A stretch of DNA of 64,000 nucleotides from Candidatus Shapirobacteria bacterium (GTDB taxonomy: Bacteria > Patescibacteriota > Microgenomatia > UBA12405). The stretch is from positions 197,867-261,866 of the forward strand of contig JBAYIT010000002.1 in assembly GCA_041665485.1 (NCBI GenBank). Direction: 5' to 3'. Every line of letters starts with the position of its first letter. Within the stretch, counting starts at the first letter, position 1. The notes below the pieces were generated by a model. It was not told the origin of the DNA and made no database searches. It saw only the letters and a list, made by a program, of their open reading frames with translations. The position numbers and the translations under genes were made by a program. Shown piece by piece: positions 1 to 64,000 of this stretch.

Positions 1-67
1 TAGTGTTTTTTAGTTTAGGTTCCGGAGTTTTCTTTATTAATACAAAGTAGCCGATTAAAAATAACAA

Positions 68-105
68 CAGGATTAAAGCTACTCCAAGCTGGAGTAGCTT
101 TCGTG
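68..105. terminator. Palindromic hairpin (agctactccaagctggagtagct) followed by a T-run; candidate intrinsic terminator at the window edge
   Basis: Perfect inverted repeat with a 3-nt loop followed by ttcgtgttttt on the + strand. Confidence 0.3.
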
Positions 106-146
106 TTTTTAAATTTAAAGGATTCAATTCAATGTCTGTCATATCA

Positions 147-917
147 TTATTGTATATAACCCAATGGATTAACCGCTCTCCAAGTATTTCCATCTTTAAT
201 ACGTATTTCGTAATGTACATGATCGCCGGTTGAAAAGCCGGTATCCCCCATAATTCCGACTGGTGTTCCTGATCTAACCATATTTCCATTTTCAACCAAA
301 GCCAAGCTGAAATGAATGTACTTTACTCTAAACGTATTATTTGTATTTGTTATTTCTACTGTTTCTCCCCCGTAGGTATCAATATAGTGATTAACACTAC
401 CACTAATCGTAGCAAATATAACGACTTTATGCGTTTCTTTATAAGTCAAGCTATTTTCATAATATGCTGAACTAGGAACAAGATCTATCGCTGGATGTTC
501 TTTCCCGTATTGGAGGTAGTAGCCGGGGTCCAAAAAATACGAGGTAATCGTAGTGTAAGACATACCACTACCACCAAAAGGGTTTTTCCTAGGTACTTGA
601 GTGTCTCCAAAACTAGAATCTGATGGAATGTTTGAGTTGTTTGAACCAAACACCGATGTAATGTTAGTTAAGATACTCGATCCTAAAATTACGGGTGACA
701 TAAAAATAGTGCCGATAACAGTAAGCATAAATAAGAAAAAGATAAGCAAAGTAACCAGTAAGGTAGCGATTGGCTTTTTAAACTGGGCTACCAGATCACC
801 GGCTAAAGGAAGTGGAATCAGTAAATTAACGATAAAAGCAATGATCTTATCTATAAAAAATCCAAAGGGATCATCTTTTATTCTATTTAGTTGCAGTGGG
901 AGTTTGGCAACTTTCAT
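147..917 (-). CDS. Membrane-anchored M23 (LytM-type) peptidase; probable cell-wall hydrolase of the adjacent T4SS-like cluster
   Basis: C-terminal GDTGFSTGDHVHYEI motif typical of peptidase M23; N-terminal hydrophobic helices; co-oriented and overlapping with the VirB4-like gene. Confidence 0.7.
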   Translation of the reverse strand: MKVAKLPLQLNRIKDDPFGFFIDKIIAFIVNLLIPLPLAGDLVAQFKKPIATLLVTLLIFFLFMLTVIGTIFMSPVILGSSILTNITSVFGSNNSNIPSDSSFGDTQVPRKNPFGGSGMSYTTITSYFLDPGYYLQYGKEHPAIDLVPSSAYYENSLTYKETHKVVIFATISGSVNHYIDTYGGETVEITNTNNTFRVKYIHFSLALVENGNMVRSGTPVGIMGDTGFSTGDHVHYEIRIKDGNTWRAVNPLGYIQ

Positions 918-3049
918 AACCCATTGTTTCCGCCATTAAATATTAAGGGTTCTTCAAAAGGCAGGACAACAATATTTAACCGGATATGCTCTTCCTCTCT
1001 GAATAAAACCACCTCGCCAATGTTGAGATACCCTAGTTGCTGTTTTTCATCATCAGTCATTGGATATATAGTTCCAATTTCTGAAAGAGCGGCATATGAT
1101 TGCTTAAGAAGAATTTTGGTTTCCGAGTTAGTAATAATTGCTTTACCGTATTCGTTATGTAAAAAGTCCTCCACATCTTGAGTCACAGAAATGACACCAA
1201 TATTGCGCTTCCTTGCTTGTTTGACTAATTCACGATAAAAGACGGCTACTTCTGGATCAATTAATAACTTATGAGCTTCATCAATAAATAATGCTCGTCT
1301 TCTGCCGTTGTGATTATTTACCAAATTCCAAATAAGAGAAGTTAATAAATACATTGCCGGATCTCGTTTTTCATCTTTTTTCAAATCGTGAAGATCAAGC
1401 ACAATAATGTCATTATCCAGCTCTAATCTTCTGGTTGAATTAAATACACCTCTTAAACTTCCACTGGATAAGACGCTTAAATCTTTTTGCATGGGATGAT
1501 CTCCCAGAAGATCAAGTAAATTTTCGAAGCTTGGGGTTCCGGCATCATATAGTTTAATTAACTTCTCATCAAGCAAAGCACTGTCAAAATGAGCTGGAGG
1601 AATAAAGAACTTGAAGAATGTTTTTAAAGTAGAAATATGATCTAAGATATCGTTTTCTTTTGAGCTATTAATATAAAAAGGATTGATGCCATTTTCTCTT
1701 GAAAACTGAATAACTTCACCGCCTAGAGCTTTAGCCAAATTTACATATTCCCCCTCAGGATCAATAGCTAGAATTTGAACTCCTCGCATATAAAGCCTAT
1801 TCATTAAAATCTTGGCAGTGACGCTTTTACCCGATCCTGAAACACCGAATATATTAACGTTATTATTTCTTGAGGTAAAAGGATCAATAAAAACTAAAGA
1901 GCTATTGTAGGCGTTTACTCCCATAAATATCCCGTTTGGATCTTGAAGTTGTTTGGAAACAAAAGGCATCAAATAAGAAGTCGCGGTTGATTGCAGAATT
2001 CTGTTTTCTTTTAGATGATCAGTGGCAAAGGGTAAAAAGTTTTTGTAGGCGGTTTTTTGACCGAAACTATAGCGGTTAAAAGTTAGATCCATTGATAAGC
2101 TTAAATCTTGGAGTTGTTTGTGAAGGAGGGATAATTCTTTTTCGTCCTTTGCTTCCAGTTGAAGATACAGTGAATAAATAATTCCTTTTTCTGCTTCATG
2201 AATTAATTCATCTACAAAACTGGATACCTCTTCGATATTTTTATCAATCTGTTGGTCACGGATTTTACCTAGCTTAAGTCGTTCGTTTTGTTGCATTTCC
2301 AAAACTGAAAGACGTTGTTTGGCCTTTTTGAGTAGTTCACTTGAAGGAGAGGGCTCAATAAAAATACTTAAAGTAAATGGAAGTGAAGAAGTCAGCAATC
2401 TAAAAAATATATATGGGCTAAGGTACGCCGGAATATCCGCCAGATAATAAAAGCTTTTTATCCTGTCGCCGGTTTGTACATAAGAATTGGTCTCTTTAAT
2501 ATATTCACTTTTATATGATCGGTTCTGTGTCTTTTCAACCATCAAAGTATCGATGTTTTTTTCTAAGGTCAGATGAAACTCTGATTTTCCGCTCTCTGCG
2601 ACAGCTTGTTTATAATTTTTTAACTCTTTTTGGAAATCTAAGTAATTTTTAATCAATTTAACTGGATTCTTATTTGGCCTAAGAGTAGGTCTGCGAATGT
2701 TGGAAATATCACTACTTAAGAAATTATCTTTTTTTATTATTTCCTCTTGACCGGCGACTATCTCCATTAGCCGTTTAACTTCTTCTTTTAAGGCCTCGGC
2801 AGTTGCATTTTTAGGGATATCGGATTGACCATTAAAAAATTCCTTTTCCGCTATTAGTAACCCTTCATTTTTCCTTTTTATTAGATTGTATTCCTGCTTC
2901 AATTTGGCAAGTTCTTCAATCTCGATATTTTTATCGTAGGAAAGATCGGTAATTTGTTCCTTTAATTTTTGGGTTAAACTAAAATTACGAATATATCTAT
3001 ATGTCCTAATAACTCGTTTATGGAATTTTTTTATCAGATTTGTTTTCAT
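914..3049 (-). CDS. VirB4/TrbE/CagE-family type IV secretion ATPase (C-terminal ATPase portion)
   Basis: Walker A GVSGSGKS followed by IDPEGEY; Walker B FIDEAHKLL; VTQDVEDF motif; size and neighbourhood fit. Confidence 0.75.
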   Translation of the reverse strand: MKTNLIKKFHKRVIRTYRYIRNFSLTQKLKEQITDLSYDKNIEIEELAKLKQEYNLIKRKNEGLLIAEKEFFNGQSDIPKNATAEALKEEVKRLMEIVAGQEEIIKKDNFLSSDISNIRRPTLRPNKNPVKLIKNYLDFQKELKNYKQAVAESGKSEFHLTLEKNIDTLMVEKTQNRSYKSEYIKETNSYVQTGDRIKSFYYLADIPAYLSPYIFFRLLTSSLPFTLSIFIEPSPSSELLKKAKQRLSVLEMQQNERLKLGKIRDQQIDKNIEEVSSFVDELIHEAEKGIIYSLYLQLEAKDEKELSLLHKQLQDLSLSMDLTFNRYSFGQKTAYKNFLPFATDHLKENRILQSTATSYLMPFVSKQLQDPNGIFMGVNAYNSSLVFIDPFTSRNNNVNIFGVSGSGKSVTAKILMNRLYMRGVQILAIDPEGEYVNLAKALGGEVIQFSRENGINPFYINSSKENDILDHISTLKTFFKFFIPPAHFDSALLDEKLIKLYDAGTPSFENLLDLLGDHPMQKDLSVLSSGSLRGVFNSTRRLELDNDIIVLDLHDLKKDEKRDPAMYLLTSLIWNLVNNHNGRRRALFIDEAHKLLIDPEVAVFYRELVKQARKRNIGVISVTQDVEDFLHNEYGKAIITNSETKILLKQSYAALSEIGTIYPMTDDEKQQLGYLNIGEVVLFREEEHIRLNIVVLPFEEPLIFNGGNNGL

Positions 3050-3858
3050 GGTCGTAAGGTAGAACTCATAAAGCGTATTAATTCTTGATTGACTAGTGGT
3101 TTGACCGTTATATTGCAGGCTGATAATGCTCCGGCAAAACTAATGCTTAAGTCGTTTAGCTTTTTAATTGCAATAGTAAACTCCGAAGTTTTTCTGGCAT
3201 TACAGCCCATGGATAACACCGCGTAATGGCGGGTAATAAATAAGGTGTCAGTACTTATGAATTTTGACAAATCATTGATATAACGGGTGATAAGGGATTC
3301 GCGGTTAAGTTTCGCCCCACCATAAAGTGAAAAGAAGTGTTTAGAATAATCCTTAATTTCGGCTTTTTCTTTTCGGACAATCAATTGTACCGGTGCAGGT
3401 AGTATATTTATCGCTTGTTTAAGTCTAATAAAGAAGTTTTCGCGATCTTGTTCGTTTAGCAAAGCTACATCAAATGGTTCAATCGCTAGCATTTTGACAA
3501 TACTGCCGTTTCTGACAATCAGATTATCCTGAATGGTAAAGTCAGTAAAATACGGCTCAATATCTTTGAAGCGTTTTTCTTTTCTTCCAGATTTAAAGGT
3601 AAGCAGGCGTGGTACAACTTTATAAATTGGCTGGTTATCAATATTTTGGGTAATAAAAGCGACAAAAAAGATGGTCGTTACAATCACCGATGAAATGTAA
3701 TAGCTCCACTGAAACAAGTGGAGAATATGGTGAAAAACTAAATATAAAGATATGGCTATGATTACAGTCCCAGCAATCACCAGAACAGAGTCTGTAAAAA
3801 ACAGACTTCGCAGTATATGAACCCTAATATCGTCTTTATATATTCTTACGTTTTTCAT
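3046..3858 (-). CDS. Membrane protein; possible VirB3 / VirB4 N-terminal domain-like component (split VirB4)
   Basis: Two N-terminal TM helices then a soluble domain; stop overlaps the start of the VirB4-like ATPase (atga), suggesting translational coupling. Confidence 0.35.
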   Translation of the reverse strand: MKNVRIYKDDIRVHILRSLFFTDSVLVIAGTVIIAISLYLVFHHILHLFQWSYYISSVIVTTIFFVAFITQNIDNQPIYKVVPRLLTFKSGRKEKRFKDIEPYFTDFTIQDNLIVRNGSIVKMLAIEPFDVALLNEQDRENFFIRLKQAINILPAPVQLIVRKEKAEIKDYSKHFFSLYGGAKLNRESLITRYINDLSKFISTDTLFITRHYAVLSMGCNARKTSEFTIAIKKLNDLSISFAGALSACNITVKPLVNQELIRFMSSTLRP

Positions 3859-5599
3859 AGTTTTTATGAGAATAAATCCTAATTATTGGATCAGTCCCTT
3901 TTTTAGCTTGACGCTCAACTATCACACCCGAAATACCATATGCTTGATTTCTGCTCTTTGCTATTTCCAAGAAATTTTTAACTCGGTGGGGTGGGCTAGC
4001 TTGATTGATAAAGGCATAATTAATTTCTTTACCCTGTCGTTTTGATTCTTCCATCGCATTAAAATTATGAGGGTTAGGGTTGTTTTTGCCAAAACTGGAG
4101 AGATCAATAAACTGCTCGTGATCAAAAGTCACTTTTTGCAGTTTATCTTCTGCTACGCCATCCTGTACTGCCTCTAATCTGGATGGATAGTATGAAACTA
4201 AAGCATTTTTCTTGTCTTCATATTTATACGCATCGCCGCTTACCGAAACTACTCCCTGCTTTGGGTTTTCTGTTTCTATCACAAATCCTTTACCTGTTAA
4301 ATTTTGAGAAAAAGGAGGAACGGTAACTTTTTCTTTACCTTGGGGATTTTGATTGTTACCCTTATTAAAGATGTTTGTTTTCTGATTCGAGTTGGTATTA
4401 TCGGAAGTTGCGGTTTGTTTACTATTATAATCACCACCCGAGTCTCTGTTTTGAAATAACGATCTGGTTTTATGTCCCAATTGACTGCTGATATTTCCAC
4501 CGATAAAGCCTCTGGAGAAATTACTAATGGGTGATGTTACCGCTTTAGATAATCCCCGATACGATATTGCTGCATACATGTTTCCAGACATAGCCGTCCA
4601 AACATCTCCAAACATTTTAGCCACCAGCACATTAACACTACCTAAAAAAAATAGGAAGCCGGTGTAAAAGAAAAGCATACCCACACTTGGACCTTTAGAA
4701 TTTAGAATGCTGGTAAAAATATCAGTAGCAATCGCAAACCCCAAAACAAAGGCAGGTTGCTCGATGAGAAAGGTAAACCACGATTTAAAAAAGGTATGCA
4801 CGATCCCTTCTGTTCGTTCTGACAGGGCAAAAGGGAGAATAATCGGATAAAGCACTCCCAAAAATAATAAAGAGGCGAAGCGAATTACAAACTGAAATCC
4901 TATGTAAATAAAGCCACATAGTAAAAAGACAAAGGTTAAAGCAAAAAGAAGAATTTGGACAATAAACTTACCAAGTGAATGGAAGATTCCACCCCGTAGC
5001 GAGATATCAAATGAGGGGATACCAAAAGTCTCTGACGGATTGTTATTTTCACTTATCGCTTCTTGAGATTTATTAAAGTAGTCATCTAAAAACCCGGTAA
5101 ACTTTTGGGTAGTTGAGATTTTATCAACCAAAAGATTGTTAAACTGGATACTGTAAGAAAGTACTGATGGTACGGTGACAAAAAGAACAATAACTATAAG
5201 TAAACGAACAAAAAAAGATTTTAGTTGTTGAGCATTATCAGAGCCGAGCTTTGTCATGGCAATACCGGCGATGATTATGGCAAGTATTGGGATAGCAATT
5301 TGATAGAACATATCTCTATATTTGGTAACTCCCGGAATTTCAGAGTTATCTTTTAGCTTGATGGTGTTAGCCAGCGGATCGGGAGTATAGAAAATAAAAC
5401 CACCTAAAAAGGAATCAAATCCGGCAATAAAGTTTTTTAGCAGTGAGATTATTGAAGACGGTTCGTTTTGAACAGTAAATTCATTTGTATACTGAATGAC
5501 GGGAGCAGGTGTTGGAGTCGGGGTTTCTTGAGCTAATACAATTTGTGAAGTTAAGAGAAAGGCAATTGTTGTAAAAGCGATTATTAATGCTATTTTCAT
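3836..5599 (-). CDS. Polytopic membrane protein with signal peptide; VirB6/TrbL-like candidate
   Basis: Signal peptide MKIALIIAFTTIAFLLTSQIVLA, PT-rich linker, multiple hydrophobic helices, C-terminal N/Q/S-rich tail; sits between pilin-like and VirB4-like genes. Confidence 0.4.
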   Translation of the reverse strand: MKIALIIAFTTIAFLLTSQIVLAQETPTPTPAPVIQYTNEFTVQNEPSSIISLLKNFIAGFDSFLGGFIFYTPDPLANTIKLKDNSEIPGVTKYRDMFYQIAIPILAIIIAGIAMTKLGSDNAQQLKSFFVRLLIVIVLFVTVPSVLSYSIQFNNLLVDKISTTQKFTGFLDDYFNKSQEAISENNNPSETFGIPSFDISLRGGIFHSLGKFIVQILLFALTFVFLLCGFIYIGFQFVIRFASLLFLGVLYPIILPFALSERTEGIVHTFFKSWFTFLIEQPAFVLGFAIATDIFTSILNSKGPSVGMLFFYTGFLFFLGSVNVLVAKMFGDVWTAMSGNMYAAISYRGLSKAVTSPISNFSRGFIGGNISSQLGHKTRSLFQNRDSGGDYNSKQTATSDNTNSNQKTNIFNKGNNQNPQGKEKVTVPPFSQNLTGKGFVIETENPKQGVVSVSGDAYKYEDKKNALVSYYPSRLEAVQDGVAEDKLQKVTFDHEQFIDLSSFGKNNPNPHNFNAMEESKRQGKEINYAFINQASPPHRVKNFLEIAKSRNQAYGISGVIVERQAKKGTDPIIRIYSHKNYEKRKNI

Positions 5600-5628
5600 A
5601 AGGCGGCAGAATGGACTTATGTTGGTCC

Positions 5629-5958
5629 TTAGTTAGTGCCACCGACAAACTGTTTCAAAATACTGGCCAAACTTGCCGCACCAAAGACTAGAAGACCTCC
5701 AATTAAAATATTAAAGATCCATCCTTTAAGTCGTGATTTTCTTTCGGTATCATCGCCACTGGCAATAAGAGCAATACCGAGTGCAGCAATTGAAAGCGCC
5801 ATAACAGGGAGTGAAAAATATTGAAGTGTTTTAACCACGCCCCATAACAACTGATCAAGACTAGTAAATTGGATGGGTTGAGCTGTATTATAAGCTGTAA
5901 TATCGTTTGCCATATTATTTGTGCGAATTATACTAAATAATATGAGGTATGTCAACAA
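5629..5958 (-). CDS. Small two-helix membrane protein; VirB2/TrbC pilin-like candidate
   Basis: 109 aa with two hydrophobic helices separated by a charged loop (SGDDTERKSRLK); first gene of the co-directional cluster. Confidence 0.4.
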   Translation of the reverse strand: MLTYLILFSIIRTNNMANDITAYNTAQPIQFTSLDQLLWGVVKTLQYFSLPVMALSIAALGIALIASGDDTERKSRLKGWIFNILIGGLLVFGAASLASILKQFVGGTN

Positions 5959-6089
5959 TAAGACCGTAGCGACAATGATTTATGCAATAAACTCCAATGT
6001 TTATGCTTCTTGCAATCAAAATTACTTAAGACTTGGAAGTTATTACTATAAACATAAATGTGCAATAATCGTTTGAATTATCAAGAACT

Positions 6090-8117
6090 TTACTCGTATC
6101 TTAAGGCGTTAAGAGCAGAGATTTTGGTGGCCCGTCTGGCCGGATAAATACCGGTAATAATCCCGACCAAAAGTGAGAGAAAGATGATTACAAAAACAAA
6201 CGATAGTGGTAAATATGAGATATCGACAAACCCAATCCCTTTAAAGATCGAAAAAATGGAAATAACGATTCCGGCAAACTTGCCCAAGATAAATCCTAAA
6301 ATAATTCCCAAAATCCCTCCGAAAAATCCCATAATCATGGATTCTGTTAAAAATAATTCCTGTACCTCAGAAGATTTCATTCCCATTGCTTTCATTAACC
6401 CTACTTCTCGAGTTCGCTCCAGAAGCGATACGGTGAGGGTGTTAAACATGCCCAAAGCGGCTACTGACAAAGCTACCATACCCAGAAGCATCAAAAGAGT
6501 TCTGGCTGTCGCAAAAAGCGAGTTAATTTGTTCTACCGTATCGGCAACCGATCTGGTTACGTACCCCATAGCTTCAACTTGTTTTCTGACTTTGGGAAGG
6601 TCTGTCTGGTTATTAACCACTACTTTTACTTGTGAGTAGTTCGTAATTCCCAAAGTGCGAAGGTCAATAAAAGGCACGTAAAAAACCGGTGTTTTTTCCT
6701 CTGGCGTCACTCCAATGATGGTATATTCTGCTGGAGCCGATTCAATTTTTTGGGTGGGATCAGTCAGAAGATCGCCAACAACAACAAACGAAGCCGTAAA
6801 CTTTTTCCCGACTGCTTCACTTTCTTTTATCCCAAGAACCGATAACATGGCACGGTTGACCACCGCTTGCTTTCTTGCTTCAGCAGCTAATTCAATTGTT
6901 TTTGTTTCCGGGGTTGCAATAACGCCGGCTTCAGAGGCAATTTCTACCCAACCAACCATATCGTCAACTTTTTTACCTGAAGCAGTTGAGTTATTAGTCG
7001 TTACACCTAAAACCTGTGGTTCAGTCACATTTACACCAGAGATTTTTATATTTATCTCGGCAAAAAAGCCGGTCTTTTGCACCTGCTTATTATCCTCATC
7101 CCGTAAAACAACATATTTTCCCTCCTCACAATCTCCTTGTGTTTCTGAATCACATTTTTCCTCTTTCCAAAGAAGCACTGGCGCTTTGATCCATTTCCCC
7201 AATGATGATCCTTCTTCTGTATTGCCGAATTCACCTGCGCCGTAGTCTGATAAATAACTGTCACCCCAAACTTCTTCGCCCGCAGACGTTCCTTCAACAC
7301 GCTTGGTATACCCTAAAACCTTAGCGGTAGTTGATGGGTTTTCCCGCACCCTAATCCAGGAAGAAGCATCTACAGCATAGTCTAATTTCTGTATTGACTC
7401 ACCTTGTTTACCAATCCGGTTTTCCGTTGTTGCACCGGCCACCTGCCCGGTCTTTTCCAATAATTCTGCCGTCAGCTCATTGCTGTCAAAGATTTTTCCC
7501 TCAACTGGCTTGATGGCTGATTGTTGGAGGTAGTCGGTCGTCACTCCGTAAACTGCCATATCGGACTGCGAATTTTGATAGTTGACTCGGCCAACAACGG
7601 CAATCAAGGGTAGTGCCATGTTAATCGCCGATATATCTTTAAAGTTGGAAAGAGTTTTGTCGTCAATTTTTATTTTTCCTCCCGATTGAGTGGTTATATC
7701 GGCTTGTCTCATCTCCTCAAGTCGGGCCACCCGGGTAATCACCAGTTGTTGCAAACCATAACCAATGGATACCAAAAACACAATCGCTCCAATGCCAATC
7801 ATCATCCCGCCGATAGTAACTATAGTTCTCGTTTTTTTGGATTTCATATTTCGAACCGAAAGTTCAATCAGGTCAACTCTTGAAATCGTGTTGCTGCGAT
7901 GTTGGTCTAAAAGCTTTGTTGCTTTGACGTAAAATGATAGAAGTGGAGAGGTTAATCGTGCTTTTACGCCTTTGGGAAATAATTTCCAATTAGAAATCGT
8001 AATTATTCCATTTGCGGTCACATAAAGCATGATAAGCAAGGCAAACGTTACCGCATGCCACAAAGCACCGGTAAAGTTTAAAAAACTAAATTTAGATTTT
8101 GATTGGTAATTTTGCAT
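6090..8117 (-). CDS. MacB/FtsX-family ABC transporter permease with large extracytoplasmic domain (SH3b-like insert)
   Basis: N-terminal TM, roughly 400-aa periplasmic domain, C-terminal FtsX-type 3-TM bundle; paralog of 28705..30582. Confidence 0.75.
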   Translation of the reverse strand: MQNYQSKSKFSFLNFTGALWHAVTFALLIMLYVTANGIITISNWKLFPKGVKARLTSPLLSFYVKATKLLDQHRSNTISRVDLIELSVRNMKSKKTRTIVTIGGMMIGIGAIVFLVSIGYGLQQLVITRVARLEEMRQADITTQSGGKIKIDDKTLSNFKDISAINMALPLIAVVGRVNYQNSQSDMAVYGVTTDYLQQSAIKPVEGKIFDSNELTAELLEKTGQVAGATTENRIGKQGESIQKLDYAVDASSWIRVRENPSTTAKVLGYTKRVEGTSAGEEVWGDSYLSDYGAGEFGNTEEGSSLGKWIKAPVLLWKEEKCDSETQGDCEEGKYVVLRDEDNKQVQKTGFFAEINIKISGVNVTEPQVLGVTTNNSTASGKKVDDMVGWVEIASEAGVIATPETKTIELAAEARKQAVVNRAMLSVLGIKESEAVGKKFTASFVVVGDLLTDPTQKIESAPAEYTIIGVTPEEKTPVFYVPFIDLRTLGITNYSQVKVVVNNQTDLPKVRKQVEAMGYVTRSVADTVEQINSLFATARTLLMLLGMVALSVAALGMFNTLTVSLLERTREVGLMKAMGMKSSEVQELFLTESMIMGFFGGILGIILGFILGKFAGIVISIFSIFKGIGFVDISYLPLSFVFVIIFLSLLVGIITGIYPARRATKISALNALRYE

Positions 8118-8125
8118 TGTTATTT

Positions 8126-8884
8126 TTACGCTTGGATTTTTAAATCTTTACCTCGCTTACTTTTAATTTCACTCATTAACTCTTTTTGGTCTTCCTTGTC
8201 ATAGACACCAACAACACTCCCGTTAAACATCTTTACCGCCGTAATGGCATACTTTAAATACTCTAAATCATGGGTGACCATCAAAATGGTTTTTTTGTGT
8301 TCTTTATTTAACTCCGTTAACAGTTTCATTAGTCCTTGTCCTGATTCATAATCCAAGTTTCCGGTTGGTTCATCAGCAATAATTACTTCAGGATTGGTAA
8401 CCAAGGCCCTAGCTAGTGCTACCCGCTGTTGTTGGCCGCTTGATAATTCAGTTGGGATGTACGTTGCCCAATTGATCATTTCCACCGTTTCCAATATAAC
8501 TCGGGCTTTTTCCAAACTATGAAAACGGTCAAGTCCCAAAAGCTGCAGGGGGAAGGCGACGTTTTCGACAACCGTAAGCGACCTAATCCAGTTTGGCTGT
8601 TGATAGACGATGCCGGTATGCTCTTTTCTAAAATCCGACCGGTCATCTTCGGTTAATCCATCGTAGAGATTTTTACCGGAAAAATACACACTTCCCTTAG
8701 TTGGTGCTTCCAGCCCCAGCATGGTATGTAACAGCGTTGACTTACCACAACCGGATGGGCCAAAAATAATGACAAAGTCACCACTTTTAATTTCCAAAGA
8801 AATATCTTTAAGTACCGGTACATCTTGGTCGCCGATATGGAACGACTTGGCCACATTTTGTATTTTAAAAAGATAATCATTCAT
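8126..8884 (-). CDS. ABC transporter ATP-binding protein (MacB/LolD-like)
   Basis: Walker A GPSGCGKST, signature LSGGQQQRVALARAL, Walker B IIADEPTGNLD, H-loop VTHD. Confidence 0.9.
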   Translation of the reverse strand: MNDYLFKIQNVAKSFHIGDQDVPVLKDISLEIKSGDFVIIFGPSGCGKSTLLHTMLGLEAPTKGSVYFSGKNLYDGLTEDDRSDFRKEHTGIVYQQPNWIRSLTVVENVAFPLQLLGLDRFHSLEKARVILETVEMINWATYIPTELSSGQQQRVALARALVTNPEVIIADEPTGNLDYESGQGLMKLLTELNKEHKKTILMVTHDLEYLKYAITAVKMFNGSVVGVYDKEDQKELMSEIKSKRGKDLKIQA

Positions 8885-8886
8885 AG

Positions 8887-11800
8887 TTATTTATTAGTTC
8901 CTCCCATAAATCCAAAGGCTTGCTGCAGGTTAGTAATCACCAGATTTAAAGCGTTATCGGTGGCCTTAGGTGTAATCGTTACCGTGTCAATTGAGTTGCC
9001 GACATTACCCACTTTGTCTTTGGAAGTTGACCGCACATGATAAACTTTTGCTGGCGTTAAGTTTGAAATTATTACCAAGTGGTTTATGGTCAAGTTAGTA
9101 TCTTCTTGCGTTTTTTGTGAGTAGGTTGTGCCGGTACCTTCGCCAAACTCTACTTGAGAAGTTGCCGGTTCATCCGTATTCCAGGATACGATTAGTTGGG
9201 CGGTTGATTCCTGGGCGGTTGAAGCGGTGGGTGGGATAGTTGCACCTTCAACATGAAGCTCTAAAACCTGCGGCGGTCTGGTATCGGTTGCTGTTGTCAG
9301 CCGCTGCGAATCAGAAGCAGCTTCGTTGCCGATTTTATCGCGCCCTCTTACCACCATAATATAATTTGTTTGGGGCAAAAGTCCGCGGATAATCATTCGG
9401 TGGTCACCTTTCGTTAAAGCGACATTAACTTCATCGCGGGCGTCAGCGGAATTACCCTCAGGATAGTAGGTGACAATTGAAGAGACTTCGGTGTTGGTAA
9501 TCCACGTCACTAAAAGAGTTGATTGAGCGGTGTTGGCTACTTGCTGAATCCTGACATTGCTAATTTTTGGCCTTGGTAGGGTAGTAAAGTCCAAGATTGT
9601 GCCTTCGTATTCGCTTGATTCGCTGTCAAAGGTATTGATTTTATAGTAATACTTTGTCCCATCCAAAAGTCCTGTGAGTTCGGCTGTGTAAGTGGTCTCA
9701 GTAGTTGAGGTTGAAATTTCTTTAGCTCCGCCAAAACTGGTGGTGGTGCCATAGTATATTTTGATTTTTGAGGCGTTGTTGGAAGTGAACTGGATAATAG
9801 CGGTAGTTAAACCAATGTTTTTAGCGCTGACGTCTTTAACGGTTGGCGCCGAAGAGGTAGAAAAGCTTTTTTCTTCACTGGCTCCAGTATTACCGTCTTC
9901 ATCTGTCCATTTGGTTTTATAGTAATAGGTTGTTCCCGGATTTAAGCCGGTCAACTGGATTGAATGCGAAGAAACCTGAGAGGAGTTGCTGGGCTCAACC
10001 GTATTATAACTACCGCTGGTTGTGCCGTACTGCACTTTGGAATCCGAGCTTCTGGAAGTTGTCCAGGTAATTGTGGCTTTTTTTGTGGTAATTGATCCGA
10101 CGTCTGGTCCGGTTGAGAGACTAGGGGCTGATGTCCATTTACCTGTAGGAGTGATTGAAACTGCATTAGATCCCGATGATTGGGCGTTAGCGCCGTCTTT
10201 GGCGTAAATCTTGTAGTAGTATTTGGCCGATGTAGGAGTGTTATCTACATAAGAAAGGCCCGAAGTTGTTCCGGTTTGAGCAAAAGTTGTGCCGTCAGTT
10301 GAGCGATAAACAAGATAGGTCAGATTTCCCGCACCTTTATAAGTTGGCGCCGTCCAAGTCAGGGTCACATTCCATTGGGATTGAGATTTAATCGAAGAAT
10401 CGGAAGCCACCAGATTCCCGGGATTGTCAGGATCAGTCGAGTCAAGAGTAAATGACGCCGAAATATAGTTTGAAGGCGAATAATTGGGAGTTGACGCATT
10501 ATCAATTGCCACAACATTGACGGTATTTGTGCCTTTGTTCACACCGGGCAAGGCTGCGGCCGAAACCGTTCGTGATGTTCCGTTGTCAATATAGGTAGTG
10601 GCGTTTCCTTGTAAAGTCGCCAAGGTTGAAGGCGGCGAAGTGTTGATCATATAATAATAATGGGCCACAGTTTTACCATTGGTCGGTGTTGCCTCTGGCC
10701 AGGATAAAGCATATGAATTAGAAGTTGAAGTTGATGGGGTTACGGTTACAGTCGCTAACCCGTCAAACGCCGGAGCTGCCCCGCCGTAATTGAGATTACA
10801 GGTTCGGATTGTCGCATCAGTTGAAATATTACCGGCAATATCGACTGTCCGGAAATAAATGATGTTATTGCCAGAATCAATTCCGTGCGGCAAACTATCA
10901 GACTTACCGTCCTGGGCCTGGGTTAATGTCCGCGAAGTGGCACTTGTGGGAACGTAATTATTGATACCAACCAGTGCTTCCGTGGTTGTCCCCAGCCATG
11001 TACCAGTTGTAGTATTAATCTGGTATTGCCAACCTAATATTCCCGATCCAACCACTTCGGTAACCGTATCAGAGGATGCCACGCTGTCAGTTGTCGGCCA
11101 GGAAAAGTTCATATCAGCAACATTGGAAAAACTACCCGAAGCGCAGGAAATATAGGCAGTATTTAAAGGCCGAGTATCGTCATACCTGAATTTAAAAGTA
11201 GCCGAGTTTCCGGCAAAAATATTACCTGATTTATCCACTACCTTGACAGCAAAAAGATAAGACTTAGGTGAGGTTGACAGAGGCGTTGTAAAATGACTTG
11301 CTAAATCAATACTGGTTCCGGTCACAATAAATTGGCAGGTCGTGCCGTCTGTTGGCACCGGACTGGTACTTAAAAGTCCCTTGGCTGTTGCCGGATCATT
11401 ATCTGGGATATCATCTCCGTTATTATCAAGGCTTAATGACAAACAATAGCCTTTAACTCCACTTTCGTTAGGATTATCGGCTCCGGCTGTCCAGGAAAAG
11501 TAAGGAGATGGGTTATTCGTCCAACCGTTTGAAGCCACCGTCGTTCCGCCGTTTGACCGAGACATTAAAATTGTAGAGGCATTACTTCCCCCGTTTGCAA
11601 CGTTTGGCGGGTTGGTGTCGGTGGTAAAACCAACTGATATATGAGGCAGTTTTGGTACATCAGCGCTTTCCGAGTTAAAAATAGCCTTAACTGAAATTTT
11701 ATGCGAAGTGGCAATAAGTGACGCATGTTGCATAATCGGGTTTTGTGCGTCCATTAGTTGTGCTGCCGTATTACCATCCGTTGCTCCGGCTACCACCCAA

Positions 11801-13767
11801 GAACTGCCGTTCCAATATTTCCAAGTGTTGCCGGACTCACAAGCTGTTCCCTGCCCGACACTTTTATTATCACTTCCAGCCGCGCCCAAATCATCGGTAC
11901 ATAATTGGTATTTGATGGTGGAGTTGCCAGTATGAGTGGCATCAGCCGTACAAACTGAACCAACCAGAGTTCCTTCACACAAATTGTCCCAGGTATTAAC
12001 CAGACCATTAAAATAACCGTCTTTATTGAAAACACTGTAGGTGCCTTGTTTTATCAAAGTCAGCTCATCAACTTTAACGGATTTGCCTCTTTTGACCAAA
12101 ACTCCGGCATCAACTGCGCTGTTAACACCGGTAACCGTGCCGGTTAATTTGTACCAGTTGCCGGTAACCGAAGTGTATGTGGGGCTGGTGATGGTGTTGC
12201 CGCCGTAATAAAGAGTAGCCACGGTGTCATCAACCACTCCACCAACCGGATCGGAACTCAAGTTATAGACATATGCTGAAATGGTGTAAGGAGCAGTATC
12301 GCCAACATTAACTGATTGATAGAGTTTGCCATCGACAATAGAGCCTATAGTAATTGTATTTCCACCGGCGCCGGGAAACCCGGAACTAGATGAGAAAGAT
12401 TGAGAGATTGCTACGGGACCACTGGCGCAGCGGAAACCAAGACTGTAGGCCGTACCCGTGGGCGCATAGATCAGATGCAAGGCGAACACACCCGCGCCCG
12501 TGGTATCGTTCCAAGCGCTGCCGCGTAAGAACGCGAAATTAGTGCCGTTTGTTCGAGCCCCCATATAATATTTACCCATGCCTTGAGCAGAGCCCCATGC
12601 AGTATTAGATGGCCTTAAAAGATCATAAGCTAAAGTACCGTAGTTACCGGCGCTGTTAAAGTACGGCCAATCAACATAAGCAGCAGTCTGAGCACTATCA
12701 GGTTTATTTTGTCCTAAAATTGAATCATTTGTCCACTCCCAGACGTTACCGGCCATATCCCAAATAATTTGTCCATTTGATAGAGTAAAAGTTCTTTTTT
12801 GTTTGCCTGAAGTATTATCGCAAACTGTTGCCCCTGTGGTTGTTTTATAACAGGCATAGGTGTCGTTGGTACTGGCATCAAGCGCCAGCCCCGTATCACC
12901 GTTTATGGCTTCGCTTACATTATCATTGTGGCCAGAGGCTAGCATGCCGGTTCCCGGCGTATTGCCGCATGGATAAACGCCATAACCGCCAACCGCAGTG
13001 CACCAGTTAGCGCTTTGACCTTCCGCATTGCGGGCAACTGTCATCCATTCGTTATTCGTAATCAGATGAGGGGCAGTAACTCCGACTCCCAATGACATAT
13101 TCGAACAGTAGCTTTCCGCATCGTTGGCGGTGCTGTCGTTTTGAGGAATATAGGCGATAGGAAAACCTTGGGCAGTTGAAACAACATGTTTTGCCCCAGT
13201 ACTATTACTACAGCTACATCCAGCTCCATTATTTCGGTACGTTCCGTATTGATCTCCCGTGCCATCTGCACCTGCCGAGCCATTACAGACATTACCTGAA
13301 GCGACCGTATTTCCCACATTGTCGCCGTCAGTGTCGCATTTGGCTTCATATTTCATTGCCAAAAAATTACCAGTAGGAGGATTATAGGTTGCGTTGGCGG
13401 GTACTTCTACCCAGCCGGAAGGGGGAACCGCGGCCACACTCCAAGAATCAGCATTATCTGTAAAGGCCGGATTAGCGAATTTATTAGCGCCAACTGTTCC
13501 GCCCGTTGGCTGTGCACCAGTATCATTAACCGTGGTTAAACTGGTCGTGTAGTCTGAAGCGGTCGCGCTTGAGAATGTCCATTCTTTTTTGCTGTCATTT
13601 AGGGCAAATACATTGGGAAATAGTTCTGATAAAGCCAGATAGGAACCGCCAAAAAGTCCGATTGTAATAAACAATATAGCCAACAGGTTAAACTGAAACC
13701 TGGAAAAATGAAATCGCGGCTCAAAGAAATACTTTTTAATGTTATGAATTAGGTTCATGTTGGTCAA
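8887..13767 (-). CDS. Giant (1626 aa) membrane-anchored surface protein: N-terminal signal-anchor, FGE-sulfatase/C-type-lectin-fold domain carrying the DGR variable region, long FN3/Ig-like repeat stalk; DGR target protein
   Basis: FGE/CLec motifs (NVWEWT, RGSAWN, GFRCAS); VR at codons about 411-450; C-terminal roughly 500 aa highly similar to the 23526..28031 protein. Confidence 0.8.
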   Translation of the reverse strand: MTNMNLIHNIKKYFFEPRFHFSRFQFNLLAILFITIGLFGGSYLALSELFPNVFALNDSKKEWTFSSATASDYTTSLTTVNDTGAQPTGGTVGANKFANPAFTDNADSWSVAAVPPSGWVEVPANATYNPPTGNFLAMKYEAKCDTDGDNVGNTVASGNVCNGSAGADGTGDQYGTYRNNGAGCSCSNSTGAKHVVSTAQGFPIAYIPQNDSTANDAESYCSNMSLGVGVTAPHLITNNEWMTVARNAEGQSANWCTAVGGYGVYPCGNTPGTGMLASGHNDNVSEAINGDTGLALDASTNDTYACYKTTTGATVCDNTSGKQKRTFTLSNGQIIWDMAGNVWEWTNDSILGQNKPDSAQTAAYVDWPYFNSAGNYGTLAYDLLRPSNTAWGSAQGMGKYYMGARTNGTNFAFLRGSAWNDTTGAGVFALHLIYAPTGTAYSLGFRCASGPVAISQSFSSSSGFPGAGGNTITIGSIVDGKLYQSVNVGDTAPYTISAYVYNLSSDPVGGVVDDTVATLYYGGNTITSPTYTSVTGNWYKLTGTVTGVNSAVDAGVLVKRGKSVKVDELTLIKQGTYSVFNKDGYFNGLVNTWDNLCEGTLVGSVCTADATHTGNSTIKYQLCTDDLGAAGSDNKSVGQGTACESGNTWKYWNGSSWVVAGATDGNTAAQLMDAQNPIMQHASLIATSHKISVKAIFNSESADVPKLPHISVGFTTDTNPPNVANGGSNASTILMSRSNGGTTVASNGWTNNPSPYFSWTAGADNPNESGVKGYCLSLSLDNNGDDIPDNDPATAKGLLSTSPVPTDGTTCQFIVTGTSIDLASHFTTPLSTSPKSYLFAVKVVDKSGNIFAGNSATFKFRYDDTRPLNTAYISCASGSFSNVADMNFSWPTTDSVASSDTVTEVVGSGILGWQYQINTTTGTWLGTTTEALVGINNYVPTSATSRTLTQAQDGKSDSLPHGIDSGNNIIYFRTVDIAGNISTDATIRTCNLNYGGAAPAFDGLATVTVTPSTSTSNSYALSWPEATPTNGKTVAHYYYMINTSPPSTLATLQGNATTYIDNGTSRTVSAAALPGVNKGTNTVNVVAIDNASTPNYSPSNYISASFTLDSTDPDNPGNLVASDSSIKSQSQWNVTLTWTAPTYKGAGNLTYLVYRSTDGTTFAQTGTTSGLSYVDNTPTSAKYYYKIYAKDGANAQSSGSNAVSITPTGKWTSAPSLSTGPDVGSITTKKATITWTTSRSSDSKVQYGTTSGSYNTVEPSNSSQVSSHSIQLTGLNPGTTYYYKTKWTDEDGNTGASEEKSFSTSSAPTVKDVSAKNIGLTTAIIQFTSNNASKIKIYYGTTTSFGGAKEISTSTTETTYTAELTGLLDGTKYYYKINTFDSESSEYEGTILDFTTLPRPKISNVRIQQVANTAQSTLLVTWITNTEVSSIVTYYPEGNSADARDEVNVALTKGDHRMIIRGLLPQTNYIMVVRGRDKIGNEAASDSQRLTTATDTRPPQVLELHVEGATIPPTASTAQESTAQLIVSWNTDEPATSQVEFGEGTGTTYSQKTQEDTNLTINHLVIISNLTPAKVYHVRSTSKDKVGNVGNSIDTVTITPKATDNALNLVITNLQQAFGFMGGTNK
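12364..12385 (-). promoter_or_regulatory. GC-rich hairpin (ggcgccgggaaacccgg) about 35 nt 3' of VR on the coding strand; candidate DGR target-recognition hairpin
   Basis: Stem ccggg/cccgg with aaa loop in otherwise AT-rich DNA; absent next to TR. Confidence 0.4.
12420..12535 (-). repeat. DGR variable repeat (VR), 116 bp, inside the giant surface protein gene
   Basis: 99 of 116 identity to TR at 15381..15496; all 17 mismatches are where TR has A on the coding (minus) strand; encodes ...APTGTAYSLGFRCAS. Confidence 0.85.
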
Positions 13768-14009
13768 TTCAGTTACATATAAATGTAACTGCTATCAGTA
13801 TGGCAAATTATCAATGTATATTCAATAGCATTTGAGATATCTACTCATCCCGACTTCTCCCTTTTTTGAGGTTGATAAATAATGTCTAAAAGACTAAAAA
13901 GACATTTGCAAATTTTTTCTGGCTTGCCATTTCTTTTTAACCCCCATATCTTCCCCTCGTGTTACAGATTCAGCATAACAAATAGCTGATCAAAACTAAA
14001 GGTGTGTTT

Positions 14010-15167
14010 TTAAGAAATAAATAAAAACCAGAGTATTATTGAGAACAACTTAAGTTGTTCATTAATTTTGGTTTTAATTTTCTCTTTTGATTTAATAATA
14101 GTTTTTTCAGTAGTGATATTTCTTTCAAATAGGTTTTTTTCTAACCCATAAGCATTGGCACGTTTTAGGTGCCCCCGAATCGAGCTGTAAGTTGCCTCAA
14201 GTTTATGCTCCTCGCCGTTCTTTAAGTTTTCATTTCTTCTCAACTTCAGCTTTTGTCTCATTCTTAAAAGTGTCTTCCCTCTAACAAGGACATGATCATA
14301 GAAAATAAGGTAGCCGACAAACGGTATCCCGCTTTTGACATTTTGGATTATGACTTTTTTAGGATGAAGACTAAGATGTAAATGACATTCCAAGAATGAT
14401 TTAAAATCCTCTTTAGTCTGTTTCAAATATTCTTTGTCAGAGTCAATAACCAAAAAGTCATCCATGTAGCGGGCATACCATCTGATATGTAAGGTTTCTT
14501 TGGCAAAATGATCAAGCTCGTTAAGATAAATATTGGCAAACAGTTGACTGGTTAAATTACCAATCGGTACACCCCGGCGCAGATCCGGATTAACCACATC
14601 TTCCGGTGCTTCAATCGGGCGGCCCTTGATATTAAAACATTTATGTTTAGTGATAATTTTTTCAATGAGCCTCTTTGTCTTATCACAAGGCACGGTTTTA
14701 TTGACAAGTGTCAGTAAGACATCCCAGGAAATGCTGGCAAAATATTTTTGAATATCCATCCTCAAACAATAAATTTGCGCGTCCTTTCCGTAAATTGACC
14801 TGGCCGCCTGTAAAAACTTTTTAATTCTGGATAAGCCGAAATGGGTGCCTTTATTCTTTCGGCAAGCGAAAGAATCGTAAATAAATTTTGATTCAAAAAG
14901 GGGCTCGATCCGAGAAACTAAAGAATGTTGGAGCACTCGGTCGCGAAATGCCGGTGCCGCCACCTTTCTTAGTTTAGGATCAGATACGGTAAAACAAACA
15001 TAGGATGAAGGTAAATAAGTCTCCAGTATTAATTCCCGTTGTAATTTAAACAAGTTGCTTTCCAGAAAAAAGCCATAATTGACGATATTACTTTTATACC
15101 GTTTGCATTTTCTGGCTGCCTGGTAGGCTGATAGCAGGTTGTTAAAATCATAGATTTCTTCATACAT
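14010..15167 (-). CDS. DGR reverse transcriptase
   Basis: RT motifs including PIGNLTSQLFANIYLNELD and YARYMDDFLV (YxDD); 385 aa with no maturase/endonuclease domain; TR and Avd-like gene immediately upstream. Confidence 0.85.
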   Translation of the reverse strand: MYEEIYDFNNLLSAYQAARKCKRYKSNIVNYGFFLESNLFKLQRELILETYLPSSYVCFTVSDPKLRKVAAPAFRDRVLQHSLVSRIEPLFESKFIYDSFACRKNKGTHFGLSRIKKFLQAARSIYGKDAQIYCLRMDIQKYFASISWDVLLTLVNKTVPCDKTKRLIEKIITKHKCFNIKGRPIEAPEDVVNPDLRRGVPIGNLTSQLFANIYLNELDHFAKETLHIRWYARYMDDFLVIDSDKEYLKQTKEDFKSFLECHLHLSLHPKKVIIQNVKSGIPFVGYLIFYDHVLVRGKTLLRMRQKLKLRRNENLKNGEEHKLEATYSSIRGHLKRANAYGLEKNLFERNITTEKTIIKSKEKIKTKINEQLKLFSIILWFLFIS

Positions 15168-15380
15168 ATTGATTCAACAAAAAGCGGGCCGGTTGTTAAG
15201 CCGGCCCACATACACTTAATCAGGTACCTATTTACCTTATCCCTGGTGTTTAATACAAGAATAAGAATACAGGCTTTATGTTCTCCCGCCATAAGCAGGA
15301 CAGAGAAAACCTGGTGATCGTTTGGACACCGAGTATATATCCTTGGACATATACCACTCCATCCTGGCGCATTATTTGGT

Positions 15381-15496
15381 CACTGGCGCAGCGGAAACCA
15401 ATATTGTTGTTCGTATTCGTGGGCGCATTGTTCAGATTCAAGGCGAACACACCCGCGTCTGTGGTATTGTTCCAATTGCTGCCGCGTTAGAACGCG
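15381..15496 (-). repeat. DGR template repeat (TR), 116 bp
   Basis: Homologous to VR at 12420..12535; Asn (AAY)-rich when read in the VR frame (NAPTNTNNNIGFRCAS); lies between the Avd-like gene and the RT. Confidence 0.85.
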
Positions 15497-15561
15497 TTAC
15501 GGTTTTCCCTAAGTATTTAGAATAACAGAATTTAACTTTTTATGCAGGGTTATCTGGCAGC

Positions 15562-15903
15562 TTAGTTTAGGTTTGTCCAACCGTAGAGGATTTTTCCTAT
15601 CTCATTTATTTTTTCAGCAGCATGTTTGTATTGGATAATACTCATGAAGTGAAGATCTTTTGTTAAACGGATAAGAATTCTTAGTTCATCCAGTTGATCG
15701 GACATTTGAAGTTGAATAACCTTTCTGGTGTTGTCCCTAATTTTATTAGCTTGAACCGAAGAAAGTAAAATCTTTAATCCCAACTCTTCCAAATGTTTCC
15801 CCAAAACCAGCCGATGACTTTTAGGAATCCTATTTATCAATGGATACAGCCAAAGGAGAAAGTCGTAAATTTTCTGGAAAATGATAAGTTTTTCGGCACC
15901 CAT
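15562..15903 (-). CDS. avd: Avd-like DGR accessory protein (four-helix-bundle family)
   Basis: 113 aa; KIYDFLLWLYPLINRIPKSHRLVLGKHLEE pattern resembles Avd/PF05635-type proteins; position immediately 5' of TR-RT. Confidence 0.5.
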   Translation of the reverse strand: MGAEKLIIFQKIYDFLLWLYPLINRIPKSHRLVLGKHLEELGLKILLSSVQANKIRDNTRKVIQLQMSDQLDELRILIRLTKDLHFMSIIQYKHAAEKINEIGKILYGWTNLN

Positions 15904-16022
15904 GTTTCCAGTGTAGTCCCTTGTAAGAAAAATTCCTATGTCTAATTAAAAGAACTAAAAACAAACGATCTTCACTCTTCGAGTGGCGCTTGAAGCGCCG
16001 CGATTAAAAATTTAGAAAGGGA

Positions 16023-16853
16023 TTAAAAACTAACTTCTCTACCAACTTCACCTTCAAAACTATTGGCATAATTTAACAATTGCCCATGGCTGTTAAAAGC
16101 TATTTGGATGATTAGCTGTCTCATATCCTCATAGGTTTTATAACATGGCGTCCCGTCTGCCTGGTAATAAATACCTTTGGTATCTTTAGCAATGTCTTTG
16201 CTACAGGTAACCGATGGCGGATCAAGCTTAACAATTTGTTTTGCTCCCTTCCATGTAAAAAAGTAATTAGTGACTTTTTGACCTGTTTCTAACGTGTATT
16301 GGCCAATATTGATATTTCCCAAAGCCAAACTGTGGTTAGTGATAAAACTTTTTGCCAAGTCTTCTGCTTCTTTAGCAGACAGAACTTTAGCAACGGTTTC
16401 AAATTCCTGGATATTGGCGGAAACGACATGATTAGTCTGGGGATTAACCAACAAGGTGTTTAAGCCAACAGTATAAGTTTCGGATCGGGCTGGTACCAAT
16501 TTATTATTTGTTGCGTCATAAAAAGCGTCACTACACTGATATTTCACTTCAACCGTTGGTTTATCCAAAAAGTTTCTAATGGCGGTAATGGCCCGATTTT
16601 GTTCTGCTGCTGTCCGGGCAGTTAACTGGCAGATTTCTTTCCTGGCAGCTTGAGCACTCTTTTCGTCTGGATATCCGGCTGAACTTAAACTATTTTCGGT
16701 TAATTCTTTAATTCTTTTTAGATTGAGCTCTTGAGTAGAGACTAATTTTACGTTTTTAAATTCTCTATTAAATATTTTGTAAACGCCAATAGATACAAAG
16801 ATGATTAGGATTAACCCGAGTATTAGTCTCGTCCGTATAAAGTTTTTCTTCAT
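16023..16853 (-). CDS. Hypothetical N-terminally membrane-anchored protein
   Basis: Single N-terminal TM then a roughly 240-aa soluble domain; no recognisable motif. Confidence 0.4.
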   Translation of the reverse strand: MKKNFIRTRLILGLILIIFVSIGVYKIFNREFKNVKLVSTQELNLKRIKELTENSLSSAGYPDEKSAQAARKEICQLTARTAAEQNRAITAIRNFLDKPTVEVKYQCSDAFYDATNNKLVPARSETYTVGLNTLLVNPQTNHVVSANIQEFETVAKVLSAKEAEDLAKSFITNHSLALGNINIGQYTLETGQKVTNYFFTWKGAKQIVKLDPPSVTCSKDIAKDTKGIYYQADGTPCYKTYEDMRQLIIQIAFNSHGQLLNYANSFEGEVGREVSF

Positions 16854-17172
16854 AACAATATATTACGCCTTTTTAAGTATTTATAACTCTTTTTTGATTC
16901 TTTGTCCTGTCCTGCTTTCTCATTATATGGGGTCCAAACCAGCTATCAAAAGGTGGGTGTTTAAGCCTGTAGAAAAATGCCATTAGGAATAATGCTTATT
17001 ATTTAAGGAATGCATTTTTCTAACAGGCATTAAAATCCTTTTTTCTCAAACTCCGTTTTTCGAAAAAACTTTTGACATCTGTTTTTCACCCCATACCCCT
17101 CTTTCAATGGACAGGACAAAAACATGTCTATCCAGATCATTATTAGTTTTTAAGAAAGGAGGTGAAAAGCGT

Positions 17173-17616
17173 ATGTATGTGCTGCCTAGTTTCAAAGGTT
17201 ACACCGTAGATGAAAGACTGAGCGAATTTCGCAAAGCAAAATACGGTGAAAGTTTAGAGTTTATAAGTTTCAAGAGCATTAAGGGTAAAAACCTGCTCTC
17301 AAAATATAGAAAGGAACAAACTATGATGATACTTACCAAAGAAATAATAAATAAATTGCCACCGCTCTACTCTCAAGAAAATGAGCCGGATCCGATGGTA
17401 ATCTGTAAATTCTTTTTCCCTGATTTCAGCTGGACCTGGTATGTAATCGAGTTTGACGGTAAAGATACCTTCTATGGATTAGTGGACGGCTTTGAGGAAG
17501 AGTTGGGATACTTTACTCTTACTGAACTTCTGGCTAACAGAGGTCAGCTTGGGCTTCCGATAGAACGGGATCGATTCTTTACACCCAAAAGACTATCAGA
17601 AGTCAGAAAGTCCTAA
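17173..17616 (+). CDS. DUF2958-family protein (typical of conjugative and mobile elements)
   Basis: LTKEIINKLPPLYSQENEPDPMVICKFFFPDFSWTWYVIEFDG matches the DUF2958 pattern; strong RBS aaaggaggtg 8 nt upstream of ATG 17173 (track ORF starts at 17107). Confidence 0.6.
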   Translation: MYVLPSFKGYTVDERLSEFRKAKYGESLEFISFKSIKGKNLLSKYRKEQTMMILTKEIINKLPPLYSQENEPDPMVICKFFFPDFSWTWYVIEFDGKDTFYGLVDGFEEELGYFTLTELLANRGQLGLPIERDRFFTPKRLSEVRKS

Positions 17617-17620
17617 AACT

Positions 17621-17660
17621 AAACCGCAGGCGAGGGAAACCTTGCTTGCGGTTTTTTTAT
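17621..17660 (+). terminator. Intrinsic terminator after the DUF2958 gene
   Basis: Imperfect hairpin aaaccgcaggcgagg / ccttgcttgcggttt followed by a T7 run. Confidence 0.5.
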
Positions 17661-17664
17661 AGTC

Positions 17665-18426
17665 CTAATTGATTTCTGCTTTTTTGAACAAGCTGATTTC
17701 CATACCATTTTGATCAATTTGATCTGTAGTAGTTGTGTAGAAATTGGCATTGATACCGCCTTCATCTCTGATATGTCTATAGATATGTTTTTCTATAAAT
17801 GCTCTAGTTAAATCATTCCTACAGATAAAGACGATATTAGTAGGTCTGTCTTCATCATTTTCAAAGTACTCCATAAATTTGTTAATTCTGCCTCTAATGG
17901 CATAGCGAGGCATCTTTTCGCTAAATATCTCCCCGACAAAATGCTCTAAGTGTTTTTCAGCTTTATATACATAGGCAAAATCAGGGAGTAATACCCTGAT
18001 AACTCCGTCTATAGGAAAGTCTTGCTGGGTATAAAATTTAAAATCAGCATGGTCTAAAGTATCAATGTTTAAGAGTTTGAGGTAAATATCCGCGATCAAA
18101 ATTGACTTATCAATAAAGCCGTTTGATCGTCGTTTTTCCTGACGAAATTTTTTTAGTAAGGAAACATTTATATCTTTTAGAGTTTTGAGATATTTAATCG
18201 AGTTAGTTGTTAAGTAGTATTTAGCCGGTAGTGTATTTTTCTGATAAGAGTTGTCGTAGATACGGCCAACATAGTTTTTTGCAGTTAAATCTTTTAGCCA
18301 GACATTGATATTTCGGTGATCTTTATTTTTAAGTAGTTTTTGAATTTGAATTCTATTTAAGAAGCGGAATCTATATAACAAGAGAATAATCTCTTTTTGT
18401 TTATTAGTTATATTAGGTATAGTCAT
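17665..18426 (-). CDS. Replication-relaxation family protein (plasmid/ICE-associated, N-terminal wHTH)
   Basis: N-terminal NKQKEIILLLYRFRFLNRIQIQKLL wHTH-like segment and about 250 aa length typical of PF13814-like proteins; adjacent to the coupling ATPase. Confidence 0.45.
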   Translation of the reverse strand: MTIPNITNKQKEIILLLYRFRFLNRIQIQKLLKNKDHRNINVWLKDLTAKNYVGRIYDNSYQKNTLPAKYYLTTNSIKYLKTLKDINVSLLKKFRQEKRRSNGFIDKSILIADIYLKLLNIDTLDHADFKFYTQQDFPIDGVIRVLLPDFAYVYKAEKHLEHFVGEIFSEKMPRYAIRGRINKFMEYFENDEDRPTNIVFICRNDLTRAFIEKHIYRHIRDEGGINANFYTTTTDQIDQNGMEISLFKKAEIN

Positions 18427-18578
18427 ATTAATTTTTAGTAACCTACCTGTATCCTCCCTTTATTTAGGGAGGAGTGTGTTCTCTCCTTATATATAAGGAT
18501 ATAGAGACTACAGAATATTTATTTATTGCCTTTATATAGCGCTAATATTATATCCTATTATCCCAGCCTGCTGGGATA

Positions 18579-21248
18579 TCAAAGTGCCTTGATTTGTTCA
18601 AACTTATTCTCATTACCCGCGATAGTTTTCTTTGTTTTGAGAGTTACTGGTACACCTTGTTTAATCCCTGTTTTAGTGCCGTACAATGATCTTGAGTTGC
18701 TAATAGCTTTTTCCTTTGTGGCATTACTTCCGGTAATTGTAAAATCGTCAATCTCACCAGTAAAAGAATCTTGAGGTTCGAGGGCGTTTATTTTGATATA
18801 GAAATGATATGAGGGTAGGTTGCCAATTTGGCCTTCTTCTACTTGGGGCGCAAAAATTGGCAGGATTTTACTTTCATCCTTAGGGCTTGAGGTTCTAAAA
18901 GAGATAATTGTTCCGCTATTTCCAATGATCGTATCCAATAGATCGTCATCTAACTGGACAGTGTTTTGATGGGCTAGAATGGCACATAGTCGGTATTTTC
19001 GAGCCTCAGATAACACTTGAGCAAAGGTGGTTGTAGCAAAGTTTTGGAATTCATCAACATATAGGAAAAAGTCGGTTCGGTTACTTTCCAATAGATTAAT
19101 TCTTCGAAAAGCAGCCAGTTCCAGTTTGGCAATTATTAAGCTACCTAAAAAGAAAGAATTGTCCTCACCGATTTTTCCCTTGGACAGATCACATAAAAGT
19201 ATCTTCTTATTATCCATAATATCGTTAAAATCCAGCTTAGTTTTGGGTTGATTCAAAATATTACGCGTTAGGGTAGTGGTTAAGAATCGACCCAATTTAT
19301 TGGTAATGGGTGAAATTTGTTCCGCTCTCTGGTAACTTCCGGCAGCCCCAAACTCATTTTTCCAAAAGGTCTTTAAGACTTCATCAGTTAATTCATTTAC
19401 AACTCGTTTACGGTATTTGGTATCAGTTAGAAGTTCATATATGGTAAATAGAGTCGGTGTTTCAAGTTCTAAGGCAGTTAAAATGACATTTCTTAATATA
19501 TGCTCCATTCGGGGACCGGAATATCTGGCTTCGTATAGCTTATGAAATACGGATATAAGACTTGAGGTAATAAAATCTTTTTCCCGCTCTCTTTCAACTG
19601 GTGGTAAATCTTTAGGTAATTCCAGAAAATTTAGACCAATCGGATATTCGATATCATAGGGATTAAAGTAAACCACATCTTCGATTCGGTCTTTGGGGAT
19701 TATTTCCAGAAGTCTTTTTGATAAATCTCCATGAGGATCTATCACTGCCAAACCTTTACCATGGCCTAAATCTTGATAAATCATTTGTAGAAGTAAGGTA
19801 GTTTTACCTGTACCAGTTGCTCCGATCATGTAGGTATGGCGTCTTCGTTCTTCCAGTGTTTGACCAATAACTGTTTCTGTCTCGCCGTATTTGTTTTTGG
19901 CAAAAGTAATGTCAAAACCAATATCGGCTTTTTTTAATGATAAAGGAGGTGGTAATTGAGGACTTTTTATTTTTTGTAAATCTTCTGTTTGCGTAGTTGT
20001 AGTAAAAGGAAAGTGATACAAAGAAGAAAGTTCAGTTACCGATAAAATCGAGCTATTTGTAAGTACAGATAGGCGGTCAGTTAAAAGAATTTTGAAAATG
20101 TTGTCAAAAACCTTATTATGAAAAATCAAAGCTGATGAATCCTTAACCTGAAACGACTGATTGGGAGTGGCAAAAGTGTCAAAAGACGAGGTAAGACCGC
20201 TTAAACGTCTCTTATTGTTTTCTTGATCTTTAGTTTGGGAAATAAACCGAATGGTAACATCAAATAACGGCTGGTTAATCTTATCTTGAATGGTTTGATA
20301 AAGCTGTTGTTTTGGTAAACCAATTTCGTTTAAGCGTTTATTATTACCACCATCAAAGACCCACCAAGCGAGAAGTTGGGCATGATTATCTTTATCGAGA
20401 AACCAATCGATAAGAGTAAATGGTGAAAGAATTAAAACCAAAAATAGTCTAAAAATTAGATTAATAGCATCATAAAGTAAATTAACAACTGAAAGATTCA
20501 AACCGTTTCTAATTTTGTGTGAGATATCAGTGTTTCCCATAAATAACTCGCTAATTTCCCTGTTGTGGTGAGTAATTCTCGGATAGGTATTTTCTTGAAT
20601 CGGTGAACAGATGAATTGAAGAGAAACTAGCTCATTCTCAAGCAGTTTAGTCATGTGGGCTGTCACATATGCAATTGGATCATACTCATTAAGAGATGCT
20701 TGGCTTTGAAGCGGATATACATAAGAGCTTTTTAAACTAATTTCTTTGATACCAATAGGAAAACTAGTTAAACTATCATTTAAATAATCGGTAGTTTCTC
20801 TGATCTCAACTCCCGGAAGATAAGCTAACAGTGTTTTTTTAACAACGGATTTATCTTTATCTGAAATTCGTAGAATATACCTAATACCCAGTTGTTTGGT
20901 GGATACTAATTCAAAAGTTAGTTTTCTTTTAAAACCTATTATCCGCTCAATAAATGAATTTTGTTTTCCCAGCGAATGAAATAGGGTATAAAGCTCATTG
21001 GTTGATAAGGGGCTTTTTAAGGTTTTATCTGTTGGTCTGACTTCTAGGTATGCATAGCTTTCTGTAATTGCTTTTTTTATCCTGATATAGAGCAAAATGA
21101 CAGATACAACTCCTAAAAAGGAAAATATCGTTATCAGTAATACGGGAAGTGCAGATAAATATTGGCTAATTGGTGCGGTAAATAACCATGAGAGATAGCT
21201 TGGAAAAACTTTGGAATAATCTATAGTGGCAATGTTGCTGTCCATCAT
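18579..21248 (-). CDS. Type IV coupling protein (VirD4/TraG/TraD-like ATPase) with N-terminal TM helices
   Basis: Two N-terminal TM helices; Walker A GATGTGKTT followed by IDPHGDL; Walker B-like LYVDEFQNF; 889 aa. Confidence 0.7.
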   Translation of the reverse strand: MMDSNIATIDYSKVFPSYLSWLFTAPISQYLSALPVLLITIFSFLGVVSVILLYIRIKKAITESYAYLEVRPTDKTLKSPLSTNELYTLFHSLGKQNSFIERIIGFKRKLTFELVSTKQLGIRYILRISDKDKSVVKKTLLAYLPGVEIRETTDYLNDSLTSFPIGIKEISLKSSYVYPLQSQASLNEYDPIAYVTAHMTKLLENELVSLQFICSPIQENTYPRITHHNREISELFMGNTDISHKIRNGLNLSVVNLLYDAINLIFRLFLVLILSPFTLIDWFLDKDNHAQLLAWWVFDGGNNKRLNEIGLPKQQLYQTIQDKINQPLFDVTIRFISQTKDQENNKRRLSGLTSSFDTFATPNQSFQVKDSSALIFHNKVFDNIFKILLTDRLSVLTNSSILSVTELSSLYHFPFTTTTQTEDLQKIKSPQLPPPLSLKKADIGFDITFAKNKYGETETVIGQTLEERRRHTYMIGATGTGKTTLLLQMIYQDLGHGKGLAVIDPHGDLSKRLLEIIPKDRIEDVVYFNPYDIEYPIGLNFLELPKDLPPVEREREKDFITSSLISVFHKLYEARYSGPRMEHILRNVILTALELETPTLFTIYELLTDTKYRKRVVNELTDEVLKTFWKNEFGAAGSYQRAEQISPITNKLGRFLTTTLTRNILNQPKTKLDFNDIMDNKKILLCDLSKGKIGEDNSFFLGSLIIAKLELAAFRRINLLESNRTDFFLYVDEFQNFATTTFAQVLSEARKYRLCAILAHQNTVQLDDDLLDTIIGNSGTIISFRTSSPKDESKILPIFAPQVEEGQIGNLPSYHFYIKINALEPQDSFTGEIDDFTITGSNATKEKAISNSRSLYGTKTGIKQGVPVTLKTKKTIAGNENKFEQIKAL

Positions 21249-21347
21249 AATTTAATAAGACTTGGCAGAACAATCTTTCCCGTTAAATTAGTGTGGAGTA
21301 TACCAAATCCTATAAGAATATTAAAGCGACGTAGTGCATAAATCCAC

Positions 21348-21695
21348 TTGACAACTATCCCGAACAAGATATATACTATCTCTAACGAGATAGTTATGGA
21401 AACACTAAAACTACAACAATATCCAGCATTTGAAACACCGCAGAAGTTAGCTACTTCGTATAATCCGCAGCAATCAATCGAAACAGCGATAAATAACATA
21501 TTCCCGTTACAGTCAGAAGAAAACAAAACTTCAAGGATGAGAAAAACTTTGGGAGAATCTGCCCAGTCTCTTTCAAACGAACAAATAGAAACAATCACGT
21601 CAGAATTTCAGTTTTTAATTGACTCCTGGATGGATGAGTTCGAAAAGGAGGTCTTTTGTGGATCGACGTTAAAAGAAATTTTAAATGAAGGCTGA
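21348..21695 (+). CDS. Hypothetical small protein upstream of the serine recombinase (possible directionality factor)
   Basis: ORF with ordinary composition co-directional with the recombinase; the opposing ORF 21245..21598 looks spurious (Cys-rich, odd composition). Confidence 0.3.
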   Translation: MTTIPNKIYTISNEIVMETLKLQQYPAFETPQKLATSYNPQQSIETAINNIFPLQSEENKTSRMRKTLGESAQSLSNEQIETITSEFQFLIDSWMDEFEKEVFCGSTLKEILNEG

Positions 21696-21697
21696 AT

Positions 21698-23230
21698 ATG
21701 GAAATCATCAAAAGCGATAACAGTATTAAAGGAGCAATCATGTATCTAAGGGTATCGACCGAAGAACAAGTCGATAATTTTTCGCTGGAAACTCAAGAAA
21801 AGATTTGTAGACAAGAAGCGGAACGTCGAAACATGGAAGTCATTCAAATCTTTAAAGAGGAAGGTCGATCAGCAAAAAACATTACAGGCAGACCCGTATT
21901 AATTGAAATGCTTGAGTTTTGTCGAAAAAATAAACGGACTGTTGATGCTTTGATCGTGTATCGTTTAGACCGTCTTTCTCGTCAAACCGTTGACTTCCTC
22001 GCTATTCGGAAAAAACTATCAGAAAATCAAATCGCTATTATTTCGACATCAGAGCCAACAGGAAACAGCCCGACAGAAAGATTTATTGAAACGATGTTGG
22101 CGAGTTTCGCTCAAATGGATAACGATGTCCGAAGTGAAAGAACAAAAAATGGCTTAAAAGCACGATTTATGTCTGGTTTAACCAGTGGCGTACCACCAAT
22201 TGGATATATAAGCGAAAATGGCTACGCAGTCAAAGACCCTAAAACTTGGGATAATATCAAAAAGTCCTGGGAACTCATGGGAACAGGAACAAAATCACTC
22301 AAAGAAATGGCTGTTATCATGAATGCATGGGGAGTAAGGCAGCATTTTCATGGCAAGGAACATATTGTAAGGCATCAGGCCATTGGTCGAATGTTTCGGA
22401 ACAAATACTACATCGGTATATTGACTTCAGAGAGATATCCCGAAGAAGTCAAAGGACAACATCTTCCCATGGTTACAGAAGCCCTCTTCTATCGCATTCA
22501 AGCCATCATTGACGGTAGAAATACCAATATTAATGTACCAAACGTACGACATAATCGTGATAACCCGGAATTTCCCCTTAGAAGAATCGTAAAATGTGGT
22601 CTTTGTGACAACCCTATGACTGCTGGATGGAGCAAAGGGAAAAATGCCCGCTATGCTTATTATCGTTGTCAAAGATGTAATAAAGCTCCATCAATTCCAG
22701 CAGATAAAATTAACAATTCCGCCATTAGCTTTTTATCAACCATTTCTCCGACTGACGAGGCTCTTAAAGCTTTTGTTGGTCTTCTTCGTCACACTTACTA
22801 TCAAAGGATTGCTCGACTCCAAAAACGCAAAGATGAGGCAGATGGCGAGTTGAAACGCTTAAAAACCCTTCGACAGTCTTTAATTGAAAAGAATCTTAAC
22901 GGAATATATTCAGACGAGATTTTTCGTGAACAAAATAAACTGATTGAGGAACAGATTGCTAATGTCCAAGTTACCAAAGATGACACATTACTTGCAAAAT
23001 TTAATCTCCAAGATATCGTCAAATTTATGCTGGATAAATTCGCCAATTTGGGAAGAACGTATCAAATGTCAAACCTAAACCAGATCAGAATGCTTCTGTG
23101 TTCAATATGCCCCTCTGGATTGAAGTGGGACAATTTAAGCTACTCGAACACCGAGATTAGCCCGATATATAAATCAATTCGTATGTTTGAAGCAGAGGTC
23201 TGCTCCTTTGGTGCCGGGAAGAGGACTTGA
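21698..23230 (+). CDS. Large serine recombinase (integrase), probable true start at ATG 21740
   Basis: N-terminal resolvase domain with catalytic Ser motif YLRVSTEEQ; recombinase domain; zinc ribbon CGLCDN...YYRCQRC; coiled-coil; 3' end overlaps tRNA-Leu. Confidence 0.8.
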   Translation: MEIIKSDNSIKGAIMYLRVSTEEQVDNFSLETQEKICRQEAERRNMEVIQIFKEEGRSAKNITGRPVLIEMLEFCRKNKRTVDALIVYRLDRLSRQTVDFLAIRKKLSENQIAIISTSEPTGNSPTERFIETMLASFAQMDNDVRSERTKNGLKARFMSGLTSGVPPIGYISENGYAVKDPKTWDNIKKSWELMGTGTKSLKEMAVIMNAWGVRQHFHGKEHIVRHQAIGRMFRNKYYIGILTSERYPEEVKGQHLPMVTEALFYRIQAIIDGRNTNINVPNVRHNRDNPEFPLRRIVKCGLCDNPMTAGWSKGKNARYAYYRCQRCNKAPSIPADKINNSAISFLSTISPTDEALKAFVGLLRHTYYQRIARLQKRKDEADGELKRLKTLRQSLIEKNLNGIYSDEIFREQNKLIEEQIANVQVTKDDTLLAKFNLQDIVKFMLDKFANLGRTYQMSNLNQIRMLLCSICPSGLKWDNLSYSNTEISPIYKSIRMFEAEVCSFGAGKRT

Positions 23231-23293
23231 ACCTCCATGGATTGCTCCACACGCACCTCAAGCGTGCTTGTCTACCAATTTCAACATCCCGGC
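23209..23293 (-). tRNA. tRNA-Leu (anticodon GAG), long variable arm, CCA encoded
   Basis: Acceptor gccggga/tcccggc, anticodon stem cacgc/gcgtg with loop ttGAGgt, T-arm ggttcaagtcc. Confidence 0.75.
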
Positions 23294-23388
23294 TCTAGTC
23301 GCTATTATACCTAATGATTTATCAATTTTATACTTCTTCGTAATCTGACAACACGTTTACGACAACTGCAAACTGTAAACCGATCTAG

Positions 23389-23461
23389 TGGCTGTTGAGG
23401 GACTCGAACCCCCGACCGCCCCGATGTAAACGGGATGCTCTACCAACTGAGCTAAACAGCC
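23389..23461 (-). tRNA. tRNA-Val (anticodon TAC)
   Basis: Acceptor ggctgtt/aacagcc, D-arm gctcagttggtagagc, anticodon loop ttTACat, T-arm gggttcgagtccc. Confidence 0.75.
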
Positions 23462-23525
23462 TATTAGGTTAAAACATCCAAATTTTATCAAATTCTCCAT
23501 TAATAATCTCTAAAAACAAAGCCAT

Positions 23526-26500
23526 ATGCAATATCAACTATGTATAAAATACATATTAGATATACGTTATTATCTCCCCAAACATCGGACAAAAGACTTG
23601 CCTTTCTCTCGGATAACTGACACAATGATAATGGTCTTTATTCAGACCATTTTTGTCATGCCCATAACCCTTTTTCATCATTTTTTAACCAAAAAAATCA
23701 CCATTGCCAGATGGCAACTTAATTTCTTTGCCTTTATTTGTCTAACCACCGGTCTAATTACAGGATCCTATCTCGCCCTAAAAGGAATCACGGGCATTTT
23801 TGCCACTTCCAACTCTTCAATAACCAAAACTACCGATACTGATTTTAATCAGGGAACATTGTCCTCACTTTCAATTTCCGGTACCGGAAATTCTGCCACC
23901 GTTCTCCTTTCCGGAACAAGTGGATTTTATAACCGTAATTGGGGTTATCGAAAACAAATAATAATCGACCACACTAAAGTGTCAGCCGATTTAACGGACT
24001 TCCCTGTCCTCATCTCCATAACCAACGCCAGCCTCAAAAGCACCTCCAACGGCGGTCATGTCAGTCAAGACGATGGTGACGATATCTTATTTATCGCCTC
24101 CGACAATCTAACCAAACTAAGTCACGAAATTGAAAAATATGACAGCGCCACTGGGCAATTAACTACTTGGGTCAAAATACCCACTCTTTCAAGCTCTGTT
24201 GACACCACCATCTACCTCTACTACGGCAATGTCAGCACCGCTTCAATGCAAAACCCCACCGATGTTTGGAGTAACGGTTATGTTGGTATCTGGCATTTTT
24301 CTACCGGAGCCACCGGCCTTTCCGGAATAGATTCAACTTCCAATGAATACAACATGACTTTAAATGGAGTCACCGCCGGATCAGGCACCATCAACGGTGG
24401 AGCCAATTTTGACGGTAATCACTATTTATCAATTGGAACAAACATTTCTGCCCTGGACAACGCTAGTAATCTCACCATTGAACTTTGGACAAACTTAAAT
24501 GCCTATGGTTCTTATGGAACTGCTTTTTTTCAAAAACTGTCAATCAATAACTGGTCTAACGACATTTTATTTTTCGTCGGTAATGACTCATCTGTAAACC
24601 TTCAAATTGACAAAGGCGCCGACGGAGGGCCTTCTTATCTCGCCACCGACCTTCGCAACAGACAAGTTCACTTGGTAGGTACTTTTGATGGCACTCAAAC
24701 TGGAAACGCCAACCGAATGAAAATCTACGAAAACGGAGTCCAAAAAACACTCTCGTTTGGCTCCTGGTCGGCACCAACAACAACGGCTGATATGAACGGT
24801 TATAGTCAAAAAATCGGCCAATATACCAACGACGGTCCATATAACGCCTATGGTGTTTTTGATGAATTTCGTCTTTCTAGTGTTGCCCGCACCGCCGAAT
24901 GGGTAACCACAGAATACAACAACCAGCTTTCTCCAGCCACTTTTGTTTCTTTCGGTTCGGAAGAATCAGTTTTAGCCACTTCCGGCACTTGGGAATCGCC
25001 AACAAATTCAAATATTATCGATCTAATTTGGAATGGTGGTTGGGGTATCGGAACAAGTGAATCTACCGCCTTTTCGGCAACAATCTCCGGTGTTGGCGCC
25101 AGCAACACTATCGCCTTCGCCATCAAAACAGCCAATTCAGTCGCCAACCTCACTTCAGCCAATTACATTAATCTCGGCACGGCCAATTCCGGCACCACAT
25201 TTACCAAAACAAAGGCTGAATTAGATGCCCTAGGCGTTGCCACCGGCACGGCCAGATATGTTCAGGTCAAAGCCACTTTTGCCCAAACTTCCGACATCAC
25301 TCCTCAATTACATAGTTTTACTCTTTCCTATCTTTCCGACAACTCTGGCCCGGAAACTAACGCTACCAACATTGTCATGCTTCGCGATGTTGGCGGATCA
25401 GCTGTCGCTCAAAATGGTTGGACCAACAACTCCGCTCCTTACTTTTCCTGGACCGCCGGAGCCGACTCTCAATCCAATATTAAAGGATACTGTCTCTCTA
25501 TCACTGCCGGCAATACTAACCCCAATCTGGGAACCGTAATTAGTGACTTTCTCTCCGACAATACCCCATCCACTCTCGATAGCACTCATATTTCATCAGC
25601 CGGCACTCAATGTGGCAACGGCGCCGGATTTCTGGTCACCACCAACAACATTGATTTTGCTCAAACTAAATACCGGGGAACCGCCGTAAGTAAATCATGG
25701 TTAACTTCCTCAAATACCGCCTACTATCTATATATCAAAGCCATCGATAATACCGGAAATATCGCCCCCGATCCCAACACCTCATTCTATTTTCGTTTTG
25801 ACAACACTAATCCGACTAACCCCACTTATTTCTCCATGCCCAGCGACTGGGTTTCTACCCGATCCGTCTCACTTTTATGGGCCTCATCAGGCGACGATGG
25901 CCCGCAAGACAGCAATTCTGATATTGCCGGCCTCCAATATCGAATCGGCACCACTGGTCTCTGGTATGGTGATTCTCATTCCGGAACACAAGACAACACT
26001 GACCTATTAGCCAACGACGGCAATTACAGCATCCAACAGACTCCTGATTTTACTTCTCTGTCTGAAGGAACAAACAATATCTATTTACGCACCTGGGACA
26101 ACGCCGGAAACGCCTCCTCCTCCTATATTTCCGGAACTTTAAAAATCAACACCATCTCTCCCTCTGCCCCCAGAAATTTAAATGTCGAACCAACCGACAA
26201 CACCAGTAATTCCTACTCTTTTACTTGGGACACTCCTTCTACCTTTACCGGCCAAGCCAGCAATCTTAGTTATTGTTACACCATCAATACTCTTCCCACT
26301 TCCACCACCTGTACATATACCGGAATTGGCACCACCTCACTTTCCGCTGATGCCTTTGCCACCCAGCCGGAAACAAACACTCTTTACCTTGTCGCCAAAG
26401 ACGAGGCAGGCAACATTAATTACAATGCCTATACCTCCATTGCTTTCACTTATTCCGGTACTGCCCCGGGGTTGCCACGAAACGTTGACGTCTCAGACAT

Positions 26501-28031
26501 CTCTATTAAGTCAACTTCCAACTGGAAGTTAGCTATTTCTTGGGATATTCCTTCCTCGGTTGGCGCCGGAGTTTCCTCATATAAAATTTATCGTTCAACC
26601 ACCAACACCACTTGTTCCGCCAGTCCTTCCTTGTTTACTTTAATTGGAACCAGTGCCGGAACCTCCTATTCAGACATTAGTCTCTCTCAAGTTACTTATT
26701 ATTACTGCATTAAAGCCTGTGACAGTGCCTCAAATTGTTCTGCCTATTCTTCAACTGTTTCCAAGATTCCAACCGGAAAATACTTCACCTCAGCCGGCCT
26801 CACTTCCGGTCCAGCAGCCGGATCAATTACCACCAAAAAAGCCACTATCACCTGGAGTACTGACCGTTCTTCGGATTCAAAAATTGCTTTCGGCACAGCC
26901 AGCAATTCTTATGGATCCGACGAAGTCTCAAACTCCTCCCAAGTCACTTCTCACACTGTCAATCTAACCAACCTTAAGGCAGGAACAACCTACTACTACA
27001 AAGCCAAGTGGACAGACGAAGATGGTAACACCGGCACCTCCGACGAGAAAACTTTTACCACCGAATCAGCTCCCACCGTCAAGGACGTTTTAGCAAAAAA
27101 TATTGGTCTATCCACTGCTACCATCCAATTTACTTCCAAAGGCGCCACCAAAATCAAAATTTATTACGGAACAAACACTAGTTTTGGAGGTGGCAAAGAA
27201 ATTTCTACTTCTACTACTGAAACTACCTATACTACCGAATTAGTTGGCCTCAACGATGGCACTAAATACTATTACAAAATTAATACTTTCGATAGCGAGT
27301 CGGGTGAGTATGAAGGAACTATTCTCGATTTCACCACCCTTCCTCGTCCCAAAATCAGTAATGTTCGAATCCAGCAAGTCGCCAATACCGCCCAATCTAC
27401 CATTCTGGTTACCTGGTCCACCAACACCGAAGTCTCTTCAATTATCACTTATTACCCTCAGAATCAACCAGATGGTGCCAAAGATGAAGTCAACATCGCT
27501 CTTATTAAAGGCGATCACCGTTTGATTATTCGCGGTCTTTTACCCGAAACCGACTATATTTTAGTAGTTAAAGGTCGTGACAAAATTGGCAATGAAGCCA
27601 CCAGCGATTTTCAAAGTCTAACCACCGCCACCGACACTCGTCCGCCACAAATTTCTGAACTTCGGGTTGAAAGTTCAAATATTCCTCCCGTAACTCAAAC
27701 CGCTCAAAACCAAACGGCCCAGCTCGTAGTTTCTTGGAACACCGACGAGCCGGCTACCACCCAAGTTGAATTCAGTGAAGGTACTGGCGTCACTTACAGC
27801 CAAAAAACCCAAGAAGACAGCAATCTAACCCTCAATCATATCGTCATTATTTCCAATCTCTCTCCCTCAAAGGTTTATCACCTCCGTGCCATTTCCCGCG
27901 ACAAAGCCGAGAACTTAAGTAGCTCGATTGATGTTGTCACCATCACTCCTAAGGCCACTGAAAACGCCCTTAATCTCGTTATCACCAACCTTGAACAAGC
28001 CTTCAGCTTTTTGGGGGGGTTAAAAGACTAA
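23526..28031 (+). CDS. Giant (about 1500 aa) membrane-anchored surface protein paralog with N-terminal LamG/ConA-like domain and FN3-like repeats; no DGR variable region
   Basis: TM segment with GSYLAL motif as in the 8887..13767 protein; LamG-like region; C-terminal roughly 500 aa near-identical in pattern to the paralog; true start possibly downstream of 23526. Confidence 0.75.
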   Translation: MQYQLCIKYILDIRYYLPKHRTKDLPFSRITDTMIMVFIQTIFVMPITLFHHFLTKKITIARWQLNFFAFICLTTGLITGSYLALKGITGIFATSNSSITKTTDTDFNQGTLSSLSISGTGNSATVLLSGTSGFYNRNWGYRKQIIIDHTKVSADLTDFPVLISITNASLKSTSNGGHVSQDDGDDILFIASDNLTKLSHEIEKYDSATGQLTTWVKIPTLSSSVDTTIYLYYGNVSTASMQNPTDVWSNGYVGIWHFSTGATGLSGIDSTSNEYNMTLNGVTAGSGTINGGANFDGNHYLSIGTNISALDNASNLTIELWTNLNAYGSYGTAFFQKLSINNWSNDILFFVGNDSSVNLQIDKGADGGPSYLATDLRNRQVHLVGTFDGTQTGNANRMKIYENGVQKTLSFGSWSAPTTTADMNGYSQKIGQYTNDGPYNAYGVFDEFRLSSVARTAEWVTTEYNNQLSPATFVSFGSEESVLATSGTWESPTNSNIIDLIWNGGWGIGTSESTAFSATISGVGASNTIAFAIKTANSVANLTSANYINLGTANSGTTFTKTKAELDALGVATGTARYVQVKATFAQTSDITPQLHSFTLSYLSDNSGPETNATNIVMLRDVGGSAVAQNGWTNNSAPYFSWTAGADSQSNIKGYCLSITAGNTNPNLGTVISDFLSDNTPSTLDSTHISSAGTQCGNGAGFLVTTNNIDFAQTKYRGTAVSKSWLTSSNTAYYLYIKAIDNTGNIAPDPNTSFYFRFDNTNPTNPTYFSMPSDWVSTRSVSLLWASSGDDGPQDSNSDIAGLQYRIGTTGLWYGDSHSGTQDNTDLLANDGNYSIQQTPDFTSLSEGTNNIYLRTWDNAGNASSSYISGTLKINTISPSAPRNLNVEPTDNTSNSYSFTWDTPSTFTGQASNLSYCYTINTLPTSTTCTYTGIGTTSLSADAFATQPETNTLYLVAKDEAGNINYNAYTSIAFTYSGTAPGLPRNVDVSDISIKSTSNWKLAISWDIPSSVGAGVSSYKIYRSTTNTTCSASPSLFTLIGTSAGTSYSDISLSQVTYYYCIKACDSASNCSAYSSTVSKIPTGKYFTSAGLTSGPAAGSITTKKATITWSTDRSSDSKIAFGTASNSYGSDEVSNSSQVTSHTVNLTNLKAGTTYYYKAKWTDEDGNTGTSDEKTFTTESAPTVKDVLAKNIGLSTATIQFTSKGATKIKIYYGTNTSFGGGKEISTSTTETTYTTELVGLNDGTKYYYKINTFDSESGEYEGTILDFTTLPRPKISNVRIQQVANTAQSTILVTWSTNTEVSSIITYYPQNQPDGAKDEVNIALIKGDHRLIIRGLLPETDYILVVKGRDKIGNEATSDFQSLTTATDTRPPQISELRVESSNIPPVTQTAQNQTAQLVVSWNTDEPATTQVEFSEGTGVTYSQKTQEDSNLTLNHIVIISNLSPSKVYHLRAISRDKAENLSSSIDVVTITPKATENALNLVITNLEQAFSFLGGLKD

Positions 28032-28034
28032 TTT

Positions 28035-28742
28035 ATGAACAAAACTGTCATTCAGATCCAAAACCTTTCCAAATCCTTTCCTGTCGGCAATCAAAAGGTG
28101 CCGGTTCTTAAAAATCTTAACTTCGGGATTGAAAGTGGTGACTTCTGTATTATCGTCGGTCCTTCTGGTTGTGGTAAATCAACTCTGCTTCACACTATTC
28201 TTGGGCTGGAAAAGCCCACCTGGGGCACCTGTCACCTTTTATCACAAGACCTTTATCACGACATGGATGAAGACCAAATAAGTGAGTTTCGTAAAAACCA
28301 TATCGGCATGATTTATCAACAGCCAAATTGGATAAAGTCACTCACTGTTCTGGAAAATGTTGCTTTTCCCTTGGTTTTAATGGGCAAACCCCACTCCGAA
28401 AATTTGATCAACGCCAATAACTTACTTACCGCCATCAAAATGGATCCCTGGGCCTCCTACCTTCCCACTCAACTCTCAAGCGGTCAGCAACAAAAGGTTT
28501 CTTTAGTTCGCGCATTAATTAGCAACCCCGAAATAATCATTGCCGATGAGCCCACCGGTAATCTGGATTTTGAATCAGGTCAGGAACTAATGCAACTTCT
28601 GGTCGATCTTAACCATCAAAAAGGCAAAACTATTCTTATGGTTACTCACGATCTTGAATACCTTAAATTCGCCAAAACGATACTAAAAATGTTCGACGGC
28701 AACATTGTCAGTAAATATAAACAAAAGCAACATGATCGATAG
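28035..28742 (+). CDS. ABC transporter ATP-binding protein (paralog of 8126..8884)
   Basis: GPSGCGKST, LSSGQQQKVSLVRAL, IIADEPTGNLD, VTHD. Confidence 0.9.
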   Translation: MNKTVIQIQNLSKSFPVGNQKVPVLKNLNFGIESGDFCIIVGPSGCGKSTLLHTILGLEKPTWGTCHLLSQDLYHDMDEDQISEFRKNHIGMIYQQPNWIKSLTVLENVAFPLVLMGKPHSENLINANNLLTAIKMDPWASYLPTQLSSGQQQKVSLVRALISNPEIIIADEPTGNLDFESGQELMQLLVDLNHQKGKTILMVTHDLEYLKFAKTILKMFDGNIVSKYKQKQHDR

Positions 28743-30582
28743 AACACGTAAAATTATCAGTTTTATTCTTCTTCTTACTGTTTATTTATTTACCAAACTA
28801 GGAAAATATATTTTTCCCAAACTAAGGCTTAATCAACGATTAATCTCCATTTTAGACATCCACAGCTCCAATTCCATTTCCGGTATCGAGATTATTGATC
28901 TTGCTCTACGAAACATGAAATCAAAGAAAACAAGAACTTTAATAACTATCGGTGGAATGACTCTAGGCATTGGCGCTATTGTTTTTCTTGTTTCTATTGG
29001 TTATGGTTTCGAAAAACTTGTCATCACCAGAGTTGCCAGGCTCGAAGAAATGCGTCAGGCAGACATCACCACCCAACTCGGAGGCAAAGTGAAAATTGAC
29101 GACAAAACCCTTTCCGATCTCAAAGGAATTCAAACCGTCGAGTCCGTTTTTCCTTTAATTGCTGTTGTCGGTCGTGTCAGTTACCAGAAATCGGTCACCG
29201 ACACTGCCGTCTACGGTGTCACTAGTGAGTATCTCAATCAATCAGCCATCAAACCCGTTAGTGGTCAAATTTTTAATAGTAACGATCTCTCTCTTGATGT
29301 TTATCAGCCAATTGGAAAAGTTGCCGGAATTACCAGCGAAACAGAAGTTGGAACCATCGGTGAAAAAATTCAAGATGTTGACTTCACTATTAATCCGGAA
29401 AGTTGGATTAAAGTTCGGGCCAATCCAAACACAAATTCTCAAATTTTAGGTTACACCAAAAGAGTTGAAGGCCAATCAAGCGGGCAGGAAGTATGGGGAG
29501 GGGAATACCAAATCGATAACAACCAAAAGCTTGAAAAATGGATTAAAGCCCCCGTTCTTCTCTGGAAGAAAGAGGGAGCTCAATATTTAGTTATCAACGG
29601 CCAAGACAACAGCCAAATTCAAGAAACTGGCTATTTTGCCGAAATCAATTTACAAATCTCTGGCGCCAGTCTAAAAGAACCTGATGTTTTAGGGGTTGTC
29701 AGTAACCAAAGCAATCTCGATTGGGTAGAGATAGCTTCAGAATCAGCCACTCTGTCTCCTCCGGCCACAAAAATTGTCGATCTCTCTTCTCAAGCCAAAC
29801 GGCAAGCCGTTGTCAACCGGGCCATGCTCTCTGTCTTGGGAATTAAAGAAAGCGAGGCCCTTACTAAAAGGTTTAACGCCTCCTTTATTGTTGTCAGCGA
29901 TCTCCTTAACGACCCCACCACCAACATCGAGTCAAGTCAGGCAGAATATTCCATTGTTGGTGTCACTCCCGACGAAAAAACACCTGTCTTTTATGTTCCG
30001 TTCATTGACCTTAGAACCCTCGGTATCACCAACTTTTCTCAAGTTAAAGTCGTCGTTAAAAATCAAAACGAACTTTCCAAAACCAGGCGCCAAATCGAAT
30101 CAATGGGCTACATCACCCGTTCTGTTGCTGACACTGTTGCCCAAATCAATTCACTGTTCGCCACCGCCCGAACTATTCTCATGGTTTTAGGTATGGTTGC
30201 CCTGGGAGTTGCTGCCTTGGGAATGTTCAACACCCTAACTATTTCTCTTTTAGAAAGAACCCGTGAAGTTGGATTAATGAAAGCAATGGGCATGAAATCT
30301 TCTGAAGTTCAGGAGTTGTTTTTAGCAGAGTCAGTAATTATGGGTTTTCTCGGAGGTGTTTTTGGTATTCTTCTCGGCTGGATTTTAGGAAAATTTATTG
30401 GTCTTTCTCTCTCTTTCTTTTCTTTTTTTAAGGGAGTTGGAGTTATCGATGTTGCCCACATTCCCACTCCTTTTATTATCACTATTGTTTTCCTTTCTCT
30501 CTTAGTTGGTCTATTAACCGGCATTTATCCCGCCAAAAGATCAACCAGAATTTCCGCCCTCAACGCCCTAAGATACGAATAA
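28705..30582 (+). CDS. MacB/FtsX-family ABC permease (paralog of 6090..8117)
   Basis: Same architecture and long stretches of identity with the 6090..8117 product. Confidence 0.75.
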   Translation: MSVNINKSNMIDRTRKIISFILLLTVYLFTKLGKYIFPKLRLNQRLISILDIHSSNSISGIEIIDLALRNMKSKKTRTLITIGGMTLGIGAIVFLVSIGYGFEKLVITRVARLEEMRQADITTQLGGKVKIDDKTLSDLKGIQTVESVFPLIAVVGRVSYQKSVTDTAVYGVTSEYLNQSAIKPVSGQIFNSNDLSLDVYQPIGKVAGITSETEVGTIGEKIQDVDFTINPESWIKVRANPNTNSQILGYTKRVEGQSSGQEVWGGEYQIDNNQKLEKWIKAPVLLWKKEGAQYLVINGQDNSQIQETGYFAEINLQISGASLKEPDVLGVVSNQSNLDWVEIASESATLSPPATKIVDLSSQAKRQAVVNRAMLSVLGIKESEALTKRFNASFIVVSDLLNDPTTNIESSQAEYSIVGVTPDEKTPVFYVPFIDLRTLGITNFSQVKVVVKNQNELSKTRRQIESMGYITRSVADTVAQINSLFATARTILMVLGMVALGVAALGMFNTLTISLLERTREVGLMKAMGMKSSEVQELFLAESVIMGFLGGVFGILLGWILGKFIGLSLSFFSFFKGVGVIDVAHIPTPFIITIVFLSLLVGLLTGIYPAKRSTRISALNALRYE

Positions 30583-30825
30583 AAAACAAGAGCTGGTAAC
30601 CGTAATTGGCTCGGACCTATTTGATCTTGATGACGATATCAAACAATATCTACTCGACCCCGAATTGCCACTTATTTTTAAAACAAAAATCGGTCTTCGC
30701 TATTACATTACAGCTGACCTTATTTTACAACTTCAAGTTCTAAAAGACCATCTAAATATCGAAAGTTTCGAAAAAATTTCTTTATACTATCCAAAGTCGT
30801 ATAATCGTATTAAGAAGATAACAAT

Positions 30826-31557
30826 ATGAAAACAAAATTATTACTAGGATTATTGATAGTGGTCGTTATAGGAGGAATCATCTTGTGGAATTCAGGAAAA
30901 AAGACTCAATCTTTAACTACAAATTCTGAGCCTACCCCTCTTCAGGAAGAAAACTCCCAACAAAAAGACATTGACGCGATAAGATCCTTCATGAGTGAGC
31001 CCAATCTTGAATTATCTTTCATCAACATCGGTTTACCGACACAATATTTTAGAGTCGGGAAAATCACAAAAGTAGGGAACGGTGAAAATATGGATGCAGT
31101 TGACACTTGGACCCGCAACATTAACGTCTATGACCAGAAAGAATTAATTAATAAAGAATGTTCTGTTTATGAATTTAATACTGATGCCAGAAATCACAAT
31201 TTAACTGCCGTAATTATCCGTGGTTTGCGACAAAATGAAATTGAAAACCTTAAAAATTCAGGAAAAACGTGCGATTTCAATTCTAAAAATGTTCAAAAAT
31301 TAACCAAAACACAGGCAGAAACTATTGCCATGGGTTATCTAAAACGAGCATTACCAAATTTCGATCAAATTAAAGATCAATTCGTCTATTCCTCCCAAAA
31401 CAACGGCGAATCACACGAATGGCTTTGGCAGGATAAAAACTACAAATTACCAGAAGGTTTAAGTAGCCGACCATACCCAGGCCCAATTATCCGGATATCT
31501 TTTTATGGTGATAATCAGATTCAATATTGGAACACCACGTCACTTTTTGCAAATTAA
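30826..31557 (+). CDS. Hypothetical protein with N-terminal TM/signal anchor
   Basis: ORF with N-terminal hydrophobic segment; no motif recognised. Confidence 0.4.
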   Translation: MKTKLLLGLLIVVVIGGIILWNSGKKTQSLTTNSEPTPLQEENSQQKDIDAIRSFMSEPNLELSFINIGLPTQYFRVGKITKVGNGENMDAVDTWTRNINVYDQKELINKECSVYEFNTDARNHNLTAVIIRGLRQNEIENLKNSGKTCDFNSKNVQKLTKTQAETIAMGYLKRALPNFDQIKDQFVYSSQNNGESHEWLWQDKNYKLPEGLSSRPYPGPIIRISFYGDNQIQYWNTTSLFAN

Positions 31558-31571
31558 ATGCAAAAAACTAA

Positions 31572-33818
31572 TTATGAGTCGAACGTAATTGTCTCTTTAG
31601 CTTTATTGAAAATTTCAACTCTATTATCTATATCAACTCTGCTTACTAGCCAGCCGCGCAGCTCACATTGACGAGTAAAGTCATTAATTCTATTAACTCC
31701 GTTAATTTCTTTTAGCGTCACTACTAGACCAAATTTCGTACCTACTCCAAGCCGCTTAATTAGCCTTTCTTTTGTTTTGATACTTATTCCCCACAAACCA
31801 TGTTCGTAAACTTTACGCGCACCAATTTTGTCTGTGTACAATTCACTTATATGTTTCGTATTGTCCCATTTTCGATAGAATTGCCTTGCATTACCCTCAT
31901 ATATATAATGTCTCTCACCGTCGTCGGCACTTTGTACGTTTTTATTTATAGATTTAATCCCATCTTTCACCACTCTTCCTACATATATATCTAATTCGGT
32001 GTTCGTATAATCAACACCCTGATTGACTGAACAACTAGGGAAATAGCACAGAGTGGCCTTTGCAACAAAGGGGTGTTTTTCATTATGTATAGGGACAGGT
32101 AAATTGTAAGTATACGTATCCCACTTTTCTGAAATACCACTAATGACAAACTTTATTTCGCTATCACTTGACTTGACAATATCATCAATTTTCTTTGGCA
32201 CTACACCATGTCCTACCAGTGGCGCTAGTTTAAGATCGTTTCCCACACCATTCCATCCAGCTGCAGCATCTACAATTAACGCTTTCGCAACCTCACGACT
32301 AAGACCCAGCACTTCTATTAGGTATGCAACTTTTCGAGCCACCCATGGTGCAGCAAATGAAGTACCACAATGAAGTTCTCTGCCAGTTGGAGTATAAACA
32401 CAAACATAATCATTTGTGTCACCGCCAAAACTACTAACATCTGGTTTGTTAAAAAATGATAAAACCAAGCCTTTTCTAGTATAAGATGCAGGAGTTCCAG
32501 CACTATTGACCGAATTTACTACTATAGCGTTAATTGAATCGGCTGGTGAACCTATCATCTTCTCAACTTTAGGATCATCATAGCGCTTATTAGTTCCAGC
32601 AATCACAAAAATAACGTCATTTTCATACTGAATCTGATCCAATATTGCCGCTTCTGGTGATATAAAATTAGGATTAATTTCCCTATCAGATCCCAACGAT
32701 AAATTCCACACCTTTATATCAGTATTAGCCACAACAATCTCCTTTATTGCCTTCATTATAGAAAAAGAACTATACTGGCCTTGAGCAGCTACACCAAAAT
32801 GTCTCACTCTAAATCTTCCGCAACCATCATCTAATTCAGGGTTAATGGTCGGTCCATCAACAATAATTGAACTTACAGAGGTTCCATGGACATAGTCATC
32901 AGAAACTGTTGGTATTTCATCGTTAATCATTTTTCTAAAATCAACCCATTCAGAAAAATAGACTCGCTCGTCAAATAGCGTATCAATAACACCAATAATA
33001 GGTTCACCATTTGGAGGATCAATTGTAATTGTTGGATCGTTCACTGTACTACCAACAATATCATCATGACTTAGTTTAGATAAATCCTCAGTTGCCATAG
33101 CTATTAGATATGGCGCCTTTTCAGACAACAAAGTAATTTGATCTGGGTATAGGAGTAGAGTAGTTTCACTTATTATTTTATCTGGCTGTACATTAATACC
33201 AATTTTTTTCATTAAGCCAACCAAATCTACACTAGTTTTATATATAGTAATTATTGACTGGTTGGTAGTGTTTGCACTATTGTCAGGTATAGTAAAATCT
33301 TCTACGTAGTGAGAGTCGACAATCAGATTGCAAAAAGTAGTTTTAGCAATCCTATAATGCGAATATTTTATATCTTTTTTTTGTAGATTCTCAATCAAGT
33401 CATGAGTAATTGATCCAGCAAACTCTTCATTCAAGAGCTTTATGCAACTTTGTATATTTTCAATTGTATGATTGATAACTTCTTTGCCAACATAATGAGT
33501 AATAATATGTTTTATCTTCTTATCATTAGCAAATCTCGCACCAACAACTGTATTATTTATAGAGTCACCGCCTCCCGAAAGGAAACCTTTTATTCTATTA
33601 CTCTTAGCTATAACATCGGTATAACAGACATCAATAAGACAACCCCCGATAATATTTTGACCTACCCAATAATTATACAAATTCTTAAACTCGTCCAACA
33701 ACGACTGAAGTTTTTTGGAGGTAATAGGCGTGGCATTCTTGGGTATGTTTCTATAACCTGGTTTGTTATCACTTGATCGCTGTTGGAATGTTCCTTTCAA
33801 TTGAAGAATGTTATTCAT
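31572..33818 (-). CDS. Subtilisin-like (S8) serine peptidase with roughly 270-aa N-terminal domain of unknown function; IetS-like
   Basis: Catalytic triad contexts GVIDTLFDE (Asp), HGTSVSSII (His), GTSFAAPWVA (Ser); directly downstream of the AAA ATPase gene. Confidence 0.7.
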   Translation of the reverse strand: MNNILQLKGTFQQRSSDNKPGYRNIPKNATPITSKKLQSLLDEFKNLYNYWVGQNIIGGCLIDVCYTDVIAKSNRIKGFLSGGGDSINNTVVGARFANDKKIKHIITHYVGKEVINHTIENIQSCIKLLNEEFAGSITHDLIENLQKKDIKYSHYRIAKTTFCNLIVDSHYVEDFTIPDNSANTTNQSIITIYKTSVDLVGLMKKIGINVQPDKIISETTLLLYPDQITLLSEKAPYLIAMATEDLSKLSHDDIVGSTVNDPTITIDPPNGEPIIGVIDTLFDERVYFSEWVDFRKMINDEIPTVSDDYVHGTSVSSIIVDGPTINPELDDGCGRFRVRHFGVAAQGQYSSFSIMKAIKEIVVANTDIKVWNLSLGSDREINPNFISPEAAILDQIQYENDVIFVIAGTNKRYDDPKVEKMIGSPADSINAIVVNSVNSAGTPASYTRKGLVLSFFNKPDVSSFGGDTNDYVCVYTPTGRELHCGTSFAAPWVARKVAYLIEVLGLSREVAKALIVDAAAGWNGVGNDLKLAPLVGHGVVPKKIDDIVKSSDSEIKFVISGISEKWDTYTYNLPVPIHNEKHPFVAKATLCYFPSCSVNQGVDYTNTELDIYVGRVVKDGIKSINKNVQSADDGERHYIYEGNARQFYRKWDNTKHISELYTDKIGARKVYEHGLWGISIKTKERLIKRLGVGTKFGLVVTLKEINGVNRINDFTRQCELRGWLVSRVDIDNRVEIFNKAKETITFDS

Positions 33819-33821
33819 ATA

Positions 33822-34862
33822 TTAAGTGTTTAACTCTCTTGATACTTGACTCTTGGAGACACCCGTCAATATTTCTATTTCTCTGACGGTAAAGCCACCA
33901 TTTTGTAATGTTTTTAAGTCTAGATTTCTTCTTTTCGAGTTGATAGATTCGTACAATTTTTTTAGATAGTCATATTCATTAGTCGGATCACTGAATGCAA
34001 TGGAAGTCTTAATTATGTTTTTTAAATCACCTGGATAAGGAATATCGTTCATGGTTGAGATTATCTTCTTGAATAGCCTCATATTACGTCCAACAAACTT
34101 AAATCTCACCAACAGATCATTCAATATAGAATCGGCAACTTCAAGCAATTCTTCTCTACTGTATCTATTGAAGTTAATAATCGAGTCAAATCTCCTAAGT
34201 AGTGCCTTATCAAACTGCCCAAATAAATTGGTCGTGGCTATAAGCACGACACTGTCAGTTAAACCATCTAGACCTTTTAGAACCGAAGATGTTACTCGTC
34301 CCATTTCTCGCAAATCATTAGAATTTACTCTATCTAGAGCTATTGCATCTATCTCATCAAATAAAATAATTACCTTTTCTGGTTGCGGTAGACTTCGCAA
34401 CTCCATAAAAACAGAAGCAATATTTTTCGACGTTTGTCCCAATTTACTGTCAATGATACTATCAAAATCTATTACATATAATTCACGTTCAAGAATACGA
34501 GCAATTTGTTTTGCAGTCTCCGTTTTACCCGTCCCAGGGTCACCTTCAAACAAGAATTTGTTCACTCCTGCATTGTGATTAATCGAATTAATAACACCAA
34601 CAATGTCATTTTTTATTAAAATCGGAAGAGGAAAAGAGTTTCCATTGGTTAAGTTTACCTTTGTAAAAAATGAGGAATTATATTCATTATTCTGTGGAAC
34701 AAAGGTATTTGTACCAGATAATAAAGCCATAATATATTGAGCCAACTCCGAGTCACCAAGAGAGTCAAGGTATCTAGCTATATCATAAGCTTCGTTCCTA
34801 AAACCAGCCTCGTTTTTCTCGGCATGATATTTTATTAAATTCAAAATATTTTTTTTACGCAT
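33822..34862 (-). CDS. AAA+ ATPase with C-terminal HTH-like tail; IetA-like
   Basis: Walker A GDPGTGKTETAKQIA, Walker B ILFDEIDAIA, arginine finger region; 3-bp gap to the S8 peptidase gene. Confidence 0.7.
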   Translation of the reverse strand: MRKKNILNLIKYHAEKNEAGFRNEAYDIARYLDSLGDSELAQYIMALLSGTNTFVPQNNEYNSSFFTKVNLTNGNSFPLPILIKNDIVGVINSINHNAGVNKFLFEGDPGTGKTETAKQIARILERELYVIDFDSIIDSKLGQTSKNIASVFMELRSLPQPEKVIILFDEIDAIALDRVNSNDLREMGRVTSSVLKGLDGLTDSVVLIATTNLFGQFDKALLRRFDSIINFNRYSREELLEVADSILNDLLVRFKFVGRNMRLFKKIISTMNDIPYPGDLKNIIKTSIAFSDPTNEYDYLKKLYESINSKRRNLDLKTLQNGGFTVREIEILTGVSKSQVSRELNT

Positions 34863-35084
34863 CTGTAAATTAATTTAACCATATTAACAACAATGGGACA
34901 AGTACTCAATAAAGTGGGACATATTATTGAAATTAAAAACTGGATTATCAGATATAGGTCCGACTCCGGTTACCGGTATGAATTTTTCCAGGCTAAAGAC
35001 AAAACGCTAAAAATAGTGGCTAGAACTCGGGATAATGTTGATTTCTTGAGGAAAATAGGAGAAAACACAAAACCATTTCGCTAT

Positions 35085-35159
<75 letters not shown>

Positions 35160-35245
35160 AAAACCAGTTAACAGTTTTCAGTTCACCGTTTACCGTAAAA
35201 TTTCTTTTTACTGTTAACTGTTAACGGTAAACTATAAACGGTAAT

Positions 35246-35318
35246 GTGCCGAAGGTTGGACTCGAACCAACATCCCAGGTTTTTCAGACCAGTGCCGTGA
35301 CCATCTTGGCTACTTCGG
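35246..35318 (-). tRNA. tRNA-Phe (anticodon GAA), copy 1
   Basis: Acceptor gccgaag/cttcggc, anticodon loop ctGAAaa with a U-U mismatch in the anticodon stem, T-arm ggttcgagtcc. Confidence 0.65.
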
Positions 35319-35391
35319 CTAGAAGTGACTTTATTATATCAATTCAATCTTTAATTCGTAATTCTAAGTTGAAGATTGAAGATTGATCTAG

Positions 35392-35473
35392 TGCCGCTAG
35401 TGGGACTTGAACCCACACGCCTTTCGGCATACGCTTCTGAGACGTACGTGTATACCAATTTCACCACAGCGGC
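35392..35473 (-). tRNA. tRNA-Leu (anticodon CAG), long variable arm
   Basis: Acceptor gccgctg, anticodon stem tacgt/gcgta with loop ctCAGaa, T-arm gggttcaagtccc. Confidence 0.7.
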
Positions 35474-35527
35474 TTACCCCCTATTTTACCCCAAACTCAC
35501 CTCAACTCCTATTTATGCATTTTCAAG

Positions 35528-36238
35528 TCAAGCATTTTCAAACGCTTCCAAGTTAGCTAAAAACCAAGGACTATTTACATCCCCTGATTTTGAGCACATT
35601 TCAATCGGGCCAAGATAATTAAACATTCTTCCAATTCTAATCATCTTTTTACCAAAAACAATGTCATATTTTGTATCCAGCTTTTTTCGAACAGTCAAAT
35701 AGCACTCCTCTAGTTCGTCCTGCCAGCCCAAAGGGTAATATTTTTTCTGCCAGTTTGGATTCGTACAATGCAAATCACCCAAAAATCGGCCAATATCATG
35801 TTCCGCAAACCCTCCTCTCATATTTTCCCAATCAATTATTTTAACCACCCGGCCGTCTGTAACCACATTTTGAGGTAGGAAATCATCATGAATCAACTGA
35901 TAATTACTCTCAATGATTTCGAGTGATCTTTTAAGTTCATTCATCTGCTTTTCTGGTAAGTTCAAATTCAAATCAAGCGAATTAGCATAATACTTTTTAT
36001 CAAACTTAATAAAATCACATTTTATTTCTTTAACGAAATGGTGAAATTTGGCTATAGCCTCAACCGCCATTAGATAATATTTCTTTTCTTTACCAATTAA
36101 ATCTCCTCCCTCAAACCAGGGAAAATAGCCAATATTATTTTCTATTTTTTCCGGAAACAAGACAAAATCAAACCTCGAATCTCCCTTTAATAGTTCATAA
36201 AATCGAATTTCACTGGAATTAAGAGCCTTTTGCTTCAT
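35528..36238 (-). CDS. Aminoglycoside/small-molecule phosphotransferase (APH)-family kinase-like protein
   Basis: HDDFLPQNVV (catalytic-loop HxDxxxxN) and IIDWEN (DxE-type) motifs. Confidence 0.55.
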   Translation of the reverse strand: MKQKALNSSEIRFYELLKGDSRFDFVLFPEKIENNIGYFPWFEGGDLIGKEKKYYLMAVEAIAKFHHFVKEIKCDFIKFDKKYYANSLDLNLNLPEKQMNELKRSLEIIESNYQLIHDDFLPQNVVTDGRVVKIIDWENMRGGFAEHDIGRFLGDLHCTNPNWQKKYYPLGWQDELEECYLTVRKKLDTKYDIVFGKKMIRIGRMFNYLGPIEMCSKSGDVNSPWFLANLEAFENA

Positions 36239-36483
36239 TATTTTTCGACCAATCTTTTATAAACAAAAGCTTTACCAGATCCCGACTTAAGGTAAAGTTC
36301 AAATTCTTCAGCTTTTTGCTTATCTTTAAAGCCACAAAACCAAACTAACTTCCAAGGAACGTGACCTTTTGTAAATTTCGACTGGCCGTTATTATGCTCC
36401 TCAACTCTTTTTTTTACATCTCTCGTATACCCATAGTATAAAAGTCCAGATTTCAAACTCCTAAGTATATAAACGTAATACAT
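36238..36483 (-). CDS. GIY-YIG nuclease-domain small protein
   Basis: MYYVYILRSLKSGLLYYGYT...RVEEHN GIY-YIG motifs; ATG at 36483 (track ORF extends to a TTG at 36495). Confidence 0.7.
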   Translation of the reverse strand: MYYVYILRSLKSGLLYYGYTRDVKKRVEEHNNGQSKFTKGHVPWKLVWFCGFKDKQKAEEFELYLKSGSGKAFVYKRLVEK

Positions 36484-36492
36484 TTTCTTTCG

Positions 36493-36635
36493 CAATCGTC
36501 CGAAGCTTTAAATAGAGCAATCGTCCGAAGCTTTAAATAGAGCAATCGTCCGAAGCTTTAAATAGAGCAATCGTCCGAAGCTTTAAATAGAGCAATCGTC
36601 CGAAGCTTTAAATAGAGCAATCGTCCGAAGCTTTA
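36493..36635. repeat. Perfect tandem array of a 25-bp unit (caatcgtccgaagctttaaatagag), about 5.7 copies
   Basis: Five identical head-to-tail copies plus a partial sixth, starting 10 bp upstream of the GIY-YIG start codon. Confidence 0.9.
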
Positions 36636-36647
36636 GCGTAGGACGAG

Positions 36648-36718
36648 AGCGGGTAGGGGGAATCGGACCCCCGCCGAGAGATTGGAAATCTTTCGTTCTA
36701 CCACTAAACTATACCCGC
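36648..36718 (-). tRNA. tRNA-Gly (anticodon TCC)
   Basis: Acceptor gcgggta/tacccgc, anticodon loop ttTCCaa (one A-C mismatch in stem), T-arm ggggg tccgatt ccccc. Confidence 0.6.
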
Positions 36719-36763
36719 ACTACTGCTTATTTTATCAGAACTTCTGCTTTATAATACACCTAG

Positions 36764-36849
36764 GCCGCTGTGGCGAAACTGGTATACGCGCAAGACTTAA
36801 AATCTTGTGGTCTCAAAAACCGTGTGGGTCCGATTCCCGCCAGCGGCAC
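36764..36849 (+). tRNA. tRNA-Leu (anticodon TAA), long variable arm
   Basis: Acceptor gccgctg/cagcggc, anticodon stem caaga/tcttg with loop ctTAAaa. Confidence 0.7.
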
Positions 36850-36916
36850 ACCGTCTGTTACTGCAAACACACTTAGCGGGTTTACCCGCCGTAGTCCCGC
36901 AGTAGCGGGACGTAGG

Positions 36917-36990
36917 CGGGGATTGGCGCAATTGGCTAGCGCGCACGGTTTGGGACCGTGAGGTTGCTGGTTCGAATCCAGTATCCCCGA
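36917..36990 (+). tRNA. tRNA-Pro (anticodon TGG)
   Basis: Acceptor cggggat/atccccg, anticodon stem cacgg/ccgtg with loop ttTGGga, T-arm gctgg ttcgaat ccagt. Confidence 0.7.
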
Positions 36991-37023
36991 CTTCGACCGC
37001 CGTAGTTTTTAAAACGAAGGCGG

Positions 37024-38139
37024 TTGTATTTTATGCGCCCCACCCACTTCAAAACCATCACCGGCCAGAGTATCCCCTTGCCTGTCTTTTTTCCCGATGC
37101 CACTCGGGCCGTTCTCAAGGCTCTTGACAGCGCCGATATTGTCGGCACCAAAACTCCCGGTATCTTAGTCAACACTTTTCATCTTTTCTCTCAACCTGGG
37201 CTTTCGGTAATTAAGCAGTTCAAAGGTGTCAGGCCCTTCATGGACTGGGGTGGGGGAGTCATCTCCGATTCCGGCGGCTTTCAAGTCATGTCTTTAGCCA
37301 AGGCCGACGGCAATAAAAACGCCGTCACCGACAAGGGTGTCACTTTCAAAACCCAAAATCTTGGCAAAGTTTTTTTTACTCCGGAAATGTCGATCAATAT
37401 GCAATTTGCCATTAAGTCCGACATGATCGTCGCTTTAGACGACTTCACCCCACCCAACGCCAGTCCCGCCGAAAGTCGAGAAACAGTTGAGCGAACTATT
37501 CTCTGGGCCAAAGTTTGCAAAAAGATATTTACTAAAACTTGTCAGGAACGAAAAATTGACCCCGAAAATCAACCCTATCTTCTTGGGGTTGTCCAGGGTG
37601 GTGATGATCTAAAGCTTCGAACCGAATGCACAGAGCGTCTAGTTGATATCGGTTTTGACGGTCTTGGTTATGGTGGCTGGCCTCTTAATGAAGATGGCTT
37701 TAATTACGACGTTGCCAAAACTATAGCTAAAAATTCCCCCAACAACTATCTCCTTTACGGCCTCGGAGTTGGCAAACCCGACGAAATCGCCGGTTGCGCT
37801 CGTCTGGGTTGGCAAATTTTTGATTGTGTCTTGCCCACCCGCGATGCCCGTCACCGCCGTCTATATGTTTATAATGCCGATAATATAGATCATATAGATA
37901 TTAATCAATCTAAGTTCTACTCCTATTACACCCCCGACAAAGAAATTCATTATCGCAGTCAGAAGCCGGTTAGTACTGCCTGCGACTGTCATCTTTGCAC
38001 CCACTACTCCCGAGCCTATTTAGGCCATCTTTTCCGTATCGGCGATATGACCGCCGGCCGCTTGGCCACCATTCACAATCTTCGTTTTTACTCGATTTTA
38101 ATGGACAAAATCCGTGAACAAGTTAACCCGAATTCTTAA
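37024..38139 (+). CDS. tgt: Queuine tRNA-ribosyltransferase
   Basis: Tgt motifs VQGG, DGLGYGG, zinc site CDCHLCTHYSRAYLGHL. Confidence 0.8.
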   Translation: MYFMRPTHFKTITGQSIPLPVFFPDATRAVLKALDSADIVGTKTPGILVNTFHLFSQPGLSVIKQFKGVRPFMDWGGGVISDSGGFQVMSLAKADGNKNAVTDKGVTFKTQNLGKVFFTPEMSINMQFAIKSDMIVALDDFTPPNASPAESRETVERTILWAKVCKKIFTKTCQERKIDPENQPYLLGVVQGGDDLKLRTECTERLVDIGFDGLGYGGWPLNEDGFNYDVAKTIAKNSPNNYLLYGLGVGKPDEIAGCARLGWQIFDCVLPTRDARHRRLYVYNADNIDHIDINQSKFYSYYTPDKEIHYRSQKPVSTACDCHLCTHYSRAYLGHLFRIGDMTAGRLATIHNLRFYSILMDKIREQVNPNS

Positions 38140-39160
38140 TCGGCTCCCACCCCATGCCACTTTTGAAACCATCACTTTTGGTTGCCGGGTCAACGCCGCC
38201 GAATCCCACCAATTTTCCCAACTACTAATCGACAATGGTCTTTATCCCTGTTGTAATAATCCCAATCTGTTTATTATCAATACTTGTGCCATCACCCAAA
38301 AAGGGGAGTATGAATCTACTGCTAAAATCCGCCACCTTTTAGATCTTCACCCTCAATCTCTAATTATCGCCACCGGCTGTGCTTCTCTAAAGATCAAGCA
38401 TCCCCGTCTTTTTGTTTTATCCAACACCGAAAAAGAAGCTCTGCTTGATGCCCTCAATAGTTCCTATTCTCCAGAAATCACCGATAAATACACCCATAGT
38501 CACCGTTTTCTTCTCAAAATCCAGTCCGGTTGCACTGCCAATTGCTCCTATTGTGTCGTCCCCACCCGTCGTTCCTATCTCAAATCGTTACCTATCGATA
38601 AGGCCATCATTACGGTCAATAAGGCCGTCGAAAACGGCTATAAAGAAGTGATTATCACCGGCGTTAATCTGGCTCAATATACTCCTGGCCTTTCTAATCT
38701 GCTCGAAGCCCTCCTCACCCAAACCCAAATCCCTCTCATCTCTTTTGGCTCCCTCCCCCTCCTCTGCATAGACGACAAATTCTTATTTTTAATTAAAAAT
38801 TTCAAATTAAAAATTAAAAATTTTCTTCATATTCCCATTCAGTCCGGCTCCGACCGTATTCTCAAACTCATGTCCCGCCCCTATACTCAAAAAGATATTT
38901 TATTTAAAATTAAAAATTTAAAATTAAAAATTAAACATTTAAAACTTGGCACCGACATTATCATCGGTTTCCCCTCCGAAACCGAGGATGATCTTCAAGA
39001 AACCCTTAATTTGTGTAAATCTTTATCATTCACTAAAATCCACACCTTCCGTTTCTCCCCCCGCCCCGGCACCCCTGCCTGGGATCTCAACCAAAAATTC
39101 CCCGTCAAACCCTCCGACATCAACTCCCGCTCCCGCCTCCTCCGCAAATTAGTTTCGTAA
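38114..39160 (+). CDS. Radical-SAM methylthiotransferase (MiaB/RimO/MtaB family) with two AT-rich low-complexity insertions
   Basis: N-terminal MTTase domain (TFGCRVNAAES), radical-SAM CxxxCxxC (SGCTANCSYCVVP), C-terminal TRAM-like region. Confidence 0.65.
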   Translation: MNKLTRILNRLPPHATFETITFGCRVNAAESHQFSQLLIDNGLYPCCNNPNLFIINTCAITQKGEYESTAKIRHLLDLHPQSLIIATGCASLKIKHPRLFVLSNTEKEALLDALNSSYSPEITDKYTHSHRFLLKIQSGCTANCSYCVVPTRRSYLKSLPIDKAIITVNKAVENGYKEVIITGVNLAQYTPGLSNLLEALLTQTQIPLISFGSLPLLCIDDKFLFLIKNFKLKIKNFLHIPIQSGSDRILKLMSRPYTQKDILFKIKNLKLKIKHLKLGTDIIIGFPSETEDDLQETLNLCKSLSFTKIHTFRFSPRPGTPAWDLNQKFPVKPSDINSRSRLLRKLVS

Positions 39161-39209
39161 TTTTTTTCAAATTCTAGATTCGTACATTCGTATATTCGTA
39201 GATTCTTAA

Positions 39210-40298
39210 TTATCTCCCAAACCACACCTCCATCTCATCAAACACCGGGTAGCTAAACGACACTTCTTGGCCGGCGAAGCGCGCTTCTTTCCCCCACACA
39301 AACGCTCGATTAACATCCTCGCTCATTTGTCCCGATATTTTCCTCAACACCTCTTTTAACGTCTGTCCCCGTTTCATCACTAATGGCTCTTTTCTATCTC
39401 CTTCGCTCGTTCTCTCTCTTTTCAAATACACCCTCACCCGTCCTAATTTTTGCCACACCTTTTCCTTAAACTCTTCTATCCCTGTTCCCTTATCCGCACT
39501 GATATACACTCTATCTTTTGACATTGGAAATTTGGCATTAGAAATTTCGTCAATCTTAGTTACTACCTCCAGTAAGGGGATATATGTTCTCGATTTGGCC
39601 AAACCATCGATAAATCGGTCTATAGTTTCAATTTTTTCTTGTAGCTGTATCACTACATTTTCCAGCCCCATTTCTCGGGCCACTGTTTCCATCATCTCCA
39701 CCGGTAATACCCCAAAAGCATCCATAATTCGAATACTCCCCGCTCCACTTCGATCAACTTGCATTTTTGGTGGCCTTTGATTAAGCCTCACCCCTGCCTC
39801 CTCCATTTCCCTCCTAATCTTGTCAAGCCAGGCAATTCTCTTGATATCAATCATCAACACCACTAAATCCGAGGCTCTAATCACCGACAGCACCTTTTTT
39901 CCAAAACCCTTACCCGAGGCTGCCCCTTCAATAATTCCCGGTAAATCCAACATCTGAATTCTTATTCCCTTATATTCCATCATCCCCGGCACCACTCCTA
40001 AAGTCGTAAAATCATAGTTGCCGACTTTCGATTCAGCGTTAGTCACCGCATTAAGTAAAGTTGATTTCCCCACCGATGGTAAACCTACTAAAACCACCGA
40101 AGCATCGCCTGAATGCTTAATTGCATACCCGCCTCCGCCACCCCCTCCGCTGGCAATTTTAGCCTCCAACATGTCTCTTAATTTGGCCAACTTGGCCTTC
40201 AACACTCCATGATGAAATTGGCTACTTTTGTCATAAGGAGTGTCATGGATCTCCTTTTCCACCGCTATTATTTTGGCTGATATTTCCTCTTTAATCAT
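39210..40298 (-). CDS. DRG/Obg-like GTPase (OBG-HflX superfamily) with C-terminal TGS-like region
   Basis: G1 GLPSVGKST, G3 DLPG, glycine-rich stretch preceding the G domain. Confidence 0.7.
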   Translation of the reverse strand: MIKEEISAKIIAVEKEIHDTPYDKSSQFHHGVLKAKLAKLRDMLEAKIASGGGGGGGYAIKHSGDASVVLVGLPSVGKSTLLNAVTNAESKVGNYDFTTLGVVPGMMEYKGIRIQMLDLPGIIEGAASGKGFGKKVLSVIRASDLVVLMIDIKRIAWLDKIRREMEEAGVRLNQRPPKMQVDRSGAGSIRIMDAFGVLPVEMMETVAREMGLENVVIQLQEKIETIDRFIDGLAKSRTYIPLLEVVTKIDEISNAKFPMSKDRVYISADKGTGIEEFKEKVWQKLGRVRVYLKRERTSEGDRKEPLVMKRGQTLKEVLRKISGQMSEDVNRAFVWGKEARFAGQEVSFSYPVFDEMEVWFGR

Positions 40299-40331
40299 CT
40301 TTAAGGTAAAATCGTCAAGACTTATTATATT

Positions 40332-41717
40332 ATGAAAAAGCTTTTTCTTACTGTTTCCATTCTAGTTTCTTGTTTCATGTTTCTGGTTTCTAACATTTTT
40401 GCTAATAACAAAAATGTTTTTGGCCTTCATCTTACCCAAATTTCCGACGTTGACAAGGCTAAAAACATCATTAACAGTAGTGGTGGCGATTGGGGCTATG
40501 TCACTATCGTTCTTCCCTTAAACCAAATGGATAAAAATGCCTGGCAGGATTTTTTCAACAATTGCCGTTCCTCCCACCTTATTCCCATTGTTCGCTTAGC
40601 CACCATTATCGATAATGACGATTGGATTCAGCCATCCTTTTCTAATATCGACAACCAAGCTGACTTTTTGGCTTCTCTTAATTGGCCAACCTCTCAAAAA
40701 CATATCATTCTTTTTAATGAAATTAACCACGCCTCCGAATGGGGTGGGGGAGTCGATGTCAAGAAATACGTTGACTTGGCTCTTTACGCCATCGGTAAAT
40801 TCAAATCCCTTGACCCTAATTTCTTTATTATGGGAGCTGGGCTCGACCTGGCCGCCCCCAGCTCTCCCCCCAATTTTCTTTCTGCCAGTGATGTTTATAA
40901 TCAAATTTACCAATATAATCCAGACTATTTCAATCAAGTCGACGGATTGGCTTCCCACTCTTACCCTAATCATGGCTATGTTGGCACTCCCTCCGACACT
41001 GGCCAACACAGTATTAAAGGCTATCTTTGGGAACTAAAATTCCTCAAAAATCTCGGAGTTTCAAAAACTCTTCCTGTTTACATCACCGAAACCGGCTGGC
41101 CTCATCGGGAAGGGGTCGTTAAAAACAACTCTTTTTATTCGGTCACTACCAGCGCCAAGTTTCTCGAACAAGCTATAAGCTTCTGGTCCAAGGATCCGCA
41201 AGTTGTCGCCATAACTCCATTTATATTTAATTATCCTAATGAGCCTTTTGATCATTTTTCCTGGCTCGACCGCTCTGAATCTCTTTATCCACCGTATCAA
41301 AATTTAATATCTCTCCCTAAAACCGCCAACGCCCCCGTCCAAACCAATAGCTATAAAATCGGTAATTTTTTAATTCCACTTGTTCTCTTCCCTGATGTTG
41401 ACTATCGGGGCAAAATTATTCTCACCAACACCGGCCAGAGTATCTGGGGGGCAGGGGAAACAAAGTTTTGTCTTAAATCCATTTCCAGCTCCAATCTTTC
41501 CGTTACCAATCTCTGTGTCGACGACAATCTAATTCCTCCTCAAAAAAGCACCGAAATTGTTTTTAACTTTAAGATTGTCGACCCCAAAGCCCACTCCTTC
41601 CTCCAATGGGAAAATACTCCCCAATACCCCATTGAAGCTTTTTATACCAACGCCACCATCTATCATCCTCAATACTCTCTCTGGCAATCCCTCAAAATGC
41701 TTTTTACTCGAATTTAA
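40332..41717 (+). CDS. Secreted glycoside hydrolase (clan GH-A, GH5-like)
   Basis: Signal peptide; catalytic-type motifs FNEINHASEW (acid/base NE) and VYITETGWPH (nucleophile). Confidence 0.55.
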   Translation: MKKLFLTVSILVSCFMFLVSNIFANNKNVFGLHLTQISDVDKAKNIINSSGGDWGYVTIVLPLNQMDKNAWQDFFNNCRSSHLIPIVRLATIIDNDDWIQPSFSNIDNQADFLASLNWPTSQKHIILFNEINHASEWGGGVDVKKYVDLALYAIGKFKSLDPNFFIMGAGLDLAAPSSPPNFLSASDVYNQIYQYNPDYFNQVDGLASHSYPNHGYVGTPSDTGQHSIKGYLWELKFLKNLGVSKTLPVYITETGWPHREGVVKNNSFYSVTTSAKFLEQAISFWSKDPQVVAITPFIFNYPNEPFDHFSWLDRSESLYPPYQNLISLPKTANAPVQTNSYKIGNFLIPLVLFPDVDYRGKIILTNTGQSIWGAGETKFCLKSISSSNLSVTNLCVDDNLIPPQKSTEIVFNFKIVDPKAHSFLQWENTPQYPIEAFYTNATIYHPQYSLWQSLKMLFTRI

Positions 41718-42049
41718 CCCTTATTAACCCACACCCGCTTCTTATTTATTTCTTCTTTCTCCCGAAAAACCTCTTCCAAGTCGATGTTAAATCGATTACA
41801 AATACATAACAAATAGAAAAATACATCAGCAACTTCGTGTTCAAGTAAAAATTTCTCCGACTTATTATCAATCTTTATATTTTGAGTCTTTCTTGCCGCC
41901 TTAGCCATTTCCCCACATTCTTCAAGAAAAAGCATAAAAATCTCAGGAACAGTTTCTTTATCGAAACCACGTTGCTTAACCATTTTTCCAACATACTTCT
42001 GAAAATCTTGAAGGGTTGGCCTTTTCTTAAAAATAAGACTATGTTGCAT
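41714..42049 (-). CDS. MazG-like nucleotide pyrophosphohydrolase
   Basis: EECGEMAKAARK and EHEVADVFFYLLCICNRFNIDLEE motifs; start set at ATG 42049 because the longer track ORF runs into tRNA-Lys. Confidence 0.55.
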   Translation of the reverse strand: MQHSLIFKKRPTLQDFQKYVGKMVKQRGFDKETVPEIFMLFLEECGEMAKAARKTQNIKIDNKSEKFLLEHEVADVFFYLLCICNRFNIDLEEVFREKEEINKKRVWVNKG

Positions 42050-42057
42050 ATTATTAG

Positions 42058-42130
42058 TGGGTTGCGCGAGACTCGAACTCGCGACCGATCGCTTAAGAGG
42101 CGATTGCTCTACCAACTGAGCTAGCAACCC
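42058..42130 (-). tRNA. tRNA-Lys (anticodon CTT)
   Basis: Acceptor gggttgc/gcaaccc, anticodon stem atcgc/gcgat with loop ctCTTaa. Confidence 0.75.
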
Positions 42131-42131
42131 G

Positions 42132-42203
42132 TACGCCTAGGAGGAATTGAACCTCCATCACTAGTTCCGAAGACTAGTACTCTATCCATTGAGCTATAGG
42201 CGC
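42132..42203 (-). tRNA. tRNA-Arg (anticodon TCG)
   Basis: D-arm gctcaatggatagagt, anticodon stem ctagt/actag with loop ctTCGga, T-arm ggaggttcaattcctcc. Confidence 0.65.
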
Positions 42204-42204
42204 G

Positions 42205-42278
42205 TATCCCCAGCAGGAATCGGACCTGCGACCTCTTCCTTAGAAGGGAAGCGCTCTATCCAACTGAGCTATGGGGAC
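42205..42278 (-). tRNA. tRNA-Arg (anticodon TCT)
   Basis: D-arm gctcagttggatagagc, anticodon stem cttcc/ggaag with loop ctTCTaa, T-arm gcaggtccgattcctgc. Confidence 0.7.
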
Positions 42279-42326
42279 AAGACAGCTTATTGTAGCAAAA
42301 TATTGATAAAATAGGCTTACACACGA

Positions 42327-42408
42327 GCCGCAGTGGTGAAATTGGTATACACGTACGCTTTAGGAGCGTATGCCGAAAGGCGTGGAGGTTCAAGTCCTCT
42401 CTGCGGCA
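42327..42408 (+). tRNA. tRNA-Leu (anticodon TAG), long variable arm
   Basis: Acceptor gccgcag/ctgcggc, anticodon stem tacgc/gcgta with loop ttTAGga. Confidence 0.7.
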
Positions 42409-42429
42409 CATTTCTGCTACACTATTCTT

Positions 42430-43257
42430 ATGCTCTGGTTAATCCTCTTAACCTTCTTTTGTCACCCGGTGGTTTTTGCCCAGAATATCCCCAGCCCCCT
42501 CGTCACCCAAGATCTAGGATCTACCATCCAAGAACCAATCCCCACACCAACCCCAAACATCCTCCTCCAATATCAAACCGACTATCTATATCAGCGCGAT
42601 CTTTACCAGCAAGCCTACCTCACCTACATCAATAAGCGCCAAGTTCACACCAAATATCAAAGTCTAACTACTCAAAAAGACAAGCTCGAAGCCACTAAAA
42701 ACGCCCTTTTGGCTAGAAACAATCTTCTCAAAAGTTATCTTCTGGCCCTCCGTGTTAGCCTTGACCCCTACAAAACTCAGAACCCCACTGAAACCGAGAA
42801 AAATCAAATTGAAATCAGTAAATGGGAAACTTATTTTGACGAACAGAACTCGATTGTCTCCGCTCTTAATAACGAAGCAGACATCAGCCGTTGGGCCAAT
42901 GATTTCAAAACTAAATACATCTCCATCCAGCAGGTTATTTACGCCGCCCTAGTCCGCCAAGAGGTCAATCAAAAAAGTTCCATCATTGCCGATATCGAAA
43001 CCCTGGCCACCACTATTCAATCAAACCCCAACCTCAAACCCGAAGGTCAAAACTGGTTTAGCAACCTCCCCATTAAAATAGATTTAGTCAAAACCGCCAC
43101 CAATGACGCTTTTAATCAAAGCCAACGCCAACAAAATCAAAACAACTTTATTAATTTCTACCCCAGCGCCAAAGTTGAGCTAAATAAAGCCACCGGCTAT
43201 CTTACCGAAATCAACGACAACCTTAAATCAATCGTCATTAAATTTTGGCAAAAATAA
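42430..43257 (+). CDS. Hypothetical secreted protein (signal peptide), Q/N-rich
   Basis: Start placed at MLWLILLTFFCHPVVFA downstream of the tRNA; the longer track ORFs begin inside tRNA-Leu. Confidence 0.45.
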   Translation: MLWLILLTFFCHPVVFAQNIPSPLVTQDLGSTIQEPIPTPTPNILLQYQTDYLYQRDLYQQAYLTYINKRQVHTKYQSLTTQKDKLEATKNALLARNNLLKSYLLALRVSLDPYKTQNPTETEKNQIEISKWETYFDEQNSIVSALNNEADISRWANDFKTKYISIQQVIYAALVRQEVNQKSSIIADIETLATTIQSNPNLKPEGQNWFSNLPIKIDLVKTATNDAFNQSQRQQNQNNFINFYPSAKVELNKATGYLTEINDNLKSIVIKFWQK

Positions 43258-43629
43258 ATGGACACCTACCAAAACCCCCTCTATACTTCCTCTACTCCAA
43301 TTAAAACCACTGAAGTTGGTTCTCAAACTCCGATTAAATCAAAGTTTAATCTTCCTAAAGACCGAAAAATTATCGCCATTATCGGCCTTTTTGGTTTTAC
43401 TTTAATTCTTCTTCTTATTAGTACTATTGTCAGTGCTGGCAAAAAAACAAAAGTCACTGTCAACCAAGTTACTCCAACTCCGATTCCTTCAATTATCCTC
43501 CCGACTCCTAACTTTCAGCTTATTCCCGAAACGCTCAAGCCATCGTTTGATTCAATTGATCAAAAAATCAAAAACCCGGGCAACTTTCTACCTATCCACC
43601 AAATCGACCCAGACATCGGCCTAAACTAA
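43258..43629 (+). CDS. Hypothetical small membrane protein
   Basis: One TM helix (IIAIIGLFGFTLILLLISTIV); adjacent to the previous ORF. Confidence 0.35.
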   Translation: MDTYQNPLYTSSTPIKTTEVGSQTPIKSKFNLPKDRKIIAIIGLFGFTLILLLISTIVSAGKKTKVTVNQVTPTPIPSIILPTPNFQLIPETLKPSFDSIDQKIKNPGNFLPIHQIDPDIGLN

Positions 43630-43657
43630 GATCTAGGATCTAAGAACTAAGATCTAA

Positions 43658-44221
43658 TTACTTCCTCGACAAATATGCTCCTGTTTCCGTACTTATTGAA
43701 ATGTCATCTCCCAACTTCACAAATAATGGCACTTGAATTTTCGCTCCCGTGTCCACTACCGCCGTTTTCATGGCATTGGTCGCTGTATCTCCCTTAACTG
43801 AATTCTCCGTATCCACCACCTTGCAAATAATACTCTTTGGCAAAGTCAATCCTACTGGTTTCTCTTCATAAAACTTAATTCGGTAAAGAAGACCTTCTTT
43901 CAAATAAACCTTATCATCTCCCACAATTTCGGATGGCACCGGGTATTGCTCAAAAGTTCTTGGCTCAATAAAAACATAATTACTACCGTCAAAATACGAA
44001 TATTCTGCTTCATGTGTTTCCACCATCACTTCTTCAACTTTTTCTCCCGATTTGTAGGTATATTCCACCACCCTCCCTGTAAACAATGATTTTAATTTCG
44101 TTCTATAAAATGCCGACCCCTTTCCCGGAGACACAAAGCCAATGTCCACCACAATATGTGGCTCATCATGAAAAATAATATAAATGCCTTTTTTGAATTG
44201 CGCCGTGCTTATCATTCCCAT
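43658..44221 (-). CDS. efp: Elongation factor P
   Basis: 187 aa; KGSAFYRTKLKSLFTG and KOW-like N-terminus typical of EF-P. Confidence 0.8.
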   Translation of the reverse strand: MGMISTAQFKKGIYIIFHDEPHIVVDIGFVSPGKGSAFYRTKLKSLFTGRVVEYTYKSGEKVEEVMVETHEAEYSYFDGSNYVFIEPRTFEQYPVPSEIVGDDKVYLKEGLLYRIKFYEEKPVGLTLPKSIICKVVDTENSVKGDTATNAMKTAVVDTGAKIQVPLFVKLGDDISISTETGAYLSRK

Positions 44222-44260
44222 AAGGCCTATTTTACCTCAACCGCCACCAATTTCCCACCC

Positions 44261-44677
44261 CTATTTTTTCAATCCCTCTAATCTCCCTTTGACAAGGGAG
44301 ACTTCTAAAACATTTTTTATATGAGCAGGATCATTTAACACTTCACCATTTGTAAATCTAATTGTTTTAATTCCAATTTGTTCTAAAAACTTATCTCGCT
44401 TGCGGTCATATTCTATTTTTTTAATATGAGAACCACCGTCAATTTCGATGGCTAAATTTAACTCTGAACAGTAAAAGTCAACTATAAATCTATGGATTGG
44501 TTTCTGGCGCAAAAATCTGAACCCTGTCTTATTCCTAGCCAAATAATCAACCCACATTTTACGTTCTGCCTCAGTTGGATTGTTCCTATTTTTCTTTGCC
44601 ACAAAAGCCAACTGACTCAAATATCTCACACATCCTCTCTCCGAATGTATCGCCTCCGATTCAATTTTCTTTCTCAC
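44261..44677 (-). CDS. DUF559 / Vsr-like endonuclease-domain protein
   Basis: RQKPIHRFIVDFYCSELNLAIEIDGGSH...IRFTNGEV matches the DUF559 pattern. Confidence 0.6.
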   Translation of the reverse strand: MRKKIESEAIHSERGCVRYLSQLAFVAKKNRNNPTEAERKMWVDYLARNKTGFRFLRQKPIHRFIVDFYCSELNLAIEIDGGSHIKKIEYDRKRDKFLEQIGIKTIRFTNGEVLNDPAHIKNVLEVSLVKGRLEGLKK

Positions 44678-44699
44678 AACACAATTGTATTCATATTAT

Positions 44700-44857
44700 C
44701 CCCCTCCTTGTCAAAGGGGGGGGTAGGGGGGAAGATTGAACACAAACTTGTCAAAGTTTATCCACCAATGGTGAAGAGGGGGTAGGGGGGAAGATTGAAC
44801 ACAAACTTGTCAAAGTTTATCCACCAATGGTGGAGAGGGGGTAGGGGAAAGGGTTTA
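44700..44857. repeat. G-rich dispersed repeat element: palindrome ccccctccttgtcaaagggggg plus two tandem roughly 57-bp units (gggggtaggggggaagattgaacacaaacttgtcaaagtttatccaccaatggtg) and a partial third
   Basis: Direct reading; related copy at 54786..54920. Confidence 0.7.
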
Positions 44858-44966
44858 GGCCAAAAAAAATCCCAGAGCGTGCTTTTAGAGGAGCCACCCC
44901 GGGATCTAAGGAGTCACTATAGCACTATCTACTACAACTGTCAACTACCCAATTGTTACACATCAC

Positions 44967-45578
44967 CTAAAAATCTCCCGTACTCAATTGTCCAATGAAT
45001 TTACTTACTCCAAACGCCCAAGATCCATTAGAGCTCGGGCAATATTTTTTCATAATCAACTCCGGCGTATTAAGGCCCTTATCGAAATATTGCTTCTTTA
45101 AATATTCGGCATAACTATTCAACGCTAGCTCATAATTATCAAAGCCCAATGTCCCCTTACTATGAATTCCATAACCCCAGCAATTGTGGGAACCATCAGG
45201 AATCTTCTTACACAAATTCGACTCTTGTTGAGCAATCGCCACCATCCAGTAAAAATCAAACTGATATCTGTCCGATAACTCCACTATCATTTCTGCATAA
45301 GGCAATAGGGGGGAATTATATTTTTTCAAATACCGTCTGACTATCTCTGCCCTGGCATCTTTGCCTCTAATGTCACTTTTAACCTCAACTTCACTATTTT
45401 CCGTTTCCATTGCTCTGGCCACTTCCACCGGTTGTGATGGCTCTTGCCACCCCAGCCAACCAAGTTCTACTGATTCTACTTTTTTTGGTCCAATCAAGCT
45501 CATTGCCTCCCAATACATCAGGCCACCACCACCCAAAACCACCATTATGACAAAGAAAATTCTCGCAATAAATCTCAC
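44967..45578 (-). CDS. Membrane-anchored lytic transglycosylase/lysozyme-like protein
   Basis: N-terminal TM; MVAIAQQESNL resembles the SLT active-site region. Confidence 0.45.
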   Translation of the reverse strand: MRFIARIFFVIMVVLGGGGLMYWEAMSLIGPKKVESVELGWLGWQEPSQPVEVARAMETENSEVEVKSDIRGKDARAEIVRRYLKKYNSPLLPYAEMIVELSDRYQFDFYWMVAIAQQESNLCKKIPDGSHNCWGYGIHSKGTLGFDNYELALNSYAEYLKKQYFDKGLNTPELIMKKYCPSSNGSWAFGVSKFIGQLSTGDF

Positions 45579-45606
45579 CTTGTATCTATGGTATCATAAC
45601 CACCAA

Positions 45607-46362
45607 ATGATGTCAGCCCCACTTAAATTGAAACTTGATCCCGATCAAAAATTTACTTTAACTGGCGAAATTAAGGCCGAAGATGTTCGCTCTGCCTATC
45701 AAAAAAACCTCGTTCATCATCAGCAACATTTAAAACTTGATGGTTTCCGCCCCGGCAAAGTTCCCCTAAATCTCGTCACTCAAAACACCGATCCCCAAGA
45801 ATTACTTGAAGAAACTATTAACGAATCGGTTTCTCAAATTTACCAATTATCTTTAGACCACCATCAATTAAAACCTATTATCCCGCCCCAGGTTAGCTTT
45901 CTCTCCACCAAATTCGAACTCGACAAAGACTGGCCACTTGAAATAACCTCCTGTCTTGTTCCCAAGATAGAGCTCAAGCCCACCCTCTATTCTCTAATTG
46001 CCAAACTCGACTCGAAATTAGAATTAAAGGCCAAAACAGAAAAAGTAATTTCACTTTTAGAAAAGTCCACCAAAATCACTGTTCCTCAAATTCTTCTTGA
46101 TTATGAATTTTCTCGACAAAAGCCAGATTCAAAAAAACCAACTCCCCAAGACAAGGCTGAGTTTGAGGCTAAACTAACCAATGAATGGGCTGTCAATTTG
46201 GCCATCAATCAAATCGCCACAAACGAAAAGATTAGTGTTTCTCCAGAAGAGATGAAAGCTGTCATTTCTCAAAACCCTTCTTTGTCCCAAAATCCAAATC
46301 TTGTTTATTACCTTCTCTTGCAACAGAAAGCTATCGACTTTCTCCTGGCTAAAATCAGCTAA
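45607..46362 (+). CDS. tig: Trigger factor-like chaperone (short form)
   Basis: LDGFRPGKVPLNLV matches the trigger factor N-terminal ribosome-binding signature region; start moved to ATG 45607 to avoid overlap with the opposing gene. Confidence 0.5.
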   Translation: MMSAPLKLKLDPDQKFTLTGEIKAEDVRSAYQKNLVHHQQHLKLDGFRPGKVPLNLVTQNTDPQELLEETINESVSQIYQLSLDHHQLKPIIPPQVSFLSTKFELDKDWPLEITSCLVPKIELKPTLYSLIAKLDSKLELKAKTEKVISLLEKSTKITVPQILLDYEFSRQKPDSKKPTPQDKAEFEAKLTNEWAVNLAINQIATNEKISVSPEEMKAVISQNPSLSQNPNLVYYLLLQQKAIDFLLAKIS

Positions 46363-46364
46363 GT

Positions 46365-46967
46365 TTGCTAGAATCATTGCCAATGGCAGGTGGTTTTGCT
46401 GTAAAGCTAGACCCCAATAAGGTCAAAAACCTTCGTAATGGTTTAAGTGGCGAGTTCGACTCGAAAACTTACTCGTCTCAAAATTCTCCCGACACTCCCA
46501 AATTTTCTCTCCGTGGTATCCTCGGTCTTGGTCAGTCAGTAGAAATTAGCCATTCTCCTAAAACCAATTGGGGGGAAAAGCTTTATTTTGGAGGCAATCA
46601 TCTTGATGTTGAAATTCAGCGCCTCCGCGACAACCAAAAAGAAGATCTGGAAAAAGTCATCAAACAGCTTCAGGAAGAAATAAAACTTATGAAAACCGCC
46701 CTAGGCACCATGGAAAAAGTTGGCGACGAGATTGTTCTCCAGCCTATTTCTGAAATTAGCGAATATCAGCTTAATTTTATTTCCCGTATCAGAAACTTTC
46801 TCTCATCTCTCCGCCAAAACATCAATCAGGCCACTATTTGGATGGAAACTTTCAACCGTAAAAAGAAAAAGAAAAATTATTTTTGGTCAACCGCCAAGGA
46901 CAAGAAAAAAGGTGGCCAACAATATATGTTTAGCAATGAGCACTCCGCCGCCCGTTCCGGTACCTAA
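46365..46967 (+). CDS. Hypothetical coiled-coil protein
   Basis: ORF immediately downstream of the tig-like gene; no motif recognised. Confidence 0.35.
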   Translation: MLESLPMAGGFAVKLDPNKVKNLRNGLSGEFDSKTYSSQNSPDTPKFSLRGILGLGQSVEISHSPKTNWGEKLYFGGNHLDVEIQRLRDNQKEDLEKVIKQLQEEIKLMKTALGTMEKVGDEIVLQPISEISEYQLNFISRIRNFLSSLRQNINQATIWMETFNRKKKKKNYFWSTAKDKKKGGQQYMFSNEHSAARSGT

Positions 46968-46991
46968 AAGTTTTGCTATAATCCCTTTGTT

Positions 46992-47067
46992 GACCGCTTA
47001 GCTCAGTTGGCTAGAGCATTCCGTTGACATCGGAAAGGTCGGTGGTCCGAGTCCACTAGCGGTCACA
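46992..47067 (+). tRNA. tRNA-Val (anticodon GAC), CCA encoded
   Basis: Acceptor gaccgct/agcggtc, anticodon stem ttccg/cggaa with loop ttGACat; extended -10 tgctataat 17 nt upstream. Confidence 0.8.
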
Positions 47068-47236
47068 AGAAGGCAAAGTCGAAGGGGAGTTTATCCGCCT
47101 TTGGCGGAATCCCTTCCAGACTCACAAGTTTAATGTTATAATCTCTCAATGTACTCAAAAGTTTTAGTCACTACTACCACTACCAACTCCCTTTTCGGGG
47201 GATGTGTTAGTGGCTAAAACCAAAATTTTAACCTTT

Positions 47237-47270
47237 AAGACGCCTCCCGAAAAACGGGAGGTTTTTTATT
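47237..47270 (+). terminator. Intrinsic terminator/attenuator in the thrS leader (cctcccg aaaaa cgggagg tttttt)
   Basis: Perfect 7-bp GC-rich stem, 5-nt loop, T6 run, about 115 nt upstream of the thrS ATG. Confidence 0.55.
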
Positions 47271-47384
47271 CGTTTCTTTAGGTGGAATTTTGGACTAAAA
47301 GGACAAAATTCTCCTAAAGACACAATCCCGATGGTGCGAAGCATAATATCGGGATTAGTTATTATTTTTTGTTAAAATACAACT

Positions 47385-49154
47385 ATGTCACAAATAGATG
47401 CCAAAAGCCATCAAAATGATGAACTTTATAAAATTCGTCACAGCGCCGAACACGTTTTGACTCAAGCCGTCGAAACACTTTATCCCAATCAAACTGTTAG
47501 AGTCATGGGTCCGGCCACCGATGACGGTTTTTACATGGACTTCGAACCTCTCGGCGATCTCAAAATCTCCGATGCTGATTTTCCTAAAATCGAAGCCGAA
47601 ATGGCTAAAATCATCAAAGCCAATTTACCTATAGTTAGGAAAGAAATTAGTCTAGATGAAGCCAAAAAAATCTTTGCCGATAATCCATACAAAATGGACT
47701 GGCTTAATTCCATTACCGATAGGGGAGAAGTGATTAGTGTTTACCATACCGCCGATCAATATTTTGACCTCTGTGCCGGCCCCCACGCCGCCTCTACGGG
47801 TGAAATCAAAGCCTTCAAACTTCTTTCTATTGCCGGCGCTTACTGGCACGGCGACGAGAAAAACAAAATGCTTACTCGTATTTACGCCACCGCCTTTGAA
47901 TCTCAAAAAGAATTAGATTCCTATTTGTTCATGATTGAAGAGGCCAAAAAACGCGATCATCGCAAATTAGGCCCGCAATTAGGCTTATTTTTCCTCGACG
48001 AAACTGCTCCAGGCATGCCCTACTGGCTACCCAAGGGCACAATTATCATCAACGAGTTATTAAGTTTTTGGCGTCAAGAACACGCCAAACGTGGTTATCT
48101 TGAAACTATTACTCCTCTTTTGAACAAAAATTCACTTTACATCACTTCCGGCCACTGGGAGCATTATCGCCAACACATGTTTATCGCCGATATGAAAGAA
48201 GACGGCCTTTACTGTCTTAAACCCATGAATTGTCCCAACGCCATGACTATTTATTCTAAAAGCAAACATAGCTATCGAGAGTTACCCCTCCGTCTCTCCG
48301 ATTGCGACACTCTTCATCGTCACGAAAAATCTGGCGAATTAAATGGCCTTCTTCGTGTTCAAAAGTTTGCCCAAGATGACGCTCATATTTTCGTCACTGA
48401 AAGCCAAATTGCCGACGAATACAAAAGAATACTTGAAATTGCCAACCTCTTTTATTCCATTTTTGGCATTAAATTTAAAATTCGTTTAGGCACTCGACCA
48501 GATGATTTTATGGGTGACATCGAAACCTGGAACAAAGCCGAAAAAGAACTGGAACAAATTTTAGTCGACAACAAGTTCGATTATTTTGTTGGTGAAGGAG
48601 AAGGAGCTTTTTACGGCCCTAAACTCGATATTCTTATGGATGATTGCCTTGGGCGCCAATGGCAAACCGGCACCATCCAACTCGACTTCCAATTACCCCG
48701 TAATTTCGACCTAAAATACACTGACTCTGACGGCACCGAAAAAACTCCAGTTGTCATTCATCGGGTAATTTATGGATCGCTTGAACGTTTCATGGGAATT
48801 TTAATTGAGCAATTTGCCGGGGCGTTTCCTGTCTGGCTTTCTCCACTCCAAGCCAAAATTATTCCCATCACCGATGCTCAACACGAGTATGCCAATAAAG
48901 TTTTGGCCAAATTGATAGGGGAGGGGATTAGAGTCGAAATTGACGACCGTGGTGAAAAAATGCAGGGAAAAATCCGCGATGCCCAATTAGAAAAAATCCC
49001 TTATATGTTAATTATTGGCCAACGCGAAATCGATGCTGGTGCTGTCGCCGTTCGTCAACGCGACGGCCAAGATCTGGGGGCGATAAGTATTGATGACTTT
49101 ATTGCCAAAGTTAAGGACCAAATCACCACCAAGTCTTTAAATTTGATACAATAA
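47385..49154 (+). CDS. thrS: Threonyl-tRNA synthetase (short form without the N-terminal TGS domain)
   Basis: Editing-domain start HSAEHVLTQAV, class II motifs, RDHRKLG motif, anticodon-binding C-terminus. Confidence 0.9.
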   Translation: MSQIDAKSHQNDELYKIRHSAEHVLTQAVETLYPNQTVRVMGPATDDGFYMDFEPLGDLKISDADFPKIEAEMAKIIKANLPIVRKEISLDEAKKIFADNPYKMDWLNSITDRGEVISVYHTADQYFDLCAGPHAASTGEIKAFKLLSIAGAYWHGDEKNKMLTRIYATAFESQKELDSYLFMIEEAKKRDHRKLGPQLGLFFLDETAPGMPYWLPKGTIIINELLSFWRQEHAKRGYLETITPLLNKNSLYITSGHWEHYRQHMFIADMKEDGLYCLKPMNCPNAMTIYSKSKHSYRELPLRLSDCDTLHRHEKSGELNGLLRVQKFAQDDAHIFVTESQIADEYKRILEIANLFYSIFGIKFKIRLGTRPDDFMGDIETWNKAEKELEQILVDNKFDYFVGEGEGAFYGPKLDILMDDCLGRQWQTGTIQLDFQLPRNFDLKYTDSDGTEKTPVVIHRVIYGSLERFMGILIEQFAGAFPVWLSPLQAKIIPITDAQHEYANKVLAKLIGEGIRVEIDDRGEKMQGKIRDAQLEKIPYMLIIGQREIDAGAVAVRQRDGQDLGAISIDDFIAKVKDQITTKSLNLIQ

Positions 49155-49218
49155 TGAAGTCTATCGTCCATAACTTTTTGGACTTTATAACTTTTAACTT
49201 TAAACTTTCAACTAAATA

Positions 49219-49791
49219 GTGGCTACTTACCGTAAAACTAATCACAGCAAAATTTTTTACAAAATTAATCAGTATATCTCTGCTCCCGAAGTTCGTCTGG
49301 TCGACGAAGATGCCAAACAAATCGGTGTTCTTTCTATCGCCGAAGCCCGGGCTAAATCAGCCGAAACCGGCCTTGATCTGGTTGAAATCGCCCCGCTAGC
49401 TAAACCACCGGTTGTCAAACTAATTGAATTTGCCAAATTTAAATATCAAGAATCAAAAAAGCTTAAGGCTGAAAAGAAAGGTGTTCGTGGTGGTGAGCTC
49501 AAAGAAGTTCAAATGACCCCCTTTATTGGCGCTCAAGACTTTATCACCCGCGTCAAACGCTCACGCGAATTTCTAACTACTGGAAATAAAGTTAAATTAA
49601 GTATAAAATTCCAAGGTCGCCAAATCCAGCGTAAGGAGTTTGGCTATCAGTTAGCCGACAGATTCACTCAGGAGCTATCCGATATTTCCGCTCGCGAAGG
49701 CGAGCCACGGCTTATCGGTAAGCAACTAATTCTAACCTTGACTCCTGTCAAGAAAAAAAATGAAAAAAGCAAGCCAGAGACTAAAAATTAG
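49219..49791 (+). CDS. infC: Translation initiation factor IF-3 (start codon uncertain, likely non-ATG)
   Basis: EVRLVDEDAKQIGVLSIAEARAKSAETGLDLVEIAPLAKPPVVKLIEFAKFKY matches IF-3. Confidence 0.8.
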   Translation: MATYRKTNHSKIFYKINQYISAPEVRLVDEDAKQIGVLSIAEARAKSAETGLDLVEIAPLAKPPVVKLIEFAKFKYQESKKLKAEKKGVRGGELKEVQMTPFIGAQDFITRVKRSREFLTTGNKVKLSIKFQGRQIQRKEFGYQLADRFTQELSDISAREGEPRLIGKQLILTLTPVKKKNEKSKPETKN

Positions 49792-49969
49792 AAAGTCGGT
49801 TAGTAACCGCTTTGAGGTCACTAAAAACGGCAAAGTTCTTCGCCGGAGTTCTTTCGACCGCCATCTTCGCTCCAAAAAATCAAAAAAACAACTTCGCCGT
49901 CTTAAAGGTAAAAAATTAGTCTTAGGTAAATTTGCCAAAAAAGTTAAACAAATACTTGGCATGGCCTAA
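49760..49969 (+). CDS. rpmI: 50S ribosomal protein L35
   Basis: MKKASQRLKIRKSVSNRFEVTKNGKVLRR... basic 69-aa protein in the conserved infC-rpmI-rplT order. Confidence 0.8.
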   Translation: MKKASQRLKIRKSVSNRFEVTKNGKVLRRSSFDRHLRSKKSKKQLRRLKGKKLVLGKFAKKVKQILGMA

Positions 49970-49989
49970 ACCCAAAATTATTTATTAAA

Positions 49990-50117
49990 TTACAATTTCC
50001 AAACTAACAATTTCCAAACAAGTAACAAATAATCAAATAACAATTTCCAATTTGGAATTTGTAAATTTGAAATTTGTTTGGAACTTGTAAATTTGTTCTT
50101 TGGAACTTAAATAAAAT
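49990..50117 (+). promoter_or_regulatory. Long imperfect inverted-repeat structure (3 copies of acaatttccaa then 3 copies of ttggaa(t/c)ttgt) in the rplT 5' leader
   Basis: Direct reading; could form a roughly 55-nt-arm hairpin immediately upstream of the rplT ATG. Confidence 0.35.
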
Positions 50118-50468
50118 ATGCGCGTTAAAACAGGTATCGTCAGACACCGAAAACATAAAAAAATCCTCGAACAGGCCAAGGGTTTTTGGATGACCCGCCA
50201 CAAACGGTTTAAGGTCGCCAAAGAAGCTGTTATGCACTCCGGCCAATACGCCTACGAAGGTCGTCGTATTCGTCGCCGTGACATGCGCCAAATTTGGATT
50301 GTTCGGCTCAATGCTGCTCTTGCCTCCTACAATCTAAAGTACTCAGTCTTTATCGCCAAACTTAAAGAAGTCAAAGTCGAGCTTAATCGAAAAATGTTGG
50401 CCGATATTTCCGTCACTGACCCAGCTACCTTCAAATCAATTATCAACACTCTTTTTCCTACTAAGTAG
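50118..50468 (+). CDS. rplT: 50S ribosomal protein L20
   Basis: MRVKTGIVRHRKHKKILEQAKGF... Confidence 0.9.
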   Translation: MRVKTGIVRHRKHKKILEQAKGFWMTRHKRFKVAKEAVMHSGQYAYEGRRIRRRDMRQIWIVRLNAALASYNLKYSVFIAKLKEVKVELNRKMLADISVTDPATFKSIINTLFPTK

Positions 50469-50599
50469 GAAACATCTTCTTGACTTCACTATTTATCCGC
50501 TTTAACATACCCCCAATGACCAAAGCAGTCTCTTTATCTTTTGCTTTCTTTTTCTTTACCGGCCCTCGCGGGAGAATTGCTTAGTCATTACAAGAAATC

Positions 50600-50630
50600 A
50601 CTAAGACCTCCCGCAAGGGAGGTTTTTTGT
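50600..50630 (+). terminator. Intrinsic terminator after rplT (cctcccgcaagggagg tttttt)
   Basis: GC stem-loop with T-run; immediately precedes tRNA-Phe. Confidence 0.55.
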
Positions 50631-50632
50631 TG

Positions 50633-50708
50633 GCCGGAGTAGCCAAGTTGGTCACGGCACTGGTCTGAAAAACCTGGGATGTTGGTTCGATTCCAACCTC
50701 CGGCACCA
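50633..50708 (+). tRNA. tRNA-Phe (anticodon GAA), copy 2, CCA encoded
   Basis: Acceptor gccggag/ctccggc, anticodon loop ctGAAaa (U-U mismatch in stem as in copy 1), T-arm gttgg ttcgatt ccaac. Confidence 0.7.
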
Positions 50709-50737
50709 ACCTTAAAATAAGTTAAAATATATAAAAT

Positions 50738-51724
50738 ATGGATCTAAATACAATTAAAATCGAAGTCAACGATTGTCAAAATCAATCTGACCTTGAGGCT
50801 GTTCGAATTAAATATCTCGGCCGCCAAGGCCTAATTAACCAAGAATTCTCCAAAATCAAAACTGCTACAGATCCAAAAAAATTTGGTCTAGAATTGAACA
50901 AACTAAAAAACAACGTTGAAGGAATAATTAAAAATAAATTATCAACCATAAGGACATTGCCCACAAAGTATCTACCTGAAAAAAGGGAAAAAAATATTAT
51001 TTCTCTTCCAAAAATAGGTCATTTGCACCCCATCACCCAAACCGAACGTGAACTAAACGAAGTTTTCCGTAAGTTAGGCTTTTCTATTTACGGTGGACCA
51101 GAGCTGGTTACTGACGAATATAATTTCAGACGCCTTAATGTTCCTGTCAATCATCCTGCCCGCGACATGCAAGACACCATTTACATTAAAGAACCCGAAC
51201 TGCTTCTACAAACTCAGGGTTCAGCTATTGAATCACAATTATTAGCCAGTCATAAACCCCCCATTCGTTGTGCTTTCCCTTGTAAAGTTTTTCGTAACGA
51301 AAAAGTTACCAAAAGCAATCACTTCGTTTTTCATCATTATCAGGCTGTCGTCGTTGATAAAGGTATTACCATGAAAGATTTAATCGGCACTATGGATCTA
51401 ATGTTTAAAACCATCTATGGACCCAACGTCATCGTCCGTTATCGTTGTAAATATTATCCAGAAATTGAACCCGGTGTCGGCCCCGACATGCAATGCTTTA
51501 ATTGTAAGGGCACCGGTTGCGCTCTCTGCAAGTACGCTGGTTGGATCGAAATGGGTGGCTCGGGTATGATTCACCCTAAAGTTCTGGAAATGGCTGGTAT
51601 CGACCACCATGTTTACTCTGGTTTCGCCTTTGGCATGGGTCTTGATCGTTGGACTATGGCTCAAAAAAATATTAAAGATATTCGCACCCTTATGGGTGGA
51701 AATCTCGCTTACAAACCCAACTAA
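50738..51724 (+). CDS. pheS: Phenylalanyl-tRNA synthetase alpha subunit
   Basis: HPARDMQDTIYI, FRNE, GFAFGMGLDRWTMA class II motifs. Confidence 0.9.
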   Translation: MDLNTIKIEVNDCQNQSDLEAVRIKYLGRQGLINQEFSKIKTATDPKKFGLELNKLKNNVEGIIKNKLSTIRTLPTKYLPEKREKNIISLPKIGHLHPITQTERELNEVFRKLGFSIYGGPELVTDEYNFRRLNVPVNHPARDMQDTIYIKEPELLLQTQGSAIESQLLASHKPPIRCAFPCKVFRNEKVTKSNHFVFHHYQAVVVDKGITMKDLIGTMDLMFKTIYGPNVIVRYRCKYYPEIEPGVGPDMQCFNCKGTGCALCKYAGWIEMGGSGMIHPKVLEMAGIDHHVYSGFAFGMGLDRWTMAQKNIKDIRTLMGGNLAYKPN

Positions 51725-51726
51725 TT

Positions 51727-54243
51727 ATGAAATTAATCTATTCCTATCTCCAAAAATTTCTTCCTGACTTAAATGTCGAACCTCAAAAGCTTCGTGATGA
51801 TCTGACCATGATTGGCCATTTCACCAATTTTTATGAAAAAATTGATAATGAAATTGTTTTTGATTTAGATATTAAAATTAATCGCGGCGATTGCCTTGGC
51901 TATTATGGCTTAGCCAACGATCTTTCTGTTCTTTACAATATTCCACTGGTTTTACCCCAAAATTTTTCTTATCCTGCATCTAATTGTTCCCTACCAATTC
52001 AAGTTACTACTGACAATGTCACCCGTATCATGGCGGTTAAAATTGTCCACCTAAAAAACTCAACTTCACCTCAATGGTTGCAAACTTTTTTAAAATTACA
52101 TGGAGTTAATTCAATTAATACATTAGTTGATCTAACCAACTATGTCATGTTCATGTATAGTATACCAAATCATGCCTTCGATACCGCTAAATCTAATGAT
52201 AATCTTATTTGGGAAATGAATTCTAAATATTCAGAATTTACTAGTCTTGATGGTACTGTTTTAAAACTTGACCCCAGTATTTTAATGATCAATAATCCCC
52301 AACGGCCTTTGAGTCTTAGTTTCTGGGGAGGAGAAGATTGTGCTATCGACAATCAAACCACCAGTACTATTATTGAAATGGCTATCTACAAGCCCACCAC
52401 TGTTCGTCAAAACAGTCGTGGCTTAAAAAGTGTTACCGAAGCTTCAATTCGTCTTGAAAAACAATTGGACCCCGATTTAATTCCTACTGCTCTTGACCAT
52501 TTAGTTAAATTAATTAATGAAAATTGTGGTGGCCAAATTACTTCGCAAGTTTTTGATTATTACCCCAATCCCATCACTCCGCCAACCATTGAATTTAATT
52601 TAGATTTACCATCAATCATGTCTGGCATCAACATACCTCAGGATGTCTCTCTGGACATATTAAAACGTCTTGGTTGCACTATTAGAGGTAAGTTCATTAC
52701 TCCTCCTAGTCTCCGTCTAGACATTACCCAAGAAGAGGATTTAGTTGAAGAAGTTGTTCGATTCTATGGCTACAACAAAATTCCCATAAATGAACCACTA
52801 ACTCTTAAACAACTTCCAGATATTACCCCCAAAGAAATTTACCAAATTGAGGAACTTAAGGATAAACTAGTTGCATTAGGTTATGATGAAATTTTATCTT
52901 GGCCAATTATTTCAAAACCATCTAACCCTAAAACTGTCGTTACCACTCAAAACAGCATCAACTCTGAATCCATTTATCTTCGTCAAAGTATGACCCAATC
53001 CCTTCGTGGTCAACTGGATCAATATACCCGCTACAATCTTCCCCGTCCCCAATTTTTTGAAATTGGTGAAGTTTTTTCCAAAGAGGGAGACAAAATTACC
53101 GAACAAACTTCTCTCGCTCTATACAATCAGGATTCCGATCAGTTGCATACCGACACTTTACGATGCCTTTCTTCTGAAAATTGGCTCTTTCAAGATAACT
53201 TCGCCGAAATAATCCTCGACAATCTCCCCAAACCCGAAAGCTATATCCCCCAAACCATCAACAATGAGGCCATCGAGCTTACCTCCCAAATCATTACTCT
53301 CGACGCCAATATCACTCTTCCCCAAAAACGCGATCATCAAGAATTGATCCGCGAATATCGGTCTAAAATCAGTGAAAATATTTTATGGTCGATGGACATC
53401 GTCGATATCTTTAATAACAAATACACCTTCCGTGTTTCCTACTACAACTGCACCGACAAACTGGCCAAATCCACCCACCTTTCCGCCTTTGGACTACTCG
53501 ACCAGACCAAAACAACCACCATCGCCATTGACCCCAACACTGAAACTAAACTTCTCTATTACGATGATATGTACCAAACCACCGCTAAAGCCCAAATTAT
53601 TGATATTAGAAAGGTTAATAATCAGAATTATTTGATACTAGACCAAACCGTTTTCTTCCCCGAAGGCGGTGGTCAGCCCGGCGACCAGGGCACGATTTCC
53701 AACTCTTCAAATAACCTAAAAATTAAAGTTATTTTATACAAGGATGGTCAGATCTTACATGCCACCAGCAACAACACCCTTTCGATTGGTGATCAAATTG
53801 ATCTAAAGATAGATTGGAATCGGCGATACAAATACATGAAAATTCATTCCGCCGGACACCTGCTCCATGAGATTTTAATGGAAGTTGATTCTACTCTTGT
53901 CCCTCTTAAGGGCTACCATCACGACGAATCATATTTAATCTACTCTGGATATATTGATCCTAAATCCATTTCTCAAATTGAATCTAAATTATCAACCGCC
54001 ATTACGGCCGATTTACCAATCATTTGCGACTATACCGATTTAGAAACGCTAAAAAAAGATGCCAGATCGGTCCCCCAAAATCTCCCCCTTCACAAAAAAC
54101 TCCGCCGTCTTAAAATCGGCAACTTTCCCAGTATGGCTGACGGCGGTGTCCAAGTCAAATCAACCGAAGAAATCGGCCAAGTTAAAATTACCGCCATTGA
54201 AAATACTCAAAATCAGTGTAAAATATCCTACCAAGTACTATGA
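51727..54243 (+). CDS. pheT: Phenylalanyl-tRNA synthetase beta subunit with a C-terminal AlaX/ThrRS-SAD-like (putative editing) domain fusion
   Basis: B3/4 and B5 region motifs; C-terminal roughly 230 aa with FFPEGGGQPGDQG and HSAGHLL...H motifs characteristic of AlaX-type editing domains. Confidence 0.8.
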   Translation: MKLIYSYLQKFLPDLNVEPQKLRDDLTMIGHFTNFYEKIDNEIVFDLDIKINRGDCLGYYGLANDLSVLYNIPLVLPQNFSYPASNCSLPIQVTTDNVTRIMAVKIVHLKNSTSPQWLQTFLKLHGVNSINTLVDLTNYVMFMYSIPNHAFDTAKSNDNLIWEMNSKYSEFTSLDGTVLKLDPSILMINNPQRPLSLSFWGGEDCAIDNQTTSTIIEMAIYKPTTVRQNSRGLKSVTEASIRLEKQLDPDLIPTALDHLVKLINENCGGQITSQVFDYYPNPITPPTIEFNLDLPSIMSGINIPQDVSLDILKRLGCTIRGKFITPPSLRLDITQEEDLVEEVVRFYGYNKIPINEPLTLKQLPDITPKEIYQIEELKDKLVALGYDEILSWPIISKPSNPKTVVTTQNSINSESIYLRQSMTQSLRGQLDQYTRYNLPRPQFFEIGEVFSKEGDKITEQTSLALYNQDSDQLHTDTLRCLSSENWLFQDNFAEIILDNLPKPESYIPQTINNEAIELTSQIITLDANITLPQKRDHQELIREYRSKISENILWSMDIVDIFNNKYTFRVSYYNCTDKLAKSTHLSAFGLLDQTKTTTIAIDPNTETKLLYYDDMYQTTAKAQIIDIRKVNNQNYLILDQTVFFPEGGGQPGDQGTISNSSNNLKIKVILYKDGQILHATSNNTLSIGDQIDLKIDWNRRYKYMKIHSAGHLLHEILMEVDSTLVPLKGYHHDESYLIYSGYIDPKSISQIESKLSTAITADLPIICDYTDLETLKKDARSVPQNLPLHKKLRRLKIGNFPSMADGGVQVKSTEEIGQVKITAIENTQNQCKISYQVL

Positions 54244-54324
54244 AAGTCATTATCCGTTCTATTTTGTTTTTCCCCAAAGCCCTCAAGTGGGAGACTTTAA
54301 CTTAACCTCAAACATCCAATGATC

Positions 54325-54356
54325 AAGTTAAAAGCTCCCAAATGGGAGCTTTTTTA
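54325..54356 (+). terminator. Intrinsic terminator after pheT (agctcccaaatgggagct ttttt)
   Basis: Perfect stem-loop plus T-run. Confidence 0.55.
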
Positions 54357-54435
54357 TTATCTCTACTTTCTGTTCTTTCCCCGAAAGGGGATAACATGAA
54401 AGTATTTTTAACTTTTTTATATATTAATTTTAATT

Positions 54436-54672
54436 ATGTCTCAAACATTAAAACTTGAAACTTGCAGTGGCGCCTGTGTCAACTGCAATGTCTTGGGCAT
54501 TGCCCAACGGCGAATTGGTAATCGCCAAATTACCGATGAAACCAATATGATTGCAGTTGCCCGACAACTCCAATTAGAACGTTGTCCTGAAGGTCAGGAG
54601 ATGAAGATTGGCTTACTAAATCCCGCCAATCTTTCCAGACAAAATCTTGCTGACCTACCCACTTGGTTCTAA
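54436..54672 (+). CDS. Hypothetical small Cys-containing protein (78 aa)
   Basis: ORF only; CSGACVNCNV and ERCPEG segments; no RBS evident. Confidence 0.2.
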   Translation: MSQTLKLETCSGACVNCNVLGIAQRRIGNRQITDETNMIAVARQLQLERCPEGQEMKIGLLNPANLSRQNLADLPTWF

Positions 54673-54785
54673 TAGGTAAAGCTTCACCCCGGCTTCGGCC
54701 GGGGTGTTAGCACTCTCCCACCTCGACTGCTAACAACTACCTCAAACTCAATCTTTCCTATACATCGGCACTTTCTATATCATAA

Positions 54786-54920
54786 TATATAGATATATAT
54801 TGTTCCCCCTCCTTGTCAAAGGAGGGGGTTAGGGGGAAGATTGGACATCACCCCCGTCTTGCCTGCCCGGCCGGCAGACGGGTTAAAGAAGGGGGTAGGG
54901 GGAAGATTGAAAATCAGGGT
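54786..54920. repeat. Second copy of the G-rich dispersed repeat family (ccccctccttgtcaaaggagggggttagggggaagattgg ... gggggtagggggaagattgaaaatcagggtgaggggtttaggg)
   Basis: Shares the palindrome ccccctcc...ggaggggg and the gggggtagggggaagattga core with 44700..44857. Confidence 0.6.
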
Positions 54921-54927
54921 GAGGGGT

Positions 54928-57543
54928 TTAGGGAAGAGTCGAACCCGTTCCCGTTGGGCTCACCGCCGGCACTGCTGTCGGCGCCACTGTCACCGTCGGC
55001 ACCGGGGTATTAGTTGGTAGGGGGGTTGGGGTAGGAGTAGGGGAGGGCGTCCAATCCCAAGGCTTATTGACGCCAATCTTTATCTCTCTTTCCGCCGTAT
55101 TTCCATCTTTATCAGTTATCTTTGCCTTAAGGGTATACAAACTATCATCCAATTTTAAGCTAACCTCAAATGGTCTTTCTGTCCACGTCTTTTTCTCTTC
55201 GCCATTGACCCACAGTTTAGCCTCAACCACCTTTGTTAAAGAGCTAGTTCCAAGCCTTATTGTCACATCGTTACCCACCGTTGATTTATCCGATGGCGCA
55301 TCAAAATTAACCACCAGCCTCCCATCCTGTCGGCAATAACTCTCCGGCGGCTGATATTTTCCCTTATCACTTTGTTGATTAATCCAAGCGTCGATTCCCT
55401 CCTGCCAGCGATTTTTACCATCAGTCGACACTTTGTCATCTTCCCTAAATCGGAAATATTCTTTTTCTTCATAATTGCCATTGGCCACATCTTCCGGTGG
55501 CGCTAACCCTGACTGTCCCCGGCAAATTTTTAATTTAAGGTGAATTGGATCGGATGTCTTTGGTTGCGTCCCTTCAATAAAATAACTCCCTCGAGCAGCA
55601 AATCCGTCATGAGCCACAAACCCGGAAACCCGGTCAACTTCCATGTTAACAATACTGGCGGGAATGGGAAAATCCTGTTTTGGTCGTCTGGGTAGCACGC
55701 TCTGTGTTATTCGTTTCCAAATCGGGCTGGCTCCGCTTACTCCGGAGGCAACCTTCAGCATCGGGCTATTATCATTATTGCCCACCCAAGTCGCCACCAA
55801 CAAATTCGGCGTCCAGCCAATACACCAATTATCCCTTTTATCATTCGTCGTTCCTGTTTTCACTGCCACTTGATAGTTAGGAATTATCAGTCCGTTAACC
55901 GCCCCGAAAGTTATTTCTCTCATGGCGTTATCAGTCAGAATATTAGAAATTATAAATACTTCCTGCGGGCTGGCCACCTGTTTTCCCGGCACTGATTTAA
56001 ACTCTTCCAAAACCTTACCATTTCTATCCTCAACTTTTAGTATCCCCACCGCTTCCACCTTCCTCCCTCCATTAGCAAAGGCCGAGTAAGCCGCCGCCAA
56101 GTCAATCATTTTTACTTCCGCCCCTCCCAAGGTCACCGCCAAACCAAACCTCTTCAGATTTTCCGGAGTCGGTTCCAAAGTCGACAAACCCATATCCGAT
56201 GCCTGTTGCAACATACTTGTCAAGCCAACATTGGCCAGCATCTTTACCGCCACCGTATTAATCGAATTCCCTAGTGCCTCCCCCAAACTCATTGGACCGT
56301 TAAATTTACCGCTGTAATTTTGCGGGCTATAATCTTTTTGCCCTCCGCTTCCCGGAAAAGTAACTGGTGTATCCATCACCAGGCTACTGGCTGTCCACCC
56401 CCGCCTAATTGCCGTCAAATAAGTCACCGGTTTAATAGCACTTCCCGGTTGCCTTAATCCCTGAGTCACCACATTAAAATTACCATCAGTTTTATCGGAA
56501 AAATAATCCCGCGACCCCACCATCGCTAATACTTCTCCCGTCGTTGGGTCCAAAACCAAAGCTGCCCCATTACTAATTCCCTTACTCTCTGCTTTATCTA
56601 TTTCTTCACCCACTATTTTCTCTGCCTCCTGTTGCATTTCCAAATCTAATGTCGTTGTTACTCGTAAGCCCCCGCCATCCACCATTTCCGCTCCATAGGT
56701 TTTTTCCAGTAAATCCTTCACCCAGAAAACAAAATGGGGTGCCGTTATAATAGTCTTGTTTTGGCGAAAATTATAATTTTTTACTTCCTCCATCGTTTTT
56801 GTTTTTTCTTCCAAAGTTATGTTTCCCATTGCCACCATCCTATCCAACACGTGATCAGTTCGATCAACATAAGCCTTGGGGGTTTTTGAAAATGGCGAAT
56901 AAACATTTGGTCTTTGGGGTAAACCAGCCAAAATCGCCGCTTCCGCCAAAGTTAGGTCTTTGGGACTTTTACCAAAATAATGCTCACAAGCCGTTCCCAC
57001 CCCCCAATCGGCCCCCCCATAAGGAGCTTCGTTTAAATACATTAAAAGTATCTCATCCTTTTTGTATCTAGCCTCAATTTGAACCGCCAAAATAAACTCT
57101 CGAATTTTCCTTGTCACACTCCGCTCCGATGTTAGTAAAACATTTTTGACCAATTGTTGGGTTAAAGTCGAGCCGCCGATTAGCCGGTGATAAACCACCA
57201 CATTTTTTATAATTCGAAGCGGTGTTAGCGGATCAAAACCTTGATGATTATAAAAATCTTTATCTTCCACCGCCACCGTCGCCTTCTTTAAATTATCAGA
57301 AACTTCTTCCCAAGTTACCGGATTTCTTTTCTCATCCTTATAAACATCGTAAAGCAATTTACCATTCCTGTCAAAAATTCTTGAAGCAAAGCCATCTCTT
57401 CTTACTACTTTTGTTGGCGTTGGCAAATCTTTTGAATACCAGGCAAACACCACTATTATTCCAATATATCCCACCACCATCGCCACCAAAAAACCGGTCA
57501 TTAATCGCAACCAAAACCTTTTACTTTTTAGTTTCTCTCTCAC
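54928..57543 (-). CDS. Class A penicillin-binding protein (PBP1A; glycosyltransferase + transpeptidase) with PT-rich C-terminal tail
   Basis: GT51 motifs (EDKDFYNHQGFD, RQPGSAIKP), transpeptidase SxxK/SxN/KTG contexts, N-terminal TM. Confidence 0.85.
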   Translation of the reverse strand: MREKLKSKRFWLRLMTGFLVAMVVGYIGIIVVFAWYSKDLPTPTKVVRRDGFASRIFDRNGKLLYDVYKDEKRNPVTWEEVSDNLKKATVAVEDKDFYNHQGFDPLTPLRIIKNVVVYHRLIGGSTLTQQLVKNVLLTSERSVTRKIREFILAVQIEARYKKDEILLMYLNEAPYGGADWGVGTACEHYFGKSPKDLTLAEAAILAGLPQRPNVYSPFSKTPKAYVDRTDHVLDRMVAMGNITLEEKTKTMEEVKNYNFRQNKTIITAPHFVFWVKDLLEKTYGAEMVDGGGLRVTTTLDLEMQQEAEKIVGEEIDKAESKGISNGAALVLDPTTGEVLAMVGSRDYFSDKTDGNFNVVTQGLRQPGSAIKPVTYLTAIRRGWTASSLVMDTPVTFPGSGGQKDYSPQNYSGKFNGPMSLGEALGNSINTVAVKMLANVGLTSMLQQASDMGLSTLEPTPENLKRFGLAVTLGGAEVKMIDLAAAYSAFANGGRKVEAVGILKVEDRNGKVLEEFKSVPGKQVASPQEVFIISNILTDNAMREITFGAVNGLIIPNYQVAVKTGTTNDKRDNWCIGWTPNLLVATWVGNNDNSPMLKVASGVSGASPIWKRITQSVLPRRPKQDFPIPASIVNMEVDRVSGFVAHDGFAARGSYFIEGTQPKTSDPIHLKLKICRGQSGLAPPEDVANGNYEEKEYFRFREDDKVSTDGKNRWQEGIDAWINQQSDKGKYQPPESYCRQDGRLVVNFDAPSDKSTVGNDVTIRLGTSSLTKVVEAKLWVNGEEKKTWTERPFEVSLKLDDSLYTLKAKITDKDGNTAEREIKIGVNKPWDWTPSPTPTPTPLPTNTPVPTVTVAPTAVPAVSPTGTGSTLP

Positions 57544-57653
57544 TTCGCCAGCAAAACACTAAAGGTTGGCACCAAACCCGACAGAAGCAACACCAACATC
57601 GTTATAATTAAAACTAGCTTTTTAAGTTGTTTGCGTTTAACACTCATATATAG

Positions 57654-59645
57654 ATGATAACACTAAAAGGAGTGGGGCCAGGCTCTCGGCAAAAGTTGGC
57701 CCGCCTCAAAATTATTGAATCCAGAGATCTCCTTTATCATTTTCCCCATCGCTACCTCGATTTTTCCCACCACCTTCCCATCAATAAAGCCACTCCTAAT
57801 CAAAATATCACCGTTTCCGGCAAACTAACTAGCCTTAAAAATATCTATACTAAAACCGGTAAAAATATTCAAATTGGCACCCTTGCTGACGAAACCGGTA
57901 GTCTCAATTTGATGTGGTTTAGCCAACCCTATCTTATTAAAAATTATTTTATAGGCGCAACCTATCTTTTTGCTGGCACCATTGTCCTCGTCAACAATCA
58001 CCCCACCCTTATCCACCCTTATTCGGGGCAGGGGAGTGCTGGCAAAATCATCGGCATCTACCCCGCCACGGCCGGGCTTACCTCCGCCTGGTTTCGTCGT
58101 CTTTTTCAAAACCATCTCATCTCTCTTCTCTCCACTCAAACAGAAACCCTTCCCCTAGAAACTCAAAATAAATTTAAACTCTTACCCCTAAATCAGGCAC
58201 TAAATTACATCCACCAGCCCCCAAATCTAACTCTTTTGAAACAGGCCAGAAGTCGCCTAAGCCTCGACGAAATTATTTCTCTTGAAGCTCAAAGTTATCT
58301 CCTCAAAAAGAAGGGTCAAGATTTGTCTCCCGCCAAAATCTTTAAAGAAAGCCCCCTTATCAATAAAAAAATTGACAAACTAATTAGTTCTCTTCCTTTC
58401 ACTCTCACCCCCTCTCAGCTTCAAGCTTGGCAAGAAATAAAAGCCGATCTTCTTTCCCTTAATCCTGCCAATCGGTTGCTTCTTGGCGACGTTGGTTCCG
58501 GTAAAACCATCATTGCCCTCCTTGCTTGTTATTTGGCCCACCTCAATCATGCCACCTCGCTAATTATCGCTCCCACCACCATTCTCTGTCATCAACACTT
58601 CAACAATCTTCAAAAACTTTTTTCCAATCTTCCTTTTTCTTTAATTACCGCCAAAACAGTCAAAAATCATCTACCTCTCCAGGGTTCAATTATTATTGCC
58701 ACCCATACGGCTATCCACCGTTCCAAAATTCTTTCCTCAAGTCTCGGCTTGGTTATTTTCGACGAACAACACAAATTTGGCGTCGACCAAAGGCAAGCTT
58801 TTTCTACCTCCTCGCCACCTCATTGTCTCACCATGAGTGCCACTCCCATCCCCCGAACCGTCAGCCTTACCCTCTTGTCTCACCTGCCCGTCTCCCGTCT
58901 TGAACCTCGGGAAAACTCTCATCCCCAAAAAACATTTCTTGTTCCCAGCTCCAAACAAATCGACTGTTACCGCTGGATGGAAAAAACTATCAATTCAACC
59001 CACCAACAAGCATTTATTGTCTGCCCGTTTATTGAAACTTCTCCCGATCTTCTCGGTGTTAAATCCGCTGTCGATGAATTCAAACGTCTCCAGCAAGATA
59101 TTTTTCCTAATCTCAAACTTGGTCTTCTTCATAGTCAGTTAAAAACTAAGGATAAAGAAGAATTAATGGCCAAGTTTGTTAAAAACGAAATTAATATCCT
59201 CGTCACCACACCTATTATCGAAGTCGGTATCGATATTCCCAACGCCAATATTATTGTCATCCAATCCGCCGAAAGGTTTGGTCTGGCTCAACTCCACCAA
59301 CTTCGGGGGCGGGTGGGGAGGGGAGAAAACCCCGGTTTCTGTTATCTTTTTGCCTCCTCTACCAGCCCTAAAAGTCGGCAACGTCTTAGTTTTTTCTCCT
59401 CTCATCACTCTGGCAATCAAATTGCCGAATATGATCTTAAAACCCGTGGTCCGGGAGAAGTCTTCTCCTCCCTCCAGCATGGTTTCCCCAATCTCAAGCT
59501 GGCCAATATCGAAGACCTGGCCCTCCTCTCCCTCGCCAAAGACGTCTTTCAGCATCTTCTTATTAATCACAATTCACTTGTCACTGATCACAGTTCACTG
59601 ATCACAAATCTCCCCCATTCCCAGCATTACACCACCACCAATTAA
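57654..59645 (+). CDS. recG: ATP-dependent DNA helicase RecG
   Basis: Wedge/OB domain then helicase motifs GDVGSGKT, DEQHKFGV, QLRGRVGRG. Confidence 0.85.
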   Translation: MITLKGVGPGSRQKLARLKIIESRDLLYHFPHRYLDFSHHLPINKATPNQNITVSGKLTSLKNIYTKTGKNIQIGTLADETGSLNLMWFSQPYLIKNYFIGATYLFAGTIVLVNNHPTLIHPYSGQGSAGKIIGIYPATAGLTSAWFRRLFQNHLISLLSTQTETLPLETQNKFKLLPLNQALNYIHQPPNLTLLKQARSRLSLDEIISLEAQSYLLKKKGQDLSPAKIFKESPLINKKIDKLISSLPFTLTPSQLQAWQEIKADLLSLNPANRLLLGDVGSGKTIIALLACYLAHLNHATSLIIAPTTILCHQHFNNLQKLFSNLPFSLITAKTVKNHLPLQGSIIIATHTAIHRSKILSSSLGLVIFDEQHKFGVDQRQAFSTSSPPHCLTMSATPIPRTVSLTLLSHLPVSRLEPRENSHPQKTFLVPSSKQIDCYRWMEKTINSTHQQAFIVCPFIETSPDLLGVKSAVDEFKRLQQDIFPNLKLGLLHSQLKTKDKEELMAKFVKNEINILVTTPIIEVGIDIPNANIIVIQSAERFGLAQLHQLRGRVGRGENPGFCYLFASSTSPKSRQRLSFFSSHHSGNQIAEYDLKTRGPGEVFSSLQHGFPNLKLANIEDLALLSLAKDVFQHLLINHNSLVTDHSSLITNLPHSQHYTTTN

Positions 59646-59667
59646 GTCAATTGGGGAAAGCAAACAT

Positions 59668-60531
59668 TTATTTATTTACCAATCCCCATAGAAATCCGAT
59701 AAGTTTTCTATGAAATTCGTGTCCCGGCCTAATAAAACTCATATCTGCCTGTATCGGAAAACCCAACGTAGTCAAATCACCAATAATATCAAGTATTTTG
59801 TGACGAACGGGCTCCATTGGTTTTATTCCAGTAACCCAAACTCCATTGCTTCTAACCATGGCAGGGGAATCTTCCATTTTTTTAGGAAAAGCCCTAAGTA
59901 ATCTGATTGCCTTCAAATAATCGTCATTGGTCGGACAATCAACTCTGACAAACGGCCTCGCCCACATAATCTCACTCCAATAATTTTCCTGATTTAATTC
60001 TATCTTAAGATATTGATCTTCAAATAAACTTGAAAATTGGATTAATGCCGAAATTTTTGTCGTATCACACGGCCGGAAAATAACAAAAGACCCTAACCCA
60101 TCAGTAAAATAAATATCTTTCACCACCTTGGCACACAGCAAATCCTCCCTCGTATCTTTAATTCCGACCTTTTTAATCTCCCTACAAAATATTTTGGCAG
60201 TTCTGTCTGGAACCGGAACCTGACTACTACCTTCCAAATAAATATCCGCCGCAGTGACACCCATACCAGTTAAGGCTGACAACAAATGTTCCGTTAATCG
60301 AACCTCCTTTCCACTTCTGTTGGTCAAATAAGTGGCATGTATTCCATCCGTTGACTTAGTATTGGCACCAATAACTTTTATCTCTCCACCTCTAACAAAA
60401 AACCTAAATCCTGATTGGGCGGGCACAACCTTAACCCGAGTAGTATGGTTGTCTAGATATGGTGTTGGACCATCAACAATAAACGGTTCCCTAACGGTAC
60501 GTTGTTTACCAATCTTAATTAACTCAATCAT
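59668..60531 (-). CDS. LpxC-family (UDP-3-O-acyl-GlcNAc deacetylase-like) protein
   Basis: EHLLSALTGMG and VRHKILDIIGDL...GHEFHRKLI resemble LpxC signature regions. Confidence 0.55.
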   Translation of the reverse strand: MIELIKIGKQRTVREPFIVDGPTPYLDNHTTRVKVVPAQSGFRFFVRGGEIKVIGANTKSTDGIHATYLTNRSGKEVRLTEHLLSALTGMGVTAADIYLEGSSQVPVPDRTAKIFCREIKKVGIKDTREDLLCAKVVKDIYFTDGLGSFVIFRPCDTTKISALIQFSSLFEDQYLKIELNQENYWSEIMWARPFVRVDCPTNDDYLKAIRLLRAFPKKMEDSPAMVRSNGVWVTGIKPMEPVRHKILDIIGDLTTLGFPIQADMSFIRPGHEFHRKLIGFLWGLVNK

Positions 60532-61268
60532 AATTGTGAATGTGCCAACCTAAATCCGACACGGGGATTTCTATCAATAACGTCAAAAACACGGCGACGA
60601 TGGACTCCGGGAGAAAATTTACACCTCCCCCAAGAACCTCCCTTCGCAATATAATAAGTTCCATCAGATTCAAACCCATTGGTTCCAGGTATTTCATATG
60701 TACCTTGGGTCATTTCGATCACATTGTATCCTATTTGATCTAATCCAAGATAATTCGGCTTCCATCTCAAATCCCCAACAGGAGCGCATCCAAACTCGTG
60801 ACCATCATTAAAAATATGACCAGCACCCATATCTGGTTCTTGTCCGTGCGGATATTCCCAACCATAAGGGGCAGCCACATAAACCCATTCAACCTCATTC
60901 GGAAGACGAAAAGTCATTCCGGTCACTTCGTTCAATCTTCTACAATATTCCATCACCTCATTATAAGTAACATCAACTACCGGATGATCATCTAGTTGAG
61001 AATGTGGCGATCGTTTATGTTTAGGAAAAAATATTTCAAAATCTTCATTCGTTACTTTGAACTTACAAATCCAAAAAGAGTCAACCGCTGCCATGTGGAC
61101 AGGTGTTTCATTGTGTCGATAACCTTCCACCCCACCAGACAAAGGTTTTCTAGTTCCTAATACCAAATCACCATCTGAAACTAAAATAAAATCCATTTGT
61201 CGCAACAGCTCCACCTTCTTTTGGTTATCCACCAATGGCTCTGCGGGCCTCTCAACACCTCTATACAT
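60528..61268 (-). CDS. Formylglycine-generating-enzyme (FGE/SUMF1)-family protein, stand-alone
   Basis: VTYNEVMEYCRRLNE...RLPNEVEWVYVA...GGSWG...RVGFRLA pattern of PF03781. Confidence 0.7.
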   Translation of the reverse strand: MYRGVERPAEPLVDNQKKVELLRQMDFILVSDGDLVLGTRKPLSGGVEGYRHNETPVHMAAVDSFWICKFKVTNEDFEIFFPKHKRSPHSQLDDHPVVDVTYNEVMEYCRRLNEVTGMTFRLPNEVEWVYVAAPYGWEYPHGQEPDMGAGHIFNDGHEFGCAPVGDLRWKPNYLGLDQIGYNVIEMTQGTYEIPGTNGFESDGTYYIAKGGSWGRCKFSPGVHRRRVFDVIDRNPRVGFRLAHSQL

Positions 61269-61404
61269 GTCTTTTTTAATCTAACGTTATTCTACCACTA
61301 AATACCGCTAAAAACAACAGTACGGCCCATACATATCAGATATATCATTTTTTATTATTTCTTAGTTCTTGTCTCTTATCTCTGATTTACGCTATAATTC
61401 CCCC

Positions 61405-61557
61405 ATGACTGCTTTACCTAAACATTGGCCGAGTTCCCGCCGACAGGGAAAACGTCGGGCTACATTCAAAACCAAAAAAGTCGCCACTACCATAATTTGC
61501 CGTAACTGCGGTCAGCCCAAAAGGCCTAACTTCCGTTGCCAAAACTGCAATAAATAG
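61405..61557 (+). CDS. rpmF: 50S ribosomal protein L32
   Basis: Basic N-terminus SSRRQGKRRATFK and CxxC...CxxC zinc ribbon (CRNCGQPK...CQNCNK); track ORF begins at an upstream TTG. Confidence 0.6.
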   Translation: MTALPKHWPSSRRQGKRRATFKTKKVATTIICRNCGQPKRPNFRCQNCNK

Positions 61558-61937
61558 TGAAAAGCTCCAAAGATCCACGCCATCTCCACCGGATTCGATT
61601 AATGCGCTCTCTTTTTGCCAAAAGTCTCTCCAGTGCTTCTCAAAACCCGGAAATCGATCCTATTGTCGCCAAACTCGACCAAATCGACGCCAAAATCACT
61701 CTCTATGCTCCCAAATGGCCAATAAATCAAATAAATAAAATTGACTTGGCCATCCTCCGTCTAAGTATTTGGGAACTACATTATGAAACTCAAACTCCTC
61801 CCAAAGTTATCATCGATGAAGCTGTCGAAATGGCCAAAACCTTTGGTAATGATGCCAGCCCGGGTTTCATCAACGGCGTTCTTGGCGCCGTTTTAAAACA
61901 GTTATCTAATCCCCATGAATCAACTCCCACATCTTGA
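61557..61937 (+). CDS. nusB: Transcription antitermination factor NusB-like
   Basis: EAVEMAKTFGNDASPGFINGVLGAVLK C-terminal NusB signature. Confidence 0.7.
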   Translation: MKSSKDPRHLHRIRLMRSLFAKSLSSASQNPEIDPIVAKLDQIDAKITLYAPKWPINQINKIDLAILRLSIWELHYETQTPPKVIIDEAVEMAKTFGNDASPGFINGVLGAVLKQLSNPHESTPTS

Positions 61938-62610
61938 AGCCAACCTCGGCTATCAATTTAAAGACAAAGTTCTCCTTCAACAGGCTCTAACTCATCGCTC
62001 TCATCTCAATGAAAATCGAAGTCTCAACCTTGTCTCCAACGAAAGGCTTGAGTTTTTAGGTGATGCCGTTCTTGAAACCTGGGCCTCAATTCGCCTTTAC
62101 CATCAGTTTCCCACCTCTCCTGAGGGCGATCTTACCAATCTTCGCTCTCTTTTAGTCCGCACCGAAAGTCTTTCCCAAACAGCCATTAAAATCGACCTTG
62201 GCAAGTTTGTTCTTCTAAGTAAAGGTGAAGAGGCCCACGGCGGTCGTCTTAATCAGTCAATTTTGGCCGATACTTTCGAAAGTATTATTGGTGCCATTTA
62301 CCTCGACGGCGGTTTTGCCAATAGTGATGCTTTTCTCGATCGTCTACTTCTCCCCAGCCTTGAAGTTATCCGCAACCAAAAAAACATCAAAGATCCCAAA
62401 AGCTATTATCAGGAAATTGCCCAAAACAAATTTAACCTCACCCCTCACTATCTTTCTCTCTCCGAATCCGGCCCCGATCACGCCAAAACCTTTGTTGTTG
62501 GTGTTTATCTTGGAGATAAGCTTATTGCCCAAGGCTCGGGAAACTCAAAACAAAAAGCTGAAGAATCCGCCGCCATTCTCGCCACCGAATTAACCCTTGA
62601 AACCAGATAA
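61915..62610 (+). CDS. rnc: Ribonuclease III
   Basis: ERLEFLGDAVLE catalytic signature, C-terminal dsRBD. Confidence 0.9.
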   Translation: MNQLPHLEANLGYQFKDKVLLQQALTHRSHLNENRSLNLVSNERLEFLGDAVLETWASIRLYHQFPTSPEGDLTNLRSLLVRTESLSQTAIKIDLGKFVLLSKGEEAHGGRLNQSILADTFESIIGAIYLDGGFANSDAFLDRLLLPSLEVIRNQKNIKDPKSYYQEIAQNKFNLTPHYLSLSESGPDHAKTFVVGVYLGDKLIAQGSGNSKQKAEESAAILATELTLETR

Positions 62611-62615
62611 ACTCT

Positions 62616-62730
62616 ATGTACGTCATTGCGAGGACTCCGAAAGCTTTCGGAGGACGAAGCAATCTCGTCGAGATCACCACGGCCTTCGGCCTTCCGTCTG
62701 AGCCGGACGCGGCGCGATGACGTAAAGTTA
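62616..62730 (+). other. GC-rich structured element (multiple hairpins closed by a long-range inverted repeat) between rnc and rpsP; candidate small RNA or leader
   Basis: tacgtcattgcg ... cgcgatgacgta outer pairing; internal palindromes ctccgaaagctttcggag and gacgaagcaatctcgtc; GC content far above flanks. Confidence 0.25.
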
Positions 62731-62779
62731 TTAATTTTGGTTATTGGATATTAATCGATATTTGGTATAATTCCCCAGT

Positions 62780-63010
62780 ATGTTGAAAATCAAACTTTTC
62801 CCCAAAGGCAAAAAACATCAACGAACCTTCCGTATTGTCATTGCCGAAAATACAAGTAAATATAATGGAAATGTTGTCGATGACATTGGTTTCTTCACTC
62901 CTCAAACCGATACTTTAACTATCGATCAAGAGAAACTCAACTCCTGGATTAAAAAAGGCGCCAAGGCGACTGCCGGTGTCGACAAACTTCTTAAATCAAA
63001 GTCAAAATGA
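62780..63010 (+). CDS. rpsP: 30S ribosomal protein S16
   Basis: MLKIKLFPKGKKHQRTFRIVIAE... Confidence 0.85.
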   Translation: MLKIKLFPKGKKHQRTFRIVIAENTSKYNGNVVDDIGFFTPQTDTLTIDQEKLNSWIKKGAKATAGVDKLLKSKSK

Positions 63011-63282
63011 ACTCCCTCGTTAGCACTCTTGAACACATCATCAACGGTATAGTTTCCGATCCCTCCCAAATCGCCATCACCCAATCGGAAACCGACAACC
63101 CCCTCACCATCACCGTCACCGCTCCCGACGAAATTGTTGGCCAAATAATTGGTAAAGAAGGCAAGATAATCAAATCAATTCGCGCCATACTTAATCTCTG
63201 TTACCCCACCCAAAGATACATTCTTGATGTTAATCCGGATTCGAAAACTGCGACGCAAACGGATCAGCCCGATCATACCTAA
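63007..63282 (+). CDS. KH-domain RNA-binding protein (YlqC-like)
   Basis: GQIIGKEGKIIKSIRAIL KH GxxG motif; conserved position after rpsP. Confidence 0.7.
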   Translation: MNSLVSTLEHIINGIVSDPSQIAITQSETDNPLTITVTAPDEIVGQIIGKEGKIIKSIRAILNLCYPTQRYILDVNPDSKTATQTDQPDHT

Positions 63283-63994
63283 TAAACTGCCCCTGATTCT
63301 CTTTGTTGTCACCCACCTTGTCTGGCAAAACAACTTTAAATCCATCCAAAAGCGATAATAAATCCATTTCCGAAGCACTTAGCTTTAGTTCCGATAATGC
63401 TATTTTGTCTACTTTGGTTAGTGTTGTTGCTGGTACAAAATAAGCGTTAACTTCCATTTCAAGAGAGGTTAAATCACCACTCGATTTGGCTTTCAAACTC
63501 TCAATTGAAACCACCGGCAAGCCCTTCTCCATCGCCACTAAATAATCTTCATATTTTTCCCTCGGCCCAACCAAACCGACTTTGATTCTCAATGGCACCG
63601 CCTGATTGGCCTTAACCATTTCTCCACCCCTAACCAATTCTCCCGGAGAAAGATCAAAGCTATCAACTTGGTAGCCAAACACCCCAGCCACACTTCTAAC
63701 CGTATCTAATAAATAATAAGCCTTATTATCGGAAAAAACAGCTTCGTTCAACAAATTAACCAGCTTCCCAATTTCTGTTTGATCAACCGATTCCAGATAA
63801 TCAACTTTAGCCTTTACTGCCACTAATTCTGTTCTTGCTCTACTGCTATCCTGGGAATACTCCATAATCTTGGCCACCATTCTTTGTCCCAAAACTAGAT
63901 AAAACAACACCCCTCCTCCTAAAATTACGCCCGGCAACCAGGCCAATTTCACTAATTGCCAATCTAAACTAAATATCGGTAATTTCTTTTTCAT
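63230..63994 (-). CDS. Hypothetical membrane-anchored protein (PilN/PilO-like topology)
   Basis: N-terminal TM followed by coiled-coil and soluble domain; 3' end overlaps the KH gene by about 50 nt. Confidence 0.35.
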   Translation of the reverse strand: MKKKLPIFSLDWQLVKLAWLPGVILGGGVLFYLVLGQRMVAKIMEYSQDSSRARTELVAVKAKVDYLESVDQTEIGKLVNLLNEAVFSDNKAYYLLDTVRSVAGVFGYQVDSFDLSPGELVRGGEMVKANQAVPLRIKVGLVGPREKYEDYLVAMEKGLPVVSIESLKAKSSGDLTSLEMEVNAYFVPATTLTKVDKIALSELKLSASEMDLLSLLDGFKVVLPDKVGDNKENQGQFIRYDRADPFASQFSNPD

Positions 63995-64000
63995 TTTTTT

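Follow-up and report, generated by a model that had tools for sequence, protein, structure and literature searches.

A divergent IetAS-type ATPase and protease gene pair, likely of horizontal origin, in Candidatus Shapirobacteria

On the minus strand of the stretch of Candidatus Shapirobacteria DNA analysed here (64 kb, hereafter the window), two adjacent genes, ietA and ietS, encode an AAA+ ATPase and a subtilisin-like protease. We consider it likely that they form a horizontally acquired, self-contained two-gene IetAS module, which belongs to a divergent clade commonly found among Patescibacteria. An earlier note on this DNA had described a two-gene unit composed of an ATPase and an S8 protease, and both open reading frames are indeed found where it had placed them (Table 1), with the ATPase gene first and a gap of 3 bp at the junction (...ACT TAA TAT ATG...), a spacing that suggests translational coupling. 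The same co-orientation and ATPase-first adjacency are observed in every homologous locus examined.

Table 1. Positions in the window of the ietAS genes, of the regions of their predicted products and of the upstream element
Feature	Coordinates	Strand	Basis or remark
ietA, AAA+ ATPase, 346 aa (predicted antitoxin/regulator)	33822..34862	minus	ORF; PADLOC and Pfam profiles
IetA N-terminal region (aa 1-95)	34578..34862	minus	strongly conserved in 26 homologues
IetA AAA+ core (aa ~100-260)	34083..34565	minus	motif positions; invariance in 26 homologues
IetA C-terminal HTH-like tail (aa 322-344, GFTVREIEILTGVSKSQVSRELN)	33831..33899	minus	conserved in 26/26 homologues
ietS, cytoplasmic S8 subtilisin-like protease, 748 aa (predicted toxin/effector)	31572..33818	minus	ORF; PADLOC and Pfam profiles
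IetS N-terminal domain (aa 1-245), alpha/beta, clade-specific	33084..33818	minus	predicted model, pLDDT 85.7
IetS disordered linker (aa 246-262), N-terminal domain to protease	33033..33083	minus	pLDDT <50; poorly conserved in alignment
IetS S8 catalytic domain (aa ~270-525)	32244..33011	minus	Pfam, alignment, motifs, Foldseek
IetS C-terminal beta-rich domain (aa ~545-748)	31575..32186	minus	hhalign; beta strands in AF2 model
Promoter/operator-like element with two direct GTCCCA boxes (34915-34920, 34894-34899)	34881..34920	minus

The likeness to IetA and IetS claimed in that note was borne out by PADLOC profile HMM matches, which were obtained for the single proteins and are not a system call by the rules of the pipeline: the best match of the ATPase is the IetA model PDLC02196 (3.4e-43; residues 4-345 against model positions 5-369 of 374) and that of the protease is the IetS model PDLC02197 (1.2e-58; residues 260-735 against positions 243-748 of 749), and three more IetA models match the ATPase at 1e-19 to 1e-29. 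In NCBIfam, the best matches are IteA (NF042959) for the ATPase and IteS (NF042956) for the protease, at scores of 114.6 bits against a cut-off of 510 and of 132.1 bits against a cut-off of 900, respectively. As these scores are far under the cut-offs, as identity to the canonical proteins is 25-36% and as the N-terminal domain of IetS is not shared, the pair is, on sequence grounds, a distant clade of IetAS and not an equivalog of the validated proteins. At NCBI, where the exact proteins of the window are entries from a Candidatus Shapirobacteria MAG, they are named only 'ATP-binding protein' and 'S8 family peptidase'.

IetA matches the Pfam AAA family (PF00004) at 1e-25, and its core carries a Walker A motif of the GxxGxGK[ST] form (GDPGTGKT, residues 107-114, with G107, K113 and T114), a Walker B motif of the hhhhDE form (ILFDEID, residues 166-172, with D169 and E170), a pore-loop-like K140-L141-G142, the sensor-1 asparagine N212 and the arginines R223 and R224 of the second region of homology, all of which are invariant in an alignment of 26 homologues. 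These are the features that define the classic clade of AAA+ proteins, and the nearest solved structures to the core are the classic-clade members Afg2, Cdc48 and p97 (E ~1e-24 to 1e-18). IetA is therefore predicted to be a catalytically intact, classic-type AAA+ ATPase, and neither a signal peptide nor a transmembrane segment was found in it. No significant Pfam match was found for the N-terminal region. The HTH-like tail that the earlier note had pointed out at the C-terminus stands as a conserved segment, but its matches to HTH families are sub-threshold: the best is MarR_2 (E = 0.007, below threshold), and all the families matched, namely MarR_2, HTH_5, HTH_7, HTH_23, IclR and LacI (E 0.007-0.13), are HTH families. 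The tail may bind DNA.

IetS matches Pfam Peptidase_S8 at 2.3e-32 (residues 273-522), and its active-site motifs are GVIDT (D279), HGTS (H311), WNLSLG (N372, the oxyanion residue) and GTSFAAP (S487). The full Asp/His/Ser triad and the ATPase motifs noticed at first reading are thus each present in the respective protein, and D279, H311, N372 and S487 are invariant among 54 IetS homologues. A search of PDB sequences with IetS returned nothing at E <= 0.01, which marks it as a divergent S8 protein; Foldseek, used with the catalytic domain of the AF2 model (overall pLDDT 80.4, pTM 0.81), retrieved Tk-SP, KP-43, Kex2 and subtilisins including BPN', with E down to 3e-17. IetS therefore has the Asp-His-Ser order, the oxyanion Asn and the subtilisin fold that characterise subtilases (MEROPS S8). 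No signal peptide, transmembrane or hydrophobic segment was found in it, and IetS is by prediction a subtilisin-like protease of the cytoplasm, whose Asp/His/Asn/Ser active site is intact.

The large N-terminal domain of the protease, already remarked upon as lacking an assignment, is confirmed as a separate, modelled unit (Table 1) that has no Pfam match and for which Foldseek against PDB and BFVD gave nothing below E = 0.06. It was recovered in 383 representative clusters, always at the N-terminus, and all the complete proteins that carry it are of ~730-770 aa, so that a fusion of this domain to other effectors was considered and rejected, the remaining sequences looking like contig fragments. 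We regard it as a candidate for a sensing or inhibitory role.

The pair of the window is flanked by tRNA genes and core genes on the chromosome, and neither a recombinase nor a replication gene adjoins it: tRNA-Gly is found upstream and a convergent gene downstream, the 243-aa product of which gave no family match. The nearby tRNA cluster was correctly reported, with tRNA-Gly, tRNA-Phe and tRNA-Leu at 35084-35473 and three further tRNAs at 36647-36991, and tRNAs are the sole non-coding RNA matches of Rfam over the 64 kb. The defence-island context that had been proposed is only partly true for the window, since none of the immediate neighbours matches any PADLOC model and PADLOC matches only one of the scanned neighbour ORFs, which encodes a reverse transcriptase and lies at a distance of 17 kb; such a context is found at loci in other genomes. 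Large surface proteins are also encoded in the window, which has type IV secretion-like genes and a conjugative-element-like region with a serine recombinase at 8-30 kb from the pair.

The distribution of the clade was studied across genomes, plasmids and phages. The adjacent ietA-ietS pair recurs at 57-86% identity in many CPR lineages, in an actinobacterium, on Clostridium plasmids and in a phage genome; the IetA of the window is 76% identical to that of the actinobacterium Acidithrix, and one Saccharibacteria IetA cluster was seen on 306 contigs. The pair had been thought unusual for a reduced genome, and this view does not hold because the clade is common in CPR lineages. On mobilizable plasmids of C. 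perfringens the pair stands beside ParA/ParB, RepB is also a neighbour of a pair of this clade on a plasmid, and in the phage genome (L097) the pair is placed between replication and terminase genes. The flanks differ at every locus compared, and ietA and ietS are the only genes that travel together. One locus has an integrase, an EcoRI-type methylase and GmrSD as neighbours, another DruA (Druantia), another Shedu SduA_C with a methylase and GmrSD, and yet another serine recombinases with a methylase. Across loci, the clade therefore combines the patchy occurrence, the variable flanks and the association with mobile elements and defence genes that are typical of an accessory defence module.

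At the syntenic site, defined by the big-protein, ABC and MacB genes, a check for sporadic occurrence found the pair in none of the 80 related Patescibacteria loci. The GC3 of ietA and ietS is 0.26-0.29, against 0.38-0.49 in the core neighbours, and the best match of the MacB-like core neighbour reaches 63% within the phylum, whereas the pair reaches 57-86% across phyla. The patchy occurrence, the low GC3 and the cross-phylum identities indicate that the pair is horizontally acquired and that its two genes are transferred together between phyla, plasmids and phage. Two negative results count against this reading. A search on both sides of the pair for att-type direct repeats matching the 3' end of tRNA-Gly gave nothing convincing. 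In metagenomes, 17 loci with relatives of the 243-aa gene (50-80% identity, none from the same species) were retrieved, and this gene never adjoins ietAS in them, but a true empty site of the same species is not among them. None of the papers listed in a literature search mentions ietAS in Patescibacteria.

Upstream of ietA, the two GTCCCA boxes are separated by 21 bp from start to start, and the second one is located inside a 17-bp spacer between TTGAGT (34904-34909) and TG-n-TAATAT (34881-34889). As these ietA promoter hexamers score below the threshold of the promoter scan, we infer rather than detect a promoter at this position. The window contains a single GTCCC-N16-GTCCC arrangement, where 0.01 would be expected in 64 kb, and the element also precedes ietA at loci of CPR, Acidithrix and Saccharibacteria, in 7 out of 7 viral loci having upstream DNA and, with a spacing one base shorter, at the Clostridium plasmid locus. 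By contrast, it is absent upstream of the canonical iteA, and the Agrobacterium locus has a 10-bp palindrome instead. Antitoxins of toxin-antitoxin systems commonly autorepress their own operons, and the GTCCCA boxes probably form an operator for the C-terminal tail of IetA; binding of the tail to these two promoter-overlapping boxes would then repress the operon.

IetAS is presented in PMC13069673 as having been first described as a plasmid stabilisation system made of a protease toxin and an ATPase antitoxin (Yamamoto et al. 2009, Agrobacterium Ti plasmids), and the anti-phage system of Gao et al. 2020 is likewise cited here through that source. Its defence needs the protease activity, an ietA mutant proved impossible to clone and how the system works has yet to be explained (PMC13069673). 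The ietAS of B. cereus m1293 works through abortive infection, with yosG of SPbeta as its trigger (bioRxiv 10.1101/2022.08.27.505566), and it is on this example that an abortive-infection mode is assumed here. By analogy with these other IetAS systems, IetS would be a protease toxin held inactive by IetA in an ATP-dependent manner, until the restraint is upset by a protein that the phage produces in the course of infection. The likeliest sensor would be the clade-specific N-terminal domain of IetS or the N-terminal region of IetA. Once freed, IetS would cleave cellular proteins, so that growth would stop before completion of the phage cycle. On plasmids and prophages, the same property may stabilise the element, through addiction and the exclusion of competitors.

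This last property, taken alone, would make of the pair a purely addictive (post-segregational killing) module, the remnant or the servant of a mobile element that stabilises DNA without real protection of the host against phages. Such a reading agrees with the plasmid-stability role under which the toxin-antitoxin system was first described (in the account given by PMC13069673), with the presence of the clade on plasmids beside ParA/ParB and RepB and within a phage genome, and with the conjugative-element-like region and its serine recombinase in the window. However, the pair of the window is chromosomal, between tRNA and core genes and away from any adjacent recombinase or replication gene, other genomes place it beside restriction-modification, GmrSD, Shedu and Druantia genes, and distant homologues do protect against phages (PMC13069673; bioRxiv 10.1101/2022.08.27.505566). 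We therefore judge a purely addictive role unlikely, bearing in mind that one module may combine addiction with abortive infection.

The association of an AAA+ ATPase with a protease is also a common housekeeping logic, and an AAA+ unfoldase with its dedicated protease, acting in quality control or maturation as in SpoVK-type or EccA and mycosin pairs, would agree with the weak NCBIfam matches to SpoVK (32 bits), EccA (22 bits) and mycosin (26 bits). These scores are nevertheless far under the cut-offs of 279-467 bits, and both a SpoVK assignment and a type VII secretion EccA-mycosin pair (cut-offs of 467 bits for EccA and 279 bits for mycosin) were rejected, the protease having neither a signal peptide nor a transmembrane anchor and no ESX or sporulation genes being found nearby. 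Conserved synteny, which the earlier note had named as the mark of a housekeeping pair, was not seen either: the pair is missing at the syntenic site in all 80 related genomes and shifts between phyla, plasmids and phage, its cross-phylum identity is greatly above that of core genes such as the MacB-like neighbour, and its GC3 is atypically low. A housekeeping function thus appears very improbable. Equally, CPR bacteria live as epibionts and have numerous surface and secreted proteins, and large surface proteins are encoded in the window together with type IV secretion-like genes, so that IetS could be thought to be exported for episymbiosis, to attack or feed on the host cell, with IetA as its chaperone. 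This is hardly credible for a protease that has no signal peptide, transmembrane or hydrophobic segment, on which ground a secreted protease was rejected, whose family match is to IetS, and whose pair is found at 57-63% identity in free-living Actinobacteria, on Clostridium plasmids and in phage.

With a horizontally acquired IetAS module as the preferred reading, the interest of the locus lies in a well-conserved clade whose members occur across CPR lineages, plasmids and phages under generic names in public annotations, and for which the conserved operator-like element and the private N-terminal domain offer concrete, testable handles on regulation and sensing. Very few defence systems have reportedly been identified in Patescibacteria, and only one phage described (PMC12366544). 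It is conceivable, although we put it forward only tentatively, that the clade is a distinct, self-regulated IetAS subtype with its own IetS N-terminal domain as infection sensor, an HTH-tailed IetA and a cross-phylum GTCCCA-box operator, and that, spread over many Patescibacteria including oral Saccharibacteria, it may be among the main recognisable abortive-infection systems of these organisms. If true, the subtype would be a tractable entry into the biology of CPR phages and into the mechanism of IetAS.

Among the known systems, the iteAS pair of plasmid p1-T1 of Acidovorax sp. T1 has the same order, ATPase then protease, with tightly spaced or overlapping genes, and products of similar lengths (387/751 aa, against 346/748 aa in the window); it is flanked by Shedu and an integrase, surroundings that are likewise mobile and rich in defence genes. 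The two pairs have in common the AAA+ core (36% identity to the annotated protein), the S8 domain with an aligned triad (25% over the protease) and the C-terminal beta domain, and hhalign relates residues 272-731 only of the IetS of the window to the Acidovorax IteS (probability 99.5%). The alignment to representatives that had been suggested as a check therefore succeeds for the AAA core, the S8 and the C-terminal domains and fails for the N-terminal domain of IetS, of which ~260 residues do not align with the canonical protein, nor does the N-terminal region of IetA align with the Acidovorax IteA. An Agrobacterium plasmid homologue (L093, which is not the original pTiC58) also has an adjacent ATPase and S8 protease on a mobile replicon, with ~25% identity and a different IetS N-terminal domain; hhalign indicates that its S8 and C-terminal domains are homologous to those of the window (probability 99%, to residue 707). 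The ietAS of B. cereus m1293 has the same two-gene architecture; the first 61 residues of its IetA, which is the part that could be recovered, have no significant similarity to the IetA of the window, and no match to plasmids was found for a ~400-nt fragment from the supplement. The ietHAS system (PMC13069673) shares the IetA and IetS core, shows toxin-antitoxin-like behaviour and adds an SNF2 helicase; no SNF2-type helicase adjoins the pair in the window or at any homologous locus examined. As the N-terminal domain of IetS is not homologous to the canonical one, the trigger and the regulation of this clade may differ from those of the canonical systems. The locus is not a new system and leaves the picture of the existing kinds of systems unchanged: it adds a member of a divergent branch to the known IetAS family of toxin-antitoxin and anti-phage systems.

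The earlier note had described, on the minus strand, an AAA+ ATPase ORF followed by a subtilisin-like protease ORF; both were confirmed (see table), as were the 3-bp gap (TAT) between the ietA stop and the ietS ATG, all the motifs it had quoted and the full Asp/His/Ser triad. IetA matches Pfam AAA (1e-25) and carries GDPGTGKT (aa 107-114) and ILFDEID (aa 166-172), and IetS matches Peptidase_S8 (2.3e-32, residues 273-522), with active-site residues D279 (GVIDT), H311 (HGTS) and S487 (GTSFAAP) and oxyanion N372 (WNLSLG). Both proteins are predicted to be cytoplasmic, since signal peptides and hydrophobic segments are missing from both. Searched with the PADLOC-DB profiles, the ATPase has as its best match IetA PDLC02196 (3.4e-43, aligned over nearly all of the protein and nearly all of the model) and the protease IetS PDLC02197 (1.2e-58, residues 260-735), in support of the suggested resemblance to the anti-phage system ietAS.

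Coordinates of the features (nucleotides of the window unless stated otherwise)
Feature	Position	Strand	Remarks
ietS, S8 protease	31572-33818	-	ORF, 748 aa
ietA, AAA+ ATPase	33822-34862	-	ORF, 346 aa
GTCCCA boxes upstream of ietA	34915-34920 and 34894-34899		two direct boxes, 21 bp apart
IetS N-terminal alpha/beta domain	aa 1-245		AlphaFold2 model
IetS disordered linker	aa 246-262		AlphaFold2 model
IetS S8 domain, then C-terminal beta-rich domain	after linker		AlphaFold2 model
243-aa protein without family	30826-31557	+	low GC3
APH/choline-kinase-like protein	35528-36238	-	low GC3
Small GIY-YIG protein	36238-36495	-	low GC3
M23 peptidase	147-917
VirB4/TraG-type P-loop ATPase	914-3049
TrbL/VirB6-like protein	3836-5599		weak
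DUF2958 protein	within 147-5599 / 17107-23230
Replic_Relax relaxase-like protein	17665-18426
VirD4/TraG-type coupling protein	18579-21248
Large serine recombinase	21698-23230		abuts tRNA-Leu and tRNA-Val
Giant-surface-protein operon 1	6090-13767	-	surface protein, ABC ATPase, MacB/FtsX permease; paralogous to operon 2
Giant-surface-protein operon 2	23526-30582	+	surface protein, ABC ATPase, MacB/FtsX permease; paralogous to operon 1
Reverse transcriptase gene	14010-15167	-	PADLOC generic RT model 6e-41; Pfam RVT_1 6e-17
ietAS of this clade in phage L097	6948-10223 of UViG_2541047411_000012		cargo; replication module one side, small terminase gene other

In IetA, a conserved N-terminal region without family match (aa 1-95) precedes an AAA+ core in which the Walker A and Walker B motifs, sensor-1 Asn212 and Arg223-Arg224 are invariant and a conserved K-L-G loop occupies the pore-loop position; among solved structures, the cores of Afg2, Cdc48 and p97 come closest. 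The HTH-like tail noticed earlier (GFTVREIEILTGxSKSQVSREL) is indeed conserved and all its matches are to HTH families, although these are sub-threshold. The whole AlphaFold2 model of IetS (pLDDT 80.4, pTM 0.81) matches pro-subtilisins and kexin-type enzymes (Tk-SP, KP-43, Kex2, S1P), which like IetS bear a C-terminal beta domain; no solved structure resembling IetS was found in the PDB. The large N-terminal domain, already described as lacking a known family, is confidently modelled alone (pLDDT 85.7), and Foldseek against PDB and BFVD gave no match better than E = 0.06. It is private to this IetS clade, because HMMER, run exhaustively over 1.84 billion representatives, recovered it in 383 clusters, always at the N-terminus, and the complete proteins all have about 730-770 aa.

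In public records the same two proteins, from a 335-kb contig of a Candidatus Shapirobacteria MAG, carry the names "S8 family peptidase" and "ATP-binding protein". Full-length relatives are numerous among metagenomic and MAG proteins (IetS 57-79% and IetA 74-86% identical), labelled Magasanikbacteria, Azambacteria, Nomurabacteria and Saccharibacteria (including oral taxon 488), and one IetA cluster was seen on 306 contigs. Further relatives occur in Acidithrix ferrooxidans (Actinobacteria), in Clostridium and in a MAG labelled Janthinobacterium, on 56-kb mobilizable plasmids of C. perfringens (57%), a Carnobacterium plasmid (49%) and Macrococcoides plasmids (43%), and on ten IMG/VR viral contigs (44-59%). 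One of the latter, L097, is the complete-looking genome of a genuine tailed phage, with the pair placed between the replication genes and those for terminase, portal and head; this phage may use ietAS against competing phages. Only the two genes are common to every locus, the other neighbours in the window not travelling with them. These loci demonstrate that the clade circulates among candidate-phyla-radiation (CPR) bacteria, Gram-positive plasmids and phages.

Horizontal acquisition of the pair is probable because the window IetA has 76% identity with the copy in Acidithrix and 84% with that in Magasanikbacteria, far above what vertical descent would allow, whereas MacB reaches 63% at best among 80 Patescibacteria species representatives. 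All 80 keep the adjoining trio of big surface protein, ABC ATPase and MacB, and in none (0/80) does either IetA or IetS lie within 10 kb of it, the sporadic distribution expected of an accessory system. The GC of the pair is 0.35 and its GC3 0.26-0.29, versus a GC3 of 0.38-0.49 in neighbouring core genes. The tRNA cluster next to it was also verified: a group of three genes begins 222 bp upstream of ietA, and another three follow 1.8 kb further on. The three protein genes flanking ietAS have a GC3 of 0.30-0.33 and are absent from the relatives' syntenic region, so that the whole tRNA-rich 30.8-36.5 kb patch looks accessory; relatives of the 243-aa protein were found in other contexts. At other loci the pair adjoins an integrase, an EcoRI-type methylase and GmrSD, adjoins Shedu SduA_C, a methylase and GmrSD, lies near DruA, or is flanked by two serine recombinases, and in a Saccharibacteria genome it lies between serS and hpf/secA. 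The proposed defence-island context thus holds for the family (restriction-modification, GmrSD, Shedu, DruA) more than for the window locus, where none of these neighbours (243-aa protein, APH-like kinase, GIY-YIG protein) has a PADLOC match. Neither an att-like repeat at the ietAS locus nor a same-species empty site was found.

Elsewhere in the window, the conjugative-element-like genes at 147-5599 and 17107-23230 may represent an integrated element with a Patescibacteria type IV secretion system, and the 15-22 kb part has a low GC of about 0.35. The reverse transcriptase also gave weaker PADLOC matches to DRT and UG classes and no group II intron RNA at the Rfam gathering threshold; intron, retron and DRT are all candidates. 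The giant surface proteins have 1626 and 1501 aa, the latter with DUF2341 and fn3 repeats. A perfect 25-nt tandem repeat, GCAATCGTCCGAAGCTTTAAATAGA, is present in about 6 copies at 36492-36640, between the GIY-YIG gene and tRNA-Gly(TCC). The 64 kb contain 14 tRNA genes, several tightly clustered (e.g. 42057-42409), and beyond about 23 kb the GC skew is strongly negative.

Of the two GTCCCA boxes upstream of ietA, the second lies inside a 17-bp spacer from TTGAGT to an extended -10-like TG-n-TAATAT, hexamers too weak to pass a consensus scan. GTCCC-N16-GTCCC occurs once in the 64-kb window (0.01 expected). The same element is found at the same place in the Magasanikbacteria, other Patescibacteria, Acidithrix and Saccharibacteria loci, in 7/7 viral loci that include upstream DNA and, with a spacing one base shorter, on a Clostridium plasmid; it is absent from the most distant copy, that of Macrococcoides, and neither the canonical iteA of Acidovorax nor the Agrobacterium homologue has it upstream. 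Because a non-coding element is conserved across phyla along with the module, it points to a module-encoded regulator, for which the HTH-like tail of IetA would be the sole candidate. The Agrobacterium ietAS has instead a palindrome of its own, which suggests that each IetAS clade has its own operator. In this plasmid locus (Agrobacterium tumefaciens pAtG3_79a), a perfect 10-bp inverted repeat, AAATAACTAT/ATAGTTATTT, precedes the ATPase gene at 2068, and the canonical-type ietAS adjoins a gene for a caspase-family protein. A 92-aa ORF called as a gene in the contig's ENA record (34893-35171, +) is probably spurious, since it overlaps tRNA-Gly(GCC) and, on the opposite strand, the ietA promoter region.

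The earlier note had named a housekeeping AAA protease pair with conserved synteny as evidence against its reading. Such a housekeeping pair, whether SpoVK-like or a T7SS EccA with its mycosin, is contradicted by the lack of synteny, the cross-phylum identity of the pair, its low GC3 and SpoVK, EccA and mycosin scores far below threshold. A secreted protease serving episymbiosis is likewise contradicted, as IetS has no export signal and the pair also occurs in free-living bacteria, on plasmids and in a phage. A pure addiction module is compatible with the plasmid and phage copies, and addiction does not exclude defence. IetAS was found first as a plasmid-stabilising toxin-antitoxin, in which the protease is the toxin and the ATPase the antitoxin; its phage defence requires protease activity, an ietA mutant could not be cloned, and the anti-phage mechanism is stated as still unknown (PMC13069673). 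In B. cereus, ietAS acts by abortive infection and is toxic upon SPbeta yosG expression (10.1101/2022.08.27.505566).

For a defensive IetAS, we propose, by homology and conserved architecture with other IetAS systems, that IetA would restrain IetS in an ATP-dependent manner and that infection would free IetS, whose proteolysis would then arrest growth; we infer every functional step in this way. The trigger might be sensed by the clade-specific N-terminal domain of IetS or by the N-terminal region of IetA, and IetA might autorepress the operon via the GTCCCA boxes. The computational analysis itself shows that IetA and IetS are catalytically competent and cytoplasmic, that their genes are coupled and move together, and that the cis element is conserved. 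Beyond the earlier note, the clade-private IetS domain, the conserved putative operator paired with the HTH-like tail and the circulation of the clade are new. The significance of the finding would rise above modest if the clade were a major Patescibacteria abortive-infection system or proved a convenient model in which to work out how IetAS acts.

The best NCBIfam matches are anti-phage ATPase IteA and peptidase IteS (the NCBIfam names of IetA and IetS), at 114.6 and 132.1 bits, far below the curated equivalog cut-offs of 510 and 900 bits. Alignment to the NCBI-annotated iteA/iteS pair of an Acidovorax plasmid gave 36% identity for IetA, over the AAA core only, and 25% for IetS, whose alignment begins at residue 262, reaches the C-terminus and pairs the triad residues. 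According to profile comparison, the S8 and C-terminal beta domains are homologous to those of Acidovorax IteS (probability 99.5%) and of the Agrobacterium plasmid homologue (99.0%), and the first ~270 residues of the window IetS are unaligned with both. The alignments hence bear out a homology that is distant, and these matches, low identities and profile alignments together indicate a member of the IetAS family in PADLOC's broad sense, from a clade that lies far from the validated proteins. The pair adds to the known IetAS family a divergent clade, common in CPR bacteria, that public annotation leaves without a defence label.

Follow-up and report, generated by a model that had tools for sequence, protein, structure and literature searches.

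A PheRS beta subunit with a fused AlaX-type module in Shapirobacteria: a candidate second proofreading site

In a Candidatus Shapirobacteria bacterium, the pheT gene carried by the stretch of DNA that we analyzed (64,000 nucleotides, hereafter the window) encodes a PheRS beta subunit extended at its C-terminus by a complete AlaX-M-type module. This fusion is real and old. From its sequence, the module is a member of a large and distinct branch of the AlaX/AlaRS-editing fold in which an Asp takes the place of the Cys of the CxGxH motif, and this branch is an undescribed part of the known AlaX family. The repeated attachment or adjacency of its members to the Phe and Trp synthetases points to an unstudied proofreading partnership. 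We propose that the fused module may act as a tethered, probably Zn-independent aminoacyl-tRNA deacylase and provide PheRS with a second proofreading site, a proposal whose chances we consider to be about even. PheRS proofreading is generally ascribed to a single site, B3/4, whereas guarding the Ala (and Thr) codons, via an invariant HxxxH/CxGxH zinc site, is the role usually given to the AlaX/AlaRS editing fold. Literature searches on a PheRS-AlaX fusion or on the editing of CPR aminoacyl-tRNA synthetases returned no paper describing this module.

Gene order and domain layout of the fusion

The fusion is encoded by one ORF that starts 3 nt past the end of pheS. The features of the locus, with the evidence used to delimit them, are the following:

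50633..50708, + strand: tRNA-Phe(GAA), CCA encoded (ARAGORN, Rfam)
50738-51724, + strand: pheS, PheRS alpha subunit, 328 aa (Pfam tRNA-synt_2d, E 3.8e-68; Phe_tRNA-synt_N, E 5.5e-8)
51727-54243, + strand: ORF of the pheT-AlaX fusion, a single unbroken frame of 838 aa
51727..53496, + strand: PheT body, residues 1-590 (Pfam, TIGR00472, alignment to E. coli 3pco_B, AF2)
53497..53544, + strand: linker LDQTKTTTIAIDPNTE, residues 591-606 (ends of relatives, low identity, AF2 pLDDT)
53545..53826, + strand: AlaX-M-type N-terminal beta-barrel, residues 607-700 (Pfam tRNA-synt_2c profile positions 449-552, AF2, Foldseek)
53827..54243, + strand: AlaX editing core, residues 701-838, and stop codon (alignment to 2e1b and 9iuw)

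The tRNA-Phe(GAA) gene is located between the terminator-like hairpin of rplT and pheS, and an Rfam scan of the window returned tRNAs only and no other RNA family. Save for the module, the window has the same gene order (thrS-infC-rpmI-rplT-pheS-pheT|PBP1A|recG) as an unfused Shapirobacteria locus (L002), which holds no alaX. Judged from this comparison of gene orders, the module was inserted into the pheT locus.

The fusion is shared and conserved among relatives

The same fusion occurs in no fewer than 14 relatives (51-65% identity), originating from different samples, and in more loci (L086 and L088-L094) from independent samples, with a conserved junction geometry. Hundreds of PheT from Shapirobacteria and Woesebacteria, at 62-67% identity, end near 596 aa and are without the module. 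In other CPR lineages, the homologue either forms a gene of its own immediately upstream of pheS or is fused to PheS. The fused PheT modules were monophyletic in an NJ tree, which is only indicative and according to which the PheT fusion arose once.

Among the fused proteins, the mean pairwise identity of the module (56.5%) was close to that of the PheT body (56.8%), and 57 module residues were invariant, including GGGQP, H707, H711, H731, D805, Q809, T813 and E815. The module is conserved like the essential PheT body and is under purifying selection. By comparison, the linker showed a mean pairwise identity of 27% versus 57% in the flanking parts. Unfused relatives terminate near residue 590 (alignment A1), just ahead of this linker, where the AF2 pLDDT dropped below 50 at residues 593-600; the model with this low-confidence linker reached a pTM of 0.50.

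An artefact, either a chimeric assembly, a frameshift or a mis-called read-through joining two genes, could be suspected from one locus (L001) in which pheT and the alaX-like part are annotated as two genes. However, these two parts share the same frame and are separated by a single TAA, and the upstream codons called as intergenic encode the conserved module start YQYIDPKTETKLLYY. Moreover, the ORF of the window is continuous and the fusion recurs with the same junction geometry in the at least 14 proteins and in some 10 additional loci that stem from independent samples. We thus regard an artefact as extremely improbable. The TAA of L001 lies in frame inside the linker, at the position where relatives carry a Lys. 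Because of the common frame, of this single TAA and of the module start encoded upstream, L001 is read as a broken fusion; the view of L001 as the ancestral two-gene state was rejected.

The PheT body and its B3/4 site

We identified in the PheT body the B3/4 (residues 100-268), B5 (288-349) and CLM/B6-7 (374-466+) domains in the expected order, with Pfam E-values of 1e-39, 4e-14 and 4.5e-9, respectively, and a putative B8-like ferredoxin fold at about 523-587. For this last region, Pfam FDX-ACB (B8) did not match the protein of the window at E 0.1; the AF2 secondary structure is beta-alpha-beta-beta-alpha, and a related fusion (P0242) does match FDX-ACB (E 1.5e-11). The N-terminal B1/B2 region (OB-fold tRNA_bind) is absent: residues 24-468 align to positions 142-597 of the 798 of TIGR00472, and residue 30 pairs with E. 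coli residue 144 in the 3pco_B alignment. Loss of B1/B2 in PheT is common across CPR (PMC5370408).

The B3/4 editing residues N138, H149, G201, E217, T237 and A239 correspond to E. coli N254, H265, G318, E334, T354 and A356. All six were invariant in the alignment of fused proteins (A1), and in the A4 alignment four to five of the six (N138, H149, G201, E217, T237) were invariant and A239 nearly so, while E. coli R244 is replaced by N128. In our best reading, the gene product is a working PheRS beta subunit of the CPR type whose own B3/4 editing site is intact. A replacement of a degenerate B3/4 by the module was not supported in the clade of the window, where the six key residues are kept. 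In other CPR loci (L003-L005, L116, L123, L125 and L162), the B3/4 Glu334 (E. coli numbering) is changed to Phe, and such a replacement may apply to these lineages.

An AlaX-type module with an Asp-for-Cys motif

As the initial annotation had proposed, an AlaX-like domain is appended to pheT: residues 607-838 (nt 53545-54240) follow the last PheT domain, and profile, PDB and fold comparisons assigned this C-terminus to the AlaX-M/AlaRS-editing fold and not to canonical PheT domains only. The appendage had been placed from 53500, where the linker begins; the module itself starts at 53545. The best profile was NCBIfam AlaXM NF040865 (E 2e-41, residues 607-829, profile positions 1-224 of 234), together with the archaeal (E 4e-35) and bacterial (E 2e-31) AlaRS models and the C-terminal part of Pfam tRNA-synt_2c (E 1.8e-14). 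A phmmer search of the PDB retrieved AlaX-M 2e1b (E 1.5e-24). Chance can by no means account for matches of this strength. The AF2 model of the module (pLDDT 94.1, pTM 0.90) gave Foldseek TM scores of 0.77-0.90 against AlaX-M (2e1b, 9iuw), 3kew and the AlaRS editing regions (2zzf, 3wqy). The module scored 142-146 bits on AlaXM, below the equivalog cut-off of 300 bits, and free-standing members of the Asp subfamily obtained the same score.

The four motifs on which the domain had originally been recognized were all located: FFPEGGGQPGDQG at residues 643-655 (nt 53653-53691), HSAGHLL at 707-713 (nt 53845-53865), KGYHHDE at 728-734 (nt 53908-53928) and GGVQVKSTEEIG at 806-817 (nt 54142-54177). 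Their description as typical of AlaX/ThrRS-SAD holds for two elements. The Gly-rich motif FFPEGGGQPGD (residues 643-653, with GGGQP at nt 53665-53679) is invariant in A1 and in the family alignment A2, where the invariant loop positions are P44, G46-G48, Q49, P50 and D52. The HxxxH motif, H707-S-A-G-H711 (nt 53845-53859), is kept in 14/14 fused proteins and in A2. A further invariant residue is H731 (nt 53917-53919). By contrast, the region of GGVQVKSTEEIG is atypical: the second motif D805-G-G-V-Q809 (nt 54139-54153) replaces the C-G-G-T-H of 2e1b and 9iuw, so that CxGxH is changed at both its Cys (to Asp) and its last His (to Gln). With D-G-G-V-Q-V in place of C-G-G-T-H-V, Pfam tRNA_SAD consequently scored 17.3 bits, under its 24-bit cut-off.

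This substitution is shared well beyond the fusion. Almost all of the 120 closest free-standing homologues carry an Asp at the position of the CxGxH Cys, and the last position of the motif varies among close homologues (H, Q, L or I). Throughout the subfamily, which numbers at least hundreds of clusters, the Gly-rich loop, HxxxH, the Asp, T813 and E815 do not vary. Archaeal AlaX-M-like proteins also show ADGGTHV.

Comparison with known systems

AlaX-M (P. horikoshii 2E1B; P. furiosus 9IUW) and C. perfringens 3KEW, the best PDB sequence matches, have the same two-subdomain fold (TMt 0.85-0.86), a size of about 230 aa, the FxPxGGGQPxD loop and HxxxH. Nevertheless, the module has D805 and Q809 where CxGxH has its Cys and its final His, its C-terminal half aligns weakly to 2e1b (domain score of 2.3 bits), it is joined covalently to PheRS beta whereas AlaX-M is free-standing, and no evidence ties it to tRNA-Ala. 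The closest structure is the AlaRS editing domain (A. fulgidus 3WQY/2ZTG; P. horikoshii 2ZZF/2ZZG; TMq 0.87-0.90, rmsd 1.8-2.6 Å), likewise an editing-type domain in cis on a class II synthetase. In contrast to AlaRS, the host PheRS beta already has an unrelated editing domain, B3/4, the module is attached through a flexible linker with no C-Ala, and it does not keep CxGxH, described as universally conserved in the AlaX/AlaRS editing family (PMC12003907).

B3/4 and its free-standing relative CtdA (PMC10018355, PMC12449066) are PheRS-linked post-transfer editing factors, as the module would be, but are unrelated to it in fold and chemistry. B3/4 clears Tyr-tRNA-Phe, and the module would be a second, different site in the same protein. 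BesG and AlfB belong to the same fold family, and it is their gene context, not their sequence, that reveals a substrate other than Ser/Gly-tRNA-Ala, namely beta-ethynylserine on tRNA-Thr and 3-hydroxymethionine on tRNA-Met (PMC13149037). We therefore applied the same context-guided logic to the module, although BesG and AlfB are free-standing and encoded in biosynthetic gene clusters, whereas the context here is a synthetase fusion. The study of BesG and AlfB was length-filtered for stand-alone proteins and does not mention PheRS (PMC13149037).

The AXD of apicomplexan TrpRS (PMC3680381) is also an AlaX-like module fused through a linker to an aromatic synthetase and not to AlaRS or ThrRS, with a bacterial parallel in a protein that combines AlaX-like, B3/4 and TrpRS parts (L133). 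The AXD is AlaX-S-like, about 155 aa long and devoid of both HxxxH and CxxxH, and it is regarded as assisting tRNA binding (PMC3680381). The module of the window is AlaX-M-like, is located on PheRS and keeps the Gly-rich loop; because it also retains HxxxH and an invariant Asp for Cys, we did not file it with the AXD.

The AXD nonetheless suggests that the module could be a non-catalytic tRNA-binding appendage, which would offset the missing B1/B2 and aid tRNA-Phe binding or B3/4 editing. Plasmodium TrpRS requires its N-terminal AlaX-like domain, judged inactive, to bind tRNA and for aminoacylation (PMC3680381), CPR PheT are without B2 (TIGR00472 alignment; PMC5370408), and in one further fusion (P0257) a tRNA_bind OB domain adjoins the AlaX-like module at the PheT C-terminus. 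In addition, the module has other residues at two of the four canonical Zn-ligand positions, and the mitoribosomal mL39, recovered among the Foldseek matches, is a non-enzymatic user of the fold. However, the Plasmodium domain has lost all four ligands and the motifs, whereas here HxxxH, the loop, the Asp, T813 and E815 do not change, and this invariance throughout the subfamily argues for a conserved active-site pattern beyond an RNA-binding surface alone. Unfused sister Shapirobacteria, moreover, are also without B1/B2 and have no module at the locus. We consider a purely non-catalytic role quite unlikely; should the module prove inactive, it would be the bacterial equivalent of the appendage on apicomplexan TrpRS.

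Linkage of the subfamily to Phe and Trp synthetases

Three apparently independent synthetase fusions were found in the subfamily, at the PheT C-terminus, at the PheS N-terminus and with TrpRS. Besides the clade of the window, PheT C-terminal fusions comprise P0242, P0255 and P0257. The PheS N-terminal fusions were detected in loci L004 and L005 and in at least nine clusters (P0245, P0247, P0248, P0251, P0253, P0259, P0260, P0265 and P0337), and the TrpRS fusion in L133. A free subfamily gene is located between rplT and pheS in eight loci (L003, L098, L115, L116, L123, L124, L139 and L162), and beside trpS or tyrS in L083, L085, L103, L108, L119 and others. In the AlaX control loci, none of the 77 had PheS, PheT, TrpRS or TyrRS within 4 kb. 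These loci, obtained from a family-alignment scan of genome contigs, are mostly canonical AlaX (59 CxxxH and 5 archaeal DxxxH); the pattern PEGGGQPxD was too general, so the scan was swamped by canonical AlaX and used only as a control. Many free-standing members of the subfamily occur in unrelated contexts (ribosomal S7, DUF2000, radical SAM, cupin).

These data bear on the possibility that the module is an ordinary AlaX performing generic trans-editing of Ser/Gly-tRNA-Ala (or Ser-tRNA-Thr) with no relation to tRNA-Phe, located in the highly expressed thrS-infC-rpmI-rplT-pheST operon for co-expression and fused to PheT when a stop codon was lost. Its top profile matches are indeed AlaXM and AlaRS, with an identical fold, the tether is flexible and weakly conserved, L001 tolerates a stop codon in the linker, and the free members have varied contexts. 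Fusing and exchanging domains is a familiar trait of CPR synthetase genes (PMC5370408). By tblastn, alaS was not found in the window or in any retrieved CPR locus, and an AlaRS without editing domain is possible. In contrast, independent fusions at opposite ends of two PheRS subunits, together with free genes repeatedly placed directly upstream of pheS, are more than co-expression predicts. The clade of the window further needed a placement downstream of pheT, unlike other lineages, no such link was seen in the 0/77 control loci, and the subfamily scores less than half of the AlaXM equivalog cut-off (142 vs 300 bits) and misses the Cys. We judge the ordinary AlaX reading unlikely, and infer from the repeated fusion and the operon linkage that trans-editing may be coupled to PheRS.

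A candidate second proofreading site

In the proposed mechanism, the flexible linker of about 16 residues would tie the complete AlaX-M-type module to the PheT C-terminus and let it re-sample aminoacyl-tRNA leaving PheRS. The module would be a still-active deacylase, probably not needing the canonical Zn site and having no oxidisable Cys in its putative active site, and would hydrolyse mischarged species not handled by B3/4. By analogy with characterized AlaX-family enzymes, of which BesG and AlfB act on tRNAs other than tRNA-Ala (PMC13149037), the target may be a small or beta-hydroxylated residue.

In E. coli AlaRS, Cys666 plays an important part in editing. With CxGxH stated to be universal (PMC12003907), the Asp/Gln form may lack activity. 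However, the argument that Cys to Asp proves inactivity is weakened by the archaeal ADGGTHV, by the invariant Asp and by the reported dispensability of Zn for AlaRS-Ed activity, in which Zn shields the Cys against ROS (PMC12003907). With such a dispensable Zn, the fourth ligand would be expected to drift when an Asp takes the place of the Cys. An active module would represent a new editing activity for aromatic-amino-acid tRNAs, a natural test of whether Zn only shields the catalytic Cys from oxidation, and a case of genome-reduced CPR bacteria building multi-site quality-control enzymes through domain fusion.

Several observations weigh against the deacylase proposal. The B3/4 of the window looks fully competent, which leaves no obvious need for a second editing site. 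The model, with its flexible linker, has a low pTM (0.50), and docking of the module on PheRS or its reach to the tRNA is only putative. The stop codon in the linker of L001 suggests that the covalent link may be dispensable. The many free-standing members in unrelated gene contexts also count against it. In view of the TrpRS and YbaK-type links, CPR genomes could just pool editing factors with any synthetase.

A wider form of the second-site proposal would make the Asp-variant AlaX-like proteins a dedicated and hitherto overlooked proofreading factor, of PheRS foremost and also of TrpRS and TyrRS. This factor would be a Zn-independent and oxidation-proof deacylase, its target on tRNA-Phe/tRNA-Trp would lie beyond B3/4 (e.g., beta-hydroxylated or oxidised aromatics, Ser/Thr), and it would fully take over PheRS editing in those CPR lineages where B3/4 is without the Tyr-recognising Glu (E334 to Phe). 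Taken jointly, these elements form a tentative reading, possible rather than probable.

We also considered a tRNA-Phe bearing G3:U70 or G4:U69 and mischarged by AlaRS, with the module clearing Ala/Ser-tRNA-Phe, which was not supported. As read from the sequence, the acceptor stem of the tRNA-Phe of the window pairs G1-C72, C2-G71, C3-G70 and G4-C69 and is thus without the G:U identity element for AlaRS; both tRNA-Phe genes are Watson-Crick at 3:70 and 4:69.

AlaX-M-type module at the C-terminus of PheT

The gene of the PheRS beta subunit (PheT) lies in the window in a classical translation operon, with thrS, infC and rplT:

47385-49154, thrS
49219-49791, infC
50118-50468, rplT
50633-50708, tRNA-Phe(GAA) gene with encoded CCA, between the rplT hairpin and pheS
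50738-51724, plus strand, pheS, directly 5' of the pheT-module ORF
51727-54243, plus strand, uninterrupted pheT-module ORF (838 aa) starting 3 nt past the pheS end
53497-53544, plus strand, linker (residues 591-606) preceding the module
53545-54240, plus strand, AlaX-M-type module (residues 607-838)
Next after pheT, minus strand, class A penicillin-binding protein gene, followed by recG

Using Pfam, we detected in PheT the B3_4 (residues 100-268, E 1e-39), B5 (288-349) and CLM (374-466) domains. Beyond these, residues 604-699 match the C-terminal part of tRNA-synt_2c, the AlaRS family model (E 1.8e-14), and residues 795-826 match tRNA_SAD below threshold. With NCBIfam, residues 607-829 aligned to positions 1-224 of 234 of the AlaXM model (E 2e-41); the AlaRS editing regions, both archaeal and bacterial, aligned to them as well. 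A PDB sequence search matched AlaX-M of P. horikoshii and P. furiosus, 3KEW and three archaeal AlaRS structures. The AlphaFold2 model of the isolated module (pLDDT 94.1, pTM 0.90) superposed on AlaRS editing regions (TMq 0.87-0.90), 3KEW (TM 0.82/0.85) and AlaX-M (TM 0.77/0.85), with AlaX-S and ThrRS N2 as more distant matches. Taken together, these domain and PDB matches and the confident superposing model confirm the AlaX-type C-terminal module proposed in the initial annotation, and the prediction shows a complete AlaX-M-type fold in PheRS beta. In the full-length model (pTM 0.50), pLDDT fell below 50 at residues 593-600; as modelled, PheT and the module are well folded domains joined by a flexible tether, which attaches the module to PheRS beta at the C-terminus of its anticodon-binding end.

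The window has a GC content of 40%. Between pheS and a terminator-like hairpin (cccgcaagggagg plus a T-run) after rplT (50600-50737), the tRNA-Phe(GAA) gene occupies the place of the pheM attenuator in E. coli. A tRNA cluster (35246-35319, minus strand) contains another tRNA-Phe, which is almost identical but has no CCA encoded. The window ThrRS (589 aa) has no N-terminal TGS domain and begins directly with the N2 editing domain, in which the canonical HSAEH and CAGPH motifs are kept. The left third of the window (147-23300) resembles an integrated conjugative or mobile element, also containing FtsX/MacB-type permeases:

914-3049, TraG-type P-loop/AAA_10 ATPase
8887-13767, 1626-aa ORF
18579-21248, TrwB-like coupling protein
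21698-23230, large serine recombinase, abutting tRNA-Leu and tRNA-Val genes (23209-23461)

Distribution of the fusion

The same architecture was found in 14 proteins (796-860 aa, 51-65% identity), and also in loci from independent metagenomes (L086, L088-L094). An artefactual joining of two separate genes is thus effectively excluded. In one locus, L001, the gene is called as two; the halves are in frame and separated by a single TAA (L001:2461-2463) where other relatives have Lys, within the linker (…HLSAFGLTAQ*YQYIDPKTETKLLYY…), and the codons past the stop still encode the conserved module start. L001 is either a broken fusion or a sequencing error; besides such an error, its stop could reflect a nonsense mutation that arose recently, or a split that is tolerated.

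Among unfused PheT proteins, those nearest to the window protein (62-67% identity, covering the first 70% of the query) carry the labels Candidatus Shapirobacteria or Woesebacteria, so the window most likely derives from a CPR bacterium of Microgenomates type. In alignment A1 (fused PheT proteins and unfused relatives), the unfused relatives stop exactly at the linker start. Moreover, the L002 locus, on a 735-kb Shapirobacteria contig, has synteny identical to the window with a pheT ending at 597 aa, and alaX is absent from this locus. From these comparisons we conclude that one subclade acquired the module by insertion at the 3' end of its pheT. In an NJ tree, the fused modules form one monophyletic group. 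Across the 14 fused proteins, mean pairwise identity was 56.5% for the module, 56.8% for the PheT body and 27% for the linker, a pattern showing the module to be under the same constraint as PheT.

Cys-to-Asp replacement in the module

HXXXH and CXGXH have been called universally conserved in the AlaX-like family (Gogoi et al., PMC12003907). The view of GGVQVKSTEEIG as a typical motif did not hold, since the C-G-G-T-H-V of AlaX-M aligns with D805-G-G-V-Q809-V in the window module. The aligned active-site motifs are otherwise conserved, Cys to Asp and His to Gln being the exceptions. We observed xDGG[IV]QV in 14/14 fused proteins and [MIV][PA]DGG[VIT][HQ] in almost every one of the 120 nearest free-standing homologues (229-261 aa, 37-47% identity), the last motif position being Leu or Ile in further subfamily members. 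Because fused and free-standing proteins share it, the replacement is no private decay. The Gly-rich loop, both HxxxH His, the KGxH His (H731), the Asp and the T/E of the TxEI motif are invariant in the subfamily, which is the pattern of a conserved active site. ADGGTHV is also present in a small number of AlaX-M-like proteins from archaea; Asp thus seems to be acceptable in place of Cys. In the AlaX/AlaRS-editing fold, zinc is reported to be dispensable for activity and to shield the Cys from oxidation (PMC12003907); drift of the fourth ligand after the Cys-to-Asp change would therefore be expected if the enzyme no longer needs the metal.

The module shares the fold of the AlaX-like family but lacks one of its stated defining motifs, and it scored below the NCBIfam AlaXM equivalog threshold. 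It is an AlaX-M-like Asp variant, not an AlaX-M orthologue.

The PheT body and its B3/4 editing site

The N-terminal B1/B2 domains are absent from the window PheT: its match to TIGR00472 begins with position 142 of the profile, and its residue 30 is aligned with residue 144 of the E. coli protein. Missing N-terminal PheT domains were noted as common in CPR, the small-genome group including Shapirobacteria (Mukai et al., PMC5370408). B8 was not detected by Pfam in the window PheT; a ferredoxin-like beta-alpha-beta-beta-alpha unit is modelled at residues 523-587, and the related fusion protein P0242 matches FDX-ACB.

We took N254, H265, G318, E334, T354 and A356 to be the E. coli B3/4 editing residues; their window counterparts are N138, H149, G201, E217, T237 and A239. 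All six are invariant in A1, and in the wider PheT alignment (A4) five are invariant and A239 nearly so. The canonical Tyr-tRNA-Phe editing site therefore looks intact, and the AlaX-like module adds to this site and does not replace it. A degenerate B3/4 domain in the window clade was unsupported, the editing residues being kept.

In L003, L004, L005, L116, L123, L125/126 and L162, PheT has Phe in the E217 column, and Thr or Ala often replaces the second Gly of the GG motif. In these CPR lineages the AlaX-like gene either precedes pheS or is fused to it; in the window clade the Glu is retained. E334 of E. coli presumably contacts the Tyr hydroxyl. The B3/4 site may be altered in these lineages, a lead for the module replacing B3/4 editing there.

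Genomic contexts of the Asp subfamily

Scanning metagenomes for M[PA]DGG[VI][QH]VK yielded 71 loci. ORFs were called in these, and the neighbours were compared with PheS, PheT and ThrRS of the window as well as with TrpRS and TyrRS taken from two loci.

Arrangements of Asp-subfamily genes
(a) C-terminal PheT fusion: window clade
(b) N-terminal PheS fusion: L004 and L005 (Pfam-verified)
(c) free gene X in the order thrS-infC-rpmI-rplT-X-pheS-pheT: for example L003, L098, L115, L116, L123, L124, L139 and L162 (1.23-Mb contig)
(d) free gene beside trpS: L083/84, L103, L106, L108, L114, L119, L132/135, L136, L140
(e) one gene beside tyrS and an aromatic-amino-acid biosynthesis cluster: L085
(f) triple fusion AlaX-like + B3/4 + TrpRS: L133

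In the 150 top representatives (clusters at 50% identity) from an exhaustive profile search, Pfam verified fusions to PheT (P0242, P0255, P0257) and to PheS (P0245, P0247, P0248, P0251, P0253, P0259, P0260, P0265, P0337), which confirms that synthetase fusion or linkage of the Asp subfamily is general. The subfamily has evidently been attached independently to both PheRS subunits. By the 'Rosetta stone' argument, we infer that the module works with PheRS. Alternatively, it could be a generic Ser/Gly-tRNA-Ala deacylase merely riding the translation operon, which we consider rather unlikely: PheS, PheT, TrpRS or TyrRS occurred within 4 kb in none of 77 control AlaX loci from reference genomes (59 with CxxxH, 5 archaeal with DxxxH). 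At about 16 informative Asp-subfamily loci no synthetase neighbour was found, neighbours including ribosomal S7, DUF2000, radical SAM and cupin genes; the association, though strong, is not obligatory.

Possible function of the module

The most economical reading is that the module would be a second, tethered post-transfer editing site of PheRS, capturing aminoacyl-tRNA as it leaves the synthetase. The substrates hydrolysed by characterised AlaX-family enzymes include Ser, Gly and other beta-hydroxy amino acids and are not confined to tRNA-Ala, BesG acting on tRNA-Thr and AlfB on tRNA-Met (PMC13149037); thus a small or beta-hydroxylated residue on tRNA-Phe is a reasonable guess, though only a guess, for the substrate. 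An AlaRS-attracting G:U pair in tRNA-Phe was unsupported, as tRNA-Phe has no such pair.

The one published precedent for an AlaX-like domain on a non-Ala/Thr synthetase is apicomplexan TrpRS (PMC3680381), whose domain, unlike the module, is of the AlaX-S type, with every ligand lost. The module could likewise be a non-catalytic appendage that binds tRNA, the role of the domain in Plasmodium TrpRS (PMC3680381). It might then make up for the absent B2 domain, which contributes to PheRS editing according to a reference cited in PMC5370408; we regard this reading as unlikely.

In the literature searched, we found no paper on AlaX-type modules on PheRS alpha or beta, nor on the Asp subfamily. A large AlaX genome-mining study covered stand-alone proteins only, kept by length, and left PheRS unmentioned (PMC13149037). 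The automatic JGI annotation of homologue P0007 reads 'phenylalanyl-tRNA synthetase beta subunit/Ser-tRNA(Ala) deacylase AlaX', which means that databases already contain the architecture, uncommented. Both the repeated association with PheRS and TrpRS and the loss of the Cys would surprise a specialist in translational fidelity.

Additional architectures and contexts

In P0257 (1089 aa, JGI PheT), FDX-ACB is followed by tRNA_bind (OB-fold, B2-like) and a C-terminal Asp-variant module; the normally N-terminal OB domain appears to be relocated. TrpRS genes with N-terminal editing-type domains were observed on related, probably CPR, metagenome contigs:

L133, 5500-7881, plus strand, AlaX-like + B3/4 + TrpRS (793 aa)
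L108, 1028-3031, two YbaK-type tRNA_edit domains + TrpRS (667 aa)
L136, 4022-5485, one tRNA_edit + TrpRS (487 aa)
L140, 3846-5336, one tRNA_edit + TrpRS (496 aa)

To our knowledge, no need for editing is known for TrpRS.

On two distinct contigs, a free-standing Asp-variant gene lies immediately downstream of a gene for a DUF2000 protein (139 aa; L118:5069-5488 and L122:5069-5488), and in L112/L113 the AlaX-like gene comes after rpsL-rpsG (ribosomal S7). One CPR genome carries two Asp-variant paralogues on the same 1.23-Mb contig (L160 and L162, ERZ25039515 contig_30883), one in the thrS…pheST operon and the other beside a serine recombinase, a UvrD_C fragment and toxin-antitoxin genes; the latter setting suggests that the family also travels on mobile DNA. 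Canonical (CGGTHV) AlaX fusions among the profile matches carried an IF-2B family domain (P0350, 677 aa), an AMPK1_CBM glycogen-binding domain (P0360, P0376) or TPR repeats (P0306).
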